From an uncultured Chloroflexia bacterium (GTDB lineage: Bacteria; Chloroflexota; Limnocylindria; Limnocylindrales; CSP1-4): a DNA stretch of 64,000 nucleotides. Position numbers and translations under genes: made by a program. Below the pieces are notes generated by a model. That model saw only the letters and a list, made by a program, of their open reading frames with translations. It was not told the origin of the DNA and did no database searches. Positions 1-64,000 of the stretch are shown here, piece after piece. The stretch is from the NCBI GenBank assembly GCA_963771795.1, contig CAVYUR010000001.1, positions 129,880 to 193,879 on the forward strand. The letters are read 5' to 3'. The stretch's first letter is position 1. Each line of letters begins with the position of its first letter.

Positions 1-693
1 TTCAAGGTCACCGTCATCCGGCCGCCCACGATGGTCCTGACCCTGACCGTCACCCAGCAGGGTGGGACCGGCCAGCCGGCAGGAGCTCTCGGAACGGTGT
101 CGTCATCCCCGGCGGGGTTCGCCGCTTGTCTGTCGAAGACAACCTGCACCGCCCCGTTCGCGACCGATGCGGTGGTCACGCTGACCGCCACACCGAAGGG
201 AAGCGGGTACTTCCAGGCCTGGACGGGATGTGACACCGCCAGCGGCTATGTGTGCACGGTCAAGATGAGCGCGGCACGAGCTGTTGCGGCTCAGTTCTCT
301 GTCACACCGCCCGCCAGGGAATTCCGGATCGTCGGTATCGGTGCATTCGCGACATCGCCGGCCGGTCCGACGACGATCGTTCTCGATGCGTCGCGATACG
401 TGAACGCGACTTTTTCCGGGTCGGCGATTTTCAGTGTGGGGAGCGCGACGTATGCATCGACGGGGATCACGGCCCTGAGTCGGAGCGGCAATGTGATCCA
501 GATCGCCGGCACGGCCCGAAAGGTCGTATCGGGCAGCCCGCCGACGGTCTTCTGGACGCTGACAATCACGGACAACAAACTCCCGAACGCGGACAAGGCG
601 GTCTTCAAGCTCACGGCTGCCGACGGGAGCCTCATCACGTCGACCGGGGGCGTCGCCAAGCCAGTACTCGGTGCATTCGTCGTCCAGCCCTGA
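1..693 (+). CDS. C-terminal part of a secreted repeat protein (gene continues upstream of the window); InlB-B-repeat-like module
   Basis: The frame is open from nt 1 with no stop before the listed ATG at 31. The pattern 'G..G.V.SSPAG..C....C...F....VTLTATP..G..F..W.GC.....C.V.M' resembles divergent InlB B-repeat modules. Stop at 691-693. Confidence 0.5.
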   Translation, partial: FKVTVIRPPTMVLTLTVTQQGGTGQPAGALGTVSSSPAGFAACLSKTTCTAPFATDAVVTLTATPKGSGYFQAWTGCDTASGYVCTVKMSAARAVAAQFSVTPPAREFRIVGIGAFATSPAGPTTIVLDASRYVNATFSGSAIFSVGSATYASTGITALSRSGNVIQIAGTARKVVSGSPPTVFWTLTITDNKLPNADKAVFKLTAADGSLITSTGGVAKPVLGAFVVQP

Positions 694-708
694 CGTGTCT
701 ACCGGAGT

Positions 709-1644
709 TCAGTCGCGGCCGGTCGCCGCTCCGGTCGCGGGATCCCAGCCACCGGCCTGGCCGACCTTGCTCGCCAGTGGCCGACCGAGCGCAGCCGCGA
801 CGAATCGGGCGGCGTCGAGCACCCCGTCGAGGCGCACGCCGTGCTCGTAGCCGAGCCCGTCGAGCAGGTAGACGAGGTCCTCCGTCGCGAGATTGCCGGC
901 GGCGCCAGGCGCGTACGGGCAGCCACCCGTCCCGCCGGCCGCCGAGTCGAAACACCGGATCCCTGCCGCGAGGCCCGCGACGACGTTGGCAAGGGCCGTC
1001 CCGCGCGTGTCGTGGAAGTGGAACGCGATGCGGCTCTCCGGGATCCCGGCCTCGATCGCGAGGCCACTCAACTCGCCGACCTGGCTGGGGACGCCGACCC
1101 CGATCGTGTCGCCGAAGCAGATCTCATCGGCGCCCAGCTCCAGCAGCCTGAGCCCGACGTCGATGGCGCGGCGCGGCTCGACCGCCCCTATGTACGGGCA
1201 GCCGAACGCCGTCGAGACATACGCTCGTCGCCACCAGCCCAGCTCACCCGCCCGGGCGAGGACCGGCGCGAAGGCCTCGAGCGACGCCGCGATCGTCATC
1301 CCGATGTTGCGTGTGGTGAACGCGTCTGATGCCGCCGTGAACACCGCGATCGCATCCGCGCCGGCGGCTTCCGCCCGGGCGAGGCCGCGGAGATTCGGCA
1401 CGAGGACCGGGTAGCGGACGCCGTCCGCACGAGGAAGGCTCGGCAACAACTCGTCTGCGTCGGCGAGTTGGGGGATCGCAGCCGGTGAGACGAAGGATGT
1501 CGCCTCGATCTCGCGGAGGCCGGCCGCGGCGACGAGCTCGATGTACCGTCGCTTCGTGGCCGTCGGGACGGCGTCCGCCTCGTTCTGCAGGCCGTCACGC
1601 GGCCCGACCTCGTAGATCCGGACGTGATCCGCCCGATCGGGCAC
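709..1644 (-). CDS. Hydroxymethylglutaryl-CoA lyase
   Basis: 311-aa ORF with a GTG start. HMGL-like TIM-barrel motifs: 'VRIYEVGPRDGLQNE', 'HFHDTRGTALANV', 'GGCPYAPGAAGN'. Last gene of the leucine-catabolic string. Confidence 0.9.
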   Translation of the reverse strand: MPDRADHVRIYEVGPRDGLQNEADAVPTATKRRYIELVAAAGLREIEATSFVSPAAIPQLADADELLPSLPRADGVRYPVLVPNLRGLARAEAAGADAIAVFTAASDAFTTRNIGMTIAASLEAFAPVLARAGELGWWRRAYVSTAFGCPYIGAVEPRRAIDVGLRLLELGADEICFGDTIGVGVPSQVGELSGLAIEAGIPESRIAFHFHDTRGTALANVVAGLAAGIRCFDSAAGGTGGCPYAPGAAGNLATEDLVYLLDGLGYEHGVRLDGVLDAARFVAAALGRPLASKVGQAGGWDPATGAATGRD

Positions 1645-1652
1645 GGGCCGGA

Positions 1653-1907
1653 TCAGCCCTTCGGCGGGGTCATCGCCCGCTCGATCGCGGCGATCCGGAC
1701 CTCGATCCGGCCGATCTCGTCGACGGCGGCCCGGTGCTCCTCGCTGCCGAGCGGTGCCGCGTTCCGCTTCCGCCTCGCCGCCGTATGCCGATCGAGGAGC
1801 TCGTCGCGGGTCGCCGGGAGCTTCGTGTCGACCTTCGTCGCCTGGCCATGGGCCTTGGCCGGCGCGTGACCGCCCGCATGCCCGCCTGGCTTTTCCTGCT
1901 TCGCCAT
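1653..1907 (-). CDS. Small helical protein, DUF2630-like
   Basis: 84-aa ORF with SD GGAGGA 3 nt upstream of ATG 1907. Charged helical sequence 'RDELLDRHTAARRKRNAAPLGSEEHRAAVDEIGRIEVRI'. The family name is recalled, not verified. Confidence 0.5.
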   Translation of the reverse strand: MAKQEKPGGHAGGHAPAKAHGQATKVDTKLPATRDELLDRHTAARRKRNAAPLGSEEHRAAVDEIGRIEVRIAAIERAMTPPKG

Positions 1908-1947
1908 CGCTCCTCCTGCCTTTCCCGGAAGGGTAGCGCCTCGACGC

Positions 1948-3945
1948 TCAGCCTTCGATCGTGCCTAGCCGCTGCCCGCGGGTCACCTGGTCGCCGGCCG
2001 CGACATCGAGGTCCGCCACGCGACCCGATACCGGCGCCGCGACGACGTGCTCCATCTTCATCGCTTCGAGCGTGACGACGGGATCGCCGGCGGCGACCGC
2101 ATCCCCGGATGCGACGTGGACGCTGACAACGGAGCCCGGCATCGGCGCGATCAGGTCCGCCGAACCGCCGGGGTGGCCGTGCGCAGCTGCGGCGCGAGCG
2201 GCGCGGTCGACATCCGGAGGGGGCGCCACGCGGAACGCGACCGATCGACCGCCCAGGTCCAGGTGGGCGACGTCGCCGGCGGCGCTCACGGAGGCGATCG
2301 GCTCCGCTGCGATCGAGTCCGGAGTGCTGTCCAGGGCGACGGTTCGCTCCGCTCCCTCGGCCGCGAGCCGGATCGTCGACGGCCCGTTGAGCCGCCAGCC
2401 GCCGCCGACGAGTCGACCGGCCGCCGACCAGGCTTCGTCGGGGATCGCGGAACGGACGAGCCAATCGTCGGGCGGCCAGATCCGCTCCAGGGTGTCGATC
2501 CGGGCCCTGCCGCTCATGACGGCCGGCTCGCGGACAAGCCAGCGCAGGAACCGGAGGTTGGTCGTCAGCCCGAGCACGACCGTGTCATCGAGCGCCTCCG
2601 TGAGTCGGGCCATCGCTTCCGCCCGGTTGCGACCGTGAGCGATGATCTTGGCGAGCATCGGATCGAAGCGGTCCGTGACCTCATCGCCGGCCTTGACTCC
2701 CGCATCGACGCGAATGCCGGTGCCCGTCGGCCAGCGAAGCTTCTCGATCCGACCGGTCGCCGGGAGGAACCCGGCCTCCGCGTCCTCGGCATAGAGGCGG
2801 ACCTCGATCGCGTGGCCGCTCGGCCGGACGTCCGACTGCTCGAAGCCGAGCGGCTCGCCCGCGGCGATCCGGATCTGGTCGGCGACCAGGTCCCTGCCGG
2901 TCACGGCCTCCGTGACAGGATGCTCCACCTGGAGCCTGGTGTTCATCTCGAGGAAGTAGGCGTCACCACGGTCCGCGAGGAGGAATTCGCAGGTCCCGGC
3001 GCTGGCATAGCCGACCGCCCGGCCAAGGGCCAGCGCCGCCTCCGTGAGCCGTCGCCGGGTCGCGTCGTCGACGTGCGGCGACGGGGTTTCCTCCAGGATC
3101 TTCTGATGGCGTCGCTGGATCGAACAATCCCGCTCGCCGAGATGGACGCCGTTGCCGTGCTCGTCGAAGAGGAGCTGAACCTCCACGTGCCGCGGCCCCA
3201 GGACGAACCGCTCCAGGATCAGGCGGTCGTCGCCGAAGGCCGCCTGGGCTTCGCGTCGGGCGGATGCGAGCGCCGCCGGCACCTCGTCCAGGGTTCGCAC
3301 CGTTCGCATGCCCTTCCCGCCGCCGCCCGCAGACGGCTTCACGAGCAGGGGCGTTCCGATCTCAGCCGCCGCGGCGGTGAGCGCCTCGTCGGATTGATCG
3401 ACGCCTTCGTAGCCCGGTGGAGTCGCCACGCCGAGGTCGTGCGCGAGCCGCCGTGCCGCCGCCTTGTCGCCCATCGCCCGGATCGCGTCCGGCGACGGCC
3501 CGATCCAGCGGATCCCAGCCGCAAGGACCGCTTCCGCGAACGGAGCGCTCTCGGCGAGGAACCCGAAGCCGGGGTGGAGGGCGTCCGCGCCGCTCGCCAG
3601 TGCAGCCTCAACGACCGAGTCGATGGCGAGCAGGTCGATGGCGCCAGGGCCGACCGTCGGTGGAATCACGACCCGTATGCCGAGCCGGTCCGCGGTCCTC
3701 TCGATCCGGGCGGCGATCTCGCCGCGGTTCGCGACGAAGATCGTCCGGATCGGAGTCTTCGCCGAGCCTTCGATGCGCGGTGGCGCTCCTTGGCGCCCGA
3801 ACGCGTCAATCGCGTCACTTGCGACACGCCAACGACCGCCGACACGCCGGGCAGGGAGCCTGCCACTCGCGATCCAGCGCTGGACGCTTCTGGTCGTCGC
3901 CCCGATCCGGTGCGCGACCTCGCTAGGGCTGAGTTCGTCGGTCAT
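1948..3945 (-). CDS. Methylcrotonyl/acyl-CoA carboxylase alpha subunit (biotin carboxylase + biotinyl domain) with N-terminal excisionase/MerR-type HTH
   Basis: ATG at 3945. N-terminus 'SPSEVAHRIGATTRSVQRWIASGRLPARRVGGRWRV' (HTH-like), then 'FVANRGEIAARI', an ATP-grasp region and a C-terminal 'EAMKME' biotinylation motif, all in one ORF. The ORF track extends to 4020, but that extra N-terminus is Arg-rich and unlikely to be real. Confidence 0.85.
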   Translation of the reverse strand: MTDELSPSEVAHRIGATTRSVQRWIASGRLPARRVGGRWRVASDAIDAFGRQGAPPRIEGSAKTPIRTIFVANRGEIAARIERTADRLGIRVVIPPTVGPGAIDLLAIDSVVEAALASGADALHPGFGFLAESAPFAEAVLAAGIRWIGPSPDAIRAMGDKAAARRLAHDLGVATPPGYEGVDQSDEALTAAAAEIGTPLLVKPSAGGGGKGMRTVRTLDEVPAALASARREAQAAFGDDRLILERFVLGPRHVEVQLLFDEHGNGVHLGERDCSIQRRHQKILEETPSPHVDDATRRRLTEAALALGRAVGYASAGTCEFLLADRGDAYFLEMNTRLQVEHPVTEAVTGRDLVADQIRIAAGEPLGFEQSDVRPSGHAIEVRLYAEDAEAGFLPATGRIEKLRWPTGTGIRVDAGVKAGDEVTDRFDPMLAKIIAHGRNRAEAMARLTEALDDTVVLGLTTNLRFLRWLVREPAVMSGRARIDTLERIWPPDDWLVRSAIPDEAWSAAGRLVGGGWRLNGPSTIRLAAEGAERTVALDSTPDSIAAEPIASVSAAGDVAHLDLGGRSVAFRVAPPPDVDRAARAAAAHGHPGGSADLIAPMPGSVVSVHVASGDAVAAGDPVVTLEAMKMEHVVAAPVSGRVADLDVAAGDQVTRGQRLGTIEG

Positions 3946-4134
3946 TTGTGTCGCGATTGTCGCATACGGCCGATTGGGTGGCGGGCAGATCCTCCGATTC
4001 CGAACGCCGCGCCGATTCACCTCCGAACGCTCCGATCGTCCGAGATTGGGATCCGGAATCGGATCGCCGGGTCCGCCGCAAGTGGATTCCAGCGACGTTC
4101 GATATCGGACGGACCCTCCCGAACGCCGCGAACG

Positions 4135-4947
4135 TCAGCGGTTGCCCGACTCGGGTTCCCAGCCAGGCCGGCGCTTCTCGGTGAAGGCCCGGAACCCCTC
4201 CTGGGCTTCTTCGCTGACGCGCTGCCTGGCGATCACCCGGGCCGTGTGCCACTTCGACGACCCGTGGCCAAGCCCGCGGACCTCGCGGACGATCGCCTTG
4301 GCGGCTCGCGCTGCGGTCGGACCGGCCGCCAGGATGTCGGCGATCGCTGCGTCGACGGCCTCGTCGAGCGCACCCTCGCCCTCAACCACCTCGTGGACCA
4401 ACCCGATCCGCTGAGCGCGCACCGCATCGAAGCGACGACCGCCCGGGAACAGCGACCGGGCATGGGTCTCGCCGATCTTGGCGATGACGAACGGCGAGAT
4501 GACCGCCGGCAGGATCCCCAGCCGCGTTTCGGTGAACCCGAACCGGGCGCCGGCCTCGGCGATGACGATGTCGGCGACGGCGCACAGGCCCATCCCGCCG
4601 CCCAGCGCGGCGCCCTGGACGCGGGCGATGACCGGGACCGGGCAGGTGTCGACGGCCTCGAACATGTCGGCCAGCGCGATCGCATCCTGCTCGTTGCCCT
4701 CGACGTCGAGGGCGATCGCCGCGCGCATCCACGCGACGTCGGCGCCGGCACAGAACGACGGTCCGGCACCCGCCAGGACCACGACGCGCAGGTCCCTCGG
4801 GCCCTCTCGCGCCAGGGCGGCGAATGTCGAGCGAAGATCCGCCCCGACCGAGGCGTTGATCGCGTTGTGGACCTCGGGTCGGGTCAGCGTCACGCGGGCG
4901 ACGACCCCGCCCGGGCCGGACCGCTCCACCATCACCAGATCGCTCAT
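4135..4947 (-). CDS. Enoyl-CoA hydratase (probable methylglutaconyl-CoA hydratase)
   Basis: 270 aa with crotonase motifs 'VVVLAGAGPSFCAGADV' and 'GAALGGGMGL'. Lies between the MCCase subunit genes. TACGAT sits 6 nt upstream of the ATG. Confidence 0.8.
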   Translation of the reverse strand: MSDLVMVERSGPGGVVARVTLTRPEVHNAINASVGADLRSTFAALAREGPRDLRVVVLAGAGPSFCAGADVAWMRAAIALDVEGNEQDAIALADMFEAVDTCPVPVIARVQGAALGGGMGLCAVADIVIAEAGARFGFTETRLGILPAVISPFVIAKIGETHARSLFPGGRRFDAVRAQRIGLVHEVVEGEGALDEAVDAAIADILAAGPTAARAAKAIVREVRGLGHGSSKWHTARVIARQRVSEEAQEGFRAFTEKRRPGWEPESGNR

Positions 4948-4953
4948 GGCGGC

Positions 4954-4959
4954 ATCGTA
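4954..4959 (-). promoter_or_regulatory. -10-like TACGAT, 6 nt upstream of the enoyl-CoA hydratase ATG (leaderless candidate)
   Basis: Read on the minus strand: TACGAT gccgcc ATG. Confidence 0.4.
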
Positions 4960-4972
4960 GCCGCGGTGGTGG

Positions 4973-7075
4973 GTGAACGGGCACGAGACATCGGCGCTGT
5001 ACGCTGCCTGCGTGACGAAGGCCGCTCTGCATGCCGTCGGCCTCGCCGTTCTGCTCTGCGTGCTCCCCGCTGCCGCCGGTCAGGCAGCGGCAGCGTCGCC
5101 GCCGGCCTTCCGCGAAGCGCCGTGTCCGTTCCCAGGCGGCGAGCAGGCGGCTGAGCACGACATCGTCTGCGGCTACGTGACAGTCCCGGAGCACCGGGAT
5201 CGGGCTCCAGGTCGCACGATCGAACTGGCGGTGGCGGTCGCTCGAAGCAGCGACAAGGACTCCGAGGAGCTTCCCGTCGTGTTCCTCAACGGCGGCCCGG
5301 GCGACAGCGCGCTCTTCGACGTCGCCCAGCTCTGGGGCGGCTCGACCATCCGCGAGCGACACGACCTGATCCTCTTGGACCAGCGTGGCAGCGGCTACTC
5401 CCGTCCGGCGTTGAAGTGTCCGGGGCTTGACTATCCGCCGGACCCGAGCTGGCCACGAGCGGAACAGGAATTGGAGCGGATGGCCCTCGCTGAAACCTGC
5501 CTGGACGACTATCGCGCCGATGGGATCGACGTGACGGCGTACACGACGCGCGAGAACGCCGCCGACGTCGAATCGGTGCGCCAGGCGCTCTCGATCGACC
5601 GCTGGAGCCTGTACGGAATCTCGTACGGGACGAGGCTCGCCCTGGAGGTCATGCGGACCAACGGCTCCACGGTCGATGGCGCCGTCCTCGACTCGCCCTA
5701 TCCCCCACAGGCCCGCCCGTTCGAGGATGCAAGCGCAAGATTCGAGCGGGCGCTTGATGCAACCCTTGCGGCCTGTCACGCCGATCAGGCATGCGCCGAG
5801 GCATACCCGGGCGTCGGCAACCGGCTGAGCGCGATCCTGTCGGACGCAGATGCCCGGCTCGACCGGATCCAGTACCCACCCGTCCCGGCCTGGTTCGCCG
5901 CGACGGCCCTGAACGGGCTGTTCTACGGCCCGGACGGGATCGCGGCGGTGCCCGCGGTCGTGGACGGCCTGGAACACGGCAACGCGATGTTCGTTCGACA
6001 GGGCAGTGCCAACTGGTTCCCGGACTTCGCCGACGCGACGTCGACCGGCATGCACTACTCGATTGAATGCCCTGATCGCGGATCGGCCGTCGACGCGGAC
6101 GCAGTCGCCCGGGACCGGGCCGCCCACACGCGATACGGGTCATTGGAGGGCGGGATCTGGCTCAAGGTCCCTGTTTGCTCTGCCTGGGGTGCGGAGCCGC
6201 CCACCCCGGATGAGCTGGAACCGATCGTCAGCGACGTCCCGACCCTCATCCTCGTCGGAGCATTCGACCCCGTGACGCCGCCGTCGTACGCGGCGGAGAC
6301 GGCTCGGACGCTGGCGAACGGCACGGTCGTCGAGTTGCGGGGCCTCGGCCATGCCGTCAGCCTCAGTCCTTGCGGCCATGAGCTGCGTGACGCGTTCCTG
6401 GCCGACCCCTCGGCGGCACTCGACCTGGGCTGTGCCGGGGCCATGCCCCCGCCGACGTTCTCCACCGAGCTCGCACCGGTGCCCGGCCTGCCGTACCTGC
6501 TGGACGGGATGTTCGCTCGCTCGAACCCGACGATCGGCCACTGGGGACTGATGCTGATTGTCGCGTTCGCGTTTGCGTCGGCGCTTCTTGGCTGGCCCCT
6601 GGTTGCGGCCGGCAGAGCGGTGCGTGCCCGGCGCGTCCGCGCCGCGCCGACGACCGAGGCGGGTCCGATCGACCGGGACTCCGCGGTCGAGGCCACACTC
6701 TCGCCGGGGCCCGAGCCGATCGGGCCGGCCACGCCCGAGGCCGCCCGCGAACGGCCAATTCCGCGCCCCGTTCGTTTGATCGTGCTCCTCGCCATCGGGG
6801 CCGATCTCGTCTTCGCCTTCGGGCTCGCCGCGGTCGTCGGCGCGATGCCGGAGGGGTCGCTCATCAGGGCGCTGGGTATCCCGCGCCAGGATCGTTGGCT
6901 CATCTGGCTGGCGGATGCCGGCGCGATCCTCGGCGTCGCGGTGGCGCTACTCGCCGTCGTCGCCGTCGTCCAGGAGCGGGGCCGCCGACGATCGCGTTTC
7001 CACCTCGCGTTCATCGCGTTTGCCTGTCTGCTCTTCAGTGGCGCGCTCGCCTACTACGGGATCCTCGGTGTCTGA
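4973..7075 (+). CDS. Secreted/membrane alpha/beta hydrolase (S33 prolyl-aminopeptidase-like) with C-terminal multi-TM domain
   Basis: Signal-like 'AALHAVGLAVLLCVLPAAAG'. Motifs 'VVFLNGGPGDS' and nucleophile elbow 'GISYGT'. The last ~170 aa form 4-5 hydrophobic helices. The start may be GTG 5012 rather than 4973. Confidence 0.7.
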   Translation: MNGHETSALYAACVTKAALHAVGLAVLLCVLPAAAGQAAAASPPAFREAPCPFPGGEQAAEHDIVCGYVTVPEHRDRAPGRTIELAVAVARSSDKDSEELPVVFLNGGPGDSALFDVAQLWGGSTIRERHDLILLDQRGSGYSRPALKCPGLDYPPDPSWPRAEQELERMALAETCLDDYRADGIDVTAYTTRENAADVESVRQALSIDRWSLYGISYGTRLALEVMRTNGSTVDGAVLDSPYPPQARPFEDASARFERALDATLAACHADQACAEAYPGVGNRLSAILSDADARLDRIQYPPVPAWFAATALNGLFYGPDGIAAVPAVVDGLEHGNAMFVRQGSANWFPDFADATSTGMHYSIECPDRGSAVDADAVARDRAAHTRYGSLEGGIWLKVPVCSAWGAEPPTPDELEPIVSDVPTLILVGAFDPVTPPSYAAETARTLANGTVVELRGLGHAVSLSPCGHELRDAFLADPSAALDLGCAGAMPPPTFSTELAPVPGLPYLLDGMFARSNPTIGHWGLMLIVAFAFASALLGWPLVAAGRAVRARRVRAAPTTEAGPIDRDSAVEATLSPGPEPIGPATPEAARERPIPRPVRLIVLLAIGADLVFAFGLAAVVGAMPEGSLIRALGIPRQDRWLIWLADAGAILGVAVALLAVVAVVQERGRRRSRFHLAFIAFACLLFSGALAYYGILGV

Positions 7076-7087
7076 ACGATTGGTCGG

Positions 7088-7879
7088 TCAGCCTGCCGCC
7101 GCTGCCAGCGGTGCTGATGACAGGACCGTGATCGCATCGCCCAGCCGGATGCGGCCCGGCTGTTCTACCTCGCCGTAGACGCCGAAGTCGATGTCCCGAC
7201 CTTCCGTGAGGCCGCGGTAGGCAACGATCGTCCGAAGCGTGTCGAGGTCCCGCTCGCCGGTGTCCGGGTCCTGGGTCGTGATCGCGCAGCGTGGAACGGG
7301 GGCCGAGATCTGCATCACGACCTCGCCAAGAGCGACCCGCCCACCGACCCAGGTGTCCTCTTCGTGTGCCGCGCCGCCGCCGAGCTCGATGAGCATCCGG
7401 AAGCGACGCCCGTCGACCGAGCCCGCGCCGAGATGATGGCCGAGGATCTCGAGCGAGCCATCGGTGATCAGCGTGGCCGGGTGGGCCTTGCGAGTCCCGC
7501 CGACCCGATCGCAACGGACCAGCCGGATGGCACGGCCGCAGTAGTCGGATAGCTCGGCGGCCCAGGGCCCCTCGACGAGGTGGCCGACCGCCGGGCGCTT
7601 GTGGACGACGGACTCGATCGGCGCGCCGAGTTGGACGGCCTCGTCGATCACCGTTCCGTTCGGGAACGACAGCCGAAGCTGGGTCGCCTCTGGATCGATG
7701 TGCGCACCGATCTGGACAAGGGAGGGAACGAGCAGCCTGTCGACGAGTCGGTCGGCGTCGTCGATCAGATAGAAGCGCCGGTCCTCGACGACGCCGAGTT
7801 CGGTGAGATCGAGCTCGGTTGGGTGCTCGAGCCCGAGACTCCGGACGGGCGCGATCGAAAAGCGGACGACGTGCGGCAT
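7088..7879 (-). CDS. MOSC domain-containing protein
   Basis: 263 aa. N-terminal beta-barrel-like region plus a MOSC motif with conserved Cys, 'ISAPVPRCAITTQDPDTGERD'. TAGGAT sits 6 nt upstream of the ATG. Confidence 0.75.
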   Translation of the reverse strand: MPHVVRFSIAPVRSLGLEHPTELDLTELGVVEDRRFYLIDDADRLVDRLLVPSLVQIGAHIDPEATQLRLSFPNGTVIDEAVQLGAPIESVVHKRPAVGHLVEGPWAAELSDYCGRAIRLVRCDRVGGTRKAHPATLITDGSLEILGHHLGAGSVDGRRFRMLIELGGGAAHEEDTWVGGRVALGEVVMQISAPVPRCAITTQDPDTGERDLDTLRTIVAYRGLTEGRDIDFGVYGEVEQPGRIRLGDAITVLSSAPLAAAAG

Positions 7880-7885
7880 GACGCG

Positions 7886-7891
7886 ATCCTA
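7886..7891 (-). promoter_or_regulatory. -10-like TAGGAT, 6 nt upstream of the MOSC gene ATG
   Basis: Minus strand: TAGGAT cgcgtc ATG. Confidence 0.35.
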
Positions 7892-7898
7892 CCCCGGC

Positions 7899-9497
7899 CT
7901 ACATCCGGAAAACGCCGAATCGCGTCTCCGGAATCGGGCAATGGAGGGCGGCCTCGATGCCCAGGGCTAGCACCCGACGTGTGTCCAGCGGATCGATGAC
8001 GCCGTCGTCCCACAGCCGCGCCGTCGCGAAGTAGGGGTTGCCCTCGCGCTCGTAGGTCTCGAGGATCGGCGCCTCGAACGCGTCGCGTGCGGCATCGTCG
8101 GCGAGGTCGCCGCTCACGGTCGAGAGGACGCGAGCAGCCTGCTGACCGCCCATGACGCTGATCCGGGCGTTCGGCCAGGTCCAGAGGAACCGCGGCTGGT
8201 ATGCGCGACCGGCCATCGCGTAGTTCCCGGCGCCGAAGCTGCCACCGATGATGACGGTGAACTTCGGCACCTCGGCGCAGGCGACCGCGGTGACCATCTT
8301 CGCCCCGTCCTTGGCGATGCCGCCGGCCTCGTATTCGCGGCCGACCATGAAGCCGGTGATGTTCTGGAGGAAGACGAGCGGGATCTTCCGCTGGGCCGCG
8401 AGCTCGATGAAGTGAGCGCCCTTGAGGGCCGACGCACTGAACAGGATTCCGTCATTGGCGATGATCCCGACCGGATAGCCCTCGATGTGGGCGAACCCGG
8501 TGACGAGCGTCTCGCCGTAGCGCGGCTTGAAGTCGTGGAATCGGCTGCCGTCGACGAGTCGGGCGATGACCTCGCGGACCTCGATCGGGCGACGGGGATC
8601 GGCCGACACCGCGCCGAAGATCCCCGCCTCGTCGACCGCAGGCGGTTCGGGCGTCGCCCGATCCCACGGCGGATCCGGTCGCCGGCGGTTGAGGTTGCGG
8701 ACGATCGATCGACCGAGCGCGAGGGCGTGCTCGTCGTCGAGGGCGAGGTGATCGGCAACCCCGGAGATGGCGGTGTGGACATCGCCGCCGCCCAGGTCCT
8801 CGGCGCTCACCTCTTCGCCGGTCGCGGCCTTCACGAGCGGCGGGCCCCCGAGGAAGATCGTGCCGGTGCCCTTGACGATGACCGTCTCGTCGCTCATGGC
8901 CGGGACGTACGCACCGCCGGCCGTCGAGGAGCCCATGACCAGTGCGACCTGGGGGATGCCGGCGGCCGACATGCGGGCCTGGTTGTAGAAGATCCGCCCG
9001 AAATGGTCGCGGTCGGGGAAGACGTCGGCCTGCAGGGGGAGGAAGGCGCCGCCGCTGTCCACGAGGTAGACGCACGGCAGCCGGTTCTCGAGCGCGATCT
9101 CCTGCGCCCGGAGGTGCTTTTTGACGGTCAGCGGGTAGTAGGTCCCGCCTTTGACGGTCGCGTCGTTGGCGACGACGACGACCCGCGTCCCCTCGACCGT
9201 GCCGATCCCGGTCACGATCCCCGCCGACGGAGCATCGTCGTCGTACAGGCCGTTGGCGGCGAGCGGGCTCAGTTCGAGAAAGGCCGATCCTGGATCGACC
9301 AGCCGATCGATCCGCTCGCGGACCGGCAGCTTGCCGCGCTCGCGATGACGGGCGATCGAGCGGTCGTCACCACCGGCGCCACGGCTTGCGACCTCCGCCT
9401 GACGTTCGCGCAGCTCGCCGACGAGCGATGCCATTGCCTCGTGGTTCGCGCGAACGTCCTCGCTGGCGGGATCGAGCCGGCTCCGGAGGACGGGCAT
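7899..9497 (-). CDS. Methylcrotonyl-CoA carboxylase beta subunit (carboxyltransferase)
   Basis: 532 aa counted from ATG 9497 ('[10 protein letters not shown]'). Carboxyltransferase motifs '[11 protein letters not shown]' and '[11 protein letters not shown]'. TATCAT sits 6 nt upstream of the ATG. Confidence 0.9.
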
Positions 9498-9503
9498 GGG
9501 CCG

Positions 9504-9509
9504 ATGATA
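9504..9509 (-). promoter_or_regulatory. -10-like TATCAT, 6 nt upstream of the MCCase beta ATG
   Basis: Minus strand: TATCAT cggccc ATG. Confidence 0.4.
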
Positions 9510-9547
9510 GGTCGGAACCGGGCGAGCGCATCGTTCGTCCTCGCCGC

Positions 9548-10072
9548 ATGCCAACCCCCAGATGGCTCGCCCGCTCGATCGCTCTCATGGCCGTTTGCGC
9601 CCTGGTCGGCTCGTGTGGCCCGGGCGTTTCCACGTCGTCGACGTCCCCGTCACCGGGCAGCAGCCAGAGCGTGGCAACCAGTTCGCCCCCACCTTCGGTC
9701 CCAGCGGAACCGCTACTGACCGTCGAGACGCAGGGCGGCGATTGCGCAGGCGGAGCGTGCGGCTCGACGATCGTGATCGAGGCCGACGGGCGAGTCCACA
9801 AGACGGCCCCCGCCGTCGCTGAGCTCGGCTTCGTGCCCGCCGCGACGCTCGAGGGGTTGCTCACCGAGATCACTCAGGCCGACTTCGCCGCTTTGAAGAG
9901 CCGTCCCTTCACGGATACCTGTCCGATCGCGTTCGATGGCCAGAAGATGATCTATACGTTCGCGACCCCGTCCGGCATCGAGCTGATCGACTCGTGCGAG
10001 GTCGTCGTCGACCCGTCCGATCCGCTGTTCGTGGCCGTCTCGGCGGCCCTCGCCGGTGTCACCGCCCCCTGA
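9548..10072 (+). CDS. Lipoprotein, unknown function
   Basis: ATG 9548. Signal peptide with lipobox 'ALVGSC', a Ser/Pro linker, then a small Cys-containing domain. The upstream part of the listed ORF (9386-) is Arg-rich and overlaps the MCCase beta start. Confidence 0.6.
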
Positions 10073-10078
10073 TCGAGC

Positions 10079-10459
10079 TCAGCCCTCTGGCCGACGGCGC
10101 CAGAGCATCGCGATCGAGCCGGCCACGCCCACCGCGAGCAGCCCGGTTGCGATGACGAGCCACCCGGTCAGGTCCGGCGCCACGCACTCCTGGTTCGGTG
10201 CGGCATCGAACGCGGCACATCCCGCGTTGGCCGCCACGACAAGCCCCAGCCAGGTCGATGCCATTCCGACGAACAGGCCGGGGGCCGCGGACCGTCGCTG
10301 CGGCGAGATCGCGACGGGAATGAGGAACGCGACGAGGATGAGGAAGGCCAGTGTTGGCCACACGCCAAAGAGAATGCCGGCGCACGCACCGACGATGAGA
10401 CCGGCGAGCCAGTTGCCGCGCTTCACGAGCTGCCCAACGGGATCGAGAGCGCCAACCAC
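10079..10459 (-). CDS. Small integral membrane protein (4 predicted helices)
   Basis: 126-aa ORF that is almost entirely hydrophobic helices. Convergent with the lipoprotein gene. Confidence 0.5.
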   Translation of the reverse strand: MVGALDPVGQLVKRGNWLAGLIVGACAGILFGVWPTLAFLILVAFLIPVAISPQRRSAAPGLFVGMASTWLGLVVAANAGCAAFDAAPNQECVAPDLTGWLVIATGLLAVGVAGSIAMLWRRRPEG

Positions 10460-10545
10460 GACTGCGCTACCAAGAAGGCGCCGACGCCGACGAGCTATCC
10501 GACAATGAGGCCTTGCGTTTCCATGCTACTCTCACATAGCAAGTT

Positions 10546-11325
10546 ATGACACAAGAACAAGCTACTGTCAACGCGCATGTTTTGCTTGGCCGTGGGGCGG
10601 GCGCCGATGGCGCCACGCCCGATCCGGCGTCACCGGCCGAATCGCTCCGCCTCCGCTTCGCCGAGGCATGGGGCGAGATGAGCGCGTCGTGGGGCGTCGC
10701 CCCGGCGATCGGGCGGGTCCACGCCTACCTCATGGTTCGGAACGTGCCGCTCACGGAACGTGAAGTCCGGGAGGCACTCGGCCTGTCGCACCGGGCGGCG
10801 AGTCTCGCCCTCGCGGACGCCGAAGCGTGGGGGATCGTCGAGCGCGTCGCGGAACCGCGTCGGGTCGGGCGGCGCGGGCCGGCAGGGACCGCCTATGTCG
10901 CGGTCGGCGACCACTGGCAGTGGTTCACGAGCGTCATCGCCGGGCGCAAGATCCGCGAGGGCGACCCGATCGTCAAGGTGATCGAGCAGACGACACGGTC
11001 GGCGGCCGAGCTTTCGGCGGCGGCGCCCACGGATCCGGAACTTGCGGCGCTCAGCGATTGGCTTTCGACGTTCGCCGAGTTCGTCCGCCTGTTCGATCGG
11101 GCCGTCGGATTGATCCCGAAACTCGAGCCGCGCGAGCTCGAGCGCGGAATGCGGCTGCTTGGCGAGATCTCGGACGAGACGATCCTGCGCCTGGTCCACC
11201 TCCTGGGCGGGCTTCCCGACGACGACGTCCTCGACCTGATCGAGGCGCTGAGTCGGCTCTCTCCCACCGCCGCCCGCCGGGCGACCAAGCTGATGTCAGG
11301 CGTCGTGCGGACCGTCGCGCGCTAG
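10546..11325 (+). CDS. Winged-helix transcriptional regulator (MarR/GbsR-like)
   Basis: 259 aa. 'GRVHAYLMVRNVPLTEREVREALGLSHRAASLALADAEAWGIVERV' looks like a GbsR/MarR-type wHTH. The upstream region is AT-richer with GCTACT repeats (10525-10560). Confidence 0.6.
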   Translation: MTQEQATVNAHVLLGRGAGADGATPDPASPAESLRLRFAEAWGEMSASWGVAPAIGRVHAYLMVRNVPLTEREVREALGLSHRAASLALADAEAWGIVERVAEPRRVGRRGPAGTAYVAVGDHWQWFTSVIAGRKIREGDPIVKVIEQTTRSAAELSAAAPTDPELAALSDWLSTFAEFVRLFDRAVGLIPKLEPRELERGMRLLGEISDETILRLVHLLGGLPDDDVLDLIEALSRLSPTAARRATKLMSGVVRTVAR

Positions 11326-11478
11326 GCGACCCGCGATTAGCACGCCGTTGCCCGGTTTTGCGAGGTCCCGTGCGATAATCCCCGCGCGAGAGGCGGCCCG
11401 ACCGGCTCGAACGGGCGACGACCCCGGGGCAAGCATGGCGGGCAGACCCACCGCGCCATTCCGGAGTCACAGGCCACC

Positions 11479-12366
11479 ATGACCCTCGAAACGTCCACCT
11501 GGGCGACCAAGAAGGGCCTTGCCCAGATGCTCAAGGGCGGCGTCATCATGGACGTCGTCACGCCCGATCAGGCGAAGACCGCAGAAGACGCCGGCGCCGT
11601 GGCCGTCATGGCCCTCGAGCGCGTGCCTGCGGACATCCGGGCCGCCGGCGGCGTCGCCCGGATGAGCGATCCCTCGATGATCGAAGGGATCATGAATGCG
11701 GTCACGATCCCCGTGATGGCCAAGGCCAGGATCGGGCATTTCGTCGAGGCCCAGGTCCTCGAGGCACTCGGCGTCGACTACATCGACGAGTCCGAGGTCC
11801 TGACCCCGGCCGACGAGGCCAACCACATCGACAAGCACGCGTTCAAGATCCCGTTCGTCTGCGGCTGCCGGAACCTCGGCGAAGCGCTGCGCCGCATCAA
11901 CGAGGGTGCAGCGATGATGCGGACCAAGGGCGAGGCGGGGACCGGCAACATCGTCGAGGCCGTTCGCCAGCTGCGCGACGTCCTCGCCGCGATCCGCCGG
12001 CTCCAGGGGATGCGCGAGGACGAGCTCTTCGTCGCGGCGAAGGAGCTCCAGGCTCCATACGAGCTCGTCAAGCAGGTGGCCGCCGACGGCAAGCTGCCGG
12101 TCGTCAACTTCGTTGCCGGCGGGATCTCGACCCCGTCCGACGCGGCGCTGGTCATGCAGCTCGGCGCGGAGGGCGTCTTCGTCGGATCGGGGATCTTCAA
12201 GAGCGAGGATCCGGCACGCATGGCCGGAGCGATCGTCCAGGCAACAACGCACTTCGACAACCCATCGATCATCGCCGAGGTCTCGAAGGGCCTCGGCGCG
12301 CCGATGCGGGGGATCTCGCTCGAAGCGATCCCCGACGAGGAGCGCCTGGCGGTCCGCGGCTGGTAG
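11479..12366 (+). CDS. pdxS: Pyridoxal 5'-phosphate synthase, lyase subunit PdxS
   Basis: 295 aa. Strongly conserved PdxS sequence: '[37 protein letters not shown]', '[10 protein letters not shown]'. Confidence 0.95.
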
Positions 12367-12462
12367 ACCTCAGGCCACTGGCGTCGCAGAGGTCCGCCAT
12401 GGACTTCGGTGAGCGAGCGACAGGTCGGCGCTGAGGTTGCCAATTCCTATGAGGCCTCGTCT

Positions 12463-13098
12463 TTGAGGATCGGCGTCTTGGCCCTGCAAGGGGCCTTTCG
12501 GGAGCATCTGCAGACACTCGGCGCGATCGGCGTCGAGGGCGTTCCCGTGCGCCTGCCGGCCGATCTCGACGAGGTCGCCGGCCTGATCCTCCCTGGCGGC
12601 GAGAGCACGACGATGCGGAAGCTGATCGACCGCTGGGGACTGCGGCAGCCGATCCTCGACCTGGCCGCGAGCGGCGCTCCCCTGTTCGGCACCTGTGCGG
12701 GAATGATCGTGCTGGCCCGCGAGATCGCCGGCGGCGAGGAACCGATCCTGCCGCTCCTCGACGTCACCGTCCAGCGCAACGCGTTCGGCCGCCAGCTCGA
12801 CTCGTTCGAGGCCGATCTCGCCGTCCCGATCCTGGGCGACCAGCCGGTCCACGGCGTGTTCATCCGGGCGCCGATCATCGATCGGACCGGGCCCGACGTC
12901 GACGTGATCGCTCGCCTCGACGATGGGCGGATCGTGGGCGTCCGAGAGCGCAACATCATCGCGACCGCGTTCCACCCGGAGCTTGCCGGCGAAACCCGCT
13001 TCCACCGTCTGGTCGCGACGATGGCGGCCGAGCACGATGATCCCGCCGAGGGGTCCGGCCGCAGGCGCCACCCGACGCGCCGATCGAGGACGGCATGA
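12463..13098 (+). CDS. pdxT: Pyridoxal 5'-phosphate synthase, glutaminase subunit PdxT
   Basis: 'RIGVLALQGAFREH', catalytic 'GTCAGMI' and 'AFHPE'. Directly follows pdxS. The likely start is TTG 12463 (GAGG 8 nt upstream); the ORF track starts at GTG 12409. Confidence 0.85.
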   Translation: MRIGVLALQGAFREHLQTLGAIGVEGVPVRLPADLDEVAGLILPGGESTTMRKLIDRWGLRQPILDLAASGAPLFGTCAGMIVLAREIAGGEEPILPLLDVTVQRNAFGRQLDSFEADLAVPILGDQPVHGVFIRAPIIDRTGPDVDVIARLDDGRIVGVRERNIIATAFHPELAGETRFHRLVATMAAEHDDPAEGSGRRRHPTRRSRTA

Positions 13099-14162
13099 GC
13101 GAGATCCGCACGGTCAAGCCCGGCGGCAAGGTCAGGGCCGCCCGTCTGACAGATCTCGCCGCGCTCGGTGAGCTCTCGCGGCTCTGCCAGGACGCCGAAT
13201 CGTCGACTCGTTCGCTCGGCCTGCCGGTGAGCGGGCCGCCGATCGGCGTGTTCAGCCTGTTCCGGCTGCCGCTCGGGGCATTCCGGCCCCACGACCTGAT
13301 GTTCGTCTACGAGGCCGAGGGTCGGCTCGCCGGCCTGATCCGCGTCGAGCGCGAGTCGTTCCGCGACGAGTGGACGATCGTGGAGCTCGACGGGATCGGC
13401 TCGTCGACGGCCGGCGACATCCGCTTCCGGCTGGTCCAGCAGCTCGTCCGCGAAGCCTCGAAGCGCGGTGTCGTTCGACTCCACGTCGCCTGCGCCGACA
13501 GGGACGGCAACGTCGAGCTCTTCATGCAGGCTGGCTTCGCCCGCTACGGTGAGGAGATCGTCCTGTATCGCCCGCCCGAGCGTGCGCTGCCTGCCGTCTG
13601 GAACGACGACCGCGCGCGCTCGTCGCGGATCCGGCCCGCCCAGCCCATCGATGCCGTCGCGCTCATGCGGCTGTACGCGTCGGCGACGCCGCAGCCGGTC
13701 CAGCGGCTCGAGGCGATCCGGCTCAACGACTGGGAGCGCCAGGGCGGCAACTGGCGCGTCCCGCGCTCGAGCCTCGCCCCGATCCTCCGCTTCGCCGACG
13801 TCGAGGGATTCGTCCAGGAGGCGCCTGGCGGCGGGCGGGATGGCACCGATATCGACGCCTTCGTCCAGATCGGCGTTGCCAAGGAGGATCAGCCGCACTA
13901 TCTGAAGGTCGTGGCGAAGCCCGGCGCCGACGTCTCGGACCTCGCCGGCTTCGCGCTCGGCAACATCGCCGAGCGAACCGGCAATGGGGCAGGACAGCGC
14001 CTCGAGCAGGGCGTCCTAGCTCCGGTCCGGACCTACGAATCACCAATCGAGAGCAGACTTGAGGAGGCGGGGTTCGATACGATCGCCACAGTCACGCTGC
14101 TCATGAAGGAAACCCTCGTCCGCGTCGCCGAACCGGCCCTCGTGCCGGCCGGCGTCCGCTAA
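13095..14162 (+). CDS. GNAT-family N-acetyltransferase-like protein
   Basis: 355 aa with an ATGA overlap onto the pdxT stop. N-terminal acetyltransferase-like block: '[12 protein letters not shown]...[22 protein letters not shown]'. Confidence 0.55.
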
Positions 14163-14172
14163 GGAGGCCATC

Positions 14173-16260
14173 GTGGGACCTGCGGATAACCGCCGGGAAT
14201 CGATCGACGACCTCGGCGCGCTCTTCGCCTCGCTGCCGCCTGAGATCGTCGAGGCCGTCCACGCACTGCCCGACAAGGAGTCGTTGATCGAGGTCGTCCT
14301 CGACCTCGGACGCCGCCCGGAGGCCCGCTTCCCGGACAGCGAGGTCATGCTTCTCGAGCGCGAGATCACCGAGGCCGACATCGCCCACGTCGTAGACCAT
14401 ATCGGCACGTTCGGCGACGACAACCGCGCGGGAATCGAGCGGACGCTCCATCGGATCAGTGCGATCCGCAATCGGACCGGGAAGATCGTCGGGCTGACCT
14501 GCCGCATCGGGCGGGCGGTTTACGGGACGATCGAGATCATCGAGGACTTCGTCGAGTCCGGGAAGTCGATCCTCATCATGGGCCGGCCCGGGATCGGCAA
14601 GACGACGATGCTCCGCGAGGCCGCCCGTGTTCTCGCCGACGACATGGGCAAGCGCGTGGTAGTGGTCGACACCTCGAACGAGATCGCCGGCGACGGCGAC
14701 ATCCCTCATCCAGCAATCGGCAAAGCGCGCCGAATGCAGGTCCGGACGCCCTCGATGCAGCACCAGGTGATGATCGAGGCGGTCGAGAACCATATGCCCC
14801 AGGTGATCGTCATCGACGAGATCGGGACGGAACTGGAGGCGCAGGCCGCCCGGACGATCGCGGAGCGCGGCGTCCAGCTCATCGGGACGGCCCACGGCAA
14901 CAACCTCGACAACCTGATGCTCAACCCGACGCTGTCGGACCTCATCGGCGGCATCCAGAGCGTGACCCTCGGCGACGAGGAGGCGCGACGCCGGCGGACC
15001 CAGAAGAGCGTCCTCGAGCGTAAGGCGCCGCCGACGTTCGACGTGATCATCGAGATCATCGATCGGGAGCGGGTGACGGTCCACGCGGACGTCGCCGAGA
15101 CGGTCGACTCGATGCTCCGCGGCGATCAGGTCGCGCCGGAGCTCCGCTGGCGGGACGAGGAGGGTGTCCATCGGAGCCAGGCCCGACCGCGGCCCTCGCC
15201 ACGGGAGCAGATCGGCGCCGAGCGGTTCGCCGGGCTCGTCGGTTCCGGCCAGCCGTGGCGGATGGAGCCGGGTTGGCGCGGCGACAGCAATTACCGGACC
15301 GGCGGCTACCGCGAGGCCGAACGAGGCGGTGCGCTCCGCTCCGGCTACCGGCCCGGGGCAAGCGGTGGCTGGCGCCAGACCCGCGGCGGGTCGGGACGAG
15401 AGAGCGCGCCGCGCGGGCCCATCGCGGAGGGCGACGCATCGGGCACGATGCCCGGTGAGCGATTCGCGACGCCGCCGCCGGTCGGTCGGGACGGCGGCCG
15501 GCTCGAGGATCAGCCGTTCATCTCAGGCGAGATCGCCGATCGCGGCCCGCTCGAACGCGGCGCCCAGGCTGCGCTCGACACCCGGGCTCGCGAAGCCCGC
15601 GAGCTCGAGCGCCAGAAGGCGTGGCGGGACCAGGCGGCGAAGGCGCTCACGGCCCTCAAGGCCGACGAGGGCACGGGGCCGGTCAACGCCGACGAACTCG
15701 ACGATGACGACGATCTCGACGGCGCGCCGCTCGGTATCGAGGAGGGCGCGTTCGGCGAGGCGATCCTGACGCCCGGCGGTTCGCCGCTGCCGACGCTTCG
15801 GATCCTGCCGCAGGGGATCAGCCGGAAACGCCTCGAGCAGGCGATCCGCGACCTCCAGCTGCCCGTCCAGATCGCCCGCGAGGTCGACGACGCGGACGTC
15901 GTTATGACGCTCAAGAACGAGTACAAGCAGAAGACGCCGTTGCTCCGCGAGGCGGAGGAGCGGGCGCTGCCGATCTACGTCCTCAAGGCAAACACGATCC
16001 CCCAGATGCAGTCGAGCCTGACCTCCATCTTCTCGCTCGAGATCGACCCGCGCGAGGCCGCGATGCGCGAGACCGAGGAGGCGATCGGGATGGTCCTCAA
16101 CAACGCGGAGCCGGTCGAGCTGTCGCCCCAGAACGCCTACATCCGGCGGCTCCAGCACCAGATGGCAGAGCGGGCGAACCTGGTGTCGCGGTCCCGCGGT
16201 CGCGAGCCGTATCGCCGGGTCAGGCTCTACCCGGACGCCGCCCGGAGCGGCTGGCGGTGA
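14173..16260 (+). CDS. SpoIIIAA/Ycf45-like AAA ATPase with C-terminal R3H-like domain
   Basis: SD AAGGAGG 6 nt upstream of the GTG. Walker A 'GRPGIGKTT', Walker B 'VIVIDEIG', and 'GTAHG'. A ~150-aa Arg/Gly-rich insert. C-terminus '[18 protein letters not shown]...[11 protein letters not shown]'. Confidence 0.8.
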
Positions 16261-16709
16261 AGTCGGCCGCGGTGCTGCCCGCGCCCGAGGCGGCGGTTGG
16301 GGCGTCCCGGGCCGGGCGGCTCGTCGTGATGTTCGATCGCGACTGCGGGCTGTGCCTGGCGACGGCCCGGCGCCTACGTCGCTGGGACCGCCACGGCCGG
16401 CTCGAGATGCTGTCGCTCCAGGACGCCGCCCGTTCCGATCGGCCCGTGGTCGCTGACGCGGCACGGCGGCATCCGGTGCTCGACGAACTCCACGTCCTCG
16501 ACGAGACAAGCGGACGAATCGATGCCGGCGGCGCCGCTGCGCTGGCCATCGCGGCCGCGTTGCCCGGCGGCTGGCTGATCCGGCCGTTCCGCGGGTTCCT
16601 GCCGATCCGCTGGATCGTCGGTGCGGCGTATGGGCTCGTGGCGCGCAACCGTCACCGGATCGGACGCGGGCTCGGCCTCGAAGGACCCGACTGCGACATC
16701 CCTCAGTGA
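16257..16709 (+). CDS. DCC-family thiol-disulfide oxidoreductase (DUF393)
   Basis: 150 aa with 'FDRDCGLC' (CxxC). GTGA overlap with the upstream stop. Confidence 0.7.
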
Positions 16710-17458
16710 CCGACGGGGCAGGCGCAGCGGGCGAGTGGCGGCGCGGCCTGTACAGGCTCGCGAACGCGCTCCTCATCTACGGCGTCATCGGGCTCGTCGC
16801 TGCGGCGATCGGCTTCGCGGCGTTGATGGCGGCGAGTGCCCGGATCAGTTCGCTGGGCGACAGGATCGTGTCCGAGGCCGTGACCCTCGACGCGATCATC
16901 GAACAGACCGCCAATGTCATCGACGACGCCGCGTCGACGGCCGCCAGCTTCGGACCGACGTTGGCCCAGACGTCGGTCACCGTCACCGAGGCCGCCGGCG
17001 CGATCCGCGAGATCGAGCCGCGGCTCCGCGATCTCGAGACCCAGGCGAACGCGATCGAGATCTTCGGTCAGCGGCCGGTTGCGCCACTCGGCCAGCTGTT
17101 CGGCCAGATCGCGACCGACGTCTCGGGCCTCGACGAGCAACTCGACGGGATCGCGACGGTCATGGGCCAGAACGAGGCGGCGCTGACCGCGAACGCAAGG
17201 TCGCTCGGGGCCCTGGCGGACCTGGTCCGCGCCTACACCGGCCGGTTGAAGCCCGAGGTCATCGACGCCGGGATCGACGACACGCGGCGACTCCTGCTCA
17301 TGACGCTGGCGCTGTTCATCGGCTGGACGGCGGTCCCCGCCGCCGGCTCGCTCGTGGTCGGTCGCTGGATGCGGCGGCTGGTGGAGCCCGCGAGGGCGGT
17401 CGCCGCCGAGCCTTCGCCGCCGGATCCGACGATCGATTCCGGCGGCTCCGGGCCCTAG
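16706..17458 (+). CDS. Membrane protein with two TM helices flanking a helical extracytoplasmic region
   Basis: 250 aa. TM helices at 'LLIYGVIGLVAAAIGFAALMAA' and 'LLLMTLALFIGWTAVPAAGSLVV'. GTGA overlap with the upstream gene. Confidence 0.5.
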   Translation: MTDGAGAAGEWRRGLYRLANALLIYGVIGLVAAAIGFAALMAASARISSLGDRIVSEAVTLDAIIEQTANVIDDAASTAASFGPTLAQTSVTVTEAAGAIREIEPRLRDLETQANAIEIFGQRPVAPLGQLFGQIATDVSGLDEQLDGIATVMGQNEAALTANARSLGALADLVRAYTGRLKPEVIDAGIDDTRRLLLMTLALFIGWTAVPAAGSLVVGRWMRRLVEPARAVAAEPSPPDPTIDSGGSGP

Positions 17459-17916
17459 CCGGTCAGCGATCCCCTGTCGAACCAGATTCGCTCCCCTGCG
17501 AACCGCTCCGTGGCGGGATTCCACGGGAATAGAATCAGGACCTGGAGCGCGAGGGGCAGGCCAGTGGCAGCTGCCCCGGCCCACGGTCCGAGGTTGGTTC
17601 CGGTCAGCGTCGCCACTTCGAACACGCCCTGCGGGCCGATGACGATGTCGCTCAGCGCGAACGCGTTGTCGGGGAAGGCGGCGAACAGCTCCGCGTAGAA
17701 CGCCCGTGCTCCTGCGTGGCCCTCCCAGCGCTGGCCGGTCGGGACGATCTCGTAGACACAATCCGGAGAAAGCGTCGCGACGAGTCCATCGATGTCGCGC
17801 CGATCCTCAGCGATCGAGTGGCGGACCCATAGCCGCTTGATCCGTCGCTGCTCGGTTGGGTCGAACGGTCGAGCCAGCCTGGCCCTGATCGACGAACTCG
17901 TGATCCGCTCAGTCAT
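17455..17916 (-). CDS. SnoaL/NTF2-like fold protein
   Basis: 153 aa. 'DIDGLVATLSPDCVYEIVPTGQRWEGHAGARAFY' is typical of SnoaL-like polyketide-cyclase-fold proteins. Starts 9 nt after the PmbA stop. Confidence 0.6.
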   Translation of the reverse strand: MTERITSSSIRARLARPFDPTEQRRIKRLWVRHSIAEDRRDIDGLVATLSPDCVYEIVPTGQRWEGHAGARAFYAELFAAFPDNAFALSDIVIGPQGVFEVATLTGTNLGPWAGAAATGLPLALQVLILFPWNPATERFAGERIWFDRGSLTG

Positions 17917-17925
17917 CGGGCCCGG

Positions 17926-19284
17926 TCAGTGTTCCGTTGCGCCGGTGAAGGCCCAACTGTCGATTCGTACCGCAGGCACCACAACCCCGCCGAAGTCCCC
18001 CCGGAGCGTCCGTCGGTCGCTGCTCACGGCGCTCGTCGCGGCCAGCGCCTCGAGGTAGCTCTGGGTGAACCGGAGGTTCCGGACGGGCCCGACGATCCGC
18101 CCGTTCTCGACGAGGAACGTCCCGTCGCGTGTCATACCGGTGACGATCGCGAGCTTCGGGTGGACCGGGTTCGTGTAGTGGAAGCGAGTCACGAGGAGGC
18201 CCCGCTCCAACCCGGCGATCAGGTCCTCGCGAGGCGTCGTGCCGGCGCTCATCGCCATGTTCAAGGGGAACGGCCCGTACGGGTTCGGGGCGGGCAGCCC
18301 GTGGCCGGTCGAGGTCCGTCCGGCTCGGGCGGCCGTCTGGGCGTCGTAGACGACATCGCGACAGATGCCGCGCTCGATGAGCGACACCCGTTGCTTGGCG
18401 ACGCCCTCGTAATCGAAGGCCATCGGCAGCGTCGCCGGATCCATCCCGTCATCGACGATCGTGACGAGGTCGCTGCCGACCTTCTTGCCCGGTTCGGCGA
18501 ACGAGCGCTCCTCCTGGACGGCAAGTGCGCTGAACCCCATGTAGCCAAGCATCGCCAGCAGGTCGACGACCGCGTACTCCTCGAGCACGACCGCCCAGTC
18601 GCCGGGCTCCACCGATACGGGGTTGGCGGAGACGCGCGCCTTGTCGGCGGCTTCCCGGCCGATCGCCGCGGCGTCGATGTCCGATACGTCGACGGCCGCC
18701 GATTCCGCATAGCCGGACCCACCGTCCGGCGCCATCGCGACCGTCAGCAGTTGCGATGTCGTCCGTTGCTGGGAGGCGCGGATGCCCTTCGAGTTCGCGA
18801 CGGCGATCACCTCCGCGTCCGTCGCGAACGAGCCGTACGAGATGACGCCCGCGGCGTCGGCGGCGGCGATCACGGCACGGACCCCCTCGGCCCGAAGCTC
18901 CGGCGTCGCCTCAGCGGTCGGGTCGGCGAAGGCGGCCTGGATCTCCTTGACCGGCGTCGGCTCCGGCAACCCGTCCCAGTCCTCGAGCTCCTCGGAGTTG
19001 CGGGCGATCGCTCCGGCAGTCTCCGCGAGGCGGCGCAACCCCTCGTCGTCGATGCGGTTGCTCGACGCCACCCCGACCCGCCGCCCGACGACGAACCGCA
19101 GATTGACCTGGGCGTTCGTCTCGGCGACGTTCTGGTGGATCTCGCTGTTGGCGAACCGGGTGAGGCGGGCGTCGTCGGCCGTGACCAGTGCCTCCGCCTC
19201 CGTCGCGCCGGCCGCGTCCGCGAAGCCCAGCGCCCGCTCGGCGAGGGCGAGGATGCTGGCCGGATCGCGACCATCGGTCACCAC
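17926..19284 (-). CDS. pmbA: PmbA/TldE-family metalloprotease component
   Basis: The real protein starts at GTG 19284/19281 ('VVTDGRDPASILALAERALGFA'), overlapping the tldD stop (GTGGTGA). The upstream 175 codons of the listed ORF are antisense-type Arg-rich sequence. Confidence 0.85.
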   Translation of the reverse strand: MVTDGRDPASILALAERALGFADAAGATEAEALVTADDARLTRFANSEIHQNVAETNAQVNLRFVVGRRVGVASSNRIDDEGLRRLAETAGAIARNSEELEDWDGLPEPTPVKEIQAAFADPTAEATPELRAEGVRAVIAAADAAGVISYGSFATDAEVIAVANSKGIRASQQRTTSQLLTVAMAPDGGSGYAESAAVDVSDIDAAAIGREAADKARVSANPVSVEPGDWAVVLEEYAVVDLLAMLGYMGFSALAVQEERSFAEPGKKVGSDLVTIVDDGMDPATLPMAFDYEGVAKQRVSLIERGICRDVVYDAQTAARAGRTSTGHGLPAPNPYGPFPLNMAMSAGTTPREDLIAGLERGLLVTRFHYTNPVHPKLAIVTGMTRDGTFLVENGRIVGPVRNLRFTQSYLEALAATSAVSSDRRTLRGDFGGVVVPAVRIDSWAFTGATEH

Positions 19285-20729
19285 TTGCCGACGCCCATCT
19301 GGACGTCCCGGAAACGCGCCCCCGAGGTGCCATGGCCGACGCTGGCGCCCTGGCCCGGCTCGCCCTTGCCGCAGTTCGGCGTCCCGAGCATCACGTAGCT
19401 CCGGTCGTCGCCGACAGCGTCGCACGACCGCCAGAACTCGTACGTGATCCCGGTGTAGGTCGGGTTCTTGAAGAGCCGTCCCTTCTTGCCGTTCTTGATC
19501 TCGTACGCGATCTCGGTCGCGAATTGGAAGTTCAGGCGGCGGTCGTCGATCGACCAGGAGCGGTTCGAGGCCAGGTAGAACCCGTCGTCCGTGTCGGCAA
19601 CGATGTCGTCGAGACTCATGCCGGGCTTCGGCAGCAGGTTGAGGTTCGTCATCCGGATCAGGGGGATGCGATTCCAGCCGTCGGCTCGCATTGCGCCACC
19701 GGACTGCCGGCCGATCCGCGGCGCGGTCTCGCGGCTGGTCAGGTAGCCGACGAAGATCCCTTCGCGGACGATCGGGATGGACGCCGCCGCGACCCCCTCG
19801 TCGTCCCACCCGAACGTCCCGAGTCCGCCGGATGCCGTCGCGTCGGCGACGATGTCGACAAGGTCGCTGCCGTAGCGGAAGCCGTCCTCGAGCTTGTCGG
19901 TCGTCAGGAAGCTCGTACCCGCATAGCTCGCCTCCGTGCCGAAGACGCGGTCGAGCTCACTGGGATGGCCGCAGCTCTCGTGGACCTGCATGTACAGCTG
20001 CGAGGGGTCGAGGACGATCGTGAAGCGCCCCGCCGGGCATTGGGGAGCGGTGAGCAACGCCACGGCCTCGGCCGCGAGCGGCTCCGCGTGGCCTTCGAGG
20101 TCGAGGCCCCGAACGTACTCGAAGCCAGCGGCCTTGAACGGCCCGCCGTCCCCATCCGGGTAGCTCCGGCGCTGGTGCTCGTCGCCGTCGATCGCGTTCG
20201 CCTCGACACCCGCCCCGACGTGGGTCAGCGTCTGCTCCGTGTAGCTGCCGTCCGTCGCCGCGAACGTCTTCCACTCGCGACGGGCGTCGTAGCGGGTCTC
20301 GGTGAAGGTCACCCCCTTCGTCCGGGATGCCGCCTCGTCGGCCGCCAGGAGGATCCGGATCTTCTCCTCGAGCGGGACCGTGAACGGGTCCTCCTCGATC
20401 GGCGTCTCGTAGGTCCCTCGGGCGGGCGGCCGGTCGTCCAGCCGGACACGGTCGCGGAGCGCGGTCGCCGACGCGCGAGCAATCCGCACGGCCTCGCCCG
20501 CGACTCGATCTGCCTCCGCTCCGCTCAGCCGGCTCGAGCTCGCGAAGCCCCAGGCGCCGTCGACGAGGACACGCAGCCCGAACCCCTCGCTCTCGCCGGA
20601 TGCGACGCCTTCGACCCGGCCGGACTTGATCGCGATGTCCTCTTCGAGCCGACGAACGATGCGAACGTCGGCGTAGCCGGCGCCGAGCTGGGCGGCGGTA
20701 TCGAGAGCTCGGTCAGCCAGGTCGCGCAT
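19278..20729 (-). CDS. tldD: TldD-family metalloprotease
   Basis: ATG 20729 ('MRDLADRALDTAAQLGAGYADVRI'), with the 'VHESCGHPSE' metal-binding motif. Paired with pmbA. Confidence 0.9.
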   Translation of the reverse strand: MRDLADRALDTAAQLGAGYADVRIVRRLEEDIAIKSGRVEGVASGESEGFGLRVLVDGAWGFASSSRLSGAEADRVAGEAVRIARASATALRDRVRLDDRPPARGTYETPIEEDPFTVPLEEKIRILLAADEAASRTKGVTFTETRYDARREWKTFAATDGSYTEQTLTHVGAGVEANAIDGDEHQRRSYPDGDGGPFKAAGFEYVRGLDLEGHAEPLAAEAVALLTAPQCPAGRFTIVLDPSQLYMQVHESCGHPSELDRVFGTEASYAGTSFLTTDKLEDGFRYGSDLVDIVADATASGGLGTFGWDDEGVAAASIPIVREGIFVGYLTSRETAPRIGRQSGGAMRADGWNRIPLIRMTNLNLLPKPGMSLDDIVADTDDGFYLASNRSWSIDDRRLNFQFATEIAYEIKNGKKGRLFKNPTYTGITYEFWRSCDAVGDDRSYVMLGTPNCGKGEPGQGASVGHGTSGARFRDVQMGVGKW

Positions 20730-20841
20730 GGGGAGCGGGATCGTAGCAGAGCCCCCGCGCCGCGCCGCTAGGTGAGATTCCCTATCGATCGCGGGAGCCT
20801 CGCGGCACCTGCGGGCGGGCTTCGCCGCGTCCTGCCGCCGA

Positions 20842-22348
20842 TCAGAAGACCGGCCGGCCGCCGAACGCCTGGGCCGTGAGATAGACACCGAACGCGAGCA
20901 CCACGACCGCCGCGGCGAGCGATGCGTGGCTGGCGAGGCGGCCGAGGCCGGAGCCCGAGGGAAGCCGGTCCAGCCGGCTGCGAGCGAACACCATCGCCAG
21001 GCCAACACCGGTCATCACGGCCGCCATCCCGAGGCCGAAGATCACGACCAGCAGGAACCCGAACGCGGGCCGCCCGGCGACGATCGATCCCAACAGGATG
21101 ATGAGTGCACTCGTGGAGGGAATTAGGCCGCCCGCGAGGCCCAGAGCAAACAGCCCGCGCCAGCTGATCGTCGATCCCGCGGCCGGGAGATGGGAGTGGC
21201 GGACGCCGCCGTGGCTGTGCTCGTGCTCGTGATCGTGCGCATGCCCGTGGTCGTGCGACGACGTCGCCGCTCGGGCTGCCAGCCGGCGGCGGACCTCACG
21301 CGCGAGCATCCACCCGCCGATCGCGAGGATCGTCACCGCCGCGATCATCGGGGCAACCCGGACCACGACGTCCGGCGGGAGCAGTCCCTGCGCGCCGACG
21401 ACGAGGCCCGCCAGCACGAGGATCCCCAGCGTGTGCGAGACCGTGACCGAGAGCCCGAGGCCGACCGCGTGGAGCGGCGTGCCGCGTGTGCCAACAAGAT
21501 AGGCCGCCATCAGTGTCTTGCCGTGCCCGGGCGTAAGGGCATGACCGGCGCCCAGGCCGAATGCGGTCAGCAGCGACACGAGGGCCACGAACGGGGTCAG
21601 ATCGATCTCGCGGAAGATCGCAGGCAGCTCCCCGCCGATCCCTCCGGGTACCGCGCCGGCGACCTCCGACACGGTCGCGGACCCGACCGCCACCGACCAC
21701 TGCCGGGCTCGGCGAGGCGCCGCCGGATGCCGGTTCAGGCGTGACGACGATCGTCGCCGAGCGAATGTCGATCGGCTGCGAGATGAGCTCCTCCGGATAG
21801 GCCGTCAGTCGCGCGGACGCGCTCGTCGAGGGAAGCTCGCCGGCGTCAATCGACACGCCGCTGCTCGTCGCGACGATCTCCCGCCACCCGATCCGCTCCG
21901 GATAGGAGACGTCCTCGAAGGTCACCGTCGATCGGTCGGGCGTTGCGGCGAGCTGCGCGACGAAACCGCACTCGAGCCGCATCGTCGCCAGGCCGCCGAG
22001 CCCGGCTGGGAACGTGATCGCGGCGTTCGTTGCGGTCAGCGTCGGTGCGGCCCCGTCGACCGCCAGCCGCAGGAGCTGCCGCTGCCGATCGCAGGCCGGC
22101 CCGACGGCCGCCGCGGTCTCGGCATCGGTGACGTCGCCGTCGCCGTCGGTGTCCATCGACTGGCGTTCCTGGAACGTGGGGATCTCGGCCATGTCGATCA
22201 CGACGTCGAGCCGGATCTCGCCGGGCGTCAGCGTGATTCCCGCGTAATGGTTGATCGTGAAGTTGCCGAGCGGGTGGGCGAGGACCGCGGCCGGAATTGC
22301 CGCGCAGAACACGGCGAGAGCGGCGGCCCGGAGCAGTCGACGTCCCAT
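20842..22348 (-). pseudogene. NicO/RcnA-type nickel-cobalt transporter with N-terminal extracytoplasmic domain, split by one +1 frame change near 21690-21730
   Basis: The N-terminal part ('AHPLGNFTINHY...AEIPTFQ') is in the frame of ORF 21296..22351. The TM part ('HALTPGHGKT', His-rich loop 'SHDHGHAHDHEHEHSHGG') is in the frame of ORF 20842..21693. After the junction, the first frame turns into Arg-rich nonsense. Confidence 0.6.
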
Positions 22349-22355
22349 CACGCCG

Positions 22356-22361
22356 AGGGTA
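22356..22361 (-). promoter_or_regulatory. -10-like TACCCT, 7 nt upstream of the NicO-type gene ATG 22348
   Basis: Minus strand: TACCCT cggcgtg ATG. Confidence 0.35.
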
Positions 22362-22433
22362 CGCGCTCGCGCCCGAGATGGATGATCGGCGACTTGGGAG
22401 ACTCGAGGTGGCCCCGCCGTCGGGCCCGAACGC

Positions 22434-22439
22434 TACACT
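22434..22439 (+). promoter_or_regulatory. -10-like TACACT, 7 nt upstream of the tmk GTG
   Basis: TACACT cggatgc GTG. Confidence 0.4.
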
Positions 22440-22446
22440 CGGATGC

Positions 22447-23154
22447 GTGACACGTTCCCCTCTGCCGGGCCAGCGCGGCAGTTTCATCACGATCGAAGGG
22501 CCCGAGGGCGCCGGCAAGACCACGCAGGCCGCGCGTCTCGAAGAGCACCTCCGCGCCGAGCGCATCGACGTGATCCGAACCCGCGAACCGGGCGGGACGA
22601 AGCTCGGGGAGCGCCTCCGCCACCTGCTCCTCGACCACGCCGAGCAACACAACGACCCGCTGGCCGATGCACTGCTGTTCAACGCCGCGCGCCGCCAGCT
22701 CGTCGAGGAGGTGATCCGTCCGGCGATCGACGCCGGAACGACGGTCATCTGCACCCGCTTCGCCGACTCGACGCTCGCCTATCAGGGTTACGGCGCCGGG
22801 GTTCCACTCGCTCGCCTGCACGCGCTCGAGGAGATCGCAACGGGAGGCCTTCGGCCAGACCTGACGATCCTCCTCGATGTTCCGCCTGAGATCGGCCTCG
22901 GGCGCAAAGCGCCGGACGATCAGACGCGGTTCGAGCTCGCGTTCGACCTGGCCTTTCATCGTCGCGTTCGCGAGGGCTTCCTCACGCTCGCTGCCGCCGA
23001 GCCGGACCGATTCGCAATCGTTGACGCCGAGCCCGACGCAGCGCAGGTCTGGGAAGGCGTCAGGGTCGCGGTCGACGGTTTGCCGGCCGCCGCCGAGTAC
23101 CAGGTCCAGCACCAGATTGAACCGGAACGGCAGTCGCAACGCATACACCCATGA
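22447..23154 (+). CDS. tmk: Thymidylate kinase
   Basis: P-loop 'IEGPEGAGKTT' and 'REPGGT'. GTG 22447 lies 7 nt downstream of TACACT, making it a leaderless candidate. The ORF track starts at 22297. Confidence 0.85.
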   Translation: MTRSPLPGQRGSFITIEGPEGAGKTTQAARLEEHLRAERIDVIRTREPGGTKLGERLRHLLLDHAEQHNDPLADALLFNAARRQLVEEVIRPAIDAGTTVICTRFADSTLAYQGYGAGVPLARLHALEEIATGGLRPDLTILLDVPPEIGLGRKAPDDQTRFELAFDLAFHRRVREGFLTLAAAEPDRFAIVDAEPDAAQVWEGVRVAVDGLPAAAEYQVQHQIEPERQSQRIHP

Positions 23155-23780
23155 ACGACCGGAAGAGCGGGTTCCCGGGACGCGTGGCATCGCCCGTCGA
23201 CGATGCCGATAGAGACGTGCTTCTCCGCGTCGCGAACGGTCAACTCGACGCACTGCAGGAGCTGTACGACTCGTACCGAACGATGGCCTACTCGATCGCC
23301 CTCCGAATCACCTCCGACGCCTCACTCGCGGAGGATGTCGTCCAGGACGCCTTCCTCGGCGCATGGCGCAATGCTGCGCGCTACGTCGAGGGCAAGGGCA
23401 GCGTGAAGACCTGGCTCCTTTCGATCGTCCACCACCGAGCGGTCGATGCCGTGCGCCGCCGCCGGCCGACGGTCGAGCTGCCCGAGCGCGAGGACATCCC
23501 GCCTGCGAGTCTGACGCTGCCCGACATTTGGCAGGAGGTCGCGGGCAACCTGGACCGCGAGGAGATCGCGACGGCCCTCGCGACCCTGTCCGACGTCCAG
23601 CGCGAAGCGATCGAGCTCGCCTACTTCGGCGGCCTCACCCAGCAGGAGATCGCCGCCCGAACCGGCACACCGCTCGGGACGGTCAAGAGCCGGATTCGCC
23701 TGGGGCTGCTCTCGATGCGGCGCGTCCTGGTCGGTGACGACGGATCCGATGGTCCCGCGACCGAGCCGGGGTCGCCATGA
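23151..23780 (+). CDS. sigK: ECF sigma factor, SigK-like
   Basis: 209 aa. Region 2 'DVVQDAFLGAWRNA', region 4 'LSDVQREAIELAYFGGLTQQEIAARTGTPLGTVKSRIRLGL'. ATGA overlap with the tmk stop. Confidence 0.8.
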   Translation: MNDRKSGFPGRVASPVDDADRDVLLRVANGQLDALQELYDSYRTMAYSIALRITSDASLAEDVVQDAFLGAWRNAARYVEGKGSVKTWLLSIVHHRAVDAVRRRRPTVELPEREDIPPASLTLPDIWQEVAGNLDREEIATALATLSDVQREAIELAYFGGLTQQEIAARTGTPLGTVKSRIRLGLLSMRRVLVGDDGSDGPATEPGSP

Positions 23781-24581
23781 GCAAGCAGCCGATGACTCAC
23801 GAACACGCCATCGACATGGCCGCACTGTACGTACTCGGGGCGCTCGAGGAGGCCGACATGGCTTCAGTCCGCGAGCACCTCGCAACCTGTTCGGAATTGC
23901 ATGCCGAGTTCGAGGACCTCGGTGGGGTCGTGCCGTACCTGCTCGACGGGCCGGACCTCGAGCTGGTGGAGCCGCCGGCCGCCCTACGCGATCGGATCAT
24001 GGCCGCGGCGGCTGCGGATCTGGCCACGACGGGGCTCTGCGGCGCCAATCGCCTTCCCCTCGGCGCCGGAGCGCGAGGCCCGCGCCCGCGCTCGCACGGG
24101 CCGGATCGGCTGGGCGATGCGGATCGCCGCGGTCGTCGCGATCGTTGCGCTCGGCGGCTGGAACCTGCTCCTGCAGAACGATCTGAACGGTGCTCGGCGA
24201 TTCGATCAGGCCGTCGCGACGGTCATCAGCGCAGCCGCGGAGCCCGGCAGCAAGTCCGTCGTGCTTGCCCCGGGCGAGAACTCGCAGGCGAGCGGGATCG
24301 CGGCGGTGCGGCCAGACGGCTCGGTCGTGCTCGCGATGCGCGGCCTGCCAGCGACGTCGGGCAGCGAGGTGTACGAGACCTGGGTGATCCTTCCCGAATC
24401 GGCCCCGGTCGCGGTTGGTGGGTTCACGGTCGACGCCAACGGCGTCGCGACGTTCACGACGCGGCCTGCGGACGCGCCACCCGGAGCGACGATCGCAGTG
24501 ACTCGCGAACCGAAGGCCGGCAACACCGCGCCCGAGGGCCCGGTCGTATCGGCGGGCGTGGCGGTCGGTCCGTCGACCTGA
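23777..24581 (+). pseudogene. rskA: Anti-sigma-K factor RskA-like, with a +1 frame change near 24023-24036
   Basis: The N-terminal anti-sigma domain ('AALYVLGALEEADMASVREHLATCSELHAEF') is in frame 23777. The TM helix ('IAAVVAIVALGGWNLLL') and RskA-type extracytoplasmic domain are in frame 23901..24581. ATGA overlap with sigK. Confidence 0.7.
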
Positions 24582-24590
24582 CCCGGCGCC

Positions 24591-25574
24591 TCAGCCGGAG
24601 GTCGCCTCCAGCGAGCCACGGCCCTCGGTGTGGGCGCGCGCTGCGGCGGCCCGGGCGGATCCGACGATCGATTCGGCGTCCGTTCCGTCGACTGGGAAGC
24701 GGGCGACGCCGGCCGATACGCTGATCCGCCGCCCGGCGGACTCAGGCAGCTCCGCGACGCCTTCGAGGACGCGGCGGGCCACGGTGATCCCGGCTGATCC
24801 CGGGGCGACGACGATGAATTCGTCGCCGCCGAGACGGGCCACCGAATCGACGAGACGGACCGCCCCGGCGACGACCGCCGCGACGGACCGCAGCACATCG
24901 TCACCGGCCTCGTGACCGGCCGCGTCGTTGGTCGCCGTCAGGTCGTCGATGTCGAAGACCGCAACCGAGACCTCGGTTCCCTGCCGTCCCGCACGGGCGA
25001 GCTCGAGCTCGAGCACCCGGGAGAACGTCCGCATGTTGGCAAGGCCGGTCAAAGGATCGGTATGGGCGAGTCGCTCGAACCATTCGGAGCGTTCCGCGAC
25101 GGTCGAAGCCAGGCGGAACCGGTCCGCGGCGACTGCGACGAGATCGGCGACTGCTCGCAGGAACGTGACGCTGTCCGCGTCGGGAGCCTGGTCACCCGCC
25201 CACATGAATGCAATGGCACCCAACCCCTGCTCGATGCCCCCGCGGCCGACGACGAGAGGGAACGCGGCGATCCCCGGGCCGGCCGTCTCGCGTCGTTCGA
25301 TGGCAGCGGCGGTCAAGGGATGGGCAGGTTCGCCGACGGCGACGCCGAGCGCCGCCTGGCTCGTCTCGTCGAGGCCGACGGTGAACGTCAATTCCGGCGA
25401 CGGTCGATCGGGATCCTGGAGGCTGATCGCGGCGCTCGCGGCACCCACGGACGCCGCGGCGGTACCGACCAGCGATTCAAGGGTCTCGTCGAGATCGGCT
25501 CCACGGGCGAGCGCGGCCGCTCCGGTCGTGAGCGTCGCGAGTGAAGAAGGTCGCTGGATGTCGGCGTCGGCCAC
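24591..25574 (-). CDS. GAF-GGDEF diguanylate cyclase
   Basis: 'HTDPLTGLANMR', 'FDIDDLTATND' and an intact 'RLGGDEF' site, with an N-terminal GAF-like region. I favour GTG 25574 (GGGAG 6 nt upstream) over the listed ATG 25688, which would leave 11 bp to darA. Confidence 0.75.
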   Translation of the reverse strand: MADADIQRPSSLATLTTGAAALARGADLDETLESLVGTAAASVGAASAAISLQDPDRPSPELTFTVGLDETSQAALGVAVGEPAHPLTAAAIERRETAGPGIAAFPLVVGRGGIEQGLGAIAFMWAGDQAPDADSVTFLRAVADLVAVAADRFRLASTVAERSEWFERLAHTDPLTGLANMRTFSRVLELELARAGRQGTEVSVAVFDIDDLTATNDAAGHEAGDDVLRSVAAVVAGAVRLVDSVARLGGDEFIVVAPGSAGITVARRVLEGVAELPESAGRRISVSAGVARFPVDGTDAESIVGSARAAAARAHTEGRGSLEATSG

Positions 25575-25687
25575 GAGCAACTCCCGGAGGGCGGCTGGAC
25601 GACGGCAGACGGGCCCCCGATCGCAATCGCTGCCGCATCGTACACCGCGTGCCCCGGCGGCCGGCGTAATTGCGGGATCGTCGCGCA

Positions 25688-25693
25688 TATACT
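25688..25693 (+). promoter_or_regulatory. -10-like TATACT, 6 nt upstream of the darA GTG
   Basis: TATACT cgcggc GTG. Confidence 0.45.
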
Positions 25694-25699
25694 CGCGGC

Positions 25700-26029
25700 G
25701 TGAAGCTGGTCGTCGCCATCGTCCACAACGAAGACGCCGGGGCCCTCGTCGATGCCCTGCTCGACAGGGAGTACCGGGCGACCCGGCTCCACAGCTCCGG
25801 CGGGTTCCTCAAGCAGTCGAACGCCACGATCATTCTTGGCGTCGAGGACGCCAGCGTCGATGCCGTCCTGGATATCGTCCGGGACACGTGTCATGCCCGG
25901 ACGCAGGTCGTCAACCCGATGCCGCCGATCATGGAGCCGGGCGAGTTCTTCATGCCGTATCCGCTCGAGGTGGAGGTCGGCGGCGCGACGGTCTTCGTCC
26001 TGCCCGTCGAGCGGTTCGAACGCCTGTAG
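25700..26029 (+). CDS. darA: Cyclic-di-AMP receptor protein, DarA/YaaQ (DUF970) family
   Basis: 109 aa from GTG 25700. 'KLVVAIVHNEDAGALVDAL...ATRLHSSGGFLKQSNATIILGVED...PYPLEVEVGGATVFVLPVERF' closely parallels B. subtilis YaaQ as I recall it. Confidence 0.8.
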   Translation: MKLVVAIVHNEDAGALVDALLDREYRATRLHSSGGFLKQSNATIILGVEDASVDAVLDIVRDTCHARTQVVNPMPPIMEPGEFFMPYPLEVEVGGATVFVLPVERFERL

Positions 26030-26043
26030 CGCGGGGTCGATCG

Positions 26044-26457
26044 ATGGCGTGGACCCCGCCGGCCGTTGGCGCCCGGGCGACCTGGACGCGAACGCTGTCG
26101 TCAGAAGATGTCGAGCTGTACGCGCAGATCACCGGTGACCGCAACCCGCTCCACTTCGACGAGGCGTTCGCCGCTGGGACGAAGGCCGGCCGGCTCATCG
26201 TCCACGGCGGGCTGACGACCGGGCTCTTCAATGCGCTCGTCGCGATGGAGCTGCCCGGGCCCGGCTCGGTGTTTCTCCACCAGGAATGGGACTACCCGGC
26301 GCCCGCTCATGTCGGGGACACGGTCACCGCTGAGGCGGAGGTGATCGAGGCACGCGCCGACAAGCCGATCACCCGGTTGCGCTGCGTCGCCCGCCTCGAA
26401 GACGGCACCGAGGTGCTCCGCGGCGAGTGTCTCGTCTACACGATGCGACCGGAGTGA
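26044..26457 (+). CDS. MaoC-like (R)-specific enoyl-CoA hydratase / hot-dog dehydratase
   Basis: 137 aa from ATG 26044. 'ITGDRNPLHFDEAFA' and 'IVHGGLT'. Only the last part of the listed 509-aa ORF is real. Confidence 0.8.
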   Translation: MAWTPPAVGARATWTRTLSSEDVELYAQITGDRNPLHFDEAFAAGTKAGRLIVHGGLTTGLFNALVAMELPGPGSVFLHQEWDYPAPAHVGDTVTAEAEVIEARADKPITRLRCVARLEDGTEVLRGECLVYTMRPE

Positions 26458-27695
26458 CGGCGACACCGGCGGACGACCCCGCCGGCCGCTGGCGCCAGCT
26501 CGCGGCGATTGCGGTCGGCCTCCTGCTGGCGTTCGCTCCCTGGTTCAGTGCATCTGCCGTGGCGCCGCTGCTCGCCGCGGAGTGGCAGACGACGCGGCTC
26601 GAGCTGCCGCTGCTCACCGTCGCCGTCCAGCTCGGCTTCGCGGCCGGGGCCCTGACGCTCGCCGCAACAGGGGCCGCCGACGCTCTCTCGGCTCGCTTCC
26701 TGTTTGTCGGAGGCGCGTTGATCGCCGCCGCAGCCAATCTCGGGTTCGCGCTGATCGCGGACGGGCCGACGGGGGCAGTGGTCTGGCGGTTCGCGACGGG
26801 CGTAGGCCTGGCCGCGGTCTATCCGATCGCGCTCAAGATGCTGGCCGGCTGGTTCCGACGCGATCGCGGACTTGCGATCGGGGTCCTGATCGGGGCATTG
26901 ACCGTCGGGTCCGCCCTGCCCCACTTCATCCGGGCCGTCGGCGCGACGGCCGGCGCCGACTGGCGCGCGACGGTCGCTGCGGCCAGCGCGGCCGCGGTCG
27001 TCGGTGGCCTTCTCGTCGGGGTGGCCGCCCGGCCCGGGCCATTCGAACCGGCAGCCGTGAGCTTCAGCCCGCGCGTCGCCGCTGCGGCGCTCCGAGAGCC
27101 GTCCGTCCGGCTGGCCAACCTCGGGTATCTCGGGCACATGTGGGAGCTCTACGCGATGTGGACGTGGTTGCCACTGTTCATCGCTGCGTCGTTCGCCGCT
27201 GCGGGAGCGGACGATCCAGCCGGCGCGAGCTTCGCTTCGTTCGCGGTCGTGGCGATCGGCGGGATTGGCTGCGCGGTCGCCGGCGCACTTGCGGATCGGC
27301 TCGGGCGGACGACGCTGACGATCGCGGCGATGGCAGCGAGTGGCCTGTCAGCGATCGCGGTCGGGCTTATCTTCGGGGCGGACCCGATCGTGGTGACGAT
27401 CGTCTGCCTCGTCTGGGGCCTGACCGTCATCGCTGACTCCGCCCAGTTCTCAGCCGCGGTGTCGGAGCTCGCACCCGTTGGGACCGCCGGCTCGGCGCTG
27501 TCGCTCCAGCTCGCGGCCGGCTTCGTCCTGACCGGCGTCACGATCCTCGGGATCGGCCTCCTCGATCCGACGGACAGCGACACGTGGCGTCTCGCGTTCT
27601 GGCTGCTCGCCCTCGGGCCGGCCGTCGGGATCGTCGCGATGTGGCGCCTTCGAGGACGTCCGGATGCGACCAAGATGGCGAACGGCCACCGCTGA
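26454..27695 (+). CDS. MFS transporter
   Basis: About 413 aa with 12 hydrophobic segments and 'GWFRRDRGLAIG' (MFS loop 2-3 motif-like). GTGA overlap with the upstream stop. Confidence 0.75.
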   Translation: MTATPADDPAGRWRQLAAIAVGLLLAFAPWFSASAVAPLLAAEWQTTRLELPLLTVAVQLGFAAGALTLAATGAADALSARFLFVGGALIAAAANLGFALIADGPTGAVVWRFATGVGLAAVYPIALKMLAGWFRRDRGLAIGVLIGALTVGSALPHFIRAVGATAGADWRATVAAASAAAVVGGLLVGVAARPGPFEPAAVSFSPRVAAAALREPSVRLANLGYLGHMWELYAMWTWLPLFIAASFAAAGADDPAGASFASFAVVAIGGIGCAVAGALADRLGRTTLTIAAMAASGLSAIAVGLIFGADPIVVTIVCLVWGLTVIADSAQFSAAVSELAPVGTAGSALSLQLAAGFVLTGVTILGIGLLDPTDSDTWRLAFWLLALGPAVGIVAMWRLRGRPDATKMANGHR

Positions 27696-27717
27696 GCCGC
27701 CGGGTGGGTCCTCGCGG

Positions 27718-27723
27718 TAGACT
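27718..27723 (+). promoter_or_regulatory. -10-like TAGACT, 25 nt upstream of the guaB3-like ATG (short leader with GGAG)
   Basis: TAGACT cgcagcaccgacgcaGGAGacgcca ATG. Confidence 0.35.
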
Positions 27724-27748
27724 CGCAGCACCGACGCAGGAGACGCCA

Positions 27749-28927
27749 ATGCTCGATCAGACTCAGGCCAGCACGACAGCGAAGCGCCGGATCTTCCACT
27801 CGAAGGTCGACTCGATCCGCCCGACGTACGGGTTCGAGGATGTCTCGCTGGCGCCCGGCACGAGCACGATCGAGCCTGACGACGTCGACCTCGCGATCGA
27901 GCTCTGCGGTATCCGGCTCGCGATCCCTATCCTCGCGTCCGCGATGGACGCCGTCGTCGATCCGCGGTTCGCGGGTGAGCTGGCCCGGCTCGGCGGTCTC
28001 GCGTTCCTCAACCTCGAGGGCGTCCAGACCCGCTACGACGACCCAGACGAAGTCCTCGCCCGGATCGCGGCGGCTCCGGATGACGAGGTCCACGACCTCC
28101 TGGCCGAGGCCTATGCCCAGCCCATCCGCGACGAGCTCGTGGCTCGCCGGATCGGGGAGATCCTCGCAACTGGTGCACGCGCGGCCGTGGCGTCGACCCC
28201 GGCGGCGGCCCGGCGGTTCGGACCGTTCTGCGCCGAGCACGGCGCCGATCTCTTCCTCGTCCAGTCGCAGGTCAGCAGCGCCCGCCACCTCGCGACCGCC
28301 TACGACCCGCTGTCGCTCGACGAATTCACCCGCTTCATGCCGATCCCTGTCGCCGTCGGCAACACGACGAACGCCGAAGCGGCGTTTGCACTGATGGAGC
28401 AGGGCGCGGCCGCGGTCTTCGTCGGCGTCGGTCCAGGGGCGGCCTGCACGACCCGCGAGGTGCTCGGCATCGGCGTCCCGCAGGTCACCGCGATCAGCGA
28501 TGTCGCTGCTGCCCGAGATGCGTACTTCACCGAGACCGGACGCCGCGTCCCGGTCGTGGCCGACGGCGGGATGCGTCGCGGCGGAGAGCTCGCCAAGGCA
28601 ATCGCCGCCGGCGCCGACGCGCTGATGATCGGCTCACCTCTGGCCCGGGCCGAAGAGGCGCCGGGGCGCGGCGCAAACTGGGGAATGGCGGCCCCGTCAC
28701 CGACGCTGCCGCGCGGCACCCGCATCCGCGTTGGCACTACCGGGACATTGGAGCGGATTCTCTTCGGACCCGCTCACGTCACCGATGGCAGCGAGAACCT
28801 CGCCGGGGCGCTCCGCCAGTCGATGGCCGCCCTCGGGGCGCGGACGATCGCAGAGATGCAGGGAGTCGAGATGGTCTACGCCCCGTCGGTCCAGACCGAG
28901 GGCAAGTCCTGGCAGCGGAGCCGCTGA
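27749..28927 (+). CDS. GuaB3-type IMP dehydrogenase-related protein
   Basis: ATG 27749 preceded by GGAG. '[11 protein letters not shown]', '[20 protein letters not shown]', '[27 protein letters not shown]'. No CBS pair, as in GuaB3. Confidence 0.85.
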
Positions 28928-28937
28928 GCCGATCATC

Positions 28938-29294
28938 GTGGCGGCCTCCGACATCGGCGATCAGCTCGCGGGCTGGGGGGTCGTGGCAATCGTCGAGACG
29001 CGCGGCCGATCGAGTGGCCGGCCGGCCAGGGCAGCCGTTGGTTTCATCGAGGAGGCGGATGGCTCGCTCCTCGTCGCGGCTGGCCAGCCCGACGCCGATT
29101 GGGCGTTGAACCTCGAAGCTGATCCGGCCTGTGCGGTCACGATCGGCGAGCGATCCGGGCGCTACGTCGCCGAGCCGATCGTCGGCGCCGAGCGCAATGC
29201 CGCGGTCGCCGGGCTGATCCTCCGCTACGGGACACCGGCCGAGGGTCTCGGGCGGGGACCCGTATTCCGGCTGAGGCGGGCATCGCTCGCGTGA
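28938..29294 (+). CDS. DUF385/deazaflavin-dependent nitroreductase-family protein
   Basis: 118 aa from GTG 28938. 'IVETRGRSSGRPARAAVGFIEEADGSLLVAAG...ADWALNLEADPACAV' fits the split-barrel DUF385 pattern. Confidence 0.55.
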   Translation: MAASDIGDQLAGWGVVAIVETRGRSSGRPARAAVGFIEEADGSLLVAAGQPDADWALNLEADPACAVTIGERSGRYVAEPIVGAERNAAVAGLILRYGTPAEGLGRGPVFRLRRASLA

Positions 29295-29628
29295 AGCGGT
29301 GCGTCTGAGCATCGCTCAAGAGGGAAATACGTCATCTGTCGCAGCCGCGTCCATACCTTCGGACGATGGCGGCCACGAGGCCCAGGGTCGATGGTTCACC
29401 TACGGCAAGTGGCCGTAACACGAGGGATGGATCTTTGGACCCGCTCGCGACCCTGATGATTTCACTGGGAACGCTGATCGTCGTCGATCTCGCCGCGCGT
29501 CAGCTCGTCGGACCGCGACGGCCGCGACCCCGCGTCAGGCCCGCCCGCCCGCGCTGACCACGCCTTCACCGGAATTTCATACGGACGTCGATCGGACTTC
29601 CTCCTCCCTCCGATCCGATGGCCACCCG

Positions 29629-29661
29629 AAGCGGCGCCGAAGCTCTCCACCGGCGCCGCTT
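29629..29661 (+). terminator. Perfect 11-bp stem hairpin (AAGCGGCGCCG / CGGCGCCGCTT), terminator-like
   Basis: Stem 29629-29639 pairs with 29651-29661 around an 11-nt loop, followed by TGATGTT. Lies in non-coding DNA. Confidence 0.35.
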
Positions 29662-29787
29662 TGATGTTCCCCGGGGCGCGGTGCTGGCCTACGTCATTCG
29701 TCGATCCAGGTTGCGGGCACTTGTCCGTATGGCCGGTCGCGGCCAGCTCCTACCTTCTCATCAGCGGACGCCGGACCGGGCGCACCG

Positions 29788-29835
29788 CCACAACTGAAGA
29801 ACAACCGAATACCACAACTGAAGAACAACCGAATA
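29788..29835. repeat. Perfect 24-bp direct tandem repeat x2 (CCACAACTGAAGAACAACCGAATA)
   Basis: 29788-29811 is identical to 29812-29835. AT-rich relative to the genome. Each unit ends in the CGAATAC motif. Confidence 0.9.
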
Positions 29836-29855
29836 CCGACCCGACAACCATGACA

Positions 29856-29888
29856 GCGACCGGAGTGCCGATCAGGCACCCCGGTCGC
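29856..29888. other. Imperfect 13-bp-arm palindrome/hairpin (GCGACCGG-A-GTGCC gatca GGCAC-C-CCGGTCGC)
   Basis: Read directly from the sequence. Sits 20 nt after the tandem repeat, inside a 36-codon ORF that I do not trust. Confidence 0.6.
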
Positions 29889-30062
29889 TTTGGCGTCGGC
29901 GGGCCGACACCTGCGCCTCTCGTGCAACTGTTGGACGCTTGGATACGTCATCGGTCGTAACGCGGAACTGGCGAATAGCAATACCGATGAATTGAATCCG
30001 CGAATACCGTCCTAGTTGTGAAGCCCGATGGACTCGGGCACGCAGTGAATGGAGTGAACGAG

Positions 30063-30284
30063 ATGGACCGCCTGCAGACGGAGCCCCTGTACCGGGCGAC
30101 CGACCGCGCGGCTCGTCGTGCCTGCCTGGTCGCCGGGTGCACCTGCAAGGATGCCCGGATCGTGTCTCATCGCCGCGCTGCCTTCTTCGCCGACTGGGCG
30201 AAGAACCACGGCGAGACGGCCGACCGGATCGTCGAACCCGACCCCACCTGGCGCCTGATCTTCTCTCAATCGCCGGCCGCCTGA
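30063..30284 (+). CDS. Orphan small protein (73 aa), unknown function
   Basis: ATG 30063 with GGAG 8 nt upstream. High GC3 codon usage like the neighbouring genes. 'RRACLVAGCTCKD' three-Cys patch. The stop is embedded in the hairpin CCGGCCGC...GCGGCCGG. I recognise no family. Confidence 0.4.
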   Translation: MDRLQTEPLYRATDRAARRACLVAGCTCKDARIVSHRRAAFFADWAKNHGETADRIVEPDPTWRLIFSQSPAA

Positions 30285-30302
30285 CCCCTCCTCGCGGCCG
30301 GG

Positions 30303-30336
30303 ACAACTGAATAACAATCGAAGAACAACCGAATAC
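30303..30336. repeat. Degenerate third/fourth copy of the 24-bp repeat (ACAACTGAATAACAATCGAAGAACAACCGAATAC)
   Basis: Shares ACAACTGAA and GAAGAACAACCGAATAC with the 29788-29835 units. Lies 19 nt after the orphan gene's stop. Confidence 0.8.
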
Positions 30337-30347
30337 GCAGCCCTGAT

Positions 30348-30380
30348 CGACGGCCGGAAGCCATGTGGCTCCGGCCGTCG
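30348..30380 (+). terminator. Perfect 11-bp stem hairpin (CGACGGCCGGA / TCCGGCCGTCG)
   Basis: Stem 30348-30358 pairs with 30370-30380. The loop AGCCATGTGGC is itself partly palindromic. No T-tract follows, so it may be a terminator or a protein or RNA structure site. Confidence 0.35.
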
Positions 30381-30531
30381 TCGTGTCCGAGCCCGAGGGG
30401 ACATCGTGGCATCGTCATCCGTCGAGGCCGCCATCTGGCGTTCGCTGATGCGCGGCATCGGCGTCCGGCGATGGCCCAACTGCATGGCGGCCGATACCGT
30501 CGTGAGCACCATCAGTCGATCAAAGGAGCTC

Positions 30532-30960
30532 ATGCCGATGTACCGCGGTTCCCGCCTCGTCGCGTCGTTCCTCCTCTTCCTCACCGGCAGCACCGTGACG
30601 GCCTTCGGTCTCGGGGTCCTGCCCGCGGCCATCGGGTCAGGTGGAGCCTGGATCCTCGTCCCGCTCGTCGTCGCGTACGGGATCGCCCACTTCGTCGCCC
30701 TCGCCGGGATCGCCCGTGGTCGGGCGTGGGGTCGGGAGCTCGCGGTGAGCATCGCCGAGGCCGGAGGAGGCATCGCGCTCGCGGGCCTGTTCGCGATCCT
30801 GCTCGGTGCCAATCCCTTCTCTGTCGGGGCAGGCCTGCTCGCCTGGAACTTCGCGATGTACGCGCTGCTCGGGCTGAGCGCCGGACGGATCACGTTTGCC
30901 GGCTGGCGTCGCCGCTCCAACTGGTGGCCCAGCCCGCTGCTTCGCGTCGGCGCGGCCTGA
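30532..30960 (+). CDS. Small integral membrane protein (4 helices)
   Basis: ATG 30532 with SD AAAGGAG 4 nt upstream. 142 aa, mostly hydrophobic. Confidence 0.55.
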   Translation: MPMYRGSRLVASFLLFLTGSTVTAFGLGVLPAAIGSGGAWILVPLVVAYGIAHFVALAGIARGRAWGRELAVSIAEAGGGIALAGLFAILLGANPFSVGAGLLAWNFAMYALLGLSAGRITFAGWRRRSNWWPSPLLRVGAA

Positions 30961-30989
30961 GGCCCGATGCCGTCAGCCGATCGGCGACC

Positions 30990-30995
30990 TAGACT
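30990..30995 (+). promoter_or_regulatory. -10-like TAGACT, 6 nt upstream of the glbO GTG
   Basis: TAGACT cgccgg GTG. Confidence 0.45.
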
Positions 30996-31001
30996 CGCCG
31001 G

Positions 31002-31382
31002 GTGACCGACGATATCTCGCTGTACGAAGCCGCCGGCGGCATGCCGTTCTTCGAGGCCCTGGTCGATCGCTTCTACGAGGGCGTGGCGAGTGACCCGGGC
31101 CTCCGGCCGATCTACCCCGATCCGGACCTGGCCGGTGCCCGGCACCGGCTGACCCTCTTCCTCGCCCAATACTGGGGCGGCCCCACGACGTACGACGCGG
31201 AGCGTGGCCACCCCCGCTTGCGGATGCGCCATGCGCCGTTCGCGATCGGACCGTCCGAGCGCGATGCGTGGCTCGGCCACATGCGCGCCGCGATCGAGTC
31301 GACGTCGCCGCCGGCCGACGTCGCCGGTCGGTTACATGCCTATTTCGACATGGCCGCCGAGGCGATGCGCAATCGCGACTGA
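31002..31382 (+). CDS. glbO: Group II truncated hemoglobin (trHbO)
   Basis: 126 aa. 'LYEAAGGMPFFEALVDRFYEGV', 'IYPDPDLAGARHRLTLFLAQYWGGP..Y...GHPRLRMRH.PF'. GTG lies 6 nt after TAGACT. Confidence 0.85.
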   Translation: MTDDISLYEAAGGMPFFEALVDRFYEGVASDPGLRPIYPDPDLAGARHRLTLFLAQYWGGPTTYDAERGHPRLRMRHAPFAIGPSERDAWLGHMRAAIESTSPPADVAGRLHAYFDMAAEAMRNRD

Positions 31383-31457
31383 ACCTGTCCGCCCCGAGCC
31401 TCGCCACCTCCCGTAGACTTGGGGACAGGCGGAGGCGCAACGGAGGGCGGCAGATCG

Positions 31458-33215
31458 GTGGTGACCGAAGAGGAATCGGAGGGCGCCGGAGGGGTGGCCG
31501 GCGCTGGCGCGGACGGACGCGGCAAGACGGTTCACGGTGAAGCGGCGAACGCGGGTCATCGAGTCCTCGCCCCCGACGACGCAGAGGTCGAGGCCTACCT
31601 CGAGACGGCGCTCAAGGCGGCGCCCGGCAGGACCGACGACGAGCGGCCGATCGAGCCCGACACGATCGTCGTCCTCGACTTCGGAAGCCAGTTCGCCCAG
31701 CTGATCGCGCGGCGGGTACGCGAGCTTAACGTCTACTCGGAGCTGTTGCCCCACGACACCCCGTGGGCCGAGATCGAGCGACGGGCGCCCAAGGCGATCA
31801 TCCTCTCCGGCGGCCCCAACTCCGTCTACGACGACGATGCGCCCAGGCCGGATCCGGCGATCTGGCGTGGCGAAATTCCAGTCCTTGGCATCTGCTACGG
31901 CGCGCATCTCATGGCCCACGAGCTTGGCGGCGACGTCGTCCCGGCCACGAAGCGCGAGTACGGCGCAGCGACCGTGACGATCACCGACAGCGACGGGCTG
32001 TTCAGCGGACTCGACCGAGACCAGCCGGTCTGGATGAGCCACGGCGACTCGATCACCCGCCTGCCGGCCGGATTTCGGGCCACGGCCCAGACGGATTCCT
32101 CGCCGTTCGCAGCGCTCGTCGATCCGTCGCGCAACCTGTACGGGATCCAGTTCCACCCGGAGGTGGTACACACGCCTCATGGTCGCGACGTCCTTCGAAA
32201 CTTCGTCGTCGGCATCGCCGGTGCAAGCCCGACCTGGACGCCTGCCAACTTCATCGAGGGCACGGTCGCGGACATTCGAACCCGCGTTGACGACCATGCG
32301 ACCGCCACCGGCTCGGACGGGCTCGTCATCTGTGCGCTCTCAGGCGGCGTCGACTCCGCGGTGGCGGCGGCGCTCGTCCATCGGGCGGTCGGGGACCGGC
32401 TGACGTGCATCTACGTCGACCACGGGCTGATGCGCAAGAGGGAATCGGAGCTGCTCCGCGAGACGTTCGCCGAGCACCTCGGGATGCGGCTCGTCATGGT
32501 CGACGCGCGGCAGCGCTTCCTCGCCCGACTGGCCGGCGTCGAGGACCCCGAGCAGAAGCGGCGGATCATCGGCGACGAGTTCATCCGGGTCTTCGAGGAG
32601 GAAGCGACGAAGTTGGGCCGGATCGACTTCCTGACCCAGGGCACCCTCTACCCCGATGTCATAGAGAGCGCGACCTCCGAGACGAAGGCCGCCCAGAAGA
32701 TCAAGACCCACCACAACGTCGGCGGGCTGCCGGCCGACCTGCGCTTCAAGCTCATCGAGCCGCTGCGCTACCTGTTCAAGGACGAGGTCCGCGCGGTCGG
32801 CGTCGAGCTGGGTCTGCCCGAGGCGATGGTCCATCGCCAGCCGTTCCCGGGCCCAGGGCTAGCGATCAGGATCATCGGCGAGGTGACGGCCGAGCGGCTC
32901 GAGACCCTCCGCGAGGCCGACTGGATCGTGATCGACGAGATCAAGGCCGCCGGGCTCTACCGCAGCCTCTGGCAGAGCTTCGCGATCCTCACGCCGGTCC
33001 GGTCCGTCGGCGTGATGGGCGACGGCCGCACATACGCGAACGTCGTCGCGATTCGTGCGGTGACCTCCGAGGACGGGATGACGGCCGACTGGGCGAAGCT
33101 GCCCTACGACGTCCTTGGCAAGATCAGCTCCCGCATCGTGAACGAGGTTTCCGGCGTCAACCGGGTCGTCTACGACATCTCCTCCAAACCCCCAGCGACG
33201 ATCGAATGGGAATGA
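31458..33215 (+). CDS. guaA: GMP synthase (glutamine-hydrolysing)
   Basis: GATase block '[19 protein letters not shown]' plus 'GICYG'. ATP-PPase 'SGGVDSAV' and the C-terminal dimerisation domain. The start is uncertain (TTG 31419, GTG 31458/31461), and an unusual ~65-80-aa acidic/Gly-rich N-terminal extension precedes the GATase domain. Confidence 0.9.
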
Positions 33216-33336
33216 CGGAGAACCGGCACCCTCCCCTATAAACCGGCTTTCGCCCACCGAGGTCCAAGGGCGAGCTCCGTGAGCCCATCGGCCCGAGGTA
33301 GGACCATCGGGGTATTCCGCGCTGGTCCTGACGCGG

Positions 33337-33342
33337 TAGAGT
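33337..33342 (+). promoter_or_regulatory. -10-like TAGAGT, 7 nt upstream of the zinc-ribbon gene ATG 33350
   Basis: TAGAGT gatggcc ATG. Confidence 0.35.
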
Positions 33343-33349
33343 GATGGCC

Positions 33350-33899
33350 ATGGTCGACGAAGCGACATCGGGGGCGTCGGCACCACTGCCTCGCTGCATG
33401 TGGTGTTCCGCGCAATTGCCATCGGACTCGGAGGTGACGTGCCCATCGTGCGGCGCGACCCTGATCGGGGAGGGTGGTGAGAGCCTCGTGCCGGGCGTCA
33501 CCGCGATCGATTTCGCAGGCGATCGTGCGCAGCACGACGGCCGCCAAGACGAAGTCGCGCAGCCGTCTGATGTCCTGGATCAGCGGCGAGTATGACGAGG
33601 GCGATAGGCCCGCGCCTCCCGGATCGGTGTCGCTGCCCTCGCCGGAAGTCCGCCGCGAGATGCTCCGCCTCGAGATCGAGGCAGAGGTCGCGCACCTCCA
33701 GGCCGAGGCCGAATCGATCGCCTCCGAGAACGCCGTCGAGCAGCTGATCCCGCTCGACGTCCTGAATGCTCCGTATCCCGTGGGAGCAGCGGTGACCCAA
33801 TCGCCCGATGCCGTCACCGCCATCGAGGCGACCTCCGACACCGCCGACGCAGCGTCCGCCGAAAACGCGCCGGCCAAAGAGGACTCGCCGACCAGCTGA
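33350..33899 (+). pseudogene. Zinc-ribbon protein with coiled-coil/acidic tail; either +1 frame-shifted near 33520-33530 or two overlapping small genes
   Basis: Frame 33341/33350 reads 'PRCMWCSAQLPSDSEVTCPSCGATLIGEGGESLVPGVTAID'. Frame 33474 reads 'AIVRSTTAAKTKSRSRLMSWISGEYDEG...EVRREMLRLEIEAEVAHLQAEAE'. TAGAGT sits 7 nt upstream of ATG 33350. Confidence 0.45.
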
Positions 33900-33910
33900 T
33901 CGCGACGGGC

Positions 33911-33916
33911 TATCCT
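33911..33916 (+). promoter_or_regulatory. -10-like TATCCT, 6 nt upstream of GTG 33923
   Basis: TATCCT cggccc GTG. Confidence 0.4.
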
Positions 33917-33922
33917 CGGCCC

Positions 33923-34381
33923 GTGCCAGATCGACTCCCTCCGCCCGGCCCCTCGTTTCTGCGCGAGCACGAGGTCCGAATCGGTGACCGGGTCCTGCGG
34001 GCAGGCATGACCAAGCCCACGACGACCGACGACGGGTGGTGGCTCGCCCTCCTGTGGGTCGCGGACGCGGAAGGGGTGGTTCCGCTCCGTGATCTGGCCC
34101 CGGCAGCCGGCCCGCCGGCCGATCCTCCGCTCGCACGACTCGGTCCGTCGCTCGCGGGCGCGCTCAGCGGAATGATCCTCGAGGAGGCGGGCCGCCTCTC
34201 GATCCGGCTCGCGACGGTGATCCCCGCGGACGACCCGACTCGCCCGTGGCGCGTCCCGGCGGCCATCCGCGCGGCCTTCAAGTGGGAGCCCGCGCGCGCG
34301 GCAACGATGCGCCAGAACGAGCTTGCGGAGACGGTCCTCGCCGGTTTCCGGCGGTCGATCGAAGGCCTCAGCCGCCCTTAG
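33923..34381 (+). CDS. Small conserved hypothetical protein preceding UPF0182 (PPA1309-like, recalled)
   Basis: 152 aa. GTG 33923 lies 6 nt after TATCCT. Sits immediately upstream of the UPF0182 gene, as in many Actinomycetota. The family name is from memory only. Confidence 0.4.
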   Translation: MPDRLPPPGPSFLREHEVRIGDRVLRAGMTKPTTTDDGWWLALLWVADAEGVVPLRDLAPAAGPPADPPLARLGPSLAGALSGMILEEAGRLSIRLATVIPADDPTRPWRVPAAIRAAFKWEPARAATMRQNELAETVLAGFRRSIEGLSRP

Positions 34382-34383
34382 GT

Positions 34384-34389
34384 TAGACT
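34384..34389 (+). promoter_or_regulatory. -10-like TAGACT, 9 nt upstream of the UPF0182 GTG
   Basis: TAGACT cgcgccacc GTG. Confidence 0.35.
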
Positions 34390-34398
34390 CGCGCCACC

Positions 34399-37300
34399 GT
34401 GCCAAACATGTTCGACGAGTTCCTCGACGAGCTTCGTCGCCGACAGGCAGAAGCCGCAGGACGTCCGTCACCCCGCCGAGATCAGGTACCGGAAGACGAG
34501 CCCCTCGCCGACGGGGACTCGGATCCGGACGAGGCTGTCCGACCCGAGGCCCGCGACGAGAGCGACGAGGCAGAGTCCGAGCCGATCCCCATCGGCCCGG
34601 CCGGCCGCGCGCGGGAACCCGGCGGACGCGGCGCGGGCCGGCCGCCCCGGGATCCCCGCCGGCGTACGGTGGGCGGTCCGAACGACGGTGGCGGCCCACG
34701 CGTTCGCCGCCAGTTCGCCCTGTCCATCGGCCTCATCGCCGTGGTGTTCATCTTCATCATGCTGGCCGTCGGCCTCGAGCTCTGGACGGATGCCATCTGG
34801 TTCCGGAGCGTTGGTTATGACGCGGTGTTCTGGACGCGGCTCGGCGTCCAGCTGCAGCTGTTCGCGGTTGGCTTCGGCATCGCACTCCTGCTGTTCCTTG
34901 GCAACCTCTGGCTGGCTGGCCGCCTCGCGCCGCCCCCGGACGGGCCCGGCGCGAGCGGCTCGGTTCGCGGCTGGATCGACCGCCTGAACGAGGCCGTCAT
35001 GGATTCGGAGCAGCGCTCGCGCGGCCGCGACATGCTCGGCGGCCGACCCGGCCAGGGCCCCCGCGGCCCCATCGACGTCACGCCGCCCTCGTACGACATC
35101 CCCGACGCGACACCGATCGGCCGCGTTGTGATCGTCGTCGTTGCGATCTTCGTCGCGTTGACTGTGGGTGGGGCGCTCGCGTCGAATTGGCAAACCGTCC
35201 TGCTCTGGCTGAACCGTGTGCCGTTCGACCCCGCCGGCGCCGGCACCGTCACGGATCCGGTCTTCGGCCGGGACATCTCGTTCTTCATGTTCGAGCTTGG
35301 GTTCCTGCGGTTCGTCCAGGTGACGCTCATCGGCCTGGTTATCGCCTCATTGGTCGTGGCCGGGGCCCGCTACCTCGTCGCCGGGCTCGACGGCAGCGCG
35401 GTCTTCAGCACGCCGGTCCGCGTCCACCTCGGTGTGCTCGCCGGACTGGTCCTCATGGCGATAGCGTTTGGCTACCAGCTCGACAAGTACGAGCTTGTCT
35501 ACAGCAACCGCGGCATCGCAACCGGCGTCGGCTACACGGACGCGAATGCCCAGTTCCTCGCCTACGACGTACTGACCGGGCTCTCGGCCATTGCGGCTGC
35601 GTTCCTCGTCGGCGGGGCGTTTTCACGGGTCCTCTGGCCGCTCGGGCTGACGGTCGCGGTCTGGGTGATCGCATCGATCGGGATCGGGCGCGTCTACCCC
35701 GAGTTCGTCCAGCGATTCACCGTCCAGCCGAACGAATTCGCCCAGGAGCAGCTGTACATCTCGAACAACATCGCGATGACCCGGCTGGCGTTCGATCTCG
35801 GCGACTGGGAGGTCCGCAACTACCGTGGCGAAGCGCCCCTCACCGAGGAGAAGATCCAGGAGCACGACGCGACGTTCCTGAACGCCCGCCTGTGGGATTA
35901 CCGGCCACTCGGCGACACGCTCAACCAGCTCCAGACGATCCGCCAGTACTACGAGTTCGTCGACGTCGACACGGATCGATACCCGTTCGGAGAAGACACC
36001 AGGCAGGTGATGCTCTCGATGCGAGAGCTCGCCCTCGACAAGAACCCACAGGCCGTCGGCTGGGTGAACGAGCGCATCATCTATACCCACGGCATCGGTG
36101 TCTCGATGGTTCCCGTCAACGAAGTTGCCACCCAGGGCCAGCCCCGGCTCATCATCCGTGACCTGCCGCCGATCTCGTCGTCCGGCGCGCCGGAGATCTC
36201 GGAGCCGCGCATCTACTTCGGCGAGCGCGCAAGCTCCTACGTCGTCGTCGGCGCCCGCCAGGCCGAGTTCGACTACCCGCGAGGCCAGACGCCGACCGGG
36301 GTCGACGAGGTCGTCGAGACCCGCTGGCAGGGAGCCACCGGAATCAAACTCGACACGACGCTGGCTCGCCTCCTGTTCGCCCTCCGCTTCAGGGACCTGA
36401 ACCTCCTGATCAGCGACCAGGTCACGGCCGACAGCCAGCTGCTCTTCCATCGCTCACTGGGCGATCGATTGCCGCGGATCGCCCCATTCCTGCTCTACGA
36501 CAAGGATCCGTACGCGGTAATCCAGGCCAACGGTCGATTGGCGTACATCCAGGACGCCTACACCGCGAGCGATCGCTTCCCGCACGCCCAGGAGTTCGAC
36601 CCGGCGCAGCTCAATACCGCTGATGCCAAGCGGTCGGGGCTCGGCAACGCGCCGCTCAACTACCTGCGCAACAGCGTCAAGATCGTCATGGACGCCTACG
36701 ACGGGACAATGACCTTCTACGCGAACGATCCCAACGAGCCGCTGCTCCGCGCCTGGCAGGGCGTCTTCCCGACCCTCTTCCAGCCGATGACCGAGTTCCC
36801 GACGGACCTCCGGGCCCACCTCCGCGTCCCCGAGGAGCAGTTCAACGTCCAGACGCGTGTCTACGGCCGATATCACGTCCAGAACCCGCTCACGTTCTAC
36901 CAGCAGGACGATCTCTGGACCGTGCCCGGCGGCCAGACGTCTGAATCCAGCCTTCCGAGCGAGGCCTACTACGTGATCATGTCGCTGCCGGAGGCGGTCA
37001 ACCCGGAGTTCCTCCTCCTCCAGCCGATGATCCCGGCGGCCCGTCCAAACATGATCGCCTGGATAGCGGCTCGCAACGATGGCGAGGCGTACGGCCAGAC
37101 CCTGGTCTATCGCTTCCCGACCGAGACCTCGGTGTTCGGGCCCGCCCAGATCGAGGCCCAGATCAACGCCGACCCGGAGATCAGCGCGCAGTTCACGCTG
37201 TGGAGCCAGTCCGGCAGCAACGTCATCCAGGGCAACCTCATCGTCGTCCCGGTCGGCGAATCGCTCGTCTATCTCCAGCCGGTCTACCTCCAGGCGACGA

Positions 37301-37692
37301 GCGCCCGGTTCCCGGCGTTCCAGAAGATCATCGTGGCCTCGCCGACGACGGTCGTCTGGGGCGACACCCTTCGACAGGCGCTCGATCAGCTGCTTCGGGA
37401 CCAGTCCGGCGGCCCCGGACCGACGCCGTCGCCGACGCCCCCGGGCCCGACGCCGACACCCGGTCCGACCGGAACGCCGCGTCCCGGGTCGACGCCGCCG
37501 TCCGGCGACGTCGCCGCGCTCGTCGAGTACGCCAACCTTCACTTCGAGCTCGCCCAGCAGGCGCTCCGCGACGGCGACTTCGCCCGTTACGGCGCAGAGA
37601 TCGAGCTCGTCAAGGAAGCTCTCGCCCAGCTCGACGCTCTCGTCGGCGGGACCGCGCCCAGTCCGTCCGCGTCGCCGAGCGCCTCGCCGTGA
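34399..37692 (+). CDS. UPF0182-family large membrane protein
   Basis: 1097 aa. Charged N-terminal extension, ~7 TM helices ('VFWTRLGVQLQLFAVGFGIALLLFLGNLWLAG'), a large extracytoplasmic domain ('YYEFVDVDTDRY', 'IIYTHGIG') and a Pro-rich C-terminus. Confidence 0.85.
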   Translation: MPNMFDEFLDELRRRQAEAAGRPSPRRDQVPEDEPLADGDSDPDEAVRPEARDESDEAESEPIPIGPAGRAREPGGRGAGRPPRDPRRRTVGGPNDGGGPRVRRQFALSIGLIAVVFIFIMLAVGLELWTDAIWFRSVGYDAVFWTRLGVQLQLFAVGFGIALLLFLGNLWLAGRLAPPPDGPGASGSVRGWIDRLNEAVMDSEQRSRGRDMLGGRPGQGPRGPIDVTPPSYDIPDATPIGRVVIVVVAIFVALTVGGALASNWQTVLLWLNRVPFDPAGAGTVTDPVFGRDISFFMFELGFLRFVQVTLIGLVIASLVVAGARYLVAGLDGSAVFSTPVRVHLGVLAGLVLMAIAFGYQLDKYELVYSNRGIATGVGYTDANAQFLAYDVLTGLSAIAAAFLVGGAFSRVLWPLGLTVAVWVIASIGIGRVYPEFVQRFTVQPNEFAQEQLYISNNIAMTRLAFDLGDWEVRNYRGEAPLTEEKIQEHDATFLNARLWDYRPLGDTLNQLQTIRQYYEFVDVDTDRYPFGEDTRQVMLSMRELALDKNPQAVGWVNERIIYTHGIGVSMVPVNEVATQGQPRLIIRDLPPISSSGAPEISEPRIYFGERASSYVVVGARQAEFDYPRGQTPTGVDEVVETRWQGATGIKLDTTLARLLFALRFRDLNLLISDQVTADSQLLFHRSLGDRLPRIAPFLLYDKDPYAVIQANGRLAYIQDAYTASDRFPHAQEFDPAQLNTADAKRSGLGNAPLNYLRNSVKIVMDAYDGTMTFYANDPNEPLLRAWQGVFPTLFQPMTEFPTDLRAHLRVPEEQFNVQTRVYGRYHVQNPLTFYQQDDLWTVPGGQTSESSLPSEAYYVIMSLPEAVNPEFLLLQPMIPAARPNMIAWIAARNDGEAYGQTLVYRFPTETSVFGPAQIEAQINADPEISAQFTLWSQSGSNVIQGNLIVVPVGESLVYLQPVYLQATSARFPAFQKIIVASPTTVVWGDTLRQALDQLLRDQSGGPGPTPSPTPPGPTPTPGPTGTPRPGSTPPSGDVAALVEYANLHFELAQQALRDGDFARYGAEIELVKEALAQLDALVGGTAPSPSASPSASP

Positions 37693-38756
37693 GCCGGGGC
37701 GGGGCGGTCCTCGCCTCGCTCCTCGTGACGATCGGCCGGCCGGCCTGGTGGCTGGTGGCCCTGACCGGCTTCCTCGTTCGCGGCGGCTTCGTCATCTTCG
37801 TCCTGCCGATCGTCCTGCTGCCATCGCCGCTGGCGATCTCGAACGTGATGGCTCCCATCATCGTCCCCGTGGCGCTGGGCCGGATCGGGCCCGACGCTAT
37901 CGCGATCTTTCTCGGAACGGTCATCCTGCTGTCCGGCTGGATCCTGGTCGGTGGCTGGATCGCCGCGGCCGCGGATCTGATGCTCATCCGCGAAGCCGCT
38001 GCGGCCGCCGCCGAGGAGGGAATCGGAGCGTCCGTCGCCGACGTGCCGCCGGCCGGTGAGCCGCCGGTGCCCCTCGCAGCGGGTGGGCCCCTCAACGTGC
38101 CGGCGCTCGCGGTGGCTGACCGGGTCCTCATCGGCCGGTTGCTCGCGGCGCGCCTGATCGCGTGGTTGCCGCTCGCCTTCGCGGTCGGTCTCGGCATCGT
38201 TGGCGTCATCGCGGTGACCTACAGCGAGCTGACCAGGCCGTTCGAGGTCGACACGCCGATCGCGCTTCGCGTCGCGCTCGGCGCCGCACCAGAGCTGGCG
38301 ATCATCGCCGTCACCTGGCTCCTGGGAGAACTTGTCGGAGGCCTGTCGGCGCGGCGGATGGTCCTCGACGGCGCGTCCAGCGGAGCGGGCCTTATCGCGG
38401 CGCTTGGCGACGTCGCCCGCCGGCCGGCCGCGACCATCCTGCCGTGGCTCGTCACGAGCGGCCTGCTCCTGGCCATCCTCGTCGGCACGGTCGCCGCGGC
38501 GAGCGTGGCTTGGTCGAGGGTCATCGCCGCCCTGTCCGACCGCTCGGTAGGGCCATTGACGATCGCCCTCGATGTCCTGCTGTTCGTCGCGATCTGGCTC
38601 GCGGCGCTCGCTCTGGCCGGACTATTCGCTGCCGTCAGGGGCTCGATCCAGACCTTCGAGTACGTTCGATTGCGGTCTGTGACCGGGACGTTCGGGGCAT
38701 CGGCGCACCACCGTCCGGGGGATTGGTCCATCCCGGACGAAGGTGGCAGCCTGTAG
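37689..38756 (+). CDS. Polytopic membrane protein, unknown function
   Basis: 355 aa from GTG 37689 (GTGA overlap with the UPF0182 stop), with 7-8 hydrophobic helices. The listed ORF 37200- includes an out-of-frame overlap. Confidence 0.6.
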   Translation: MSRGGAVLASLLVTIGRPAWWLVALTGFLVRGGFVIFVLPIVLLPSPLAISNVMAPIIVPVALGRIGPDAIAIFLGTVILLSGWILVGGWIAAAADLMLIREAAAAAAEEGIGASVADVPPAGEPPVPLAAGGPLNVPALAVADRVLIGRLLAARLIAWLPLAFAVGLGIVGVIAVTYSELTRPFEVDTPIALRVALGAAPELAIIAVTWLLGELVGGLSARRMVLDGASSGAGLIAALGDVARRPAATILPWLVTSGLLLAILVGTVAAASVAWSRVIAALSDRSVGPLTIALDVLLFVAIWLAALALAGLFAAVRGSIQTFEYVRLRSVTGTFGASAHHRPGDWSIPDEGGSL

Positions 38757-38798
38757 GACCCAGGCCCGGAGGGTCCGGTAATCCACGCGAGGTGATCG

Positions 38799-40046
38799 AT
38801 GGCGACGAAGACAGTCGTCTGCCCGGAATGCGATGCGCCGCTGTCGCCAGGCCGCTTTGCGTGCTCATCGTGCGGCGCCCTCGTCGCCTCCGTCGCGACC
38901 GTCTCGCGTTCCTTCACCCAGGCCCAGCCGCTTCTCCCGCCGATCCTCTCCACGGCCATCGCCGCCGAGCCCGCACGCCCGCCGGTCGTCGAAGCGGCAC
39001 CAACGTTCGACGAGCCACTCCCGCCGCGATTGGCGAGGGTCCTCCCGCAGGCTCGCCGGGCCGCGACCCCTCCGCGCGCCGAGAAGCCGGACCCGATCGC
39101 CGTGGCTGTCCCGCCCCCGGCGCCTCGGCCGCCACGACGGAACGCGGCGCGACCCGCCGCCACGACCCAGCAGGCGCCGCTCGTGTGGTCGCTGGACGAT
39201 GCCGAGCCCGCGCAGCTGTCGACTGCGCCAATCGAGCCCGTGGAATTGCCGATAGCTCCAATCGAGGCCGCCGAGGTCGCCGAGGTCGTCGAGGTGTCAA
39301 GCCTCGAGCCCGAGCCCGTGCCCGTGCCATCGCGGCAGACTGGCCCGCAGCCCGAGTTGAACGGGCCGTCCAGCGCCGCGTCGACGCCGAGCTGGCCGGC
39401 TCACCCCACGTGGCCGCCGCCGCGGCCGGCGAACAGTGTCGAACCGGTCGAGATCCCGGGCGCCCGGGTCGTGGCGGGTGCATACCTCCCGCCGTCGGCG
39501 GTCCTGCCACCGGGCGATGCCTTGCCGCTGCCGGGCGCCGAGCGACGGGATGATCCCGCCGAGCCGGCGGAGCGTCCGCGGCGCGAACTCGGTATCCCGA
39601 AGTTGCACCTTCGCCTCGGCGAGGGGACGGGCCCGCTCGGCATGCCCGCGGAGGCCCCGACGCGCATCGTCGTTCTTGGCGCAAGCATCGCCGGCCTCGG
39701 ATTCCTGCTGCCGTGGGCACGAGTCGTCATCGGCAGTCAGCAGATCGGCGGCTACCTCGCCCAGTGGGGCCTGGCCGGACCGGGCCACCTGGCGGTCCTC
39801 GCCCTCATCGTCGGGCTCGCTGTCCTTGCCCTCGTTGCGGCGCGCCTGCCCCGCTGGGTCCGGCTCGGGCTTCCGACGATCGCCCTGGCCTTCCTGCTCG
39901 CCGGCCTGCTGTGGCCTTACCTCGTCGGCAACTTCCAAACCTCGATCGGGGTCTACGTCGTCGCAGTCGGCGCTATCGTCATGATCGCCGGCGGATTACT
40001 CGATCGGGTGGCCACGCGTCACGCCGAGTCCACCGCGACCGTCTAG
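38799..40046 (+). CDS. Zinc-ribbon / Pro-rich linker / C-terminal 4-TM protein, unknown function
   Basis: 415 aa with SD GAGGTG. N-terminal 'CPECDAPLSPGRFACSSCG', a ~250-aa Pro/Ala/Glu-rich region, then four hydrophobic helices at the C-terminus. Confidence 0.6.
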   Translation: MATKTVVCPECDAPLSPGRFACSSCGALVASVATVSRSFTQAQPLLPPILSTAIAAEPARPPVVEAAPTFDEPLPPRLARVLPQARRAATPPRAEKPDPIAVAVPPPAPRPPRRNAARPAATTQQAPLVWSLDDAEPAQLSTAPIEPVELPIAPIEAAEVAEVVEVSSLEPEPVPVPSRQTGPQPELNGPSSAASTPSWPAHPTWPPPRPANSVEPVEIPGARVVAGAYLPPSAVLPPGDALPLPGAERRDDPAEPAERPRRELGIPKLHLRLGEGTGPLGMPAEAPTRIVVLGASIAGLGFLLPWARVVIGSQQIGGYLAQWGLAGPGHLAVLALIVGLAVLALVAARLPRWVRLGLPTIALAFLLAGLLWPYLVGNFQTSIGVYVVAVGAIVMIAGGLLDRVATRHAESTATV

Positions 40047-40161
40047 GGCACACGGGACTCGTCGGAGCCCCTGTTACACTGCGCCGGACGCCGTCGGCGG
40101 GCCTGGGGCAGGACGGCACGACCGGCCGATCTGAGCGATTCGGAGGCACCCACCAACCTGC

Positions 40162-40815
40162 ATGGACGAGATCTTCGGCGAGATCGGCAAGGCGCTTGGC
40201 GGATTCTTCGGCAGCGCCCCGGTCCAGCTGGCTCTCCAGGCGATCGCGATCTACCTGATCATCCTTTGGCTGGCAGGCGCGTACTGGGCCTTCCGCGACA
40301 TGCAGCAACGGACGGAGAACCCGATCCTTCCGTACGTCGCGGCGAGTTTCATCATCGTCTTCACCCCGATCTTCTTTCCGCTGGCGATCTTCGTGTACAA
40401 GATCATCCGGCCGCACGAGAAGATCGGCGAGGTCTACGAGCGCAACCTGGCTGAGGAGGCGCTCCTGGCCGAGGTCGAGGCGATCCACAGCTGCCCGACC
40501 TGCGCCCGCCGGGTGAACGACGAGTGGATTATCTGCCCCACCTGCCGGACCAGGTTGAACCGCGTCTGCCCGAACTGCAGCCGCCTCGTCGGCCTCGACT
40601 GGTCGCTCTGTGCGTGGTGCGGCAAGGACTTCGAGCGGCGCGACATGCCGGCGGCCATCGCCGGTCCGCGACCGGCTTCGATCATGCCGCTGCCGGGGTC
40701 GATTGACGAGACCGGCAGGATCGCCGCGGACGGTCCCGCTTCGCGTTCGGCCCGGTCGTCCGCTCCCCGCTCGCTGCCGCTATCGGCGCCCCAGGATGTC
40801 CTGCCCGAGGGCTGA
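40162..40815 (+). CDS. Two-TM protein with cytoplasmic double zinc ribbon
   Basis: 217 aa. 'CPTCARRVNDEWIICPTCRTRLNRVCPNCSRLVGLDWSLCAWCG' gives four CxxC pairs. Confidence 0.65.
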   Translation: MDEIFGEIGKALGGFFGSAPVQLALQAIAIYLIILWLAGAYWAFRDMQQRTENPILPYVAASFIIVFTPIFFPLAIFVYKIIRPHEKIGEVYERNLAEEALLAEVEAIHSCPTCARRVNDEWIICPTCRTRLNRVCPNCSRLVGLDWSLCAWCGKDFERRDMPAAIAGPRPASIMPLPGSIDETGRIAADGPASRSARSSAPRSLPLSAPQDVLPEG

Positions 40816-40827
40816 CGCCCGGCGCTC

Positions 40828-41859
40828 GTGACTCCAGACGACCCGACAGACCCCGAGACCGGACCAGGGGGCGACTCCGCGCCTCCGTCTCCGCTTCCGC
40901 CTCGGCCAGGGGCATCCTTCTTCACGATCGAGGGACGTGCGGCGCCGGCGCTCTTTGTGGTCGGCTGGCTGGCTTCGATCTTCGGGCTTGCCGTCGCCAT
41001 CGCCGGAGCCCTTGCCGGCTCGGCGCTGCTCGTCTACTTCGTCGGCCCGGGGCTGCTGTCGCTGGGGCTGCTCTCGGCCGCGGGCAACCAGGCGTTCGAG
41101 CGCCGGGCACGCGGCGCCCCGTACGCCGGCCCATCGCCGATCCTCGTCTTCGCGGCGACGGTCGCGGTCACGTACTTCGTCGCGCCGCTTCTCGGCGTGC
41201 TGCTCGATGCGGTCGTCAGATCGACCGGGACGACCGTCTGGCCGCCCTTCGGCCAGCTCATCGCCGCGGCCCTGACCGCCCTCATCTTCATCGGTGCCAT
41301 CCGTTTCACCGTCGTCGGGACCGGGGCCCTCACGTGGTCGGAGATGGGGATCCGCCGGTTCGACCGCCGGGCCGCCGCCGACCTCCTCGCCGGGGCATCG
41401 CTGGCGCTGCCCGTCATCGGCGTAACGCTCATCGTCGGCGCGATCCTCCTGGCGATCTTCCGCGTCGAGCCTCAGAGTCCGCTGCCCCCGACCGGCGAGC
41501 TGTCGGGGCTCCTCCTGCAGCTCGTCGTCGGCGCGATCATCGCCCCGGTTGCCGAGGAGATCCTCTTCCGCGGCTTCGCCGTCACGGCGTGGCGGCGGTC
41601 GATCGGCGCGAGCCGGGCGATCTTCCGGGCGACCCTGCTGTTTGCGCTCGCTCACGTCGTCGGGATCGAGGCGACGAATTTCGGGCAGGCGACCGGGCTG
41701 ATCGTCGTCGGGGCGGGGACGCGCGTGCCGGTCGCCTGGGTCCTGGGCTGGATGTTCGTCCGGCGCGGGTCGATCTGGGCACCGATCGGGCTGCACGCGA
41801 CCTTCAACGCCGTCCTGCTCATCCTCGCCCACCTCGCGACCCAGGGGGGCGCCACCTGA
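40828..41859 (+). CDS. CPBP-family (CAAX/Abi) intramembrane glutamic protease
   Basis: 343 aa with the motifs 'APVAEEILFRGF', 'FALAHV' and 'HATFNAVLL'. Confidence 0.75.
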   Translation: MTPDDPTDPETGPGGDSAPPSPLPPRPGASFFTIEGRAAPALFVVGWLASIFGLAVAIAGALAGSALLVYFVGPGLLSLGLLSAAGNQAFERRARGAPYAGPSPILVFAATVAVTYFVAPLLGVLLDAVVRSTGTTVWPPFGQLIAAALTALIFIGAIRFTVVGTGALTWSEMGIRRFDRRAAADLLAGASLALPVIGVTLIVGAILLAIFRVEPQSPLPPTGELSGLLLQLVVGAIIAPVAEEILFRGFAVTAWRRSIGASRAIFRATLLFALAHVVGIEATNFGQATGLIVVGAGTRVPVAWVLGWMFVRRGSIWAPIGLHATFNAVLLILAHLATQGGAT

Positions 41860-42013
41860 CCGTCGATCGGCGATGAACCGGCCGGTGAGCCGCCGGTAAG
41901 GCCTTGCCGCTACTGTTCCGGCGTTCCCGGGTCCGGATGGCGGGAGGAATCGGCGGGCTTCCGTCGTTCGGGCTCGGGGACGCCTGTCCGCCGTCGCACG
42001 AGGAGTCAGGCGA

Positions 42014-42736
42014 ATGGCTGGACGGTCGATCCGCGAGATCCCGCCGACGGAACGACCGCGCGAACGCCTGGCCGCTCGTGGGGCGGCCGGGCTGAGCTCG
42101 GCGGAGCTGATCGGGCTCCTCTGGGGCTCGGGGTCGCGCGGCAGGTCGGCGGTCGACCTGGCAGAGGACGTTCTCGCCCGGTACGACGGTCTGACCGGGC
42201 TCGCCCGCGCGACGGACGTCGAGCTCGAGTCGGTATCGGGGATTGGTGCTGCGAAGGCCGCCCAGCTGGCCGCGGCGTTCGAGCTCGGCCGGCGGCTGCT
42301 CGCGGACTGGCCGGCCGGCCGCTGGACGATCCGTTCGGCCCGCGACGTTGCCGACCGGCTCGTCCTCCAGATGGGTCGCCTCGAACGCGAGGAGCTACGG
42401 GTGGTGCTCCTGAACACGAAGAACGTCGTGCTCCGCGTCGCGACCGTGTACCAGGGCAACGTCTCGTCGTCGCTCGTCCGCGTCGGCGAGCTGTATCGAG
42501 ACGCGGTCCGCCTAAACGCGACCGGCCTGATCCTCGTCCACAACCACCCCAGTGGCGATCCCACGCCCTCACCGGACGACCTCCACCTGACCGCCGAGGC
42601 ACTCGCGGCCGGGCGACTGCTCGACATCGACCTGCTGGACCACCTGGTCGTCGGTCACGACGCCTGGGTCTCGCTCCGCGACCGCGGCGTCTCGTTCGAT
42701 CGGCCCGAGCTGCGCCGGGCCGCCGACTCGGGTTGA
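42014..42736 (+). CDS. radC: RadC-family JAB-domain protein
   Basis: 240 aa. 'ERPRERL', HhH 'SVSGIGAAKAAQLAAAFELGRR', JAB motif 'LVHNHPSGDPTPSPDD'. SD GAGGAG. Confidence 0.85.
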   Translation: MAGRSIREIPPTERPRERLAARGAAGLSSAELIGLLWGSGSRGRSAVDLAEDVLARYDGLTGLARATDVELESVSGIGAAKAAQLAAAFELGRRLLADWPAGRWTIRSARDVADRLVLQMGRLEREELRVVLLNTKNVVLRVATVYQGNVSSSLVRVGELYRDAVRLNATGLILVHNHPSGDPTPSPDDLHLTAEALAAGRLLDIDLLDHLVVGHDAWVSLRDRGVSFDRPELRRAADSG

Positions 42737-42772
42737 TCGCCACGGCAATCCCACGCGACGCGTCTGACGTGC

Positions 42773-43843
42773 ATGCGAGTGCCCCTCGTTCTGCTGGTGA
42801 CCTTGAGCGCAGTCGCGGCCGCCTGTTCGCCCGCACCACCACCTACACCTTCGCCGGGAGAGCTCACGCCCATCGCGGTTGCGCCGCGCTGCCCCGACCG
42901 GCCGTTTGACAGCGCTGCGCCGCTCGGACCCGAGTTCGATGAGGACATCTTCCTGCGCGATGAGTCGAAGGTGCTCGCGACCGACTTCCTCGTCGGTCTC
43001 GCGGCCATCTACGCCCATCCGGATGCGGCTGACGTGTGCCGCTACTTCACGGAGCGGGGCTGGACCACGGCCCTGGCGTTCGATCCGCGGCTCCGGGCCG
43101 TCGAGCGGGGCGAGGCCATCGTCACCCAGGAGCACGTGCTGCGGCTCGCGATCGAAGGCGAATACAACCTTCGCAACCGCCCACCGGTCGTCCCCCTCGA
43201 GATCGTCTTCGACATCCCGGCCGGGGCGCGGACGGAGGACGTGACGTCCGGCGAGACCCGCATCACCACCAGCACCGCACGCGAAGGCTTCCACGCGGAC
43301 CTCATGTTCGATGGCGAACGCTGGCGGGTCGACCAATTCGGCCCGCTTGCCGACGACAATCGGACGTGGATCGCCCTGCCGACGACGCCGGCGCCGGGGC
43401 CGCCGTGCGCGACGTTCGTCCACGATCCCGAAGGCGCCCCATTCGACGACTCTGCAGATCGCCCGTGGTGCGACGCCGCCGGGCGGGGTCGGGCGATCTC
43501 ACGAGGCCAGGTCGTCCTGTTGACCCAGTACCCGTGCAAGAGGGGCAAGGCGGCGATCCTCCACATCGGGCGTCCACTCGGTGCCAGCCTCGACCCCCTC
43601 GTTCGATGGGAGTACGTCCGCGATCCTGGTGACGAGTTCCTCGGGCGAGAGTGGATCACGGCGCCGTACGAGGACGACGCCACGATGCCTGACGACGCGG
43701 CCGACAGCGGCTGGACGAACGGCAACATCGACCTCTGGATCAGCCCATCGGACCTGGACCGCGCTGTGTACGTGGTCCGGGGCGACACGATCGAGCGCTG
43801 GCCGCGCGCCGTGGAGCAGTGGGGCGTGATCGACTGCAACTAG
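42773..43843 (+). CDS. Lipoprotein, unknown function
   Basis: 356 aa. Signal peptide with lipobox 'VAAAC'. I recognise no family. Confidence 0.5.
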   Translation: MRVPLVLLVTLSAVAAACSPAPPPTPSPGELTPIAVAPRCPDRPFDSAAPLGPEFDEDIFLRDESKVLATDFLVGLAAIYAHPDAADVCRYFTERGWTTALAFDPRLRAVERGEAIVTQEHVLRLAIEGEYNLRNRPPVVPLEIVFDIPAGARTEDVTSGETRITTSTAREGFHADLMFDGERWRVDQFGPLADDNRTWIALPTTPAPGPPCATFVHDPEGAPFDDSADRPWCDAAGRGRAISRGQVVLLTQYPCKRGKAAILHIGRPLGASLDPLVRWEYVRDPGDEFLGREWITAPYEDDATMPDDAADSGWTNGNIDLWISPSDLDRAVYVVRGDTIERWPRAVEQWGVIDCN

Positions 43844-43888
43844 GCGCTTGGCCTGTGGACCCCTTCGGGCGCGGCCGGACGAGCCGGG

Positions 43889-43894
43889 TATACT
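43889..43894 (+). promoter_or_regulatory. -10-like TATACT upstream of mreB (~115-nt leader)
   Basis: The only TAnnnT of this quality in the 167-bp intergenic region. The same hexamer occurs at 25688 and 58797. Confidence 0.3.
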
Positions 43895-44010
43895 GCACGG
43901 GCTTCCCCGGCCTGAGCCTTTAGCGCGCGATCCCCCGGTGTCCTCCAGGGCAGAGGGAGCCGCTGCGAACCCGGACGCGACCCGACCCGCACGAAGGACC
44001 TTCCCGCCAC

Positions 44011-45069
44011 ATGCTCGACCGCTTTCTCGGCCTCTTTTCCCGCGACATCGGGATCGACCTAGGGACCGCCAACACGCTGGTCCACGTCCGCGACCGCGGG
44101 ATCGTGATGAGCGAGCCGTCGGTCGTGGCGATCGACGCGAAGACGAGGCGGGTCCTGGCGGTCGGGGCAGAGGCGAAGCGGATGGTCGGCCGGACACCGG
44201 CCAGCATCATCGCGATTCGGCCGCTCCGCGACGGAGTCATCAGCGACTTCGACGTGACCGAGGAGATGATCAAGTACTTCGTCCGCCGGGTCCACGACCG
44301 GGTCGGGCTGATCCCGCGGCCGCGGATGCTCCTGGGGATCCCGTCGGGCGTCACCGAGGTCGAGAAGCGAGCCGTTCGTGACGCCGCGTTGAACGCCGGC
44401 GCCCGGTGGGCGCGCCTCATCGAGGAGCCGATGGCCGCCGCGATCGGTGCCGGACTGCCGGTCAGCGAACCGTCGGGATCGCTCATCGTCGACATCGGCG
44501 GTGGCACGACCGAGGTCGCGGTCATCAGCCTCGGCGGGATCGTCGTCAGCCGCTCGATCCGGATTGGCGGCGACGAGATGGACCAGGACATCGTGGCGTT
44601 CGCCCGGCGCGAGTACAACCTGTTCCTCGGCGAGCGGACGGCGGAGGACATCAAGATCGCGATCGGGTCCGCCTACCCGGGCGAGTGGGACCAGCAGCGG
44701 ATCTCGCTCCGTGGCCGGGACCTGCTGACCGGCCTGCCGCGAAGCGTCGAGGTCGGCGCCGACCAGATCCGCGAGGCGATCGAGCCGTCGGTCCAGCAGA
44801 TCGTCGACACGATCAAGGACACGATCGAGGAGACGCCGCCGGAGCTCGTCGCCGACATCATGGACCAGGGGATCGTGCTGGCCGGCGGGGGAGCGCTCCT
44901 CGCGGGGCTCGATCGGCGGGCCGCCGATGCCACGCAGATGCCGGTCCACATCGCCGACGACCCGCTGACCTGCGTCGCCCGGGGGACCGGCATCGTCCTC
45001 CAGGAGCTCGGCAATCCTGCGATGGACCGCGTCCTCGTTGCCGACACGTACGCCCGGCCCCCTCGCTAA
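44011..45069 (+). CDS. mreB: Rod-shape-determining actin homologue MreB
   Basis: 352 aa. 'IGIDLGTANTLV', 'VIAIRPLRDGVI', 'IVDIGGGTTEVAVISLGGIV'. Confidence 0.95.
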   Translation: MLDRFLGLFSRDIGIDLGTANTLVHVRDRGIVMSEPSVVAIDAKTRRVLAVGAEAKRMVGRTPASIIAIRPLRDGVISDFDVTEEMIKYFVRRVHDRVGLIPRPRMLLGIPSGVTEVEKRAVRDAALNAGARWARLIEEPMAAAIGAGLPVSEPSGSLIVDIGGGTTEVAVISLGGIVVSRSIRIGGDEMDQDIVAFARREYNLFLGERTAEDIKIAIGSAYPGEWDQQRISLRGRDLLTGLPRSVEVGADQIREAIEPSVQQIVDTIKDTIEETPPELVADIMDQGIVLAGGGALLAGLDRRAADATQMPVHIADDPLTCVARGTGIVLQELGNPAMDRVLVADTYARPPR

Positions 45070-45094
45070 TAGGGTGGCAGTTCCCATCGCGCGG

Positions 45095-45100
45095 TAGGCT
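45095..45100 (+). promoter_or_regulatory. -10-like TAGGCT, 6 nt upstream of the mreC ATG
   Basis: TAGGCT tcgacg ATG. Confidence 0.35.
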
Positions 45101-45106
45101 TCGACG

Positions 45107-46102
45107 ATGAGCTCGCTCCTTGCCTCGCGCGCTGCGCGCCGCAGATCCGTTGTCTTCATCGCGTTGCTGACCGCGACGCTCGTGATGATGGCGTTCTCAT
45201 CGAGCCCGGTTCTTCGCGAGTTCCAGGGGGCGATCAGCTTCGCGATCCGGCCGATCCAGGGCGCCGTCGACGACGTGGCCGAGGGAATTGCCGGAATCTT
45301 CCAGTCGATCTCCGACATCGATCGGCTCCACACGGACAACACCGCGCTCCGGCGCGAGAACGAGCGGCTGGCGGCCGAGAACCAGCGGCTGCTCGAGACC
45401 CAGCGCGAGAACGAGCTACTGACCGGCGTGCTCCAGCTCCGCAACGGGTTCGCCTACAAGACGGCCGCGGCGGAGGTGATCGCCCGCGAATCGTCGGAGT
45501 TCCGCCGCCTGGTCACGATCAGCAAGGGCACGGACGCCGAGATCGAGGAAGGCGATGTCGTCATCGCGGAGGGCGGCGCGCTCGCCGGCCGCGTCATCGA
45601 GGTCGGCCCGAACTACGCCAAGGTCGTGCTAATTACCGATCAGACCTCGACGGTCATCGGCCAGGTCCAGTCGAGCGGCGCGACCGGCGAGGTGATCGGC
45701 CAGCTGGGTGGCGCGCTGATCATGGCGAACATCGACTCGACCGAGAAGATCGAGCTGGGCGACGAGGTCGTCACGGCAGGGATCGAGCTCGCAGGCGGAA
45801 TCCGCTCGCCGTATCCGAAGGGCCTGCTGCTCGGCCAGGTCGCCGACGTTCGGCGCGATGCGAACAGCGTCGTCCAGACGGCATACCTCCAGCCGCCAAC
45901 CGACCTCGAGAAGATCGAGTACGTGCTCGTCGTGCTCGACTACGAAGGCGGCCTGCCGCCGGCCGGCGAACAACCGATCGACTGCTCGATCACCGGCCCG
46001 GACGGCGCTCTGCCCGGCGGCGAGCAACCGTGCATCGAGCCGACGCCGTCGCCCAAGCCGTCCGTCTCGCCGTCGGCCCAGCCGTCGGTCGGAACACCGT
46101 AG
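45107..46102 (+). CDS. mreC: Rod-shape-determining protein MreC
   Basis: 331 aa. N-terminal TM helix, coiled coil 'LRRENERLAAENQRLLETQRENELL', beta-barrel 'GDVVIAEGGALAGRVIEV'. ATG lies 6 nt after TAGGCT. Confidence 0.85.
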   Translation: MSSLLASRAARRRSVVFIALLTATLVMMAFSSSPVLREFQGAISFAIRPIQGAVDDVAEGIAGIFQSISDIDRLHTDNTALRRENERLAAENQRLLETQRENELLTGVLQLRNGFAYKTAAAEVIARESSEFRRLVTISKGTDAEIEEGDVVIAEGGALAGRVIEVGPNYAKVVLITDQTSTVIGQVQSSGATGEVIGQLGGALIMANIDSTEKIELGDEVVTAGIELAGGIRSPYPKGLLLGQVADVRRDANSVVQTAYLQPPTDLEKIEYVLVVLDYEGGLPPAGEQPIDCSITGPDGALPGGEQPCIEPTPSPKPSVSPSAQPSVGTP

Positions 46103-46119
46103 CGGGCTGGTTCCCCTGC

Positions 46120-46125
46120 TACGCT
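46120..46125 (+). promoter_or_regulatory. -10-like TACGCT, 8 nt upstream of the rmlA-like ATG
   Basis: TACGCT gatcgcga ATG. Confidence 0.35.
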
Positions 46126-46133
46126 GATCGCGA

Positions 46134-46895
46134 ATGAAGGGCATCGTCCTCGCCGGCGGCACGGCCACCCGGCTGTTTCCGCTCACGATCGTGACGAACA
46201 AGCACCTGCTGCCGATCTACGACCGGCCGATGATCTACTACCCGATCGAGACGCTCGCCGGCATGGGGATCCGCGAGGTGATGGTGGTCGTCGGCGGCAA
46301 GAGCGTCGGCGACGTCGTCGAGCTACTCGCCGATGGCTCCCACTTCGGTCTCGACCTGACGTATCGCTACCAGCACGGGGCGCTCGGGATCGCCCACGCG
46401 ATCGGCCTTGCGCGGAACTTTGTCGGCGACGAGGCGTTCTGCTGCATCCTCGGCGACAACATCCTCCGTGGACCGGACCTCACCGAGACCGCTCGCGAGT
46501 TCGAGGCCGGCCCGTGGGGCGCCGGGACGCTCCTCTACCGGGTGCCAGATCCTGAACGGTTCGGCGTGGCGGAAATGGATCCCGAGGGCAACATCGTTGG
46601 ATTCGAGGAGAAGCCCGCGAAGCCGAAGAGCGACCTGATCCCGATCGGGGTCTATTACCTCCGACCGGGAGCGTTCGACGTCATCGACCACCTCGCACCG
46701 TCCGGTCGCGGCGAGTTCGAGATCACCGATGTCCTCAACCACTACATCCCCGATGGCGGGCTCTTCAGCCGCGTCTACGAGGGCCACTGGACCGACGCCG
46801 GGACCGTCCCGTCGCTGATCCGGGCCGCCGAGCTCGCCCGCGAGGACGACCAGGCGGGCCGGCTCGAGCCGCCGATCGAGCGGCCGAACGGGTGA
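46134..46895 (+). CDS. rmlA: Sugar-phosphate nucleotidyltransferase (short-form glucose-1-phosphate thymidylyltransferase-like)
   Basis: 253 aa. 'KGIVLAGGTATRLFPLT...KHLLPIYD.PMIYYPI'. Followed by rmlB, rmlD and rmlC. Confidence 0.75.
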   Translation: MKGIVLAGGTATRLFPLTIVTNKHLLPIYDRPMIYYPIETLAGMGIREVMVVVGGKSVGDVVELLADGSHFGLDLTYRYQHGALGIAHAIGLARNFVGDEAFCCILGDNILRGPDLTETAREFEAGPWGAGTLLYRVPDPERFGVAEMDPEGNIVGFEEKPAKPKSDLIPIGVYYLRPGAFDVIDHLAPSGRGEFEITDVLNHYIPDGGLFSRVYEGHWTDAGTVPSLIRAAELAREDDQAGRLEPPIERPNG

Positions 46896-47986
46896 CCGAC
46901 CTCGCGCCGGACGCGCATCTCCTCGTCACCGGCGGCGCTGGGTTCATCGGCTCGTGCTTCGTCCGGGACATCCTCGCCCGCCGCGACGGTGCCCGGATCA
47001 CGATCATCGACAAGCTGACCTACGCGGGCAACAGGACGAACCTGGCGCCCGTGGAGGCCGATCCGGAGCAGGCCGCACGACTTCGCTTCGTCGAAGGTGA
47101 CATCGCCGACGCGGCGGCCGTCGAGCCGCTCGTCCGCGACGCCGACGCGGTCATCAACTTCGCCGCCGAATCGCACGTCGACCGGAGCATCCTCGACCCG
47201 GAAGCTTTTCTGCGGACCGGAGTCGTCGGGGTCCACGTCCTGCTCGAGGCCGTCGTGGCCGCCTCGGCGGCTCGGCAGCGGCCGGTGCGCTTCGTCCAGG
47301 TGTCGACCGACGAGGTCTACGGCTCCGTCGAGAGCGGCCATTCCACGGAGTCCGACCGGCTCGAGCCGCGATCGCCGTACTCGGCTGCCAAGGCGGCAGG
47401 TGAGCTGCTCGTCGGGAGCTACGTGGCGACGCACGGCGTCGACGCGGTGGTCACGCGCGGCTCCAATACCTACGGCCCCTACCACCACCCGGAGAAGCTC
47501 ATCCCGCTCTTCGTGACGAACGCGATCGACGATCAGCCGCTGCCTCTCTACGGCGATGGCCTACAGCGGCGGGACTGGCTGTACGTCGGCGACCACGCGG
47601 GCGCCGTCGAGCACGTGCTGCGCCACGGGCTGGCGGGCGAGACCTACAACATCCCGGGCTCGGCCGAGATGACGAACCGCGACGTCGTGGCGGCGCTCCT
47701 CGAGCGGCTCGGCAAGCCGTGGTCGCTCGTCCGGAGCGTTCCGGATCGGCCCGGTCACGATCGCCGCTACGCTCTCGACGGCGCGAAGCTCGCCACGCTC
47801 GGCTGGCGCAACCGGACGGGCTTTGCCGACGGCCTGGCGGCCACGATCGACTGGTTCCAGGCGAACGAACCCTGGTGGCGAGCGGCGAAGTCCGGCGACT
47901 GGGATGCGTACTACGAGCGCCAGTACGGGACACGGCTGGCCGAGGGCAAGGCGGTCGCCGAGATCCACGCCCAGTCGGAGGCCTGA
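46892..47986 (+). CDS. rmlB: dTDP-glucose 4,6-dehydratase
   Basis: 364 aa. 'VTGGAGFIGS', 'YSAAKAAGE', 'TRGSNTYGPYHHPEKLIP'. Confidence 0.9.
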   Translation: MTDLAPDAHLLVTGGAGFIGSCFVRDILARRDGARITIIDKLTYAGNRTNLAPVEADPEQAARLRFVEGDIADAAAVEPLVRDADAVINFAAESHVDRSILDPEAFLRTGVVGVHVLLEAVVAASAARQRPVRFVQVSTDEVYGSVESGHSTESDRLEPRSPYSAAKAAGELLVGSYVATHGVDAVVTRGSNTYGPYHHPEKLIPLFVTNAIDDQPLPLYGDGLQRRDWLYVGDHAGAVEHVLRHGLAGETYNIPGSAEMTNRDVVAALLERLGKPWSLVRSVPDRPGHDRRYALDGAKLATLGWRNRTGFADGLAATIDWFQANEPWWRAAKSGDWDAYYERQYGTRLAEGKAVAEIHAQSEA

Positions 47987-47989
47987 CCG

Positions 47990-48910
47990 GTGCGCGTCGC
48001 GGTGACCGGCGCCCGCGGCCGGCTCGGGCGCGCGCTCGTCGCGGCCCTCGAGGATGCGCCGTTCGCCGGCCCGTTCGGGCCGATCGCCTGGGATCGGTCG
48101 GCGTTCGATCTCGACGCTCCGGCCGGGGTCGGCGCGCTCCTCGACCGTGACCGGCCGGAGACGGTCGTCCACGCGGCCGCCTGGACCGATGTCGACGGTT
48201 GCGCCCGGGAACCGGACCTCGCCCTGGCACGGAACGGCGCCGCGACCGGGATCCTCGCGACGGCCTGTGCGGAGCGGGGAATCGATCTCGTCGTCGTCTC
48301 GACCAACGAAGTCTTCGACGGCCGGCGGTCTGACGGCCGCGGCTATGCCCCGACCGACGCCACTGCGCCGCTCAACCCGTACGGCGCCTCCAAGCTGGCG
48401 GGCGAGCGCGCGGCGACCGACGCCTACCAGGGCGGCGGTGCCTCAGGCGCGCTGGGAATCGCTCGCACCGCGTGGCTGTACGGCCCGCCCGGCAACGATT
48501 TCCCGTCGAAGATCCTGGCCGTGGCTGAGCGCTGGACCCCCGGCGGAGAGCCGCTGCGCCTCGTCGCCGACGAGATCGGCTCGCCGACGTTCACCCACGA
48601 CCTGGCCGAGGCGATCGCCGAACTGATCGGCGGGGCCGCGGTCGAAGGCATCCACCACATCGTCAATACCGGGACGGCATCGCGCGCGGACTGGGCTCGC
48701 GAGCTCCTCCGCCAGGTCAAGCTGAGTGCCGTCCCGACGGCCGACGTCCCGGCATCGACCTGGACTCGTGCGTCGACCCCGCCGGCATGGGGCGTCCTGG
48801 AACCAACGCCACTGCCGGGCGGTGAAGCCCTCCGTGACTGGTCGGCGGCGCTGGCCGACTACCTGCCGGCGCTCCTTCGTCAGCGGCATTCGGCGGGAGC
48901 CGGCAGGTGA
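47990..48910 (+). CDS. rmlD: dTDP-4-dehydrorhamnose reductase
   Basis: 306 aa. 'VAVTGARGRLG', 'HAAAWTDVDGCE', 'YGASKLAGE'. Confidence 0.85.
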   Translation: MRVAVTGARGRLGRALVAALEDAPFAGPFGPIAWDRSAFDLDAPAGVGALLDRDRPETVVHAAAWTDVDGCAREPDLALARNGAATGILATACAERGIDLVVVSTNEVFDGRRSDGRGYAPTDATAPLNPYGASKLAGERAATDAYQGGGASGALGIARTAWLYGPPGNDFPSKILAVAERWTPGGEPLRLVADEIGSPTFTHDLAEAIAELIGGAAVEGIHHIVNTGTASRADWARELLRQVKLSAVPTADVPASTWTRASTPPAWGVLEPTPLPGGEALRDWSAALADYLPALLRQRHSAGAGR

Positions 48911-49491
48911 CGGATCGCGCGTCGGCGCTGCGAGGGGTGCGATTCGGCGCGGTGACACGCCATGGTGACGTCCGCGGTTCGTTCCGCGAGCTGTGGCGGA
49001 ACTCCTCGTTCCCGTCGATGACGGCCGCGGAGACCGGCGCCCCGGACGGTTCCGAGCCGCGTTTCGTCCAGGCCAACCTGTCAACGTCAGCGGCAGGCGT
49101 CCTCCGGGGACTCCACTACCACCGGCGGCAGCTCGACTACTGGGTCGTGGTCGCCGGCCGGGCGCTCGTTGCGCTCGTCGATGTCAGGCCGCTGATCGAC
49201 GGCACGGGCGATCGGGCTGTGGTGGAGACCCACGAGCTTGCGCCCGACGACTCGGTGGTGATCCCGACCGGCGTGGCCCACGGATTCCTCGCGCTCGAAC
49301 CCCTGGAGCTGCTCTATCTCGTCACCAACGAGTTCGACGGTTCGGACGAGCTCGGCTTCGCCTGGGACGATCCCGCTGTTGGCGTGCCATGGCCGATGGT
49401 CGAGGGAACCCCGGACGGGCGGCCGATCCTGTCAGAACGCGATCAATCGAACCCTCCTCTTGCCGAGCTGGTGTCGCGCCTGCGCACCTGA
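48907..49491 (+). CDS. rmlC: dTDP-4-dehydrorhamnose 3,5-epimerase
   Basis: 194 aa. Cupin 'GVLRGLHYH..Q.DYWVVV.G', 'IPTGVAHGF'. Confidence 0.85.
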   Translation: MTDRASALRGVRFGAVTRHGDVRGSFRELWRNSSFPSMTAAETGAPDGSEPRFVQANLSTSAAGVLRGLHYHRRQLDYWVVVAGRALVALVDVRPLIDGTGDRAVVETHELAPDDSVVIPTGVAHGFLALEPLELLYLVTNEFDGSDELGFAWDDPAVGVPWPMVEGTPDGRPILSERDQSNPPLAELVSRLRT

Positions 49492-49720
49492 CCGAGCCGA
49501 ATACGCGCGGCGACCCCGGCCGAGCCTGGCCGTGGCGTCGCCGCAACGGCGGCCGACGCAGCCTGCACACCTCTCCGCACGGCTCCACCCGCATCCGCAC
49601 CTCTGCGCGCCCGATGGGGCCATGGGTGGCGGGACCATCCTGCGATTGCCCAGGGGGCGCTCGTGAGCCACGCTGCCGAAGCACTCATTCCGACCCCCAG
49701 GTCGATTCGTTCAGGAGTTC

Positions 49721-50569
49721 ATGTTGCGCAAATCAGTCTTCGGAATTGTCTTCGCGATGGTCGCCGTGATGGGCGCCCATGGCACGGTCGCGGCTGCCCA
49801 GACGAGCACGGCCAAGGTCGTGATCATCGTCGGCGCAGACACGCCCCAGTACATCTCGCGTGCCAACGAGGTCTACGCGGAGGCGATCAAGTACACGCCG
49901 AACGTCGTCAAGGTCTACACGCCGAATGCCACGTGGAGCGCCGTCAAGTCCGCCGTGAACGGGGCGAATGTCGTCGTCTACATGGGCCACGGCAACGGCT
50001 TCCCCAGCCCGTATGGCAGCAGCCCGAACGGCTACGTGACGAAGGACGGTTTCGGCCTCAACGCCAGCGCCGGCGGCGGTCACGGCAACCTGAAGTATTA
50101 CGGCGAACCGTCGATCAAGACCCTCACCTTCGCCCCGAATGCGATCGTGTTCCTGTTCCACCTCTGCTACGCGTCGGGCAACTCGGAGCCTGGCAAGGCC
50201 GCCCCGACCCTGACCGTTGCGAAGCAGCGGGTCGACAACTACGGCTCGGCGTTCCTCGCCGCAGGCGCGTCGGCCGTCGTAGCCGGCGGGCACAGCCACA
50301 GTGGCTATCTCGACGAGCTCTTCACGACCGCCCAGTCGCTGGGTGGGATGTGGCGCAGCGTCAACAGCTACAACAATCACGAGATCGCCTTCACGCCTAA
50401 GCGCAGCACCGGCTCGGCAATCCTCGACCCTGAGAATGGCGGCGCCAGCCCGTCGAGCTTCTACCGCTCGATCGTCGGCAACGTCGCGATCATGACCCAC
50501 CAGGTGACCGGAACCATCCTGCCGCCGGGCGTCCGCGGCGATCCGGGCAGGGTTCGACCCACTCGGTAG
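49721..50569 (+). CDS. Secreted protein with caspase/gingipain-like (clan CD-type) His...Cys arrangement, unknown function
   Basis: 282 aa with SD CAGGAG and signal peptide 'FGIVFAMVAVMGAHGTVAAA'. 'KVVIIVGAD...ANVVVYMGHGNG' and, ~58 aa later, 'IVFLFHLCYASGN' resemble the His-Gly / hydrophobic-Cys dyad blocks of clan CD peptidases. This is inference only. Confidence 0.55.
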   Translation: MLRKSVFGIVFAMVAVMGAHGTVAAAQTSTAKVVIIVGADTPQYISRANEVYAEAIKYTPNVVKVYTPNATWSAVKSAVNGANVVVYMGHGNGFPSPYGSSPNGYVTKDGFGLNASAGGGHGNLKYYGEPSIKTLTFAPNAIVFLFHLCYASGNSEPGKAAPTLTVAKQRVDNYGSAFLAAGASAVVAGGHSHSGYLDELFTTAQSLGGMWRSVNSYNNHEIAFTPKRSTGSAILDPENGGASPSSFYRSIVGNVAIMTHQVTGTILPPGVRGDPGRVRPTR

Positions 50570-50825
50570 GCCGCCGGTACGACCAGGCGCGTCGCCCAGC
50601 GCGGGCGAACGTCCTCAGGCACGTAGAACGTCACCAAACCCCTCCGTACCACGCACGACCGGGACCATCGTCCCCGTTGCGCCCCGCAACACCCCGGGCG
50701 TACCGTAGGCCGTCTCGCCGCGAACGGCGTTGCCCTCGAGGAGCCATCGTGACCTCCCGCCGACCCACGTCCGCACGCTCGGCCGCCTCGTGAACCTCGG
50801 CTCACGGACGCCGTTCGCTGCCCGG

Positions 50826-53800
50826 ATGAGACGGCGGAACGGCCTTTCGACGGCGTTCGCTGCCCTAGTGCTCGTCTCCCAGCTCATCGGCGCGGCCCCG
50901 ATCACCGCGGCTGAGCCGGTCGTCGCGTCGCCCGATCCCGCCCTCGAATCAGGTGAGCTCCAGCCCGGCATTCACTACGCAGACGCGCTCGCCCACGCCG
51001 ACGATCGGATCGCGTTCACGCCGGGCGGCCGGGTCACCGTCCCGTTCCGGCCGCGCGCCGACGACACGTGGGAGGTCGGCGGCAAGGCGCCGCGCAGCCT
51101 GCCTGCCGGCACCCTGTCGGGCCGAGACCTGATCCCGGCGAAGGCCGGCAAGCCAGCCGCGAGCCCGGCGGCCGACCCAGAGGCGATCCCAGACGAAAGC
51201 CCCGAAGCGAGCGCCGCTCCGACCGCTCCCGTCGACGCCCCCGCCCTCGACCCGTCCGATGCCCCGGCCGCGGACGGCGCATCCGCCACGCTCCCTGGCG
51301 CGAGCCCGGATATCACCGCCGATGGGACGCGGCTCCGACGCCAGGTGATGGGCTTCCTCCCGTACTGGGAAGTCGCCGACGCACGCCTCGACTACGAGCT
51401 CCTCTCGACGATTGCCTACTTCAGCGTCGGGGCCGACCGGAACGGCAACCTCCTCAAGACTGACCCCGACGGGACGCCGACGACCGGCTGGGGTGGCTGG
51501 ACCAGCTCGCGCCTGACCTCGATCATCAACGGCGCCCATGCGAAGGGCACCCGCGTCGTCCTCACGGTCTCCGTCTTTGCCTGGACGAGCGGTCAGGCCG
51601 CGGTCCAGGGGGCGCTGCTCGGCAGCCCGACGGCGCGCCTCAACCTCGCGAAGCAGGCCGCGGCCGCCGTTCGTGCCCGCGGTGCAGACGGCATCAATCT
51701 CGACTTCGAACCGATCGCGTCGGGCTACGGCGACGAGTACGCGACGTTCGTCAGGACGGTCCGGGCCGAGCTGAACAAGCAGGCGCCGGGCTACCAGCTG
51801 ACGTTCGACACGACGGGGTCGATCGGGAACTACCCGATCGAGGCGGCGACCGCGCCGGGCGGCGCCGACGCGATCTTCATCATGGGCTACGACTACCGGA
51901 CGGCCGGCGCCGGCTGGGCGGGTTCGATCGATCCGCTGTCCGGCCCGGCGTACGACCTCCAGGACACCGTCAACGCCTTCGCCGCCCGGGTTCCGCCTTC
52001 CAAGCTCATCCTCGGCGTGCCGTGGTACGGCAGGGCCTGGTCCACGGTCTCCGACCAGGTCAACGCGAAGACCCAGTCGGGGACGAAGTACGGAACGTCG
52101 AACTCTGTCCTCTTCGACACAGCCGCCGACTACGCGCAGCAGCACGGGCGGCGCTGGGACACTCGCGAGCAGTCGTCGTGGGTCGCCTACCGGCGTCAGA
52201 ACTGCTCGTCGACGTATGGCTGCGTGATGAGCTGGCGCCAGATCTACTACGACGACGGCGTCTCGCTGAAGCTCCGCTACGACATGATCAACCGGATGGG
52301 CCTCCGCGGCGCCGGGATCTGGGCCCTCGGCTACGACGGCGACCGGACCGAGATGCGCCAGGCGCTGGCCGAGAAGTTCCTCGACGACAAGACCGTGCCG
52401 CTCGCCGGGATCAAGGCGCTCGCCCCGGTCCATGCCGCGGAGCAATTCGCGGTCTCGTGGGTTGGCTCCGACGAGAGCGGCATCCTCGACTACGACGTCC
52501 AGGTATCGATCCGTGGCGGACCGTGGCACGACTGGCTCATCGATACGAAGACGACGAGCGCCACGTACGCCGGCGCCGACGGACACGGCTTTGCATTCCG
52601 CGCCAGGGCCCGCGACGTCGCCGGCAACACCGGCGCCTGGGTCGTCACCAGCGTCTATCTCCCGCACGTGACCCTGACGCCCGGCGGCTTCGGCAAGGTC
52701 GTGGCTTCGAGCGTCAACGTCCGTTCGGCGGCAGGAACGGCCGCGCCGATCGTCACGACCGCCGCGGCGGGGACGACGCTCGCTATCACCGGCGGTCCGG
52801 TCAGCCTGAACGGCTACACGTGGTACAAGGCGACGCTGCCGATCGCTGAGTGGGCGCCCATCGCCGGCGTCCGGTCCGATGTCTGGGTCGCTGCGGGCAC
52901 GAGCGGCGCGACCTATGTCGCCCCCGTCACCGCCCCGAACGCGACGGGCGTCGATCTGCCCTCCGGGGTTGCCCCGGCCGCGGGTGCCCGGTTCGTCGGG
53001 ATCGATCCTACCCGCTTCCTCGACACGCGCTCCGGGATCGGCCTCGGCGGCACGTTCGCGAGTGGCACGCCCAGGACGTTCCCGGTCAGGGGCATCCGCG
53101 GCGTCCCCTCGAACGCGGTCGCGGTCACCGGAACGCTGACTGTCGTGGGCCAGTCGAGTGCGGGCTTCGCGAGCCTCGGGCCATCCGCGGCCACGGTTGC
53201 CCGCTCCTCGGTCGTCAACGTCCCGAAAGGCGATGTCCGGGCGGCCGGAACCACCGTCAAGCTCGGTGCCGACGGATCACTGGCGGCCCTTTGGACCGGA
53301 GCCGGTGGTTCCAAGACGAGCCTCGTCTTTGACGTGAGCGGCTACTTCGTCCCGGGCGCGACTGGCGGGACATTCACGCCGCTGGCGCCCGCTCGCGTCC
53401 TCGACACGAGGAGCGGCAACGGATTGTCCGGGGTCTTCACCGCGAGCGCACCTCGGTCCTTCCTCGTCCGGGGCCGCGGCGGCGTCCCGGCCGGGGCTGT
53501 CGCGGTGACCGGCAACCTCACGGTGGTCGGGCCGTCCAGCGCCGGATTCCTGTACGTCGGGCCGGTTGCCGTGGCGACGCCGCCCGGCTCGAGCCTCAAC
53601 GTCCCTCGGGGCGATGTCCGTGCGGCGTCGGTGACCGTCAAGCTCGACGCGGGCGGTCGGTTGGGCATCGTCTGGAAAGGCGATCCTGGTGCGACGGCCC
53701 ACATCCTGTTCGACGTCACCGGCTACTTCGTCAACGGGGCCGGCGGCGCGACCTTCTACCCGATCGACGCGGCCCGCGTGCTCGACAGCCGGACCGGCAA

Positions 53801-54116
53801 CGGCCTCTCAGGCGCCTTCGCGAGCCTCGGGACCCGGGTGTTCCAGGCGACCGGTCGCGGGACGATCCCGGTGAACGCCGTTGCAGTGATCGGCGGAGCG
53901 ACGATCGTGAGCCCGACCGGGAACGGCCTGCTCATCATCGGTCCGGCCGGCATGACGCTCGGCTCCACATCGACGATCAACGTCCCGAAGGGCGATATCC
54001 GGGCGAACGGCCTCACCGTCCGCACGGGTGCGGGCGGCGGTCTCGGGGCGGTCTACAACGGTCCGCGAGGGGCTTCGGCACACGTGATCTTCGACGCCAC
54101 GGGTTACTTCCGCTGA
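50826..54116 (+). CDS. Large secreted multidomain GH18 (chitinase/peptidoglycan-hydrolase-like) protein with SH3-like domain and three C-terminal ~120-aa repeats
   Basis: ATG 50826 with a signal peptide. GH18 block 'GFLPYWE...ADGINLDFE...IMGYDY...GAGIWALGYD'. SH3b-like 'VNVRSAAG...GYTWYKATL'. Three 'RVLDTRSG...GYF' repeats. Confidence 0.8.
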   Translation: MRRRNGLSTAFAALVLVSQLIGAAPITAAEPVVASPDPALESGELQPGIHYADALAHADDRIAFTPGGRVTVPFRPRADDTWEVGGKAPRSLPAGTLSGRDLIPAKAGKPAASPAADPEAIPDESPEASAAPTAPVDAPALDPSDAPAADGASATLPGASPDITADGTRLRRQVMGFLPYWEVADARLDYELLSTIAYFSVGADRNGNLLKTDPDGTPTTGWGGWTSSRLTSIINGAHAKGTRVVLTVSVFAWTSGQAAVQGALLGSPTARLNLAKQAAAAVRARGADGINLDFEPIASGYGDEYATFVRTVRAELNKQAPGYQLTFDTTGSIGNYPIEAATAPGGADAIFIMGYDYRTAGAGWAGSIDPLSGPAYDLQDTVNAFAARVPPSKLILGVPWYGRAWSTVSDQVNAKTQSGTKYGTSNSVLFDTAADYAQQHGRRWDTREQSSWVAYRRQNCSSTYGCVMSWRQIYYDDGVSLKLRYDMINRMGLRGAGIWALGYDGDRTEMRQALAEKFLDDKTVPLAGIKALAPVHAAEQFAVSWVGSDESGILDYDVQVSIRGGPWHDWLIDTKTTSATYAGADGHGFAFRARARDVAGNTGAWVVTSVYLPHVTLTPGGFGKVVASSVNVRSAAGTAAPIVTTAAAGTTLAITGGPVSLNGYTWYKATLPIAEWAPIAGVRSDVWVAAGTSGATYVAPVTAPNATGVDLPSGVAPAAGARFVGIDPTRFLDTRSGIGLGGTFASGTPRTFPVRGIRGVPSNAVAVTGTLTVVGQSSAGFASLGPSAATVARSSVVNVPKGDVRAAGTTVKLGADGSLAALWTGAGGSKTSLVFDVSGYFVPGATGGTFTPLAPARVLDTRSGNGLSGVFTASAPRSFLVRGRGGVPAGAVAVTGNLTVVGPSSAGFLYVGPVAVATPPGSSLNVPRGDVRAASVTVKLDAGGRLGIVWKGDPGATAHILFDVTGYFVNGAGGATFYPIDAARVLDSRTGNGLSGAFASLGTRVFQATGRGTIPVNAVAVIGGATIVSPTGNGLLIIGPAGMTLGSTSTINVPKGDIRANGLTVRTGAGGGLGAVYNGPRGASAHVIFDATGYFR
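52992..54113 (+). repeat. Three tandem protein-level repeats (~120 aa each) at the C-terminus of the GH18 protein
   Basis: Repeat units start near 52992, 53372 and 53752. Shared skeleton: 'F..I/L...R.LD(T/S)R(S/T)G.GL.G.F......F.V.G.GG(V/I)P..AVAV.G.LT(V/I)V.P...GF....P.......S..NVP.GD(V/I)RA....V.....G.L......G.......(L/I)FD(V/A)(S/T)GYF'. Confidence 0.85.
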
Positions 54117-54165
54117 GGGGTACCGAGAGGACGATCGGCCAGGTTCGCACGGCACAGGCCGGGTC

Positions 54166-54171
54166 TACACT
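54166..54171 (+). promoter_or_regulatory. -10-like TACACT, 9 nt upstream of the Ppm1-like ATG
   Basis: TACACT ggcccgacc ATG. Confidence 0.35.
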
Positions 54172-54180
54172 GGCCCGACC

Positions 54181-55086
54181 ATGACGACCCCGCGGCGCCG
54201 CAAGGCAGCCCCCGAGAGCGCCGAGCCAGTCCTCGGAGCCGGAGCGTGGGTCGTGCTGCCGACCTACAACGAGGCGGAGAACATCCGGACGATCTCGCCC
54301 GCGATCCTTGCCGCGCTGCCGGGTGCCACGCTCCTCGTCGTCGACGACGGGTCCCCGGACGGCACGGGTGCGATCGCCGACGAGCTCGCCCGGGCCAACA
54401 ACAGGATCCGCGTCCATCACCGGCCCGAGAAGCAGGGCCTCGGGCGGGCCTACCTGGGCGGGTTCGGCGTTGCGCTCGCCGGTGGCGCCGACATCGTCAT
54501 CCAGATGGACGCCGACTGGTCGCATGATCCGGCCGCACTGCCGGCGCTCATCGCTCCGATCGGCGGCGGCACGGCCGACCTCGTGATCGGGTCCCGTTAC
54601 ACGAAGGGCGGTGGGGTCGTCGACTGGGGCCTCGGGCGCCGCATGATCTCGCGCGGCGGAAGCATCTTCGCCCGGAACGTGCTGCGCCTCGGGCCGCGGG
54701 ACCTCACAGGCGGCTTCAAGGCATGGCGCGCCTCGACGCTCGCGTCGATCCCGTTCGACGGGGTCCACGCCGGCGGCTACGTCTTCCAAATCGAGATGAC
54801 GTTCCGCGCATCGCGCAGCGGCGGGCGGGTCGCCGAGGTCCCGATCACGTTCCGAGATCGCCGCGTCGGCCAGTCGAAGATGAGCCGGCGGATCGTCGTC
54901 GAGGCGCTCGTCGTCGTCGTGACGCTCCGCGCCGAAGAGCTCCTCGGGCGAGTCCGCGGGCGCGGCCGGCGACAGATCGCCGGCGTCCCCAGGCCGAAGA
55001 GCCAGGCGGCAAGCGAGGCGTTGCCAGACGGTGACGTGGCGCTACCGGCCGCGCTCGACGTGCCCGCCGCCGGCGAGGGCCGGTGA
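54181..55086 (+). CDS. Polyprenol-phosphate mannosyltransferase-like GT2 (Ppm1/DPM1-like)
   Basis: 301 aa. 'VVLPTYNEAENI', 'VVDDGSPDGT', 'QMDADWSHDP', 'GSRY..GG'. Confidence 0.85.
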   Translation: MTTPRRRKAAPESAEPVLGAGAWVVLPTYNEAENIRTISPAILAALPGATLLVVDDGSPDGTGAIADELARANNRIRVHHRPEKQGLGRAYLGGFGVALAGGADIVIQMDADWSHDPAALPALIAPIGGGTADLVIGSRYTKGGGVVDWGLGRRMISRGGSIFARNVLRLGPRDLTGGFKAWRASTLASIPFDGVHAGGYVFQIEMTFRASRSGGRVAEVPITFRDRRVGQSKMSRRIVVEALVVVVTLRAEELLGRVRGRGRRQIAGVPRPKSQAASEALPDGDVALPAALDVPAAGEGR

Positions 55087-56411
55087 CCGGCGAAGTCCAC
55101 GGGCCTCTCGGGACGGCGGATCCAGATCGCTCGGAGCACCCAATTCCGGGCGTCCGGGTCGTCCTCGACGCCCGACCGCTGCAGGAGCCGGATCGCGCAC
55201 CGCTGACGGCGAGCTACCTCGCCGGCCTGCTCGGAGCCTTCGATGCCGAGCCGATCGCGGGCGAGTCGTTCGCCCTGCTGCTCGGCTCCGACCTAGATGA
55301 CCCGACGGAGCGGTTCGAGCACCTCTCGGTCGTCGGCCGACGACTCCTGCCACCGACGCGGCTGCTCCGCTCCGGCGCGATGACCGTCGACCCGTTCGTT
55401 CTCTCCGGAGCCTCGATCGGGGCGGCGTGGCGAGCGGATCGGGCGGGTGCCGCGGGCGCCGTCTACCACGCGGTCGGGGGGTCGATCCCACTCATGACCG
55501 GTCTACCACTGATCGTCACTCTCCTCGACCTTGCGCCGTGGGAGCTGCCGGGCGCCTACCAGCGCGGGACCGCTGCGCGCTTCGGCCAGCGGCTTCGTGG
55601 GCGGCTGCTCCGCGACGCGGCGGCCGTCATCGTCGGGACCGAGGCCGTCGCCGTCGCCGCCCGCCGGCTGCTCCGGATCCGCCGCGATCGGATCCGGGTC
55701 GTCTCTCTCGCCCCTCGGCCGGCATTCTGTGTTGACGGCGCGACGAACGGGGCAGGGCAAGGGGCCAAGCGGGGATGGGCGCCGCACGGCGACCCACGCG
55801 CCGAGCGCGAGCGCCTCGGCCTGCCGGAGCGCTATGTCATCTACTCGGGCCGGTACGACGCCCGCCAGGATCTCGCGACCCTGCTGCGCGCGCTGGCCGA
55901 GCTAGCCGCCGTCGGCCGGCCCGACGGCCTTCCGGATGACGCCCCATGGCCGCCCCGCGTGCTCTTTGCCGGAGCCTCGCCTGACGATCGTGCGGCGCTG
56001 GCGCGGGCGGCGGCACGGGAGGGCGTCGGCGAGACGATCGCCTACGCGCCACGCCTCGACGACGAGCGGCTGGCGAGCCTCGTCCGCGGTGCGCGGGCGG
56101 CGCTCCTCCCCGTGCTTTCGGACAGCACGGGCCAGGCCGCGATCGAGGCGATCGCCTGCGGCATCCCCGTCGTTGCGTCGGCCGTCGGCGCGCTCCCCGA
56201 GATCGTCGGAGGCGCCGGGATCCTGGTCGAGCCTCGCGACCCGGCGCGCCTCGCCCAGGCCCTCGCGACGGCGTTCGTCGACGATCGCGTCCACGGCGCC
56301 CTCGCCGAGATCGCGCTCGAGCGCGCGACCACCGATCGGCGGACCTGGTCCGATGTCGCCCGCGAGACCCGCGTCATCTACGCGGAGTCGGCCGCCCGGA
56401 GGCGCCGCTGA
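55083..56411 (+). CDS. GT4-family (GT-B) glycosyltransferase
   Basis: 442 aa with GTGA overlap. C-terminal 'LLPVLSDSTGQAAIEAIACGIPVVASAVGALPEIVG..G.LVEP' (EX7E-type). Confidence 0.8.
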   Translation: MTGEVHGPLGTADPDRSEHPIPGVRVVLDARPLQEPDRAPLTASYLAGLLGAFDAEPIAGESFALLLGSDLDDPTERFEHLSVVGRRLLPPTRLLRSGAMTVDPFVLSGASIGAAWRADRAGAAGAVYHAVGGSIPLMTGLPLIVTLLDLAPWELPGAYQRGTAARFGQRLRGRLLRDAAAVIVGTEAVAVAARRLLRIRRDRIRVVSLAPRPAFCVDGATNGAGQGAKRGWAPHGDPRAERERLGLPERYVIYSGRYDARQDLATLLRALAELAAVGRPDGLPDDAPWPPRVLFAGASPDDRAALARAAAREGVGETIAYAPRLDDERLASLVRGARAALLPVLSDSTGQAAIEAIACGIPVVASAVGALPEIVGGAGILVEPRDPARLAQALATAFVDDRVHGALAEIALERATTDRRTWSDVARETRVIYAESAARRRR

Positions 56412-56419
56412 CGATCGAG

Positions 56420-57619
56420 CTAGCTCTCGTCCAGTCCCGAGTCGAACGGATCCGGCGGAGGCGGCGGAACGCCTGGCTTGATCGTCACCTTCGTGCCGGT
56501 CTGCATGACCTGGACGAACGTCTGCCCGACGGTCAGCTTGACGACCTTGCCCTTGGCATCGAAGAAGAGCGTCGGCTTCGTCAGGGAGTCCTTCCGCCAC
56601 GTGCCCTTGATGGTCGTCCCGTTCGTCGAGATCCACGCGGTTCCCTTGCCGACAACCTGTGCCTCGAGGCGGTTCTTCCTCGAGCCGTCGTTCAGCGGCC
56701 CGAACTTCATCAGCATGATCACGACGTTCTTCGGGGCGACGCGGGCGCCGGTCGCCGCGTCGACCTGCTTCTTTTCGCCGGTGACCGACCGCAGGTACGT
56801 GTTCGACGTCCAGTCGTAGTCGTAGCGAATCTTGTTGGCGGAGTAGCCGACGTCGATCCGGCCACCGCGGGGCCGGAACGACGCCTGGAGATCCGGGCCG
56901 AAGGTCCAGGCCGGTGTCATCGGCCCGTCTGTCGCCTTGACCGACTTGGCGAGGCTCCGGAGGTGCTTGCCGTCCGTGTAGAGGTTGTGCGGCGCGTACC
57001 GGTCCTTGACGCGCCAGAACGACTTCGCCCAGCGGAACTCGTCGGCGTTGTAGACGAGCTGCCCTTGGCCTTTCGAGCGAAGCGTCTGGAGCGCCTGCGG
57101 TGAGCCGCCCGCGTGGGCGTAGACGGCCCGCCACTCGGCGGCCCAGGCGATGTAGTAGTAGCGCGCGCTCCGGACGGGTCCAACGGCAGCCGGAATGTTC
57201 TCCTGGAAGATCAGCATGTAGCGCGGGATTCCGCCTTCGGCGGGCGCCTGCCAGACGACCGATGCCGCGTTGAACCCGGATTGCGGCCGAGCCGCGCTCA
57301 GGTCGTCGACCATCACCGCGATCGGGTGCTGGGCGGCGACCGCCGGCGGCACGAGACGGCCGGTCAGCGGCGCCGGTACGGGAACGGGCGTGGGAACGGG
57401 TGTCGGCGAAGGCGTCGGCGTGGGAACGGGCGTCGGCGAGGGCGTTGGGGTCGGGCTCGGCGTCGCGGTCGCGGACGGCGACGGGCTGGCCGCGGCGACC
57501 TGGCTCGGGCTGCCTGACGCCCCGGGCGCTGCGGCAGCAGCGAGGATCCCGAATCCGAGGCCGGCGGCGACGGCCGCAACGGCCAGGATCGCGACCAACG
57601 GTCGTTTCATCGGAGACAC
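56420..57619 (-). CDS. DUF3048 (YerB-like) secreted/lipoprotein
   Basis: 399 aa (or start at ATG 57610). Signal sequence, a Pro/Thr/Ser linker, then 'PIAVMVDDLSAARPQSGFN.ASVVWQAPAEGGIPRYMLIFQ', which is typical of DUF3048. Confidence 0.8.
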   Translation of the reverse strand: MSPMKRPLVAILAVAAVAAGLGFGILAAAAAPGASGSPSQVAAASPSPSATATPSPTPTPSPTPVPTPTPSPTPVPTPVPVPAPLTGRLVPPAVAAQHPIAVMVDDLSAARPQSGFNAASVVWQAPAEGGIPRYMLIFQENIPAAVGPVRSARYYYIAWAAEWRAVYAHAGGSPQALQTLRSKGQGQLVYNADEFRWAKSFWRVKDRYAPHNLYTDGKHLRSLAKSVKATDGPMTPAWTFGPDLQASFRPRGGRIDVGYSANKIRYDYDWTSNTYLRSVTGEKKQVDAATGARVAPKNVVIMLMKFGPLNDGSRKNRLEAQVVGKGTAWISTNGTTIKGTWRKDSLTKPTLFFDAKGKVVKLTVGQTFVQVMQTGTKVTIKPGVPPPPPDPFDSGLDES

Positions 57620-57846
57620 GGCGTCTGGGAGTCCATGGTGCCTCGAGGCTTGGTGCAGGATCGCGCAGCTTGTGACGGCGCCGTCGAGTCGACGGTGACG
57701 GTGCCCACCGAGTTCCGACGCCGCAGGATACCCCAGCGACCGCGCGGCGCCATCTCGGCCGAGCGTAAGGTCGATCGAGGACGCAGCCGTGCGTCACGCG
57801 GTAGGCTGCCTGCAGACACCACGCCCGAGCCAGAGCGAGGGAACCA

Positions 57847-58740
57847 ATGCCCGACGAAGAGCAGCCCGACGCCGCAGCCGACGAACCGACGGCAGAGACC
57901 CCGCCAACGGACGGAGAGCCAGGCGGCGCCGACGCGCTCGCGAACGCCGAAGAGGCGGCGATCCTCGAGGCCGCCGCGGAGGCGGCGAGGGTGGATCCGG
58001 CAAAGACCGAGCTTGCGCCGAGCGAGGAAGGCAGCGACGCCGACGCGGGCTCCGCCGAGACAACGGATACGACCTCGGACGAGCCTGCCGCCGACGAGCC
58101 GGCCGCGGACGAGGCGGCCGCCGATGAGCCGGCCGCCGACACGGCCCCGCCGGAGCCCGCCAAGGAAGCCCCGGCCAAGGAAGCCAAGCCGACCGTCATC
58201 CGGCCGAAGGAAACGACGAGCCGCAAGGCTGCCGCGAAACCCCGTCCGGGCCTCGCCGCGTCCGCCACGGCCCTCGAGACGTCGCCGGCCCGCCTTGATC
58301 CTGCCCTCACGAGGCTCGATTCCGTCCTGATACGGGATCGCAGCACAGAGCAGGTCACCGCGACCAACCTCGACGTCAGCCGCGGCGGAATCGGCCGGGC
58401 GCAGGCTGTCGATATCGCGGTCTCGCAGGGCGGGATCGGCATGGCCAGGGGCGATCGCGTCTCGGTCGAGATGGGGGCCGTGGGGGCGGCGATCGCCGGC
58501 GAGGTCCGTGTGACCCAGGGTGCCGTCGGCACCGTCCTTGCCCGCGACGTCCGCATCGAGCAGGCCGCCGTCAGGACGATCGTCGCCAACAACGTCCGGT
58601 TCGAGCGGACGACCGGGGTCCTCGTGCTCCTCGCGCGACGCGTCGAAGGCAATGTGCGCGTGCTGCTCGACTGGCGCGGCGCGCTCGCGTTTGGAGCGGC
58701 GTTCGGCGTGATCGTGTCGATTTTCCGGCGCCGGAAATAG
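57847..58740 (+). CDS. Acidic disordered N-terminus + ~15-aa beta-solenoid-like repeats + C-terminal TM anchor; unknown function
   Basis: 297 aa. 'DEPAADEPAADEAAADEPAAD'. Repeats 'VSRGGIGRAQAVDIA / VSQGGIGMARGDRVS / VEMGAVGAAIAGEVR / VTQGAVGTVLARDVR / IEQAAVRTIVANNVR'. Ends 'ALAFGAAFGVIVSIFRRRK'. Confidence 0.55.
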   Translation: MPDEEQPDAAADEPTAETPPTDGEPGGADALANAEEAAILEAAAEAARVDPAKTELAPSEEGSDADAGSAETTDTTSDEPAADEPAADEAAADEPAADTAPPEPAKEAPAKEAKPTVIRPKETTSRKAAAKPRPGLAASATALETSPARLDPALTRLDSVLIRDRSTEQVTATNLDVSRGGIGRAQAVDIAVSQGGIGMARGDRVSVEMGAVGAAIAGEVRVTQGAVGTVLARDVRIEQAAVRTIVANNVRFERTTGVLVLLARRVEGNVRVLLDWRGALAFGAAFGVIVSIFRRRK

Positions 58741-58796
58741 GCGCGTCTCGCGTCGCGCCCGACGGCCTTCTGAAGGGCCGCGGGACCGGGCTCGGC

Positions 58797-58802
58797 TATA
58801 CT
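58797..58802 (+). promoter_or_regulatory. -10-like TATACT upstream of the Wbp-type gene string (~70-nt leader, SD AGGAG)
   Basis: Lies in the 136-bp gap after the 57847..58740 gene. It is preceded by an imperfect hairpin, GGCCTTCTGAAGGGCC. Confidence 0.3.
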
Positions 58803-58876
58803 CGACGACCGGCCTGCGCCCCTCGCGCGATCGCTCGTCCGCAGACCCGGTCCCGCTGATAGGAGCCCACCGACAC

Positions 58877-59550
58877 GTGATCGATCCCTCCGCGCGCGTC
58901 CACGCGACCGCGGATCTCGAATCCGATGTGAACGTCGGGGCCGGGACGAGCATCTGGCACCGGGCCCAGCTCAGGGCGGGCGCCACGGATCGGGTCTGAA
59001 TGCGTCATCGGTCGAGACGTGTTCATCGATGAGGGCGTGTCGATCGGCGACCGGGTCAAGATCCAGAACGCCGCGCTGGTCTACCACGGCGTCACCGTCG
59101 AGGACGGCGTCTTCATCGGCCCCGGGGCAATCCTGACCAACGACCGCTACCCGCGGGCGATTACCTCGACCGGCGAGCTCGCAACGCGCCACCGACTGGA
59201 AGGTCTCGCCGATCACCGTCCGCTACGGCTCATCGGTCGGAGCCGGTGCCGTCGTCGTGGCCGGCGTCGAGGTCGGCCGCTTTGCGACCGTCGGTGCCGG
59301 AGCCGTCGTGACCCGGAGCGTCCCGAACCACGCCCTCGTCGCGGGCAGCCCGGCCCGCAGGATCGGCTGGGTGTGCGCCTGCGGGGCGCGCCTCGTCGAC
59401 GCCAACGGCGATCCTGTCCAGGCCGAGCCCGGTCGCTATGCCGCCCGCACGGATCTCCTCTGCGCCAACTGCGGCCGCCGCTACGCCTACGTCCCTGATG
59501 CCGAGACGCTCGAGGAGCGATCCGGCCCGCGCCAAGGAGCACCAGCATGA
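58877..59550 (+). pseudogene. WbpD/WlbB-type left-handed-beta-helix N-acetyltransferase, reading frame broken twice (+1 near 58985 and 59193)
   Basis: SD AGGAG, then GTG 58877. The three segments read 'VIDPSARVHATADLESDVNVGAGTSIWHRAQLRAGA', 'RIGSECVIGRDVFIDEGVSIGDRVKIQNAALVYHGVTVEDGVFIGPGAILTND' and 'DWKVSPITVRYGSSVGAGAVVVAGVEVGRFATVGAGAVV...GSPARRIGWVC', each in a successive frame. Confidence 0.7.
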
Positions 59551-60701
59551 TCCCGATCGCCCGTCCCGATCTCGGCCCCGAAGAGCTTGAGGCGGTGACG
59601 GAGGTCCTCGGGAGCGGGATGATCGCCCAGGGGCGCAAGGTCGCGGAACTCGAGGAACGCTGGGCGGAGTTCATCGGCGTCCGCCATGCGATCGCCATGG
59701 TCGAACGGCACCGTTGCCCTGATGTCGATCTTCTCGGGGATCGGCCTCGAGCCCGGCGACGAGGTGATCACGGTCTCCCACACGTTCGCCGCGACCGCGA
59801 ACGCGATTCTGTATACCGGCGCGACGCCGGTCTTCATCGACATCGAGCCCGACACCTACCTCATCGACGCGAAGCAGATCGAGGCCGCGATCACGCCGCG
59901 GACCAGGGCGATCTGCCCGGTCCACCTCTTCGGGCTCGTCGCCGACATGGACATGATCCAGGGCGATCGCCGACCGCCACGGGCTCGCCGTCGTCGAGGA
60001 CGCCTGCCAGGCCCACGGCGCGACGTTCCGCGGCCGCAAGGCGGGCAGCTTCGGCCACGGCGCATTCAGCCTCTACGCGACGAAGAACATGACGACGGCC
60101 GAGGGCGGCTTCGTCACGACCAACGACGACGGCTGGCCGACTGGCTGCGCCTCTATCGCAACCAGGGCATGCGGGCCCGCTACCAGTTCGAGATGCTCGG
60201 CTTCAACTTCCGGCTGACCGACCTCGCCGCCGCGATCGGGCTCGCCCAGCTCGCCAAGCTCGCCGCGCAACACGGCCCGCCGCCAGGCGATCGCGGCCGC
60301 GCTACGACGACGGCATTCGGCGAGCTGCCGATCGGCCTGCCGATCACGCCCGACGGCCGGACCCACGTCTTCCACCAGTACACGATCGACGTCGGCGGAG
60401 CGCGCGACGCGATCGTCGCCGACCTCCGCGAGGCCGGCGTCGGGGCGGACATCTACTACCCGATCCCCGTCCATCGCCAGGCATACATCATGGAGCGGGG
60501 CCTCCACGCGGACCTGCCGGTGACCGACGCCGCCGCGGCGCGGACGCTTGCCCTGCCGATGTTCCCCGGCCTGACCGACGCGGAGCAGGACGCAGGTGAT
60601 CGACGCGCGTCAGGACGGCCGTCGGGCGCCACCTCGGCGCCGGCACGGCGAGCGGCGCGACCGCGGTCGCAGCACCCGACGCCGGTATCGCCGCCCGATG
60701 A
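59547..60701 (+). pseudogene. WbpE/DegT-type PLP aminotransferase, about 8 frame changes
   Basis: The segments 'MIPIARPDLGPEELEAV', 'NGTVALMSIFSGIGLEPGDEVITVSHTFAATANAI', '[49 protein letters not shown]', 'LRLYRNQGM', 'RRQAIAA', 'THVFHQYTI' and 'YYPIPVHRQ' alternate between frames. Changes lie near 59703, 59962, 60131(-1), 60265, 60302, 60316, 60592 and 60608. Confidence 0.7.
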
Positions 60702-60722
60702 TCGGAGCCTGGCGCCCGGCCG

Positions 60723-61761
60723 GTGATCGCGCCGCTGCGCGTCGGCCTGGCGGGTCTCGGGTCGATGGGCCGCAACCACCTGCGGATCCTCGCCGGACGC
60801 ACGGACCTGCGCCTCGTCGCCGTCGCCGATCCCGTCGCCGAGGCGCTCGAGGCAGCGACAGCCGATCTCCGGCGCCCAGGGTTTCGCCGAACCGCTGGCG
60901 ATGATCGCGGAGGCCGAGCTCGACGCGATCGTCGATCGCCGCGCCGACCACCGCCCACGTGCCCCTTGCCCTCGCGGCGATCGAGCGCGGGATCGGCCGG
61001 TCCTCGTCGAGAAGCCGCTCGCGGCCACGGTCGATGAGGGGATGCGCGATCGTCGCACGCGGCGCGAGACCGCGGCGTGCCCGTCCAGGTGGGCCACGTC
61101 GAGCGGTTCAACCCCGCCGTCCTCGAGCTCGGCCGGCTGCATCGGCGAGGGCTGGCTGTCGGCCGGTCTACGCGATCGCCTCGCGCCGGGCCGGCCCGTT
61201 CCCGGCCAGGATCCGGGACGTCGGGGTGACCGTCGACCTCGCGACCCACGACGTCGACATCCTCTCGTGGATCGCCGGCGAGCGGCCGACGCGCGTTTAC
61301 GCCGAGACTGCCCAGCGAATCCACGCCGACCACGAGGATCTGCTCTTCGGGCTGCTCCACTTCCCGTCCGGGTGCCACCGGGATGCTCGACGTCAACTGG
61401 CTGACGCCGGCCAAGCGACGCCAGCTCGTCGTCGTCGGCGAGGAGGGGATGTTCGAGCTCGACTACCTGACCCAGCGCCTGACCTTCACCAGGGCGACCG
61501 ACACGACCAACCCGCGCCTGATCGGCGGCTACGCGCCGACCTTCGAGGGCGAGGTGGCCGAGCTTCCGGTCGCCTCCGCCGAGCCGCTCGCGGCGGAGCT
61601 GGACGCGTTCCTCGGGATCGTCAGGAACGGCGGCCGGCCGATCGTCGACGCCGAGGACGGCCTGTGGGCCGTTGCCGTGGCCACGTCCCTGCTCGAAGTC
61701 GGCGGCGGGTGGCAACGCGATCGATCTGTCCGCGCTGTCCGCGCGGTTCGCCCTCGCATGA
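60723..61761 (+). pseudogene. WbpB/Gfo-Idh-MocA-type NAD oxidoreductase, about 9 frame changes
   Basis: The segments 'LRVGLAGLGSMGRNHLRIL', 'IAAPTTAHVPLALAAIERGI', 'PVLVEKPLA', 'VPVQVGHVERFNPAV', 'VYAIASRRAGPFPARIRDVGVTVDLATHDVDI' and 'MLDVNWLTPAKRR' are spread over all three frames. Changes lie near 60864, 60934, 60996(-1), 61048, 61067, 61140, 61165, 61373 and ~61708. Confidence 0.7.
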
Positions 61762-63201
61762 CGATCGTCGTCGCGACCGACGCGCGGTGCCAAGTCCCTC
61801 CTCGGGGGCTCGATCGAGCTGCCGGTCAACGCGTGCGGCCACGAGCCAGGCGGTCGAGGTCAGCCCGTGGACGGGCGAGCCCGGAACGGCCGGCCGGGTC
61901 GCGGTCGTCGGCGCCGGCAAGATGGGCCTGCCGCTGGCAGCCCAGTTCGCAGGCCACGGCTGGCGCGTCATCGCGGTCGACGTCCAGCAGGCGGTCGTCG
62001 ACGCGATCAACGAGGGCCGATCGCACGTCGAGGAGGAGCCGGGGCTCGCCGAGCTGGTCCGCGCGGCGCACGATCGCGGGCCGACTCCGAGCCACGACCG
62101 ATGGCGCCGCCGCAGCCCGTCGAGGCCGACGTCGTCGTGCTCATCGTGCCGGTCATGCTCGACGACGAGCAGCAGCCCGACTATCGCTACATGGACGCGG
62201 CGGTCGACGCCGATCGCCCCGGGCGTCCATGCCGGCTCGCTCGTGATCTTCGAGACGACGCTGCCGGTCGGCGACACGCGGGAACGGTTCACGCCCCGGC
62301 TCGAGGCGGCGTCCGGGCTCAAGGCGGACGAGGACTTCTTCGTGGCGTTCTCGCCGGAGCGGCTCTACAGCGGCGCAGCGCTCCGCAACCTCGCGACCTA
62401 CCCGAAGCTCGTCGGCGGGATCGGGCCGGCCTCCACGGCCCGGGCGGCGGCGTTCTACGACGCGGTCCTCGACACCGAGATCGTCGCGATGTCGCAACGC
62501 CGAGGCGGCCGAGTTCAGCAAGCTCGCCGACACGACCTATCGCGACGTCAACATCGCCCTCGCCAACGAGTTCGCCCGCTACGCCGAACGGATCGGCGTC
62601 GACATCCACGAGGTGATCGCCGCGGCGAACAGCCAGCCCTACTCCCACATCCATCAGCCCGGCCTCGGGGTCGGCGGGCACTGCATCCCGGTCTATCCGC
62701 ACTTCCTCCTGTCGCGCGCGCCGGAGCTCGAGCTCGTGGAGCTGTCGCGTCGAACGAACGACGGCCAGGTCGGCGTCGCGATCAAGGCCCTTCGAGCAGG
62801 AGCTCGGCGGCCTGCGAGGGGGTCCCGATCCTCGTCCTCGGCCTGACCTACCGCCACGGCGTCAACGAGCTCGCCTACTCACGGGCCCTGCCGCTGATCG
62901 AGCGGCTCATCCACCAGGGCGCCGTCGTGTCGGCCTTCGACCCGCTGCTGGACGCCGAGGAGATCGAGCGCATCGGCGCCGTCGCCGTGGCGCTGGGGCG
63001 AGCCGGGTCCGTTCCGGGCGATCGTCACCCAGACGGCGGATCCGCTCTTCGCGACGCTCGACCCGGGCCTGGTTCCCGGAACTCGCGGTCGTGTTCGACG
63101 GCCGCGACAGCCTCCGAGACCTCGTCCTGCCAGACGGCGTCGCCTACCGCGGGATCGGCGTGCCCGGACGGGCCGCCGCCGCTGCTCCGACCGCGAGCTG
63201 A
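61758..63201 (+). pseudogene. WbpA-type nucleotide-sugar (UDP-GlcNAc/ManNAc) 6-dehydrogenase, at least 8 frame changes
   Basis: The segments 'RVAVVGAGKMGLPLAAQFA', 'VEADVVVLIVPVMLD', 'IAPGVHAGSLVIFETTLPVGDT', 'FFVAFSPERL', 'NAEAAEFSKLADTTYRDVNIALANEF', 'GLGVGGHCIPVYP' and 'VPILVLGLTYRHG' alternate frames. Changes lie near 62078, 62118, 62212, 62495, 62790, 62821, 62984 and 63069. The first ~40 codons are unresolved. ATGA overlap with the upstream gene. Confidence 0.65.
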
Positions 63202-63261
63202 TCGCTCCTGCACGGCGCTGCGGGCGCCACCCCAGCGAACGCCACGCACTAGGCTGACCCG

Positions 63262-64000
63262 GTGCGAATCGTCAGCGTCGTCGGGACGCGCCCCCAGCTG
63301 ATCAAGGCCGCGGCGCTGCTGCCGGTGCTGCGGCGCCGTCACGACGACGTCTTCGTCGACACCGGCCAGCACTGGGACGACGCGATGGCCGGTGACTTCT
63401 TCGCCGAGCTCGGCCTGCCGCAGCCGGATCATGCCCTCGGGATCGGGGGCGGCTCGGCGGCCGACGCAGATCGGGCGGATGCTGCCGTCGATCGCGACCG
63501 GTCCTCGCGGATGAGCGTCCGGATGCCGTGCTCGTCTACGGCGACACGAACTCGACCCTCGCGGGCGCCCTCGCGGCGTCGAAGCTCGGCGATCCCGGTC
63601 GCCCATGTCGAGGCCGGCCTGCGCAGCTTCGACCGGCGGATGCCCGAGGAGACAACCGGGTCGTCGACCGACCACCTGTCGCGCTGGCTCTTCGCGCCGA
63701 CCCCGACGGCGGTCGCGAACCTCGCTGCCGAGGGAATCGCCGACGGCGTCGTCCTCGTCGGCGACCTGATGCAGGACCTGGCAGCCCGCGTTGCCGCGGA
63801 GGTCCGCGACGGGGCGGCCGTGCTCCCGTCGATCGCCCGGCGATTTGGCCTGGACCTCGCGCCCGGCGGCTATCTGTTCGCGACGATCCACCGTGCCGAG
63901 AACCGCAGCCTCGAAGCAATCCGTGCCTGGGCGGCGCTCCTCGCCGCGGCGGCGAGCCCGGACCGACCGGTCGTCCTCGCTCTCCACCCGGGGACGCGCG
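63262..64000 (+). pseudogene. WbpI/WecB-type UDP-GlcNAc(3NAcA) 2-epimerase, 5' part (runs off the window), 5 frame changes
   Basis: GTG 63262, 'RIVSVVGTRPQLIKAA'. Frame jumps follow near 63460, 63500, 63591, 63652(-1) and 63666, around '[30 protein letters not shown]', '[20 protein letters not shown]', 'NRVV' and 'TDHLS'. The frame is clean from 63667 to the window end. Confidence 0.7.

Follow-up and report, generated by a model that had tools for sequence, protein, structure and literature searches.

A conserved Limnocylindrales operon with a predicted role in diacetamido-uronic acid synthesis, and probable consensus errors in its deposited sequence

The window analysed here, a stretch of 64,000 nucleotides, ends in homologues of five nucleotide-sugar enzymes, encoded consecutively and in the same direction on the + strand (58877-64000). 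Not one of the five genes (0/5) has an open frame from start to stop as written, and the families were assigned by comparing frame-repaired proteins with NCBIfam models. The stitched proteins match these models with E-values of 1e-25 to 1e-98, and each corresponds to one single intact gene in relatives. A sequence-only reading of the DNA had placed the same five families at these positions, and both the model matches and the intact genes of relatives bear it out. The rml genes, the GT2 and GT4 glycosyltransferase genes and the gene for a DUF3048 protein that it had reported upstream were all located.

46134-46895, + strand: rmlA (dTDP-rhamnose), intact
46892-47986, + strand: rmlB (dTDP-rhamnose), intact
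47990-48910, + strand: rmlD (dTDP-rhamnose), intact
~48907-49491, + strand: rmlC (dTDP-rhamnose), intact
54181-55086, + strand: GT2 glycosyltransferase, intact; syntenic in relatives
55083-56411, + strand: GT4 glycosyltransferase, intact; syntenic in relatives
56420..57619, - strand: DUF3048 lipoprotein-like protein, intact
58877..59550, + strand: LbH N-acetyltransferase (WlbB/WbpD-like), 223 aa after frame repair
59547..60701, + strand: DegT/DnrJ/EryC1-type PLP aminotransferase (WbpE/WlbC-like), ~381 aa after repair
60698..61761, + strand: Gfo/Idh/MocA NAD-dependent sugar 3-oxidoreductase (WbpB/WlbA-like or UDP-GlcNAc 3-dehydrogenase-like), 350 aa repaired
61758..63201, + strand: nucleotide-sugar 6-dehydrogenase (WbpA or UDP-ManNAc-dehydrogenase family), 476-477 aa repaired
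63262..64000, + strand: non-hydrolysing UDP-sugar 2-epimerase (WbpI/WlbD-like), N-terminal 245 of ~372 codons; the window end cuts the gene

The first four genes of the five-gene string are translationally coupled by ATGA junctions at 59547-59550, 60698-60701 and 61758-61761, which makes three overlaps where two had been counted before. A spacer of ~60 nt lies between the 6-dehydrogenase and the 2-epimerase genes. The pathway had also been called complete in the window, but it is incomplete within it because the epimerase gene is truncated at position 64000.

Gene order is kept in all 80 related loci that were fetched, and 58 of these contain all five genes. Most of the others are cut by contig ends, a split gene occurs in only 1 locus, and some long loci carry the dehydrogenase without an adjacent epimerase. 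In the closest intact relative (L083, GCA_038250445.1), the genes encode proteins of 223, 382, 350, 477 and 372 aa. Three GT4 genes follow directly downstream in relatives, including L083; the sequence-only reading had proposed a look for glycosyltransferase genes downstream of the window as a check. A 623-aa "gene" downstream in another related locus (L003), picked by a GC3 filter, is a spurious Arg-rich frame. The GC content had hinted at an actinobacterial affinity, which is rejected because all 80 nearest loci belong to MAGs of Chloroflexota / Candidatus Limnocylindrales. In this uncultured lineage of soil Chloroflexota, the five genes thus make up a conserved operon that is nothing out of the ordinary. 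The description of the host as a Gram-positive-type genome is weakened, as Ca. Limnocylindrales are monoderm-type Chloroflexota and not classical Gram-positive bacteria.

Long intact ORFs cover the window from 1 to 58740. All frame breaks lie in its final ~5 kb, where the GC3 phase shifts every 100-300 nt across the five-gene stretch. Alignment to 8-10 relatives called ~35 one-base insertions and 2 coding one-base deletions across all five genes, plus a few in-frame indels. The acetyltransferase gene contains 2 one-base insertions (~58984, ~59185), and the aminotransferase gene has 7 (59703, 59960, 60261, 60299, 60311, 60592, 60607) together with 1 deletion (60130). The 3-oxidoreductase and 6-dehydrogenase genes carry ~11-12 and ~10-11 one-base insertions, respectively. 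Four insertions (63465, 63497, 63591, 63667) and 1 deletion (63652), again of one base each, fall into the epimerase gene. The make-up of the inserted bases follows the local base composition, and catalytic motifs are kept in the repaired proteins.

The ~37 one-base indels look like errors of the deposited consensus rather than pseudogenisation. They are read in this way because the repaired frames contain no stop codons (0 in ~1,670 codons), because dN/dS is not raised (0.12-0.27 for the repaired genes vs 0.14-0.39 between intact relatives), and because an independent public contig lacks the first insertion. This Logan contig (L081, run ERR11593888) equals the window over ~1,780 nt and then continues in frame without the first inserted base, which directly contradicts the first of the ~37 indels only. 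The sequence-only reading had considered that the genes might be truly dead; in this rival, real frameshifts would have pseudogenised all five. Every gene is indeed broken in the sequence as given, and L082, another public assembly with 91% identity, is broken in the same cluster with similar indel noise. Exact look-up of nine broken ORFs and of ten repaired acetyltransferase variants returned no match and showed no intact source copy; these negatives carry little weight, since one tool missed control proteins of the intact region that the other had found. A search of sequencing runs for near-identical reads retrieved only related strains at 90-95% identity. Against a dead cluster, neither nonsense codons nor a raised dN/dS, the marks of a decayed pseudogene, accompany the frameshifts. 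Gene decay in bacteria is usually deletion-biased, and the 35:2 excess of insertions runs against this tendency. The operon is also intact in essentially all relatives, L082 breaks mostly at other sites than the window, and at the first insertion site the reading frame is uninterrupted in the contig that equals the window over 1.78 kb. We regard a dead cluster as very unlikely.

An even more remote scenario takes the insertions as real, the outcome of a very recent, local and strongly insertion-biased mutational burst in one Limnocylindrales population, with an independent burst in the sister L082. Such a burst, which we consider barely credible, would have killed the operon before other decay could build up. 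In favour of errors, contigs of related strains drop or gain single bases at, or a few bases from, the indel sites of the window. A point against this reading is that the window and L082 share the alignment column of 4 one-base insertions. These common columns suggest a systematic cause of the insertions. Insertions lie <=5 nt from GATC in 13/33 cases (6.7 expected) and <=5 nt from CGATCG in 8/33 cases (2.4 expected). A methylation-motif cause of the errors was not adopted: L082 lacks the enrichment, and the motifs are about as dense where the window is intact. The errors probably stem from long-read metagenome assembly, and the genes are very probably intact in the real organism. A locally error-dense stretch of a metagenome-assembled contig can mimic a "dead" operon. 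Here, error was told from decay by dN/dS, by the lack of stop codons, by the bias towards insertions and by an independent contig.

The acetyltransferase matches hexapeptide and LbH models, and its orthologue in L083 is annotated with the Pfam domains LbH and Hexapep. The best PDB match is WlbB (3mqg/3mqh, E 6.6e-37), followed by WxcM-like and QdtC 3-amino-sugar acetyltransferases. The activity predicted for this enzyme is a WlbB/WbpD-like, acetyl-CoA-dependent acetylation of UDP-GlcNAc3NA(A). The protein ends in an unusual Cys-rich C-terminal extension (CxCG...CxxCG). The aminotransferase has full-length DegT-family matches, and a PLP-lysine motif of 14 residues is present in the repaired protein. 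WbpE is in the top group of PDB matches (248-250 bits) together with perosamine synthase (271 bits) and ArnB (249-251 bits), and the top NCBIfam models are PseC and ArnB, both under cut-off. These PDB and NCBIfam scores do not single out WbpE as the nearest relative of the aminotransferase. The scores of the acetyltransferase, the aminotransferase and the oxidoreductase all stay below the curated equivalog cut-offs of NCBIfam.

The repaired oxidoreductase contains the motifs GLAGLGSMG (Rossmann GxGxxG) and VLVEKPLA (EKP). Its intact homologues of 350 aa are up to 92% identical; PF01408, PF22725 and PF02894 are the Pfam domains recorded on homologues, and JGI names them "UDP-N-acetylglucosamine 3-dehydrogenase". 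The best curated model is NF040723, on which the repaired window protein scores 253 bits and the intact orthologue in L004 reaches 259 bits, both under the cut-off of 450. Among PDB entries, WlbA (3q2k, 95 bits) comes just ahead of 7bvj (90 bits), whose deposited name is only "Oxidoreductase, NAD-binding". These matches do not tell a WbpB/WlbA-type UDP-GlcNAcA 3-dehydrogenase (EC 1.1.1.335) from an enzyme acting on UDP-GlcNAc. The 6-dehydrogenase exceeds the cut-off of TIGR03026, a family that includes WbpA and WecC/Cap5O (327-343 bits vs 189.8), contains the catalytic GGHCIP and carries a conserved N-terminal extension of ~44 aa; intact homologues of 477 aa reach up to 91% identity. The best equivalog model is NF040825 for archaeal UDP-ManNAc dehydrogenase (250-262 bits, cut-off 750), and the TviB-type scores only 129-133 bits. 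The leading PDB matches, 4r16 (214 bits) and Cap5O (199 bits), are likewise UDP-ManNAc dehydrogenases. The matches included neither a structure nor a curated model of WbpA, and the model and structure scores do not single out WbpA as the nearest relative. The epimerase, compared over 245 of ~372 residues, best matches the UDP-GlcNAc3NAcA 2-epimerase of T. thermophilus (8sxy, 240 bits), with 180 bits for the best UDP-GlcNAc 2-epimerase. The aspartate of the YGDT motif, which corresponds to D98 in the Thermus enzyme, is retained.

We suggest that this Limnocylindrales operon, very probably intact in nature and interrupted by apparent consensus errors in the deposited sequence, probably converts UDP-GlcNAc into an activated sugar for an envelope glycan, most likely UDP-ManNAc3NAcA. 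This product is plausible because WlbB, WlbA and the Thermus UDP-GlcNAc3NAcA 2-epimerase are the closest structures for three of the enzymes. The chemistry is predicted from the enzyme families. The Gfo/Idh/MocA enzyme would oxidize C3, the DegT enzyme would aminate this position and the LbH enzyme would N-acetylate the resulting 3-amino group. The 6-dehydrogenase would form the uronic acid, at a place relative to the C3 steps that is left free, and the 2-epimerase would convert the gluco into the manno form. The UDP-2,3-diacetamido-2,3-dideoxy-hexuronic acid might then be used by the glycosyltransferases whose genes flank the operon on both sides to build a cell-envelope glycan. An assignment to the WbpA/B/E/D/I type had been made from the sequence, and the enzyme set with its three closest structures fits the UDP-ManNAc3NAcA part of it. 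The WbpA-first order of reactions did not find the same backing, as PDB and NCBIfam scores do not discriminate it from a 3-dehydrogenase-first order.

The genes could alternatively serve two pathways side by side, a WecB/WecC-like pair producing UDP-ManNAcA and a trio of 3-dehydrogenase, aminotransferase and acetyltransferase producing UDP-GlcNAc3NAc, with no ManNAc3NAcA being made. The best curated and structural matches of the dehydrogenase, all UDP-ManNAc dehydrogenases, would fit such a split, as would the best model of the oxidoreductase, which is for a UDP-GlcNAc (not GlcNAcA) 3-dehydrogenase and agrees with the JGI naming. This arrangement seems unlikely, though, given an epimerase that scores clearly higher with the characterised UDP-GlcNAc3NAcA 2-epimerase than with every UDP-GlcNAc 2-epimerase (240 vs <=180 bits), four ATGA-coupled genes with the epimerase after the short spacer, and a conserved order of all five. 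Furthermore, the long loci that have the dehydrogenase and lack an adjacent epimerase fit poorly with a dehydrogenase requiring a manno substrate. The same families might also yield another product, such as a 3-acylamido variant, a gluco-configured sugar or a further-modified uronamide. Every specific equivalog cut-off was missed, the Cys-rich tail of the acetyltransferase is unusual, and a few relatives have no adjacent epimerase, all of which would be compatible with a different end product. Three of the enzymes have their nearest characterised relatives in the ManNAc3NAcA pathway, and we consider another product improbable.

The five-enzyme pathway to UDP-ManNAc3NAcA has been described (PMC10622841). 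WbpA/WbpB/WbpE/WbpD/WbpI of P. aeruginosa, WlbA-D of Bordetella and a five-ORF set of T. thermophilus HB27 represent the same five families as the operon described here, whose genes likewise form one operon and have WlbB, WlbA and the T. thermophilus 2-epimerase as closest structures. Compared with these sets, the gene order differs, with the acetyltransferase first and the epimerase last, and the host is a monoderm-type member of Chloroflexota without an O-antigen context. The Cys-rich acetyltransferase tail and the ~44-aa N-terminal extension of the dehydrogenase set the operon apart as well, and a WbpA/WbpB specificity of the dehydrogenase and oxidoreductase is a candidate assignment only.

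Resemblance to an archaeal route is seen in two of the enzymes. The route of Methanococcus maripaludis reportedly begins with a UDP-GlcNAc 3-dehydrogenase (EC 1.1.1.374; NCBIfam NF040723). The oxidoreductase best fits this very model over nearly its full length (253-259 bits), and the dehydrogenase has the archaeal UDP-ManNAc dehydrogenase as its best equivalog model. However, these scores fall far short of the cut-offs (450 and 750, respectively), the operon comes from a bacterium, and the epimerase is nearest to a bacterial enzyme acting on a uronic acid.

Finding the sugar in a Gram-positive-type genome had been considered noteworthy. Its presence is not very noteworthy because ManNAc3NAcA or GlcNAc3NAcA has been described before in wall polymers of Gram-positive bacteria, namely the SCWP of Geobacillus stearothermophilus NRS 2004/3a and the teichuronic acids of Streptomyces. 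ManNAc3NAcA is known from archaea, too. The Geobacillus and Streptomyces polymers belong to monoderm envelopes, which is the likely kind of end use for the predicted glycan of Limnocylindria as well. It is the GT, rml and DUF3048 genes nearby that suggest a link between the operon and a wall polymer. The operon extends known chemistry rather than changing it. If the prediction is true, an abundant and uncultured class of monoderm-type Chloroflexota from soil and freshwater bears an envelope glycan with rhamnose and a diacetamido-uronate. Studies of envelope biology and of phage receptors, and work with lectin probes, could profit from a glycan locus conserved across the order. The mreBC genes adjoin the locus encoding the predicted glycan.

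The five-gene operon at 58877-64000 (+) survives as recognisable pieces of enzymes spread over three alternating frames, and its breaks look like consensus errors of the deposited assemblies rather than biology. The third-codon-position GC phase flips every 100-300 nt within the operon. In contrast, positions 1-58740 of the window (G+C ~70%) are covered by long ORFs in consistent frames, the longest of 1,128 aa. Undoing the one-base indels restores the five enzymes listed here with the ORF upstream.

57847-58740: 297-aa protein, intact ORF, no Pfam match
58877-59550, + strand: acetyltransferase, frame repaired
59547-60701, + strand: aminotransferase, frame repaired
60698-61761, + strand: oxidoreductase, frame repaired
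61758-63201, + strand: dehydrogenase, frame repaired
63262 to beyond 64000, + strand: epimerase, frame repaired; cut by the window end (245 of ~372 codons inside)

ATGA start/stop overlaps occur at 59547, 60698 and 61758. Hand-stitched translations match, in gene order, NCBIfam models for LbH sugar acetyltransferases, DegT-type aminotransferases, a Gfo/Idh/MocA sugar 3-dehydrogenase, the nucleotide-sugar dehydrogenase family (327 bits, cut-off 189.8) and a wecB-type 2-epimerase. The repaired proteins keep all catalytic motifs (GxGxxG and EKP, the PLP lysine, GGHCIP and the YGDT aspartate). The acetyltransferase extends ~55 aa past the LbH core (59380-59550), with two Cys pairs (WVCACG...LLCANCG) in what looks like a zinc ribbon. 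This extension is kept in relatives such as locus L004 and missing from the 192-aa WlbB structure. The dehydrogenase has ~44 aa ahead of its Rossmann GxGxxG (61758-61890; MTIVSRPT..SLLGGS...ACGHEP...). Relatives conserve this stretch in protein sequence, and homologues of the enzyme are uniformly ~477 aa.

Aligning 58800-64000 with 8-10 relatives revealed ~32-35 window-specific one-base insertions, plus a two-base insertion that may instead be two single ones. Single coding bases are missing at 60130 and ~63652, and a few in-frame indels fall mostly in linkers. The inserted bases (14 G, 12 C, 6 A and 3 T) fit the local composition, and no tie to homopolymers was seen among the window insertions. 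Genuine decay is expected to be deletion-biased, and decay long enough to fix ~37 indels should leave nonsense and missense changes too. Projected onto a relative's frame, the window has no stop codon in ~1,670 codons, and dN/dS against five relatives (0.12-0.27) does not exceed the values for pairs of intact relatives (0.14-0.39). Direct evidence against the first window insertion, at this one site, comes from the public Logan contig ERR11593888_612768 (L081), which also encodes the 297-aa ORF. L081 is identical to the window over ~1,780 nt (57200-58976), and the two part at the first frameshift itself: there the window carries an additional G and, seven bases earlier, reads C in place of A. 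L081 is in frame across this site (...QLRAGATIGSECVIGRD...). Where the window has insertions, short related-strain contigs (90-95% identical) lack a base there or a few bases away; where it has its two deletions, they carry an extra base at the site or beside it. The sister-organism assembly L082 (ENA ERZ25039550 contig_38538; 91% DNA identity) carries the same cluster at 14700-19880, equivalent to window 58800-64000, with ~26 one-base insertions and 10 one-base deletions at mostly different positions. The lack of stops, the unraised dN/dS, the kept motifs, the in-frame L081, the related-strain contigs and the differing damage in L082 all argue for consensus error, and the possibility raised in the sequence-only reading that the genes are dead was not borne out. 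The window provides a worked example of separating assembly error from pseudogenisation.

Most L082 indels lie from window-equivalent ~61.5 kb onward, with the upstream 14 kb nearly clean. Four one-base insertions fall in alignment columns shared by the window and L082 (60261, 61699, 62796 and 63591; ~0.2 expected by chance), which suggests systematic consensus error or a common real change. Window insertions (58900-63990) lie within 5 nt of GATC more often than expected (13/33 against 6.7), and likewise for CGATCG (8/33 against 2.4); the first insertion, at the L081-confirmed site, lies beside CGATCG. L082 insertions showed no such enrichment, and the association in the window may be chance.

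Scanning one genome per species returned 80 related loci with dehydrogenase identities of 71-86%. Gene order is retained in all 80 for the genes present; 58 contain all five genes, with contig ends cutting most others, and L061 is the only locus in which a gene falls into two matches. Three long loci (L057, L025 and L029) have the first four genes and no epimerase within 10 kb after the dehydrogenase; in these lineages the sugar may stay in the gluco configuration, or the epimerase gene may lie elsewhere. The closest intact relative, L083 (GCA_038250445.1), shares 91% identity with the repaired oxidoreductase and dehydrogenase. Its genes run GH18, GT2, GT4, DUF3048 (minus strand), a 274-aa protein, the 223/382/350/477/372-aa operon genes and three GT4. 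The upstream genes named in the sequence-only reading (rml, GT2, GT4 and DUF3048) are indeed present and intact, in the window order rmlA/B/D/C, GH18, GT2, GT4, DUF3048 and 297-aa protein, as in L083. The proposed search for downstream glycosyltransferases succeeded in relatives, with GT4 genes directly 3' of the epimerase in L083 and two others.

The predicted product, a UDP-2,3-diacetamido-2,3-dideoxy-hexuronate and most likely its manno form, is supported by the set of five families and by the specific nearest relatives of three enzymes. The closest solved structures are Bordetella petrii WlbB for the acetyltransferase (3mqg, E 6.6e-37), B. pertussis WlbA for the oxidoreductase (3q2k, 95 bits; nearly level with the NAD-binding oxidoreductase 7bvj, 90 bits) and the Thermus thermophilus HB27 UDP-2,3-diacetamido-2,3-dideoxy-glucuronic acid 2-epimerase for the epimerase (8sxy, 240 bits). 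The five-enzyme scheme of WbpA, WbpB, WbpE, WbpD and WbpI and the Thermus enzyme are set out in PMC10622841. The UDP-ManNAc(3NAc)A assignment is plausible on these families and relatives, with the epimerase cut by the window end and the dehydrogenase and aminotransferase not specifically nearest to WbpA and WbpE. WbpE (~250 bits) is in the aminotransferase's top group alongside perosamine synthase and ArnB. A rival reading, in which WecB/WecC-like enzymes separately make UDP-ManNAcA, is less probable: the dehydrogenase is closest to UDP-ManNAc dehydrogenases (4r16, Cap5O), but the epimerase reaches 180 bits with the best UDP-GlcNAc 2-epimerase against 240 with 8sxy. For the diacetamido-hexuronate, the best curated model of the oxidoreductase, archaeal UDP-GlcNAc 3-dehydrogenase NF040723 (253-259 bits, below the cut-off of 450), and the JGI naming of homologues as UDP-GlcNAc 3-dehydrogenase suggest that the C3 steps precede oxidation at C6. 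The 8sxy enzyme acts last, on a uronic acid. We suggest a hybrid order, in which 3-oxidation would be followed by amination, acetylation, 6-oxidation and 2-epimerisation. Such an order would fit the 3-dehydrogenase model, the last-acting epimerase relative and the loci keeping a dehydrogenase without an adjacent epimerase.

The sugar was thought noteworthy in a Gram-positive-type genome, a view weakened by its known occurrence. ManNAc3NAcA and GlcNAc3NAcA are not limited to Gram-negative O-antigens: such diacetamido-uronic acids are known from the wall polymer (SCWP) of Geobacillus stearothermophilus NRS 2004/3a (1999 work cited in PMC2571106), Streptomyces teichuronic acids (bioRxiv 10.1101/2025.04.24.650519) and methanococcal N-glycans (PMC2952790). 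Limnocylindrales orthologues already carry generic or specific names in public pipelines. The operon thus adds an uncharacterised case, from an uncultured lineage, to a known pathway, and yields a testable prediction on the Limnocylindria envelope glycan. The Gram-positive label applies in the broad monoderm sense only, Chloroflexota being counted among monoderm Terrabacteria (PMC10608941); NCBI places Candidatus Limnocylindrales in Chloroflexota, kingdom Bacillati. Limnocylindria genomes have a mean GC of 68.9% (PMC10608941). All 80 loci belong to Chloroflexota / 'Candidatus Limnocylindrales' MAGs, with a few labels probably mis-binned. Public MAGs list near-identical dehydrogenases (76-84%; protein hits P0221 and P0230, and locus L078) under Patescibacteria, Verrucomicrobiae or Eisenbacteria; these are probably mis-binned Limnocylindrales contigs.

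The 297-aa protein has an acidic, Ala/Pro/Glu-rich N-terminal half and a repetitive, Val/Gly-rich C-terminal half; its counterparts in relatives (250-324 aa) occupy the same position between the genes for DUF3048 and the acetyltransferase. The block at 44011-58740 comprises mreB, mreC, rmlA, rmlB, rmlD, rmlC, a secreted 282-aa protein, GH18 (~1,100 aa), GT2, GT4 and DUF3048. The mreB-to-DUF3048 block precedes the operon in identical order in L082, L083 and a further relative (L003), so that the envelope-glycan locus adjoins cell-shape genes across the order.

Follow-up and report, generated by a model that had tools for sequence, protein, structure and literature searches.

Thirty-five frame-changing indels in a predicted five-gene sugar operon of Limnocylindria very probably reflect consensus errors from the merging of close strains

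Indel frameshifts are a known issue of long-read metagenome-assembled genomes (MAGs) that lack short-read polishing (PMC9262707). Such indels, as exposed by IDEEL-type tests of Nanopore and PacBio CLR assemblies, are private to one assembly, break open reading frames (ORFs) and vanish on correction; classical long-read errors lie in homopolymers and are spread genome-wide according to coverage. In a strain-collapsed consensus, known from metagenomes and diploids, a single sequence is polished from the reads of two close genotypes, locally, in regions that can be merged, and the result is usually a mosaic of alleles, i.e. chimerism at the level of substitutions. Adjacent genes with multiple frameshifts each also occur in bacterial pseudogene decay, which is deletion-biased and is accompanied by substitution load, internal stops and relaxed selection.

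The locus described here resembles all of these in part. Its indels, too, occur in one assembly alone, interrupt ORFs and vanish on correction, but about 94% of them are insertions packed in approximately 5 kb, none lies in a long homopolymer, and the inserted base is typically the other allele of a neighboring SNP. It shares with strain-collapsed consensus the apparent polishing of two close genotypes into one within a mergeable region, although here both alleles appear to have been retained in tandem, with +1 frameshifts in place of a substitution mosaic. It shares with pseudogene decay the run of adjacent, multiply frameshifted genes, but without deletion bias, substitution load, internal stops or relaxed selection.

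Positions 58741-64000 of the window (the whole 64,000-nucleotide stretch of DNA that was analyzed) were aligned with 17 orthologous Limnocylindria (Chloroflexota) loci using MAFFT. Thirty-five frame-changing indels between 58986 and 63666 were private to the window, with none of the 17 orthologous loci carrying any of them: 32 insert one base, one inserts two bases and two delete a single base. One of the deletions, at 63652, was found by eye, MAFFT having absorbed it as mismatches. The events span 4.7 kb with a mean spacing of 138 nt, and the frame-hopping of conserved enzyme segments is visible in a three-frame translation. An earlier note, made from the sequence alone, had placed 32 break points here; all 32 were recovered within 12 nt and with the sign it gave, and three more (60730, 61769 and 61848) came to light. 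It had also proposed an ortholog alignment with a tally of indels, and that alignment returned 33 insertions and 2 deletions, with the out-of-frame sequence shared by 0 of 17 orthologs. A 3-nt insertion (61786-8) and a 3-nt deletion (63173), not among the 35, sit where the sequence is variable and probably reflect natural variation.

The burst is localized within the window. An upstream 7-kb control (50600-57650) held zero private 1-2-nt insertions in the window sequence, and under a codon-periodicity hidden Markov model the 4-kb bins up to 56 kb each had 1-6 phase switches, versus 10 and 16 in the final two. For 35 of 38 events to land by chance in the terminal 7.8% of the window, the probability is 1e-35. 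The window stops 334 nt past the last event, and the right-hand limit of the burst thus lies out of view. Of three isolated breaks that had been claimed elsewhere, the one in rskA holds (24048/9, with Pfam domains in two frames), while those in NicO (21739/40) and in a zinc-ribbon gene (~33.5 kb) are plausible only.

At 27 of the 31 single insertions, the added base corresponds to an allele that relatives show at an adjacent alignment column and differs from the base that the window itself carries there, so that the two form what we term a doublet; no matching allele was found among the relatives for the other 4 of 31. A doublet null of 20,000 simulations gave 11.1 ± 2.7 of 31, with a maximum of 23. 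C/G pairs account for 18 of the 27 doublets. Transitions make up only 4 of 27, as against 44-54% of the differences among close relatives (P = 0.001 or less), a scarcity that a consensus model penalizing transversion mismatches would produce. Third codon positions hold 15 of 26 doublet sites, and 14 of the 26 are synonymous, which is fewer than usual for within-species SNP sets. No insertion was seen in a homopolymer of four or more bases when the contexts were inspected by eye. Events near GATC are modestly in excess in the window (P = 0.004), without recurrence in the three further long-read contigs described below. It seems that, where strains differ by a SNP, both bases were written into the consensus one after the other. 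A limited literature search found no description of this doublet signature (both alleles in tandem, with a +1 frameshift).

An independent assembly of public run ERR11593888 bears on the left edge of the burst. Its Logan contig ERR11593888_612768 (L001), which covers one of the 35 event sites (the first), matches window positions 57200-58980 exactly (1781 bases) and departs from the window first by a SNP at 58981 and then by not having the base inserted at 58986; its translation is unbroken. The corrupted stretch, 58981..63666 on the plus strand, begins with that SNP relative to L001, in agreement with the onset between 58741 and 58985 that had been predicted.

Other contigs were compared against 16 intact relatives. 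Three Flye-style long-read contigs from different species, namely L078 (MFD05747.bin.2.90), L082 (ERZ25039569 contig_117896) and L083 (ERZ25039531 contig_135378), carry 11-35 one-base insertions versus 1-4 one-base deletions, with doublet scores of 8/11, 28/30 and 31/35, respectively. Short-read MAG loci have few or no private frame-changing indels in the cluster. The equivalent burst continues downstream in L078 and also takes in upstream genes in L083; the claim that breaks are confined to the five Wbp-type genes stands for the left side only. Most of the relatives are Microflora Danica long-read MAGs, assembled with metaFlye (nano-hq) and polished once with Medaka; the portion of the published methods available to us mentions no short-read polishing (PMC12313526).

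When the indels were deleted or filled in silico, five unbroken ORFs with ATGA overlaps and no stops in the corrected frames were restored. Gene 1 (58877..59550; all genes and events are on the plus strand) is assigned to the left-handed beta-helix N-acetyltransferases of WbpD/WlbB type and has a C-terminal tail rich in Cys. The corrected protein matches the NCBIfam NeuD/PglB/VioB model (2e-24) and, as best PDB entry, 3mqg (2e-37), which we take to be Bordetella WlbB. The GTG start is shared by the Logan gene call on L001, which stays open through 58986. Both of its errors are +1: an extra base at 58986 in CAC-GGATC, a C/G doublet where L001 reads CACGATC, and an extra A at 59183, for which relatives have no matching allele.

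Gene 2 (59547..60701) is a DegT-family PLP aminotransferase of WbpE type, 382 aa when corrected. Identity to full-length homologs is 91-93% for this protein over its full length and for a 227-residue stretch of the gene 3 product; against the 381-aa P0001, gene 2 reaches 93% over 100% of the length. The PDB entry for WbpE, 3nyu, is among the top matches (2.5e-72), with perosamine synthetase scoring slightly higher. Seven of its eight errors add one base (+1): G at 59703 (GTC/GTG, Val), A at 59960 (CGG/CAG, both alleles being present in relatives), C at 60261 (CTG/CTC, Leu), G at 60299 (GCC/GCG, Ala), C at 60311 (GAG/GCG), G at 60592 (GAC/GAG) and G at 60607 (GCC/GCG, Ala). At 60132 a single base is lost (-1) within a highly variable codon.

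Gene 3 (60698..61761; corrected 350 aa) belongs to the Gfo/Idh/MocA oxidoreductases and resembles UDP-GlcNAc(A) 3-dehydrogenases of WbpB/WlbA type. Over the whole of a 227-residue stretch, the corrected protein shares 93% identity with 350-aa proteins. The NCBIfam UDP-GlcNAc 3-dehydrogenase model matches at 7e-80 with a score of 268.7, below its cut-off of 450, and the best PDB entry is 3q2k, presumably Bordetella WlbA. Among its ten errors, doublets of +1 type are formed by C at 60730 (C/G), G at 60934 (GTC/GTG, Val), C at 61045 (G/C), A at 61057 (C/A), G at 61139 (CTC/CTG, Leu), G at 61370 (TCC/TCG, Ser) and A at 61696 (GAG/AAG). The +1 insertions of T at 60866 and C at 61163 have no matching allele in relatives, and the extra GC at 60996..60997 is a +2 event (net -1 frame).

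Gene 4 (61758..63201; corrected 477 aa), a nucleotide-sugar 6-dehydrogenase of WbpA/WecC type, is the only member of the operon to pass a model cut-off, with 337.6 bits against 189.8 for TIGR03026 (NDP-sugar dehydrogenase subfamily); the ManNAc dehydrogenase model scores 254, below its cut-off of 750. All ten errors are +1. Nine are doublets, with C at 61769 (GTG/GTC, Val), A at 61848 (CCG/CCA, Pro), G at 62078 (CGC/CGG, Arg), T at 62120 (CGC/CGT, Arg), G at 62209 (C/G), C at 62495 (TCG/TCC, Ser), G at 62794 (CAG/GAG, both alleles being present in relatives), G at 62814 (CTC/CTG, Leu) and T at 62982 (GCG/GTG), and the extra G at 63065 is without a matching allele in relatives. Gene 5 (63262..64000) continues past the window end, and the 245 aa inside the window match TIGR00236 (4e-50), the non-hydrolyzing UDP-GlcNAc 2-epimerases of WecB/WbpI type. 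Its five errors are +1 insertions of C at 63465 (GAG/GAC), C at 63498 (A/C doublet) and G at 63591 (doublet with a neighboring variable site), a -1 event at 63652, where the variable third base of an ACG/ACA codon is lost (neither allele is kept), and a +1 G/A doublet at 63666 (GCC/ACC, both present in relatives) that offsets it. The 780-aa ORF at 60959..63301 suspected of being chimeric is present in the ORF list and is a chimera.

By NCBIfam and PDB matches, the cluster thus unites the five enzyme families (6-dehydrogenase, 3-dehydrogenase, aminotransferase, N-acetyltransferase and 2-epimerase) of the Wbp (Pseudomonas aeruginosa) and Wlb (Bordetella) pathway to UDP-2,3-diacetamido-2,3-dideoxy-mannuronic acid, here in one operon, and its synteny is common to more than 40 Limnocylindria loci. 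It differs from those systems in that the host phylum is Chloroflexota, that scores fall short of the specific NCBIfam equivalog cut-offs and that the product is predicted from sequence.

Divergence from relatives at the first, second and third codon positions is 7.1, 5.2 and 30.4% for the window versus 7.1, 5.1 and 33.0% for pairs of intact loci, and the 18 private substitutions at otherwise invariant columns are within the range of other sequences. Judged by these comparisons, purifying selection is undiminished, with neither a substitution excess nor a relaxed codon-position bias. The earlier description of the segments as conserved and free of in-frame stops is borne out.

The 35 breaks are present in the sequence, and their cause is very probably consensus error that arose when close strains were merged during long-read metagenome assembly. 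Random long-read error from a single strain, left behind where coverage was locally low or polishing absent, near a contig end for example, would equally be confined to one sequence, leave substitutions normal and allow ORFs to be restored by removal; the window also ends shortly past the burst, compatible with a contig end, and the three isolated +1 breaks elsewhere suggest some background error. Such noise would be expected to match the adjacent allele at about 11 of 31 sites, yet 27 match, and it would not yield two-thirds C/G pairs. Descriptions of Nanopore noise usually tie it to homopolymers and deletions (PMC9262707), whereas no site here is a long homopolymer, and the SNP at 58981 relative to the otherwise identical L001 marks the entry of another allele set. 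We consider this explanation improbable. Because the added bases correspond to the other alleles at neighboring variable positions, they are not random low-coverage noise, and no chemistry bias is required as the source of the insertion bias. Of the earlier proposal of an unpolished, low-coverage or strain-heterogeneous consensus, the strain heterogeneity is therefore the variant that finds support.

A real and very recent inactivation of the pathway in the population through some 35 small insertions, creating true pseudogenes, is less probable still, in line with the earlier view. The indels do stand in the deposited sequence, and loss of surface-glycan loci sometimes happens. Against this, 33 insertions versus 2 deletions is the opposite of the deletion bias of decay, the segments lack in-frame stops and extra substitutions, and the third-position bias is unchanged. 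The first insertion is missing from L001, which matches the window without a difference for 1781 bases, and a like pattern is found in three long-read contigs of different species and not in short-read MAGs. Substitutions in prokaryotes normally far outnumber indels, as stated in 10.1101/2025.09.05.674543 with a citation, yet there is no excess here. Programmed recoding or phase variation (ribosomal +1 frameshifting, transcriptional slippage or slipped-strand switching at repeats) would suit the fact that almost every shift is +1 and that surface-polysaccharide genes are classic phase-variable loci, but the sites have heterogeneous contexts without a common slippery motif or simple-sequence tract, 5-10 shifts per gene would be unworkable for expression, and 0 of 17 orthologs require any shift. 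Its probability is close to nil.

Under the favored explanation of merged strains, reads of a second, closely related strain would have collapsed onto the same contig from ~58981 on. In 8 of 8 pairs compared, conservation of the five-gene cluster exceeds that of either flank by 3-10 percentage points, which would be why strains collapse here. At many one-base strain differences the consensus would retain both alleles in tandem (GTC/GTG becoming GTCG), each retained pair adding one base and shifting the frame by +1, and occasionally neither allele would be retained, giving -1. We infer two read populations at the doublet sites and a Nanopore pipeline of the metaFlye plus Medaka type, in which both alleles may win because the consensus likelihood would charge less for one deletion in every read than for C/G mismatches in roughly half of them.

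In a further, very unlikely reading, part of the living population would physically carry the insertions in its DNA, some unknown process, such as aberrant repair of heteroduplex mismatches after inter-strain recombination, having left the two alleles of SNP sites in tandem; a whole, strongly conserved sugar pathway would then have been inactivated in a very short time. Under the merging of strains, the breaks are an artifact of little biological interest, but automated annotation of the locus will be wrong. What lies beneath them is, very probably, an ordinary functional five-gene operon of Limnocylindria (Chloroflexota), predicted to serve the synthesis of a UDP-2,3-diacetamido-hexuronic-acid-type sugar.

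Three-frame translation of the window, which has a G+C content of about 70%, revealed that from about 58.9 kb onward conserved enzyme segments switch among the three forward frames, nearly always by +1. Positions 58741-64000 were aligned with 17 orthologous loci using MAFFT, and difficult spots were then inspected. Relative to these loci, the window has 35 private events that change the frame, spaced 138 nt apart on average from 58986 to 63666: 32 insertions of one base, an insertion of two bases (60996-7) and two one-base deletions (60132 and 63652). The right edge of the burst lies beyond the end of the window. An earlier note, made from the sequence alone, had listed 32 break points, and every one of them matched an aligned event to within 12 nt and with the correct sign, while the events at 60730, 61769 and 61848 were absent from its list. 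Two 3-nt differences, at 61786-8 and 63173, are located in variable termini and look natural. No window-private insertion of 1-2 nt occurred in a control region (50600-57650). A codon-periodicity HMM returned gene-sized segments until 58.8 kb; phase switches numbered 10 and 16 over the final two 4-kb bins versus 1-6 elsewhere, and 35 of 38 events fell inside the last 7.8% of the window (binomial probability 1e-35).

Removal of the private insertions, together with deletion filling, yielded five uninterrupted ORFs whose corrected frames are without stops. These are predicted to encode a hexapeptide-repeat N-acetyltransferase (gene 1, 58877-59550; best solved relative 3mqg, 2e-37), a DegT aminotransferase (gene 2, 59547-60701; WbpE structures at 2.5e-72, and 93% identity over the full length to a 381-aa protein), a Gfo/Idh/MocA oxidoreductase nearest to UDP-GlcNAc 3-dehydrogenases (gene 3, 60698-61761; 350-aa proteins share 93% identity with a 227-residue stretch of it along the whole stretch), a nucleotide-sugar dehydrogenase exceeding the TIGR03026 cut-off (gene 4, 61758-63201) and, by profile match, a WecB-type 2-epimerase (gene 5, 63262 to the window end). 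At the level of enzyme families, this predicted set corresponds to the Wbp/Wlb pathway. Stop codons overlap start codons as ATGA among genes 1-4 (59547-59550, 60698-60701 and 61758-61761), indicating that translation of the operon is coupled. The C-terminal tail of the gene 1 product (~59400-59520) has two Cys pairs, WVCACG ... LLCANCG, resembling a small zinc ribbon; 3mqg (192 aa, WlbB-type) aligns to residues 13-179 only, leaving the Cys tail outside the match, and the protein end is conserved among relatives. Directly upstream of the cluster, 57847-58740 encodes a low-complexity protein, acidic and rich in Ala, Pro and Glu, whose C-terminal half is repetitive and Gly/Val-rich and which carries a hydrophobic segment at its terminus; it has no Pfam match. 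A metagenome_contigs scan of JGI metagenomes with the strain-specific upstream protein found no match closer than 60%.

Eighty loci with relatives of the aminotransferase were fetched, all from Chloroflexota of the class Limnocylindria and exclusive of the window's own genome; long-read MAGs from Microflora Danica (MFD) account for many of the loci. Synteny of the five genes extends to more than 40 loci, with a nucleotide identity of 75-86%. Protein searches with the corrected sequences returned none above 94% identity across the greater part of the query. For same-strain fragments, a short query had a sole 100% match (protein P0301, 42% coverage), whose contig is 87% identical and itself riddled with frameshifts. 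Exact look-up of a 399-aa neighbor protein gave zero matches, and that of a 297-aa upstream neighbor gave a single one, to an identical protein on a 1865-bp Logan contig (ERR11593888_612768, from run ERR11593888). This contig matches window positions 57200-58980 with zero differences; at 58981 it has A in place of C, and the base inserted at 58986 is missing from it. The left edge of the burst is therefore placed at 58981, inside the bracket of 58741-58985 proposed in the earlier note. The gene called on the contig uses the same GTG start (58877), reads straight through and agrees with the relatives. The contig covers one of the 35 event sites and is independent of the window's consensus step, whether ERR11593888 is a short- or a long-read run; as it lacks the 58986 insertion, the un-inserted version is present in reads.

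The inserted bases are not a random sample. In 27 of 31 single insertions scored, the extra base equals the relatives' allele at an adjacent column where the window has a different base, so that GTC/GTG becomes GTCG, CTG/CTC becomes CTCG and CGG/CAG becomes CAGG; four were unmatched by any relative's allele. When composition-matched bases were inserted randomly in 20,000 trials, 11.1 ± 2.7 matches were obtained, with a maximum of 23. Of 27 doublet pairs, 18 are C/G and only 4 are transitions, a class that accounts for 44-54% of differences when closely related loci are compared. No more than 15 of the 26 doublet sites fall at third codon positions, and both deletions take one base out of a variable codon. 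Taken together, the allele match, the base spectrum and the deletions in variable codons suggest that the consensus behaves as if both alleles in tandem, or rarely neither, were written where two genotypes differ. Insertion contexts are not homopolymeric (a run of three at most, in three cases) and share no motif, which rules out homopolymer slippage. GATC lay within 6 nt of 16 of the 35 events (expected 24%; P = 0.004; 58981-63700), and nine events had CGATCG nearby; for enrichment near GATC and CGATCG, with eight motifs tested, P was about 0.003. Since three further contigs with such bursts (L078, L082 and L083) do not show this excess, methylation or a motif was dropped as a general cause.

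Those three loci, which carry Flye-style contig names, were compared with 16 intact relatives. One-base insertions and deletions numbered 11 and 1 in L078 (MFD05747.bin.2.90), 30 and 3 in L082 (ERZ25039569 contig_117896), and 35 and 4 in L083 (ERZ25039531 contig_135378), and the extra base matched an adjoining allele in 8/11 (17/19 in a longer alignment), 28/30 and 31/35 insertions, respectively; these doublets are mostly C/G too. Short-read MAG loci had few or zero private frame-changing indels. The earlier note had described the burst as confined to the Wbp-type genes. In the window this holds on the left side only, and it is not a rule: in L078 the burst also starts in gene 1 and extends into downstream glycosyltransferase genes, and in L083 (a 67-kb contig; locus 170-7320) the 7 kb preceding the cluster hold another 33 private one-base insertions, which means that the region as a whole is affected. 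Protein searches further recovered many C-terminal aminotransferase fragments of 56-135 aa, called as separate genes on public contigs of 58-558 kb (P0247, P0251, P0283, P0298 and others), which suggests that many long-read assemblies carry this gene in broken form. For the MFD long-read MAGs, the methods text describes metaFlye (nano-hq) and one Medaka round, and short-read polishing is not described there (PMC12313526).

Nucleotide identity within the cluster exceeds that of the 8 kb upstream and 4.5 kb downstream by 3-10 percentage points in eight of eight locus pairs (e.g., 83%, 92.6% and 87% for upstream, cluster and downstream). This conservation island (58877-63201 of the window, and loci L002-L081) may reflect unusually strong constraint or operon exchange among Limnocylindria. 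Inside the cluster, reads of co-occurring relatives that are distinct in the flanks could be alike enough to collapse together and cross-map. If two alleles, X and Y, were similarly frequent, a consensus of 'XY' would cost one deletion per read and a consensus of 'X' a mismatch in the Y-carrying share of reads; the doublet would be chosen where a deletion is cheaper than that share of a mismatch, most probably at C/G transversions, a rare type of sequencing error. A consensus with neither allele would cost an insertion in every read and would seldom be chosen. The proposed cost model would explain why +1 events prevail and why C/G pairs are in excess. A limited literature search for a description of this doublet artefact turned up nothing beyond general statements about indels in long reads and the collapse of strains.

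From these sequence comparisons, the burst is almost certainly an artefact of a strain-collapsed long-read consensus and not a biological feature. The earlier note had favored an artefact over inactivation of the pathway, and that reading proved right in its strain-heterogeneity form, given that the extra bases are adjacent alleles, the indels are private and the ORFs are restored on their removal. Random low-coverage noise would equally explain private indels and restorable ORFs, but it leaves the allele match and base spectrum unexplained, and we consider it improbable. True pseudogenes are more improbable still. The corrected window differs from its nearest relatives by 7.1, 5.2 and 30.4% at first, second and third codon positions, versus 7.1, 5.1 and 33.0% between two intact relatives, and its count of 18 private substitutions at otherwise invariant columns is inside the range of the other sequences. 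The tally of insertions against deletions that the earlier note had proposed comes to 33:2, and 35 indels with this bias and without a substitution load do not look like bacterial gene decay; the independent Logan contig likewise contradicts inactivation. Programmed recoding or phase variation, for which a motif is absent and the shift is shared by no orthologue, has a negligible chance of being correct.

Three isolated +1 breaks had also been claimed elsewhere in the window. That at 24048/24049, in an anti-sigma-K factor gene (rskA), is borne out by Pfam domains in two frames, with zf-HC2/RskA_N in one and RskA_C in the next. The other two are plausible: a possible break at 21739-21740 (minus strand) between an N-terminal secreted domain and a NicO permease, where Pfam supports the NicO half only, and one at ~33500-33625 in a zinc-ribbon gene, with no Pfam support. 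Both could instead be separate genes. At 1676-1952 (minus strand), the HMM changes phase twice for a short distance (-0, -2, -1, -0) within 280 nt of apparently one gene, which may be another compensated indel pair.

Automated annotation of this record will yield pseudogenes or chimeric ORFs, such as the 780-aa ORF at 60959..63301, rightly called a chimera in the earlier note, and a conserved cell-envelope pathway will then be under-counted. The same defect affects other public long-read contigs of the lineage, and aminotransferase fragments are already in protein databases. The tandem-allele signature (+1 only, non-homopolymer, mostly C/G and adjoining variable sites) is recognizable without reads and could serve to flag stretches of strain collapse in catalogues of long-read MAGs and to repair them. 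The biological importance of the burst is small, and its value lies in the annotation warning and in a read-free signature of strain collapse; the sugar-nucleotide operon of the organism is almost certainly intact and ordinary.
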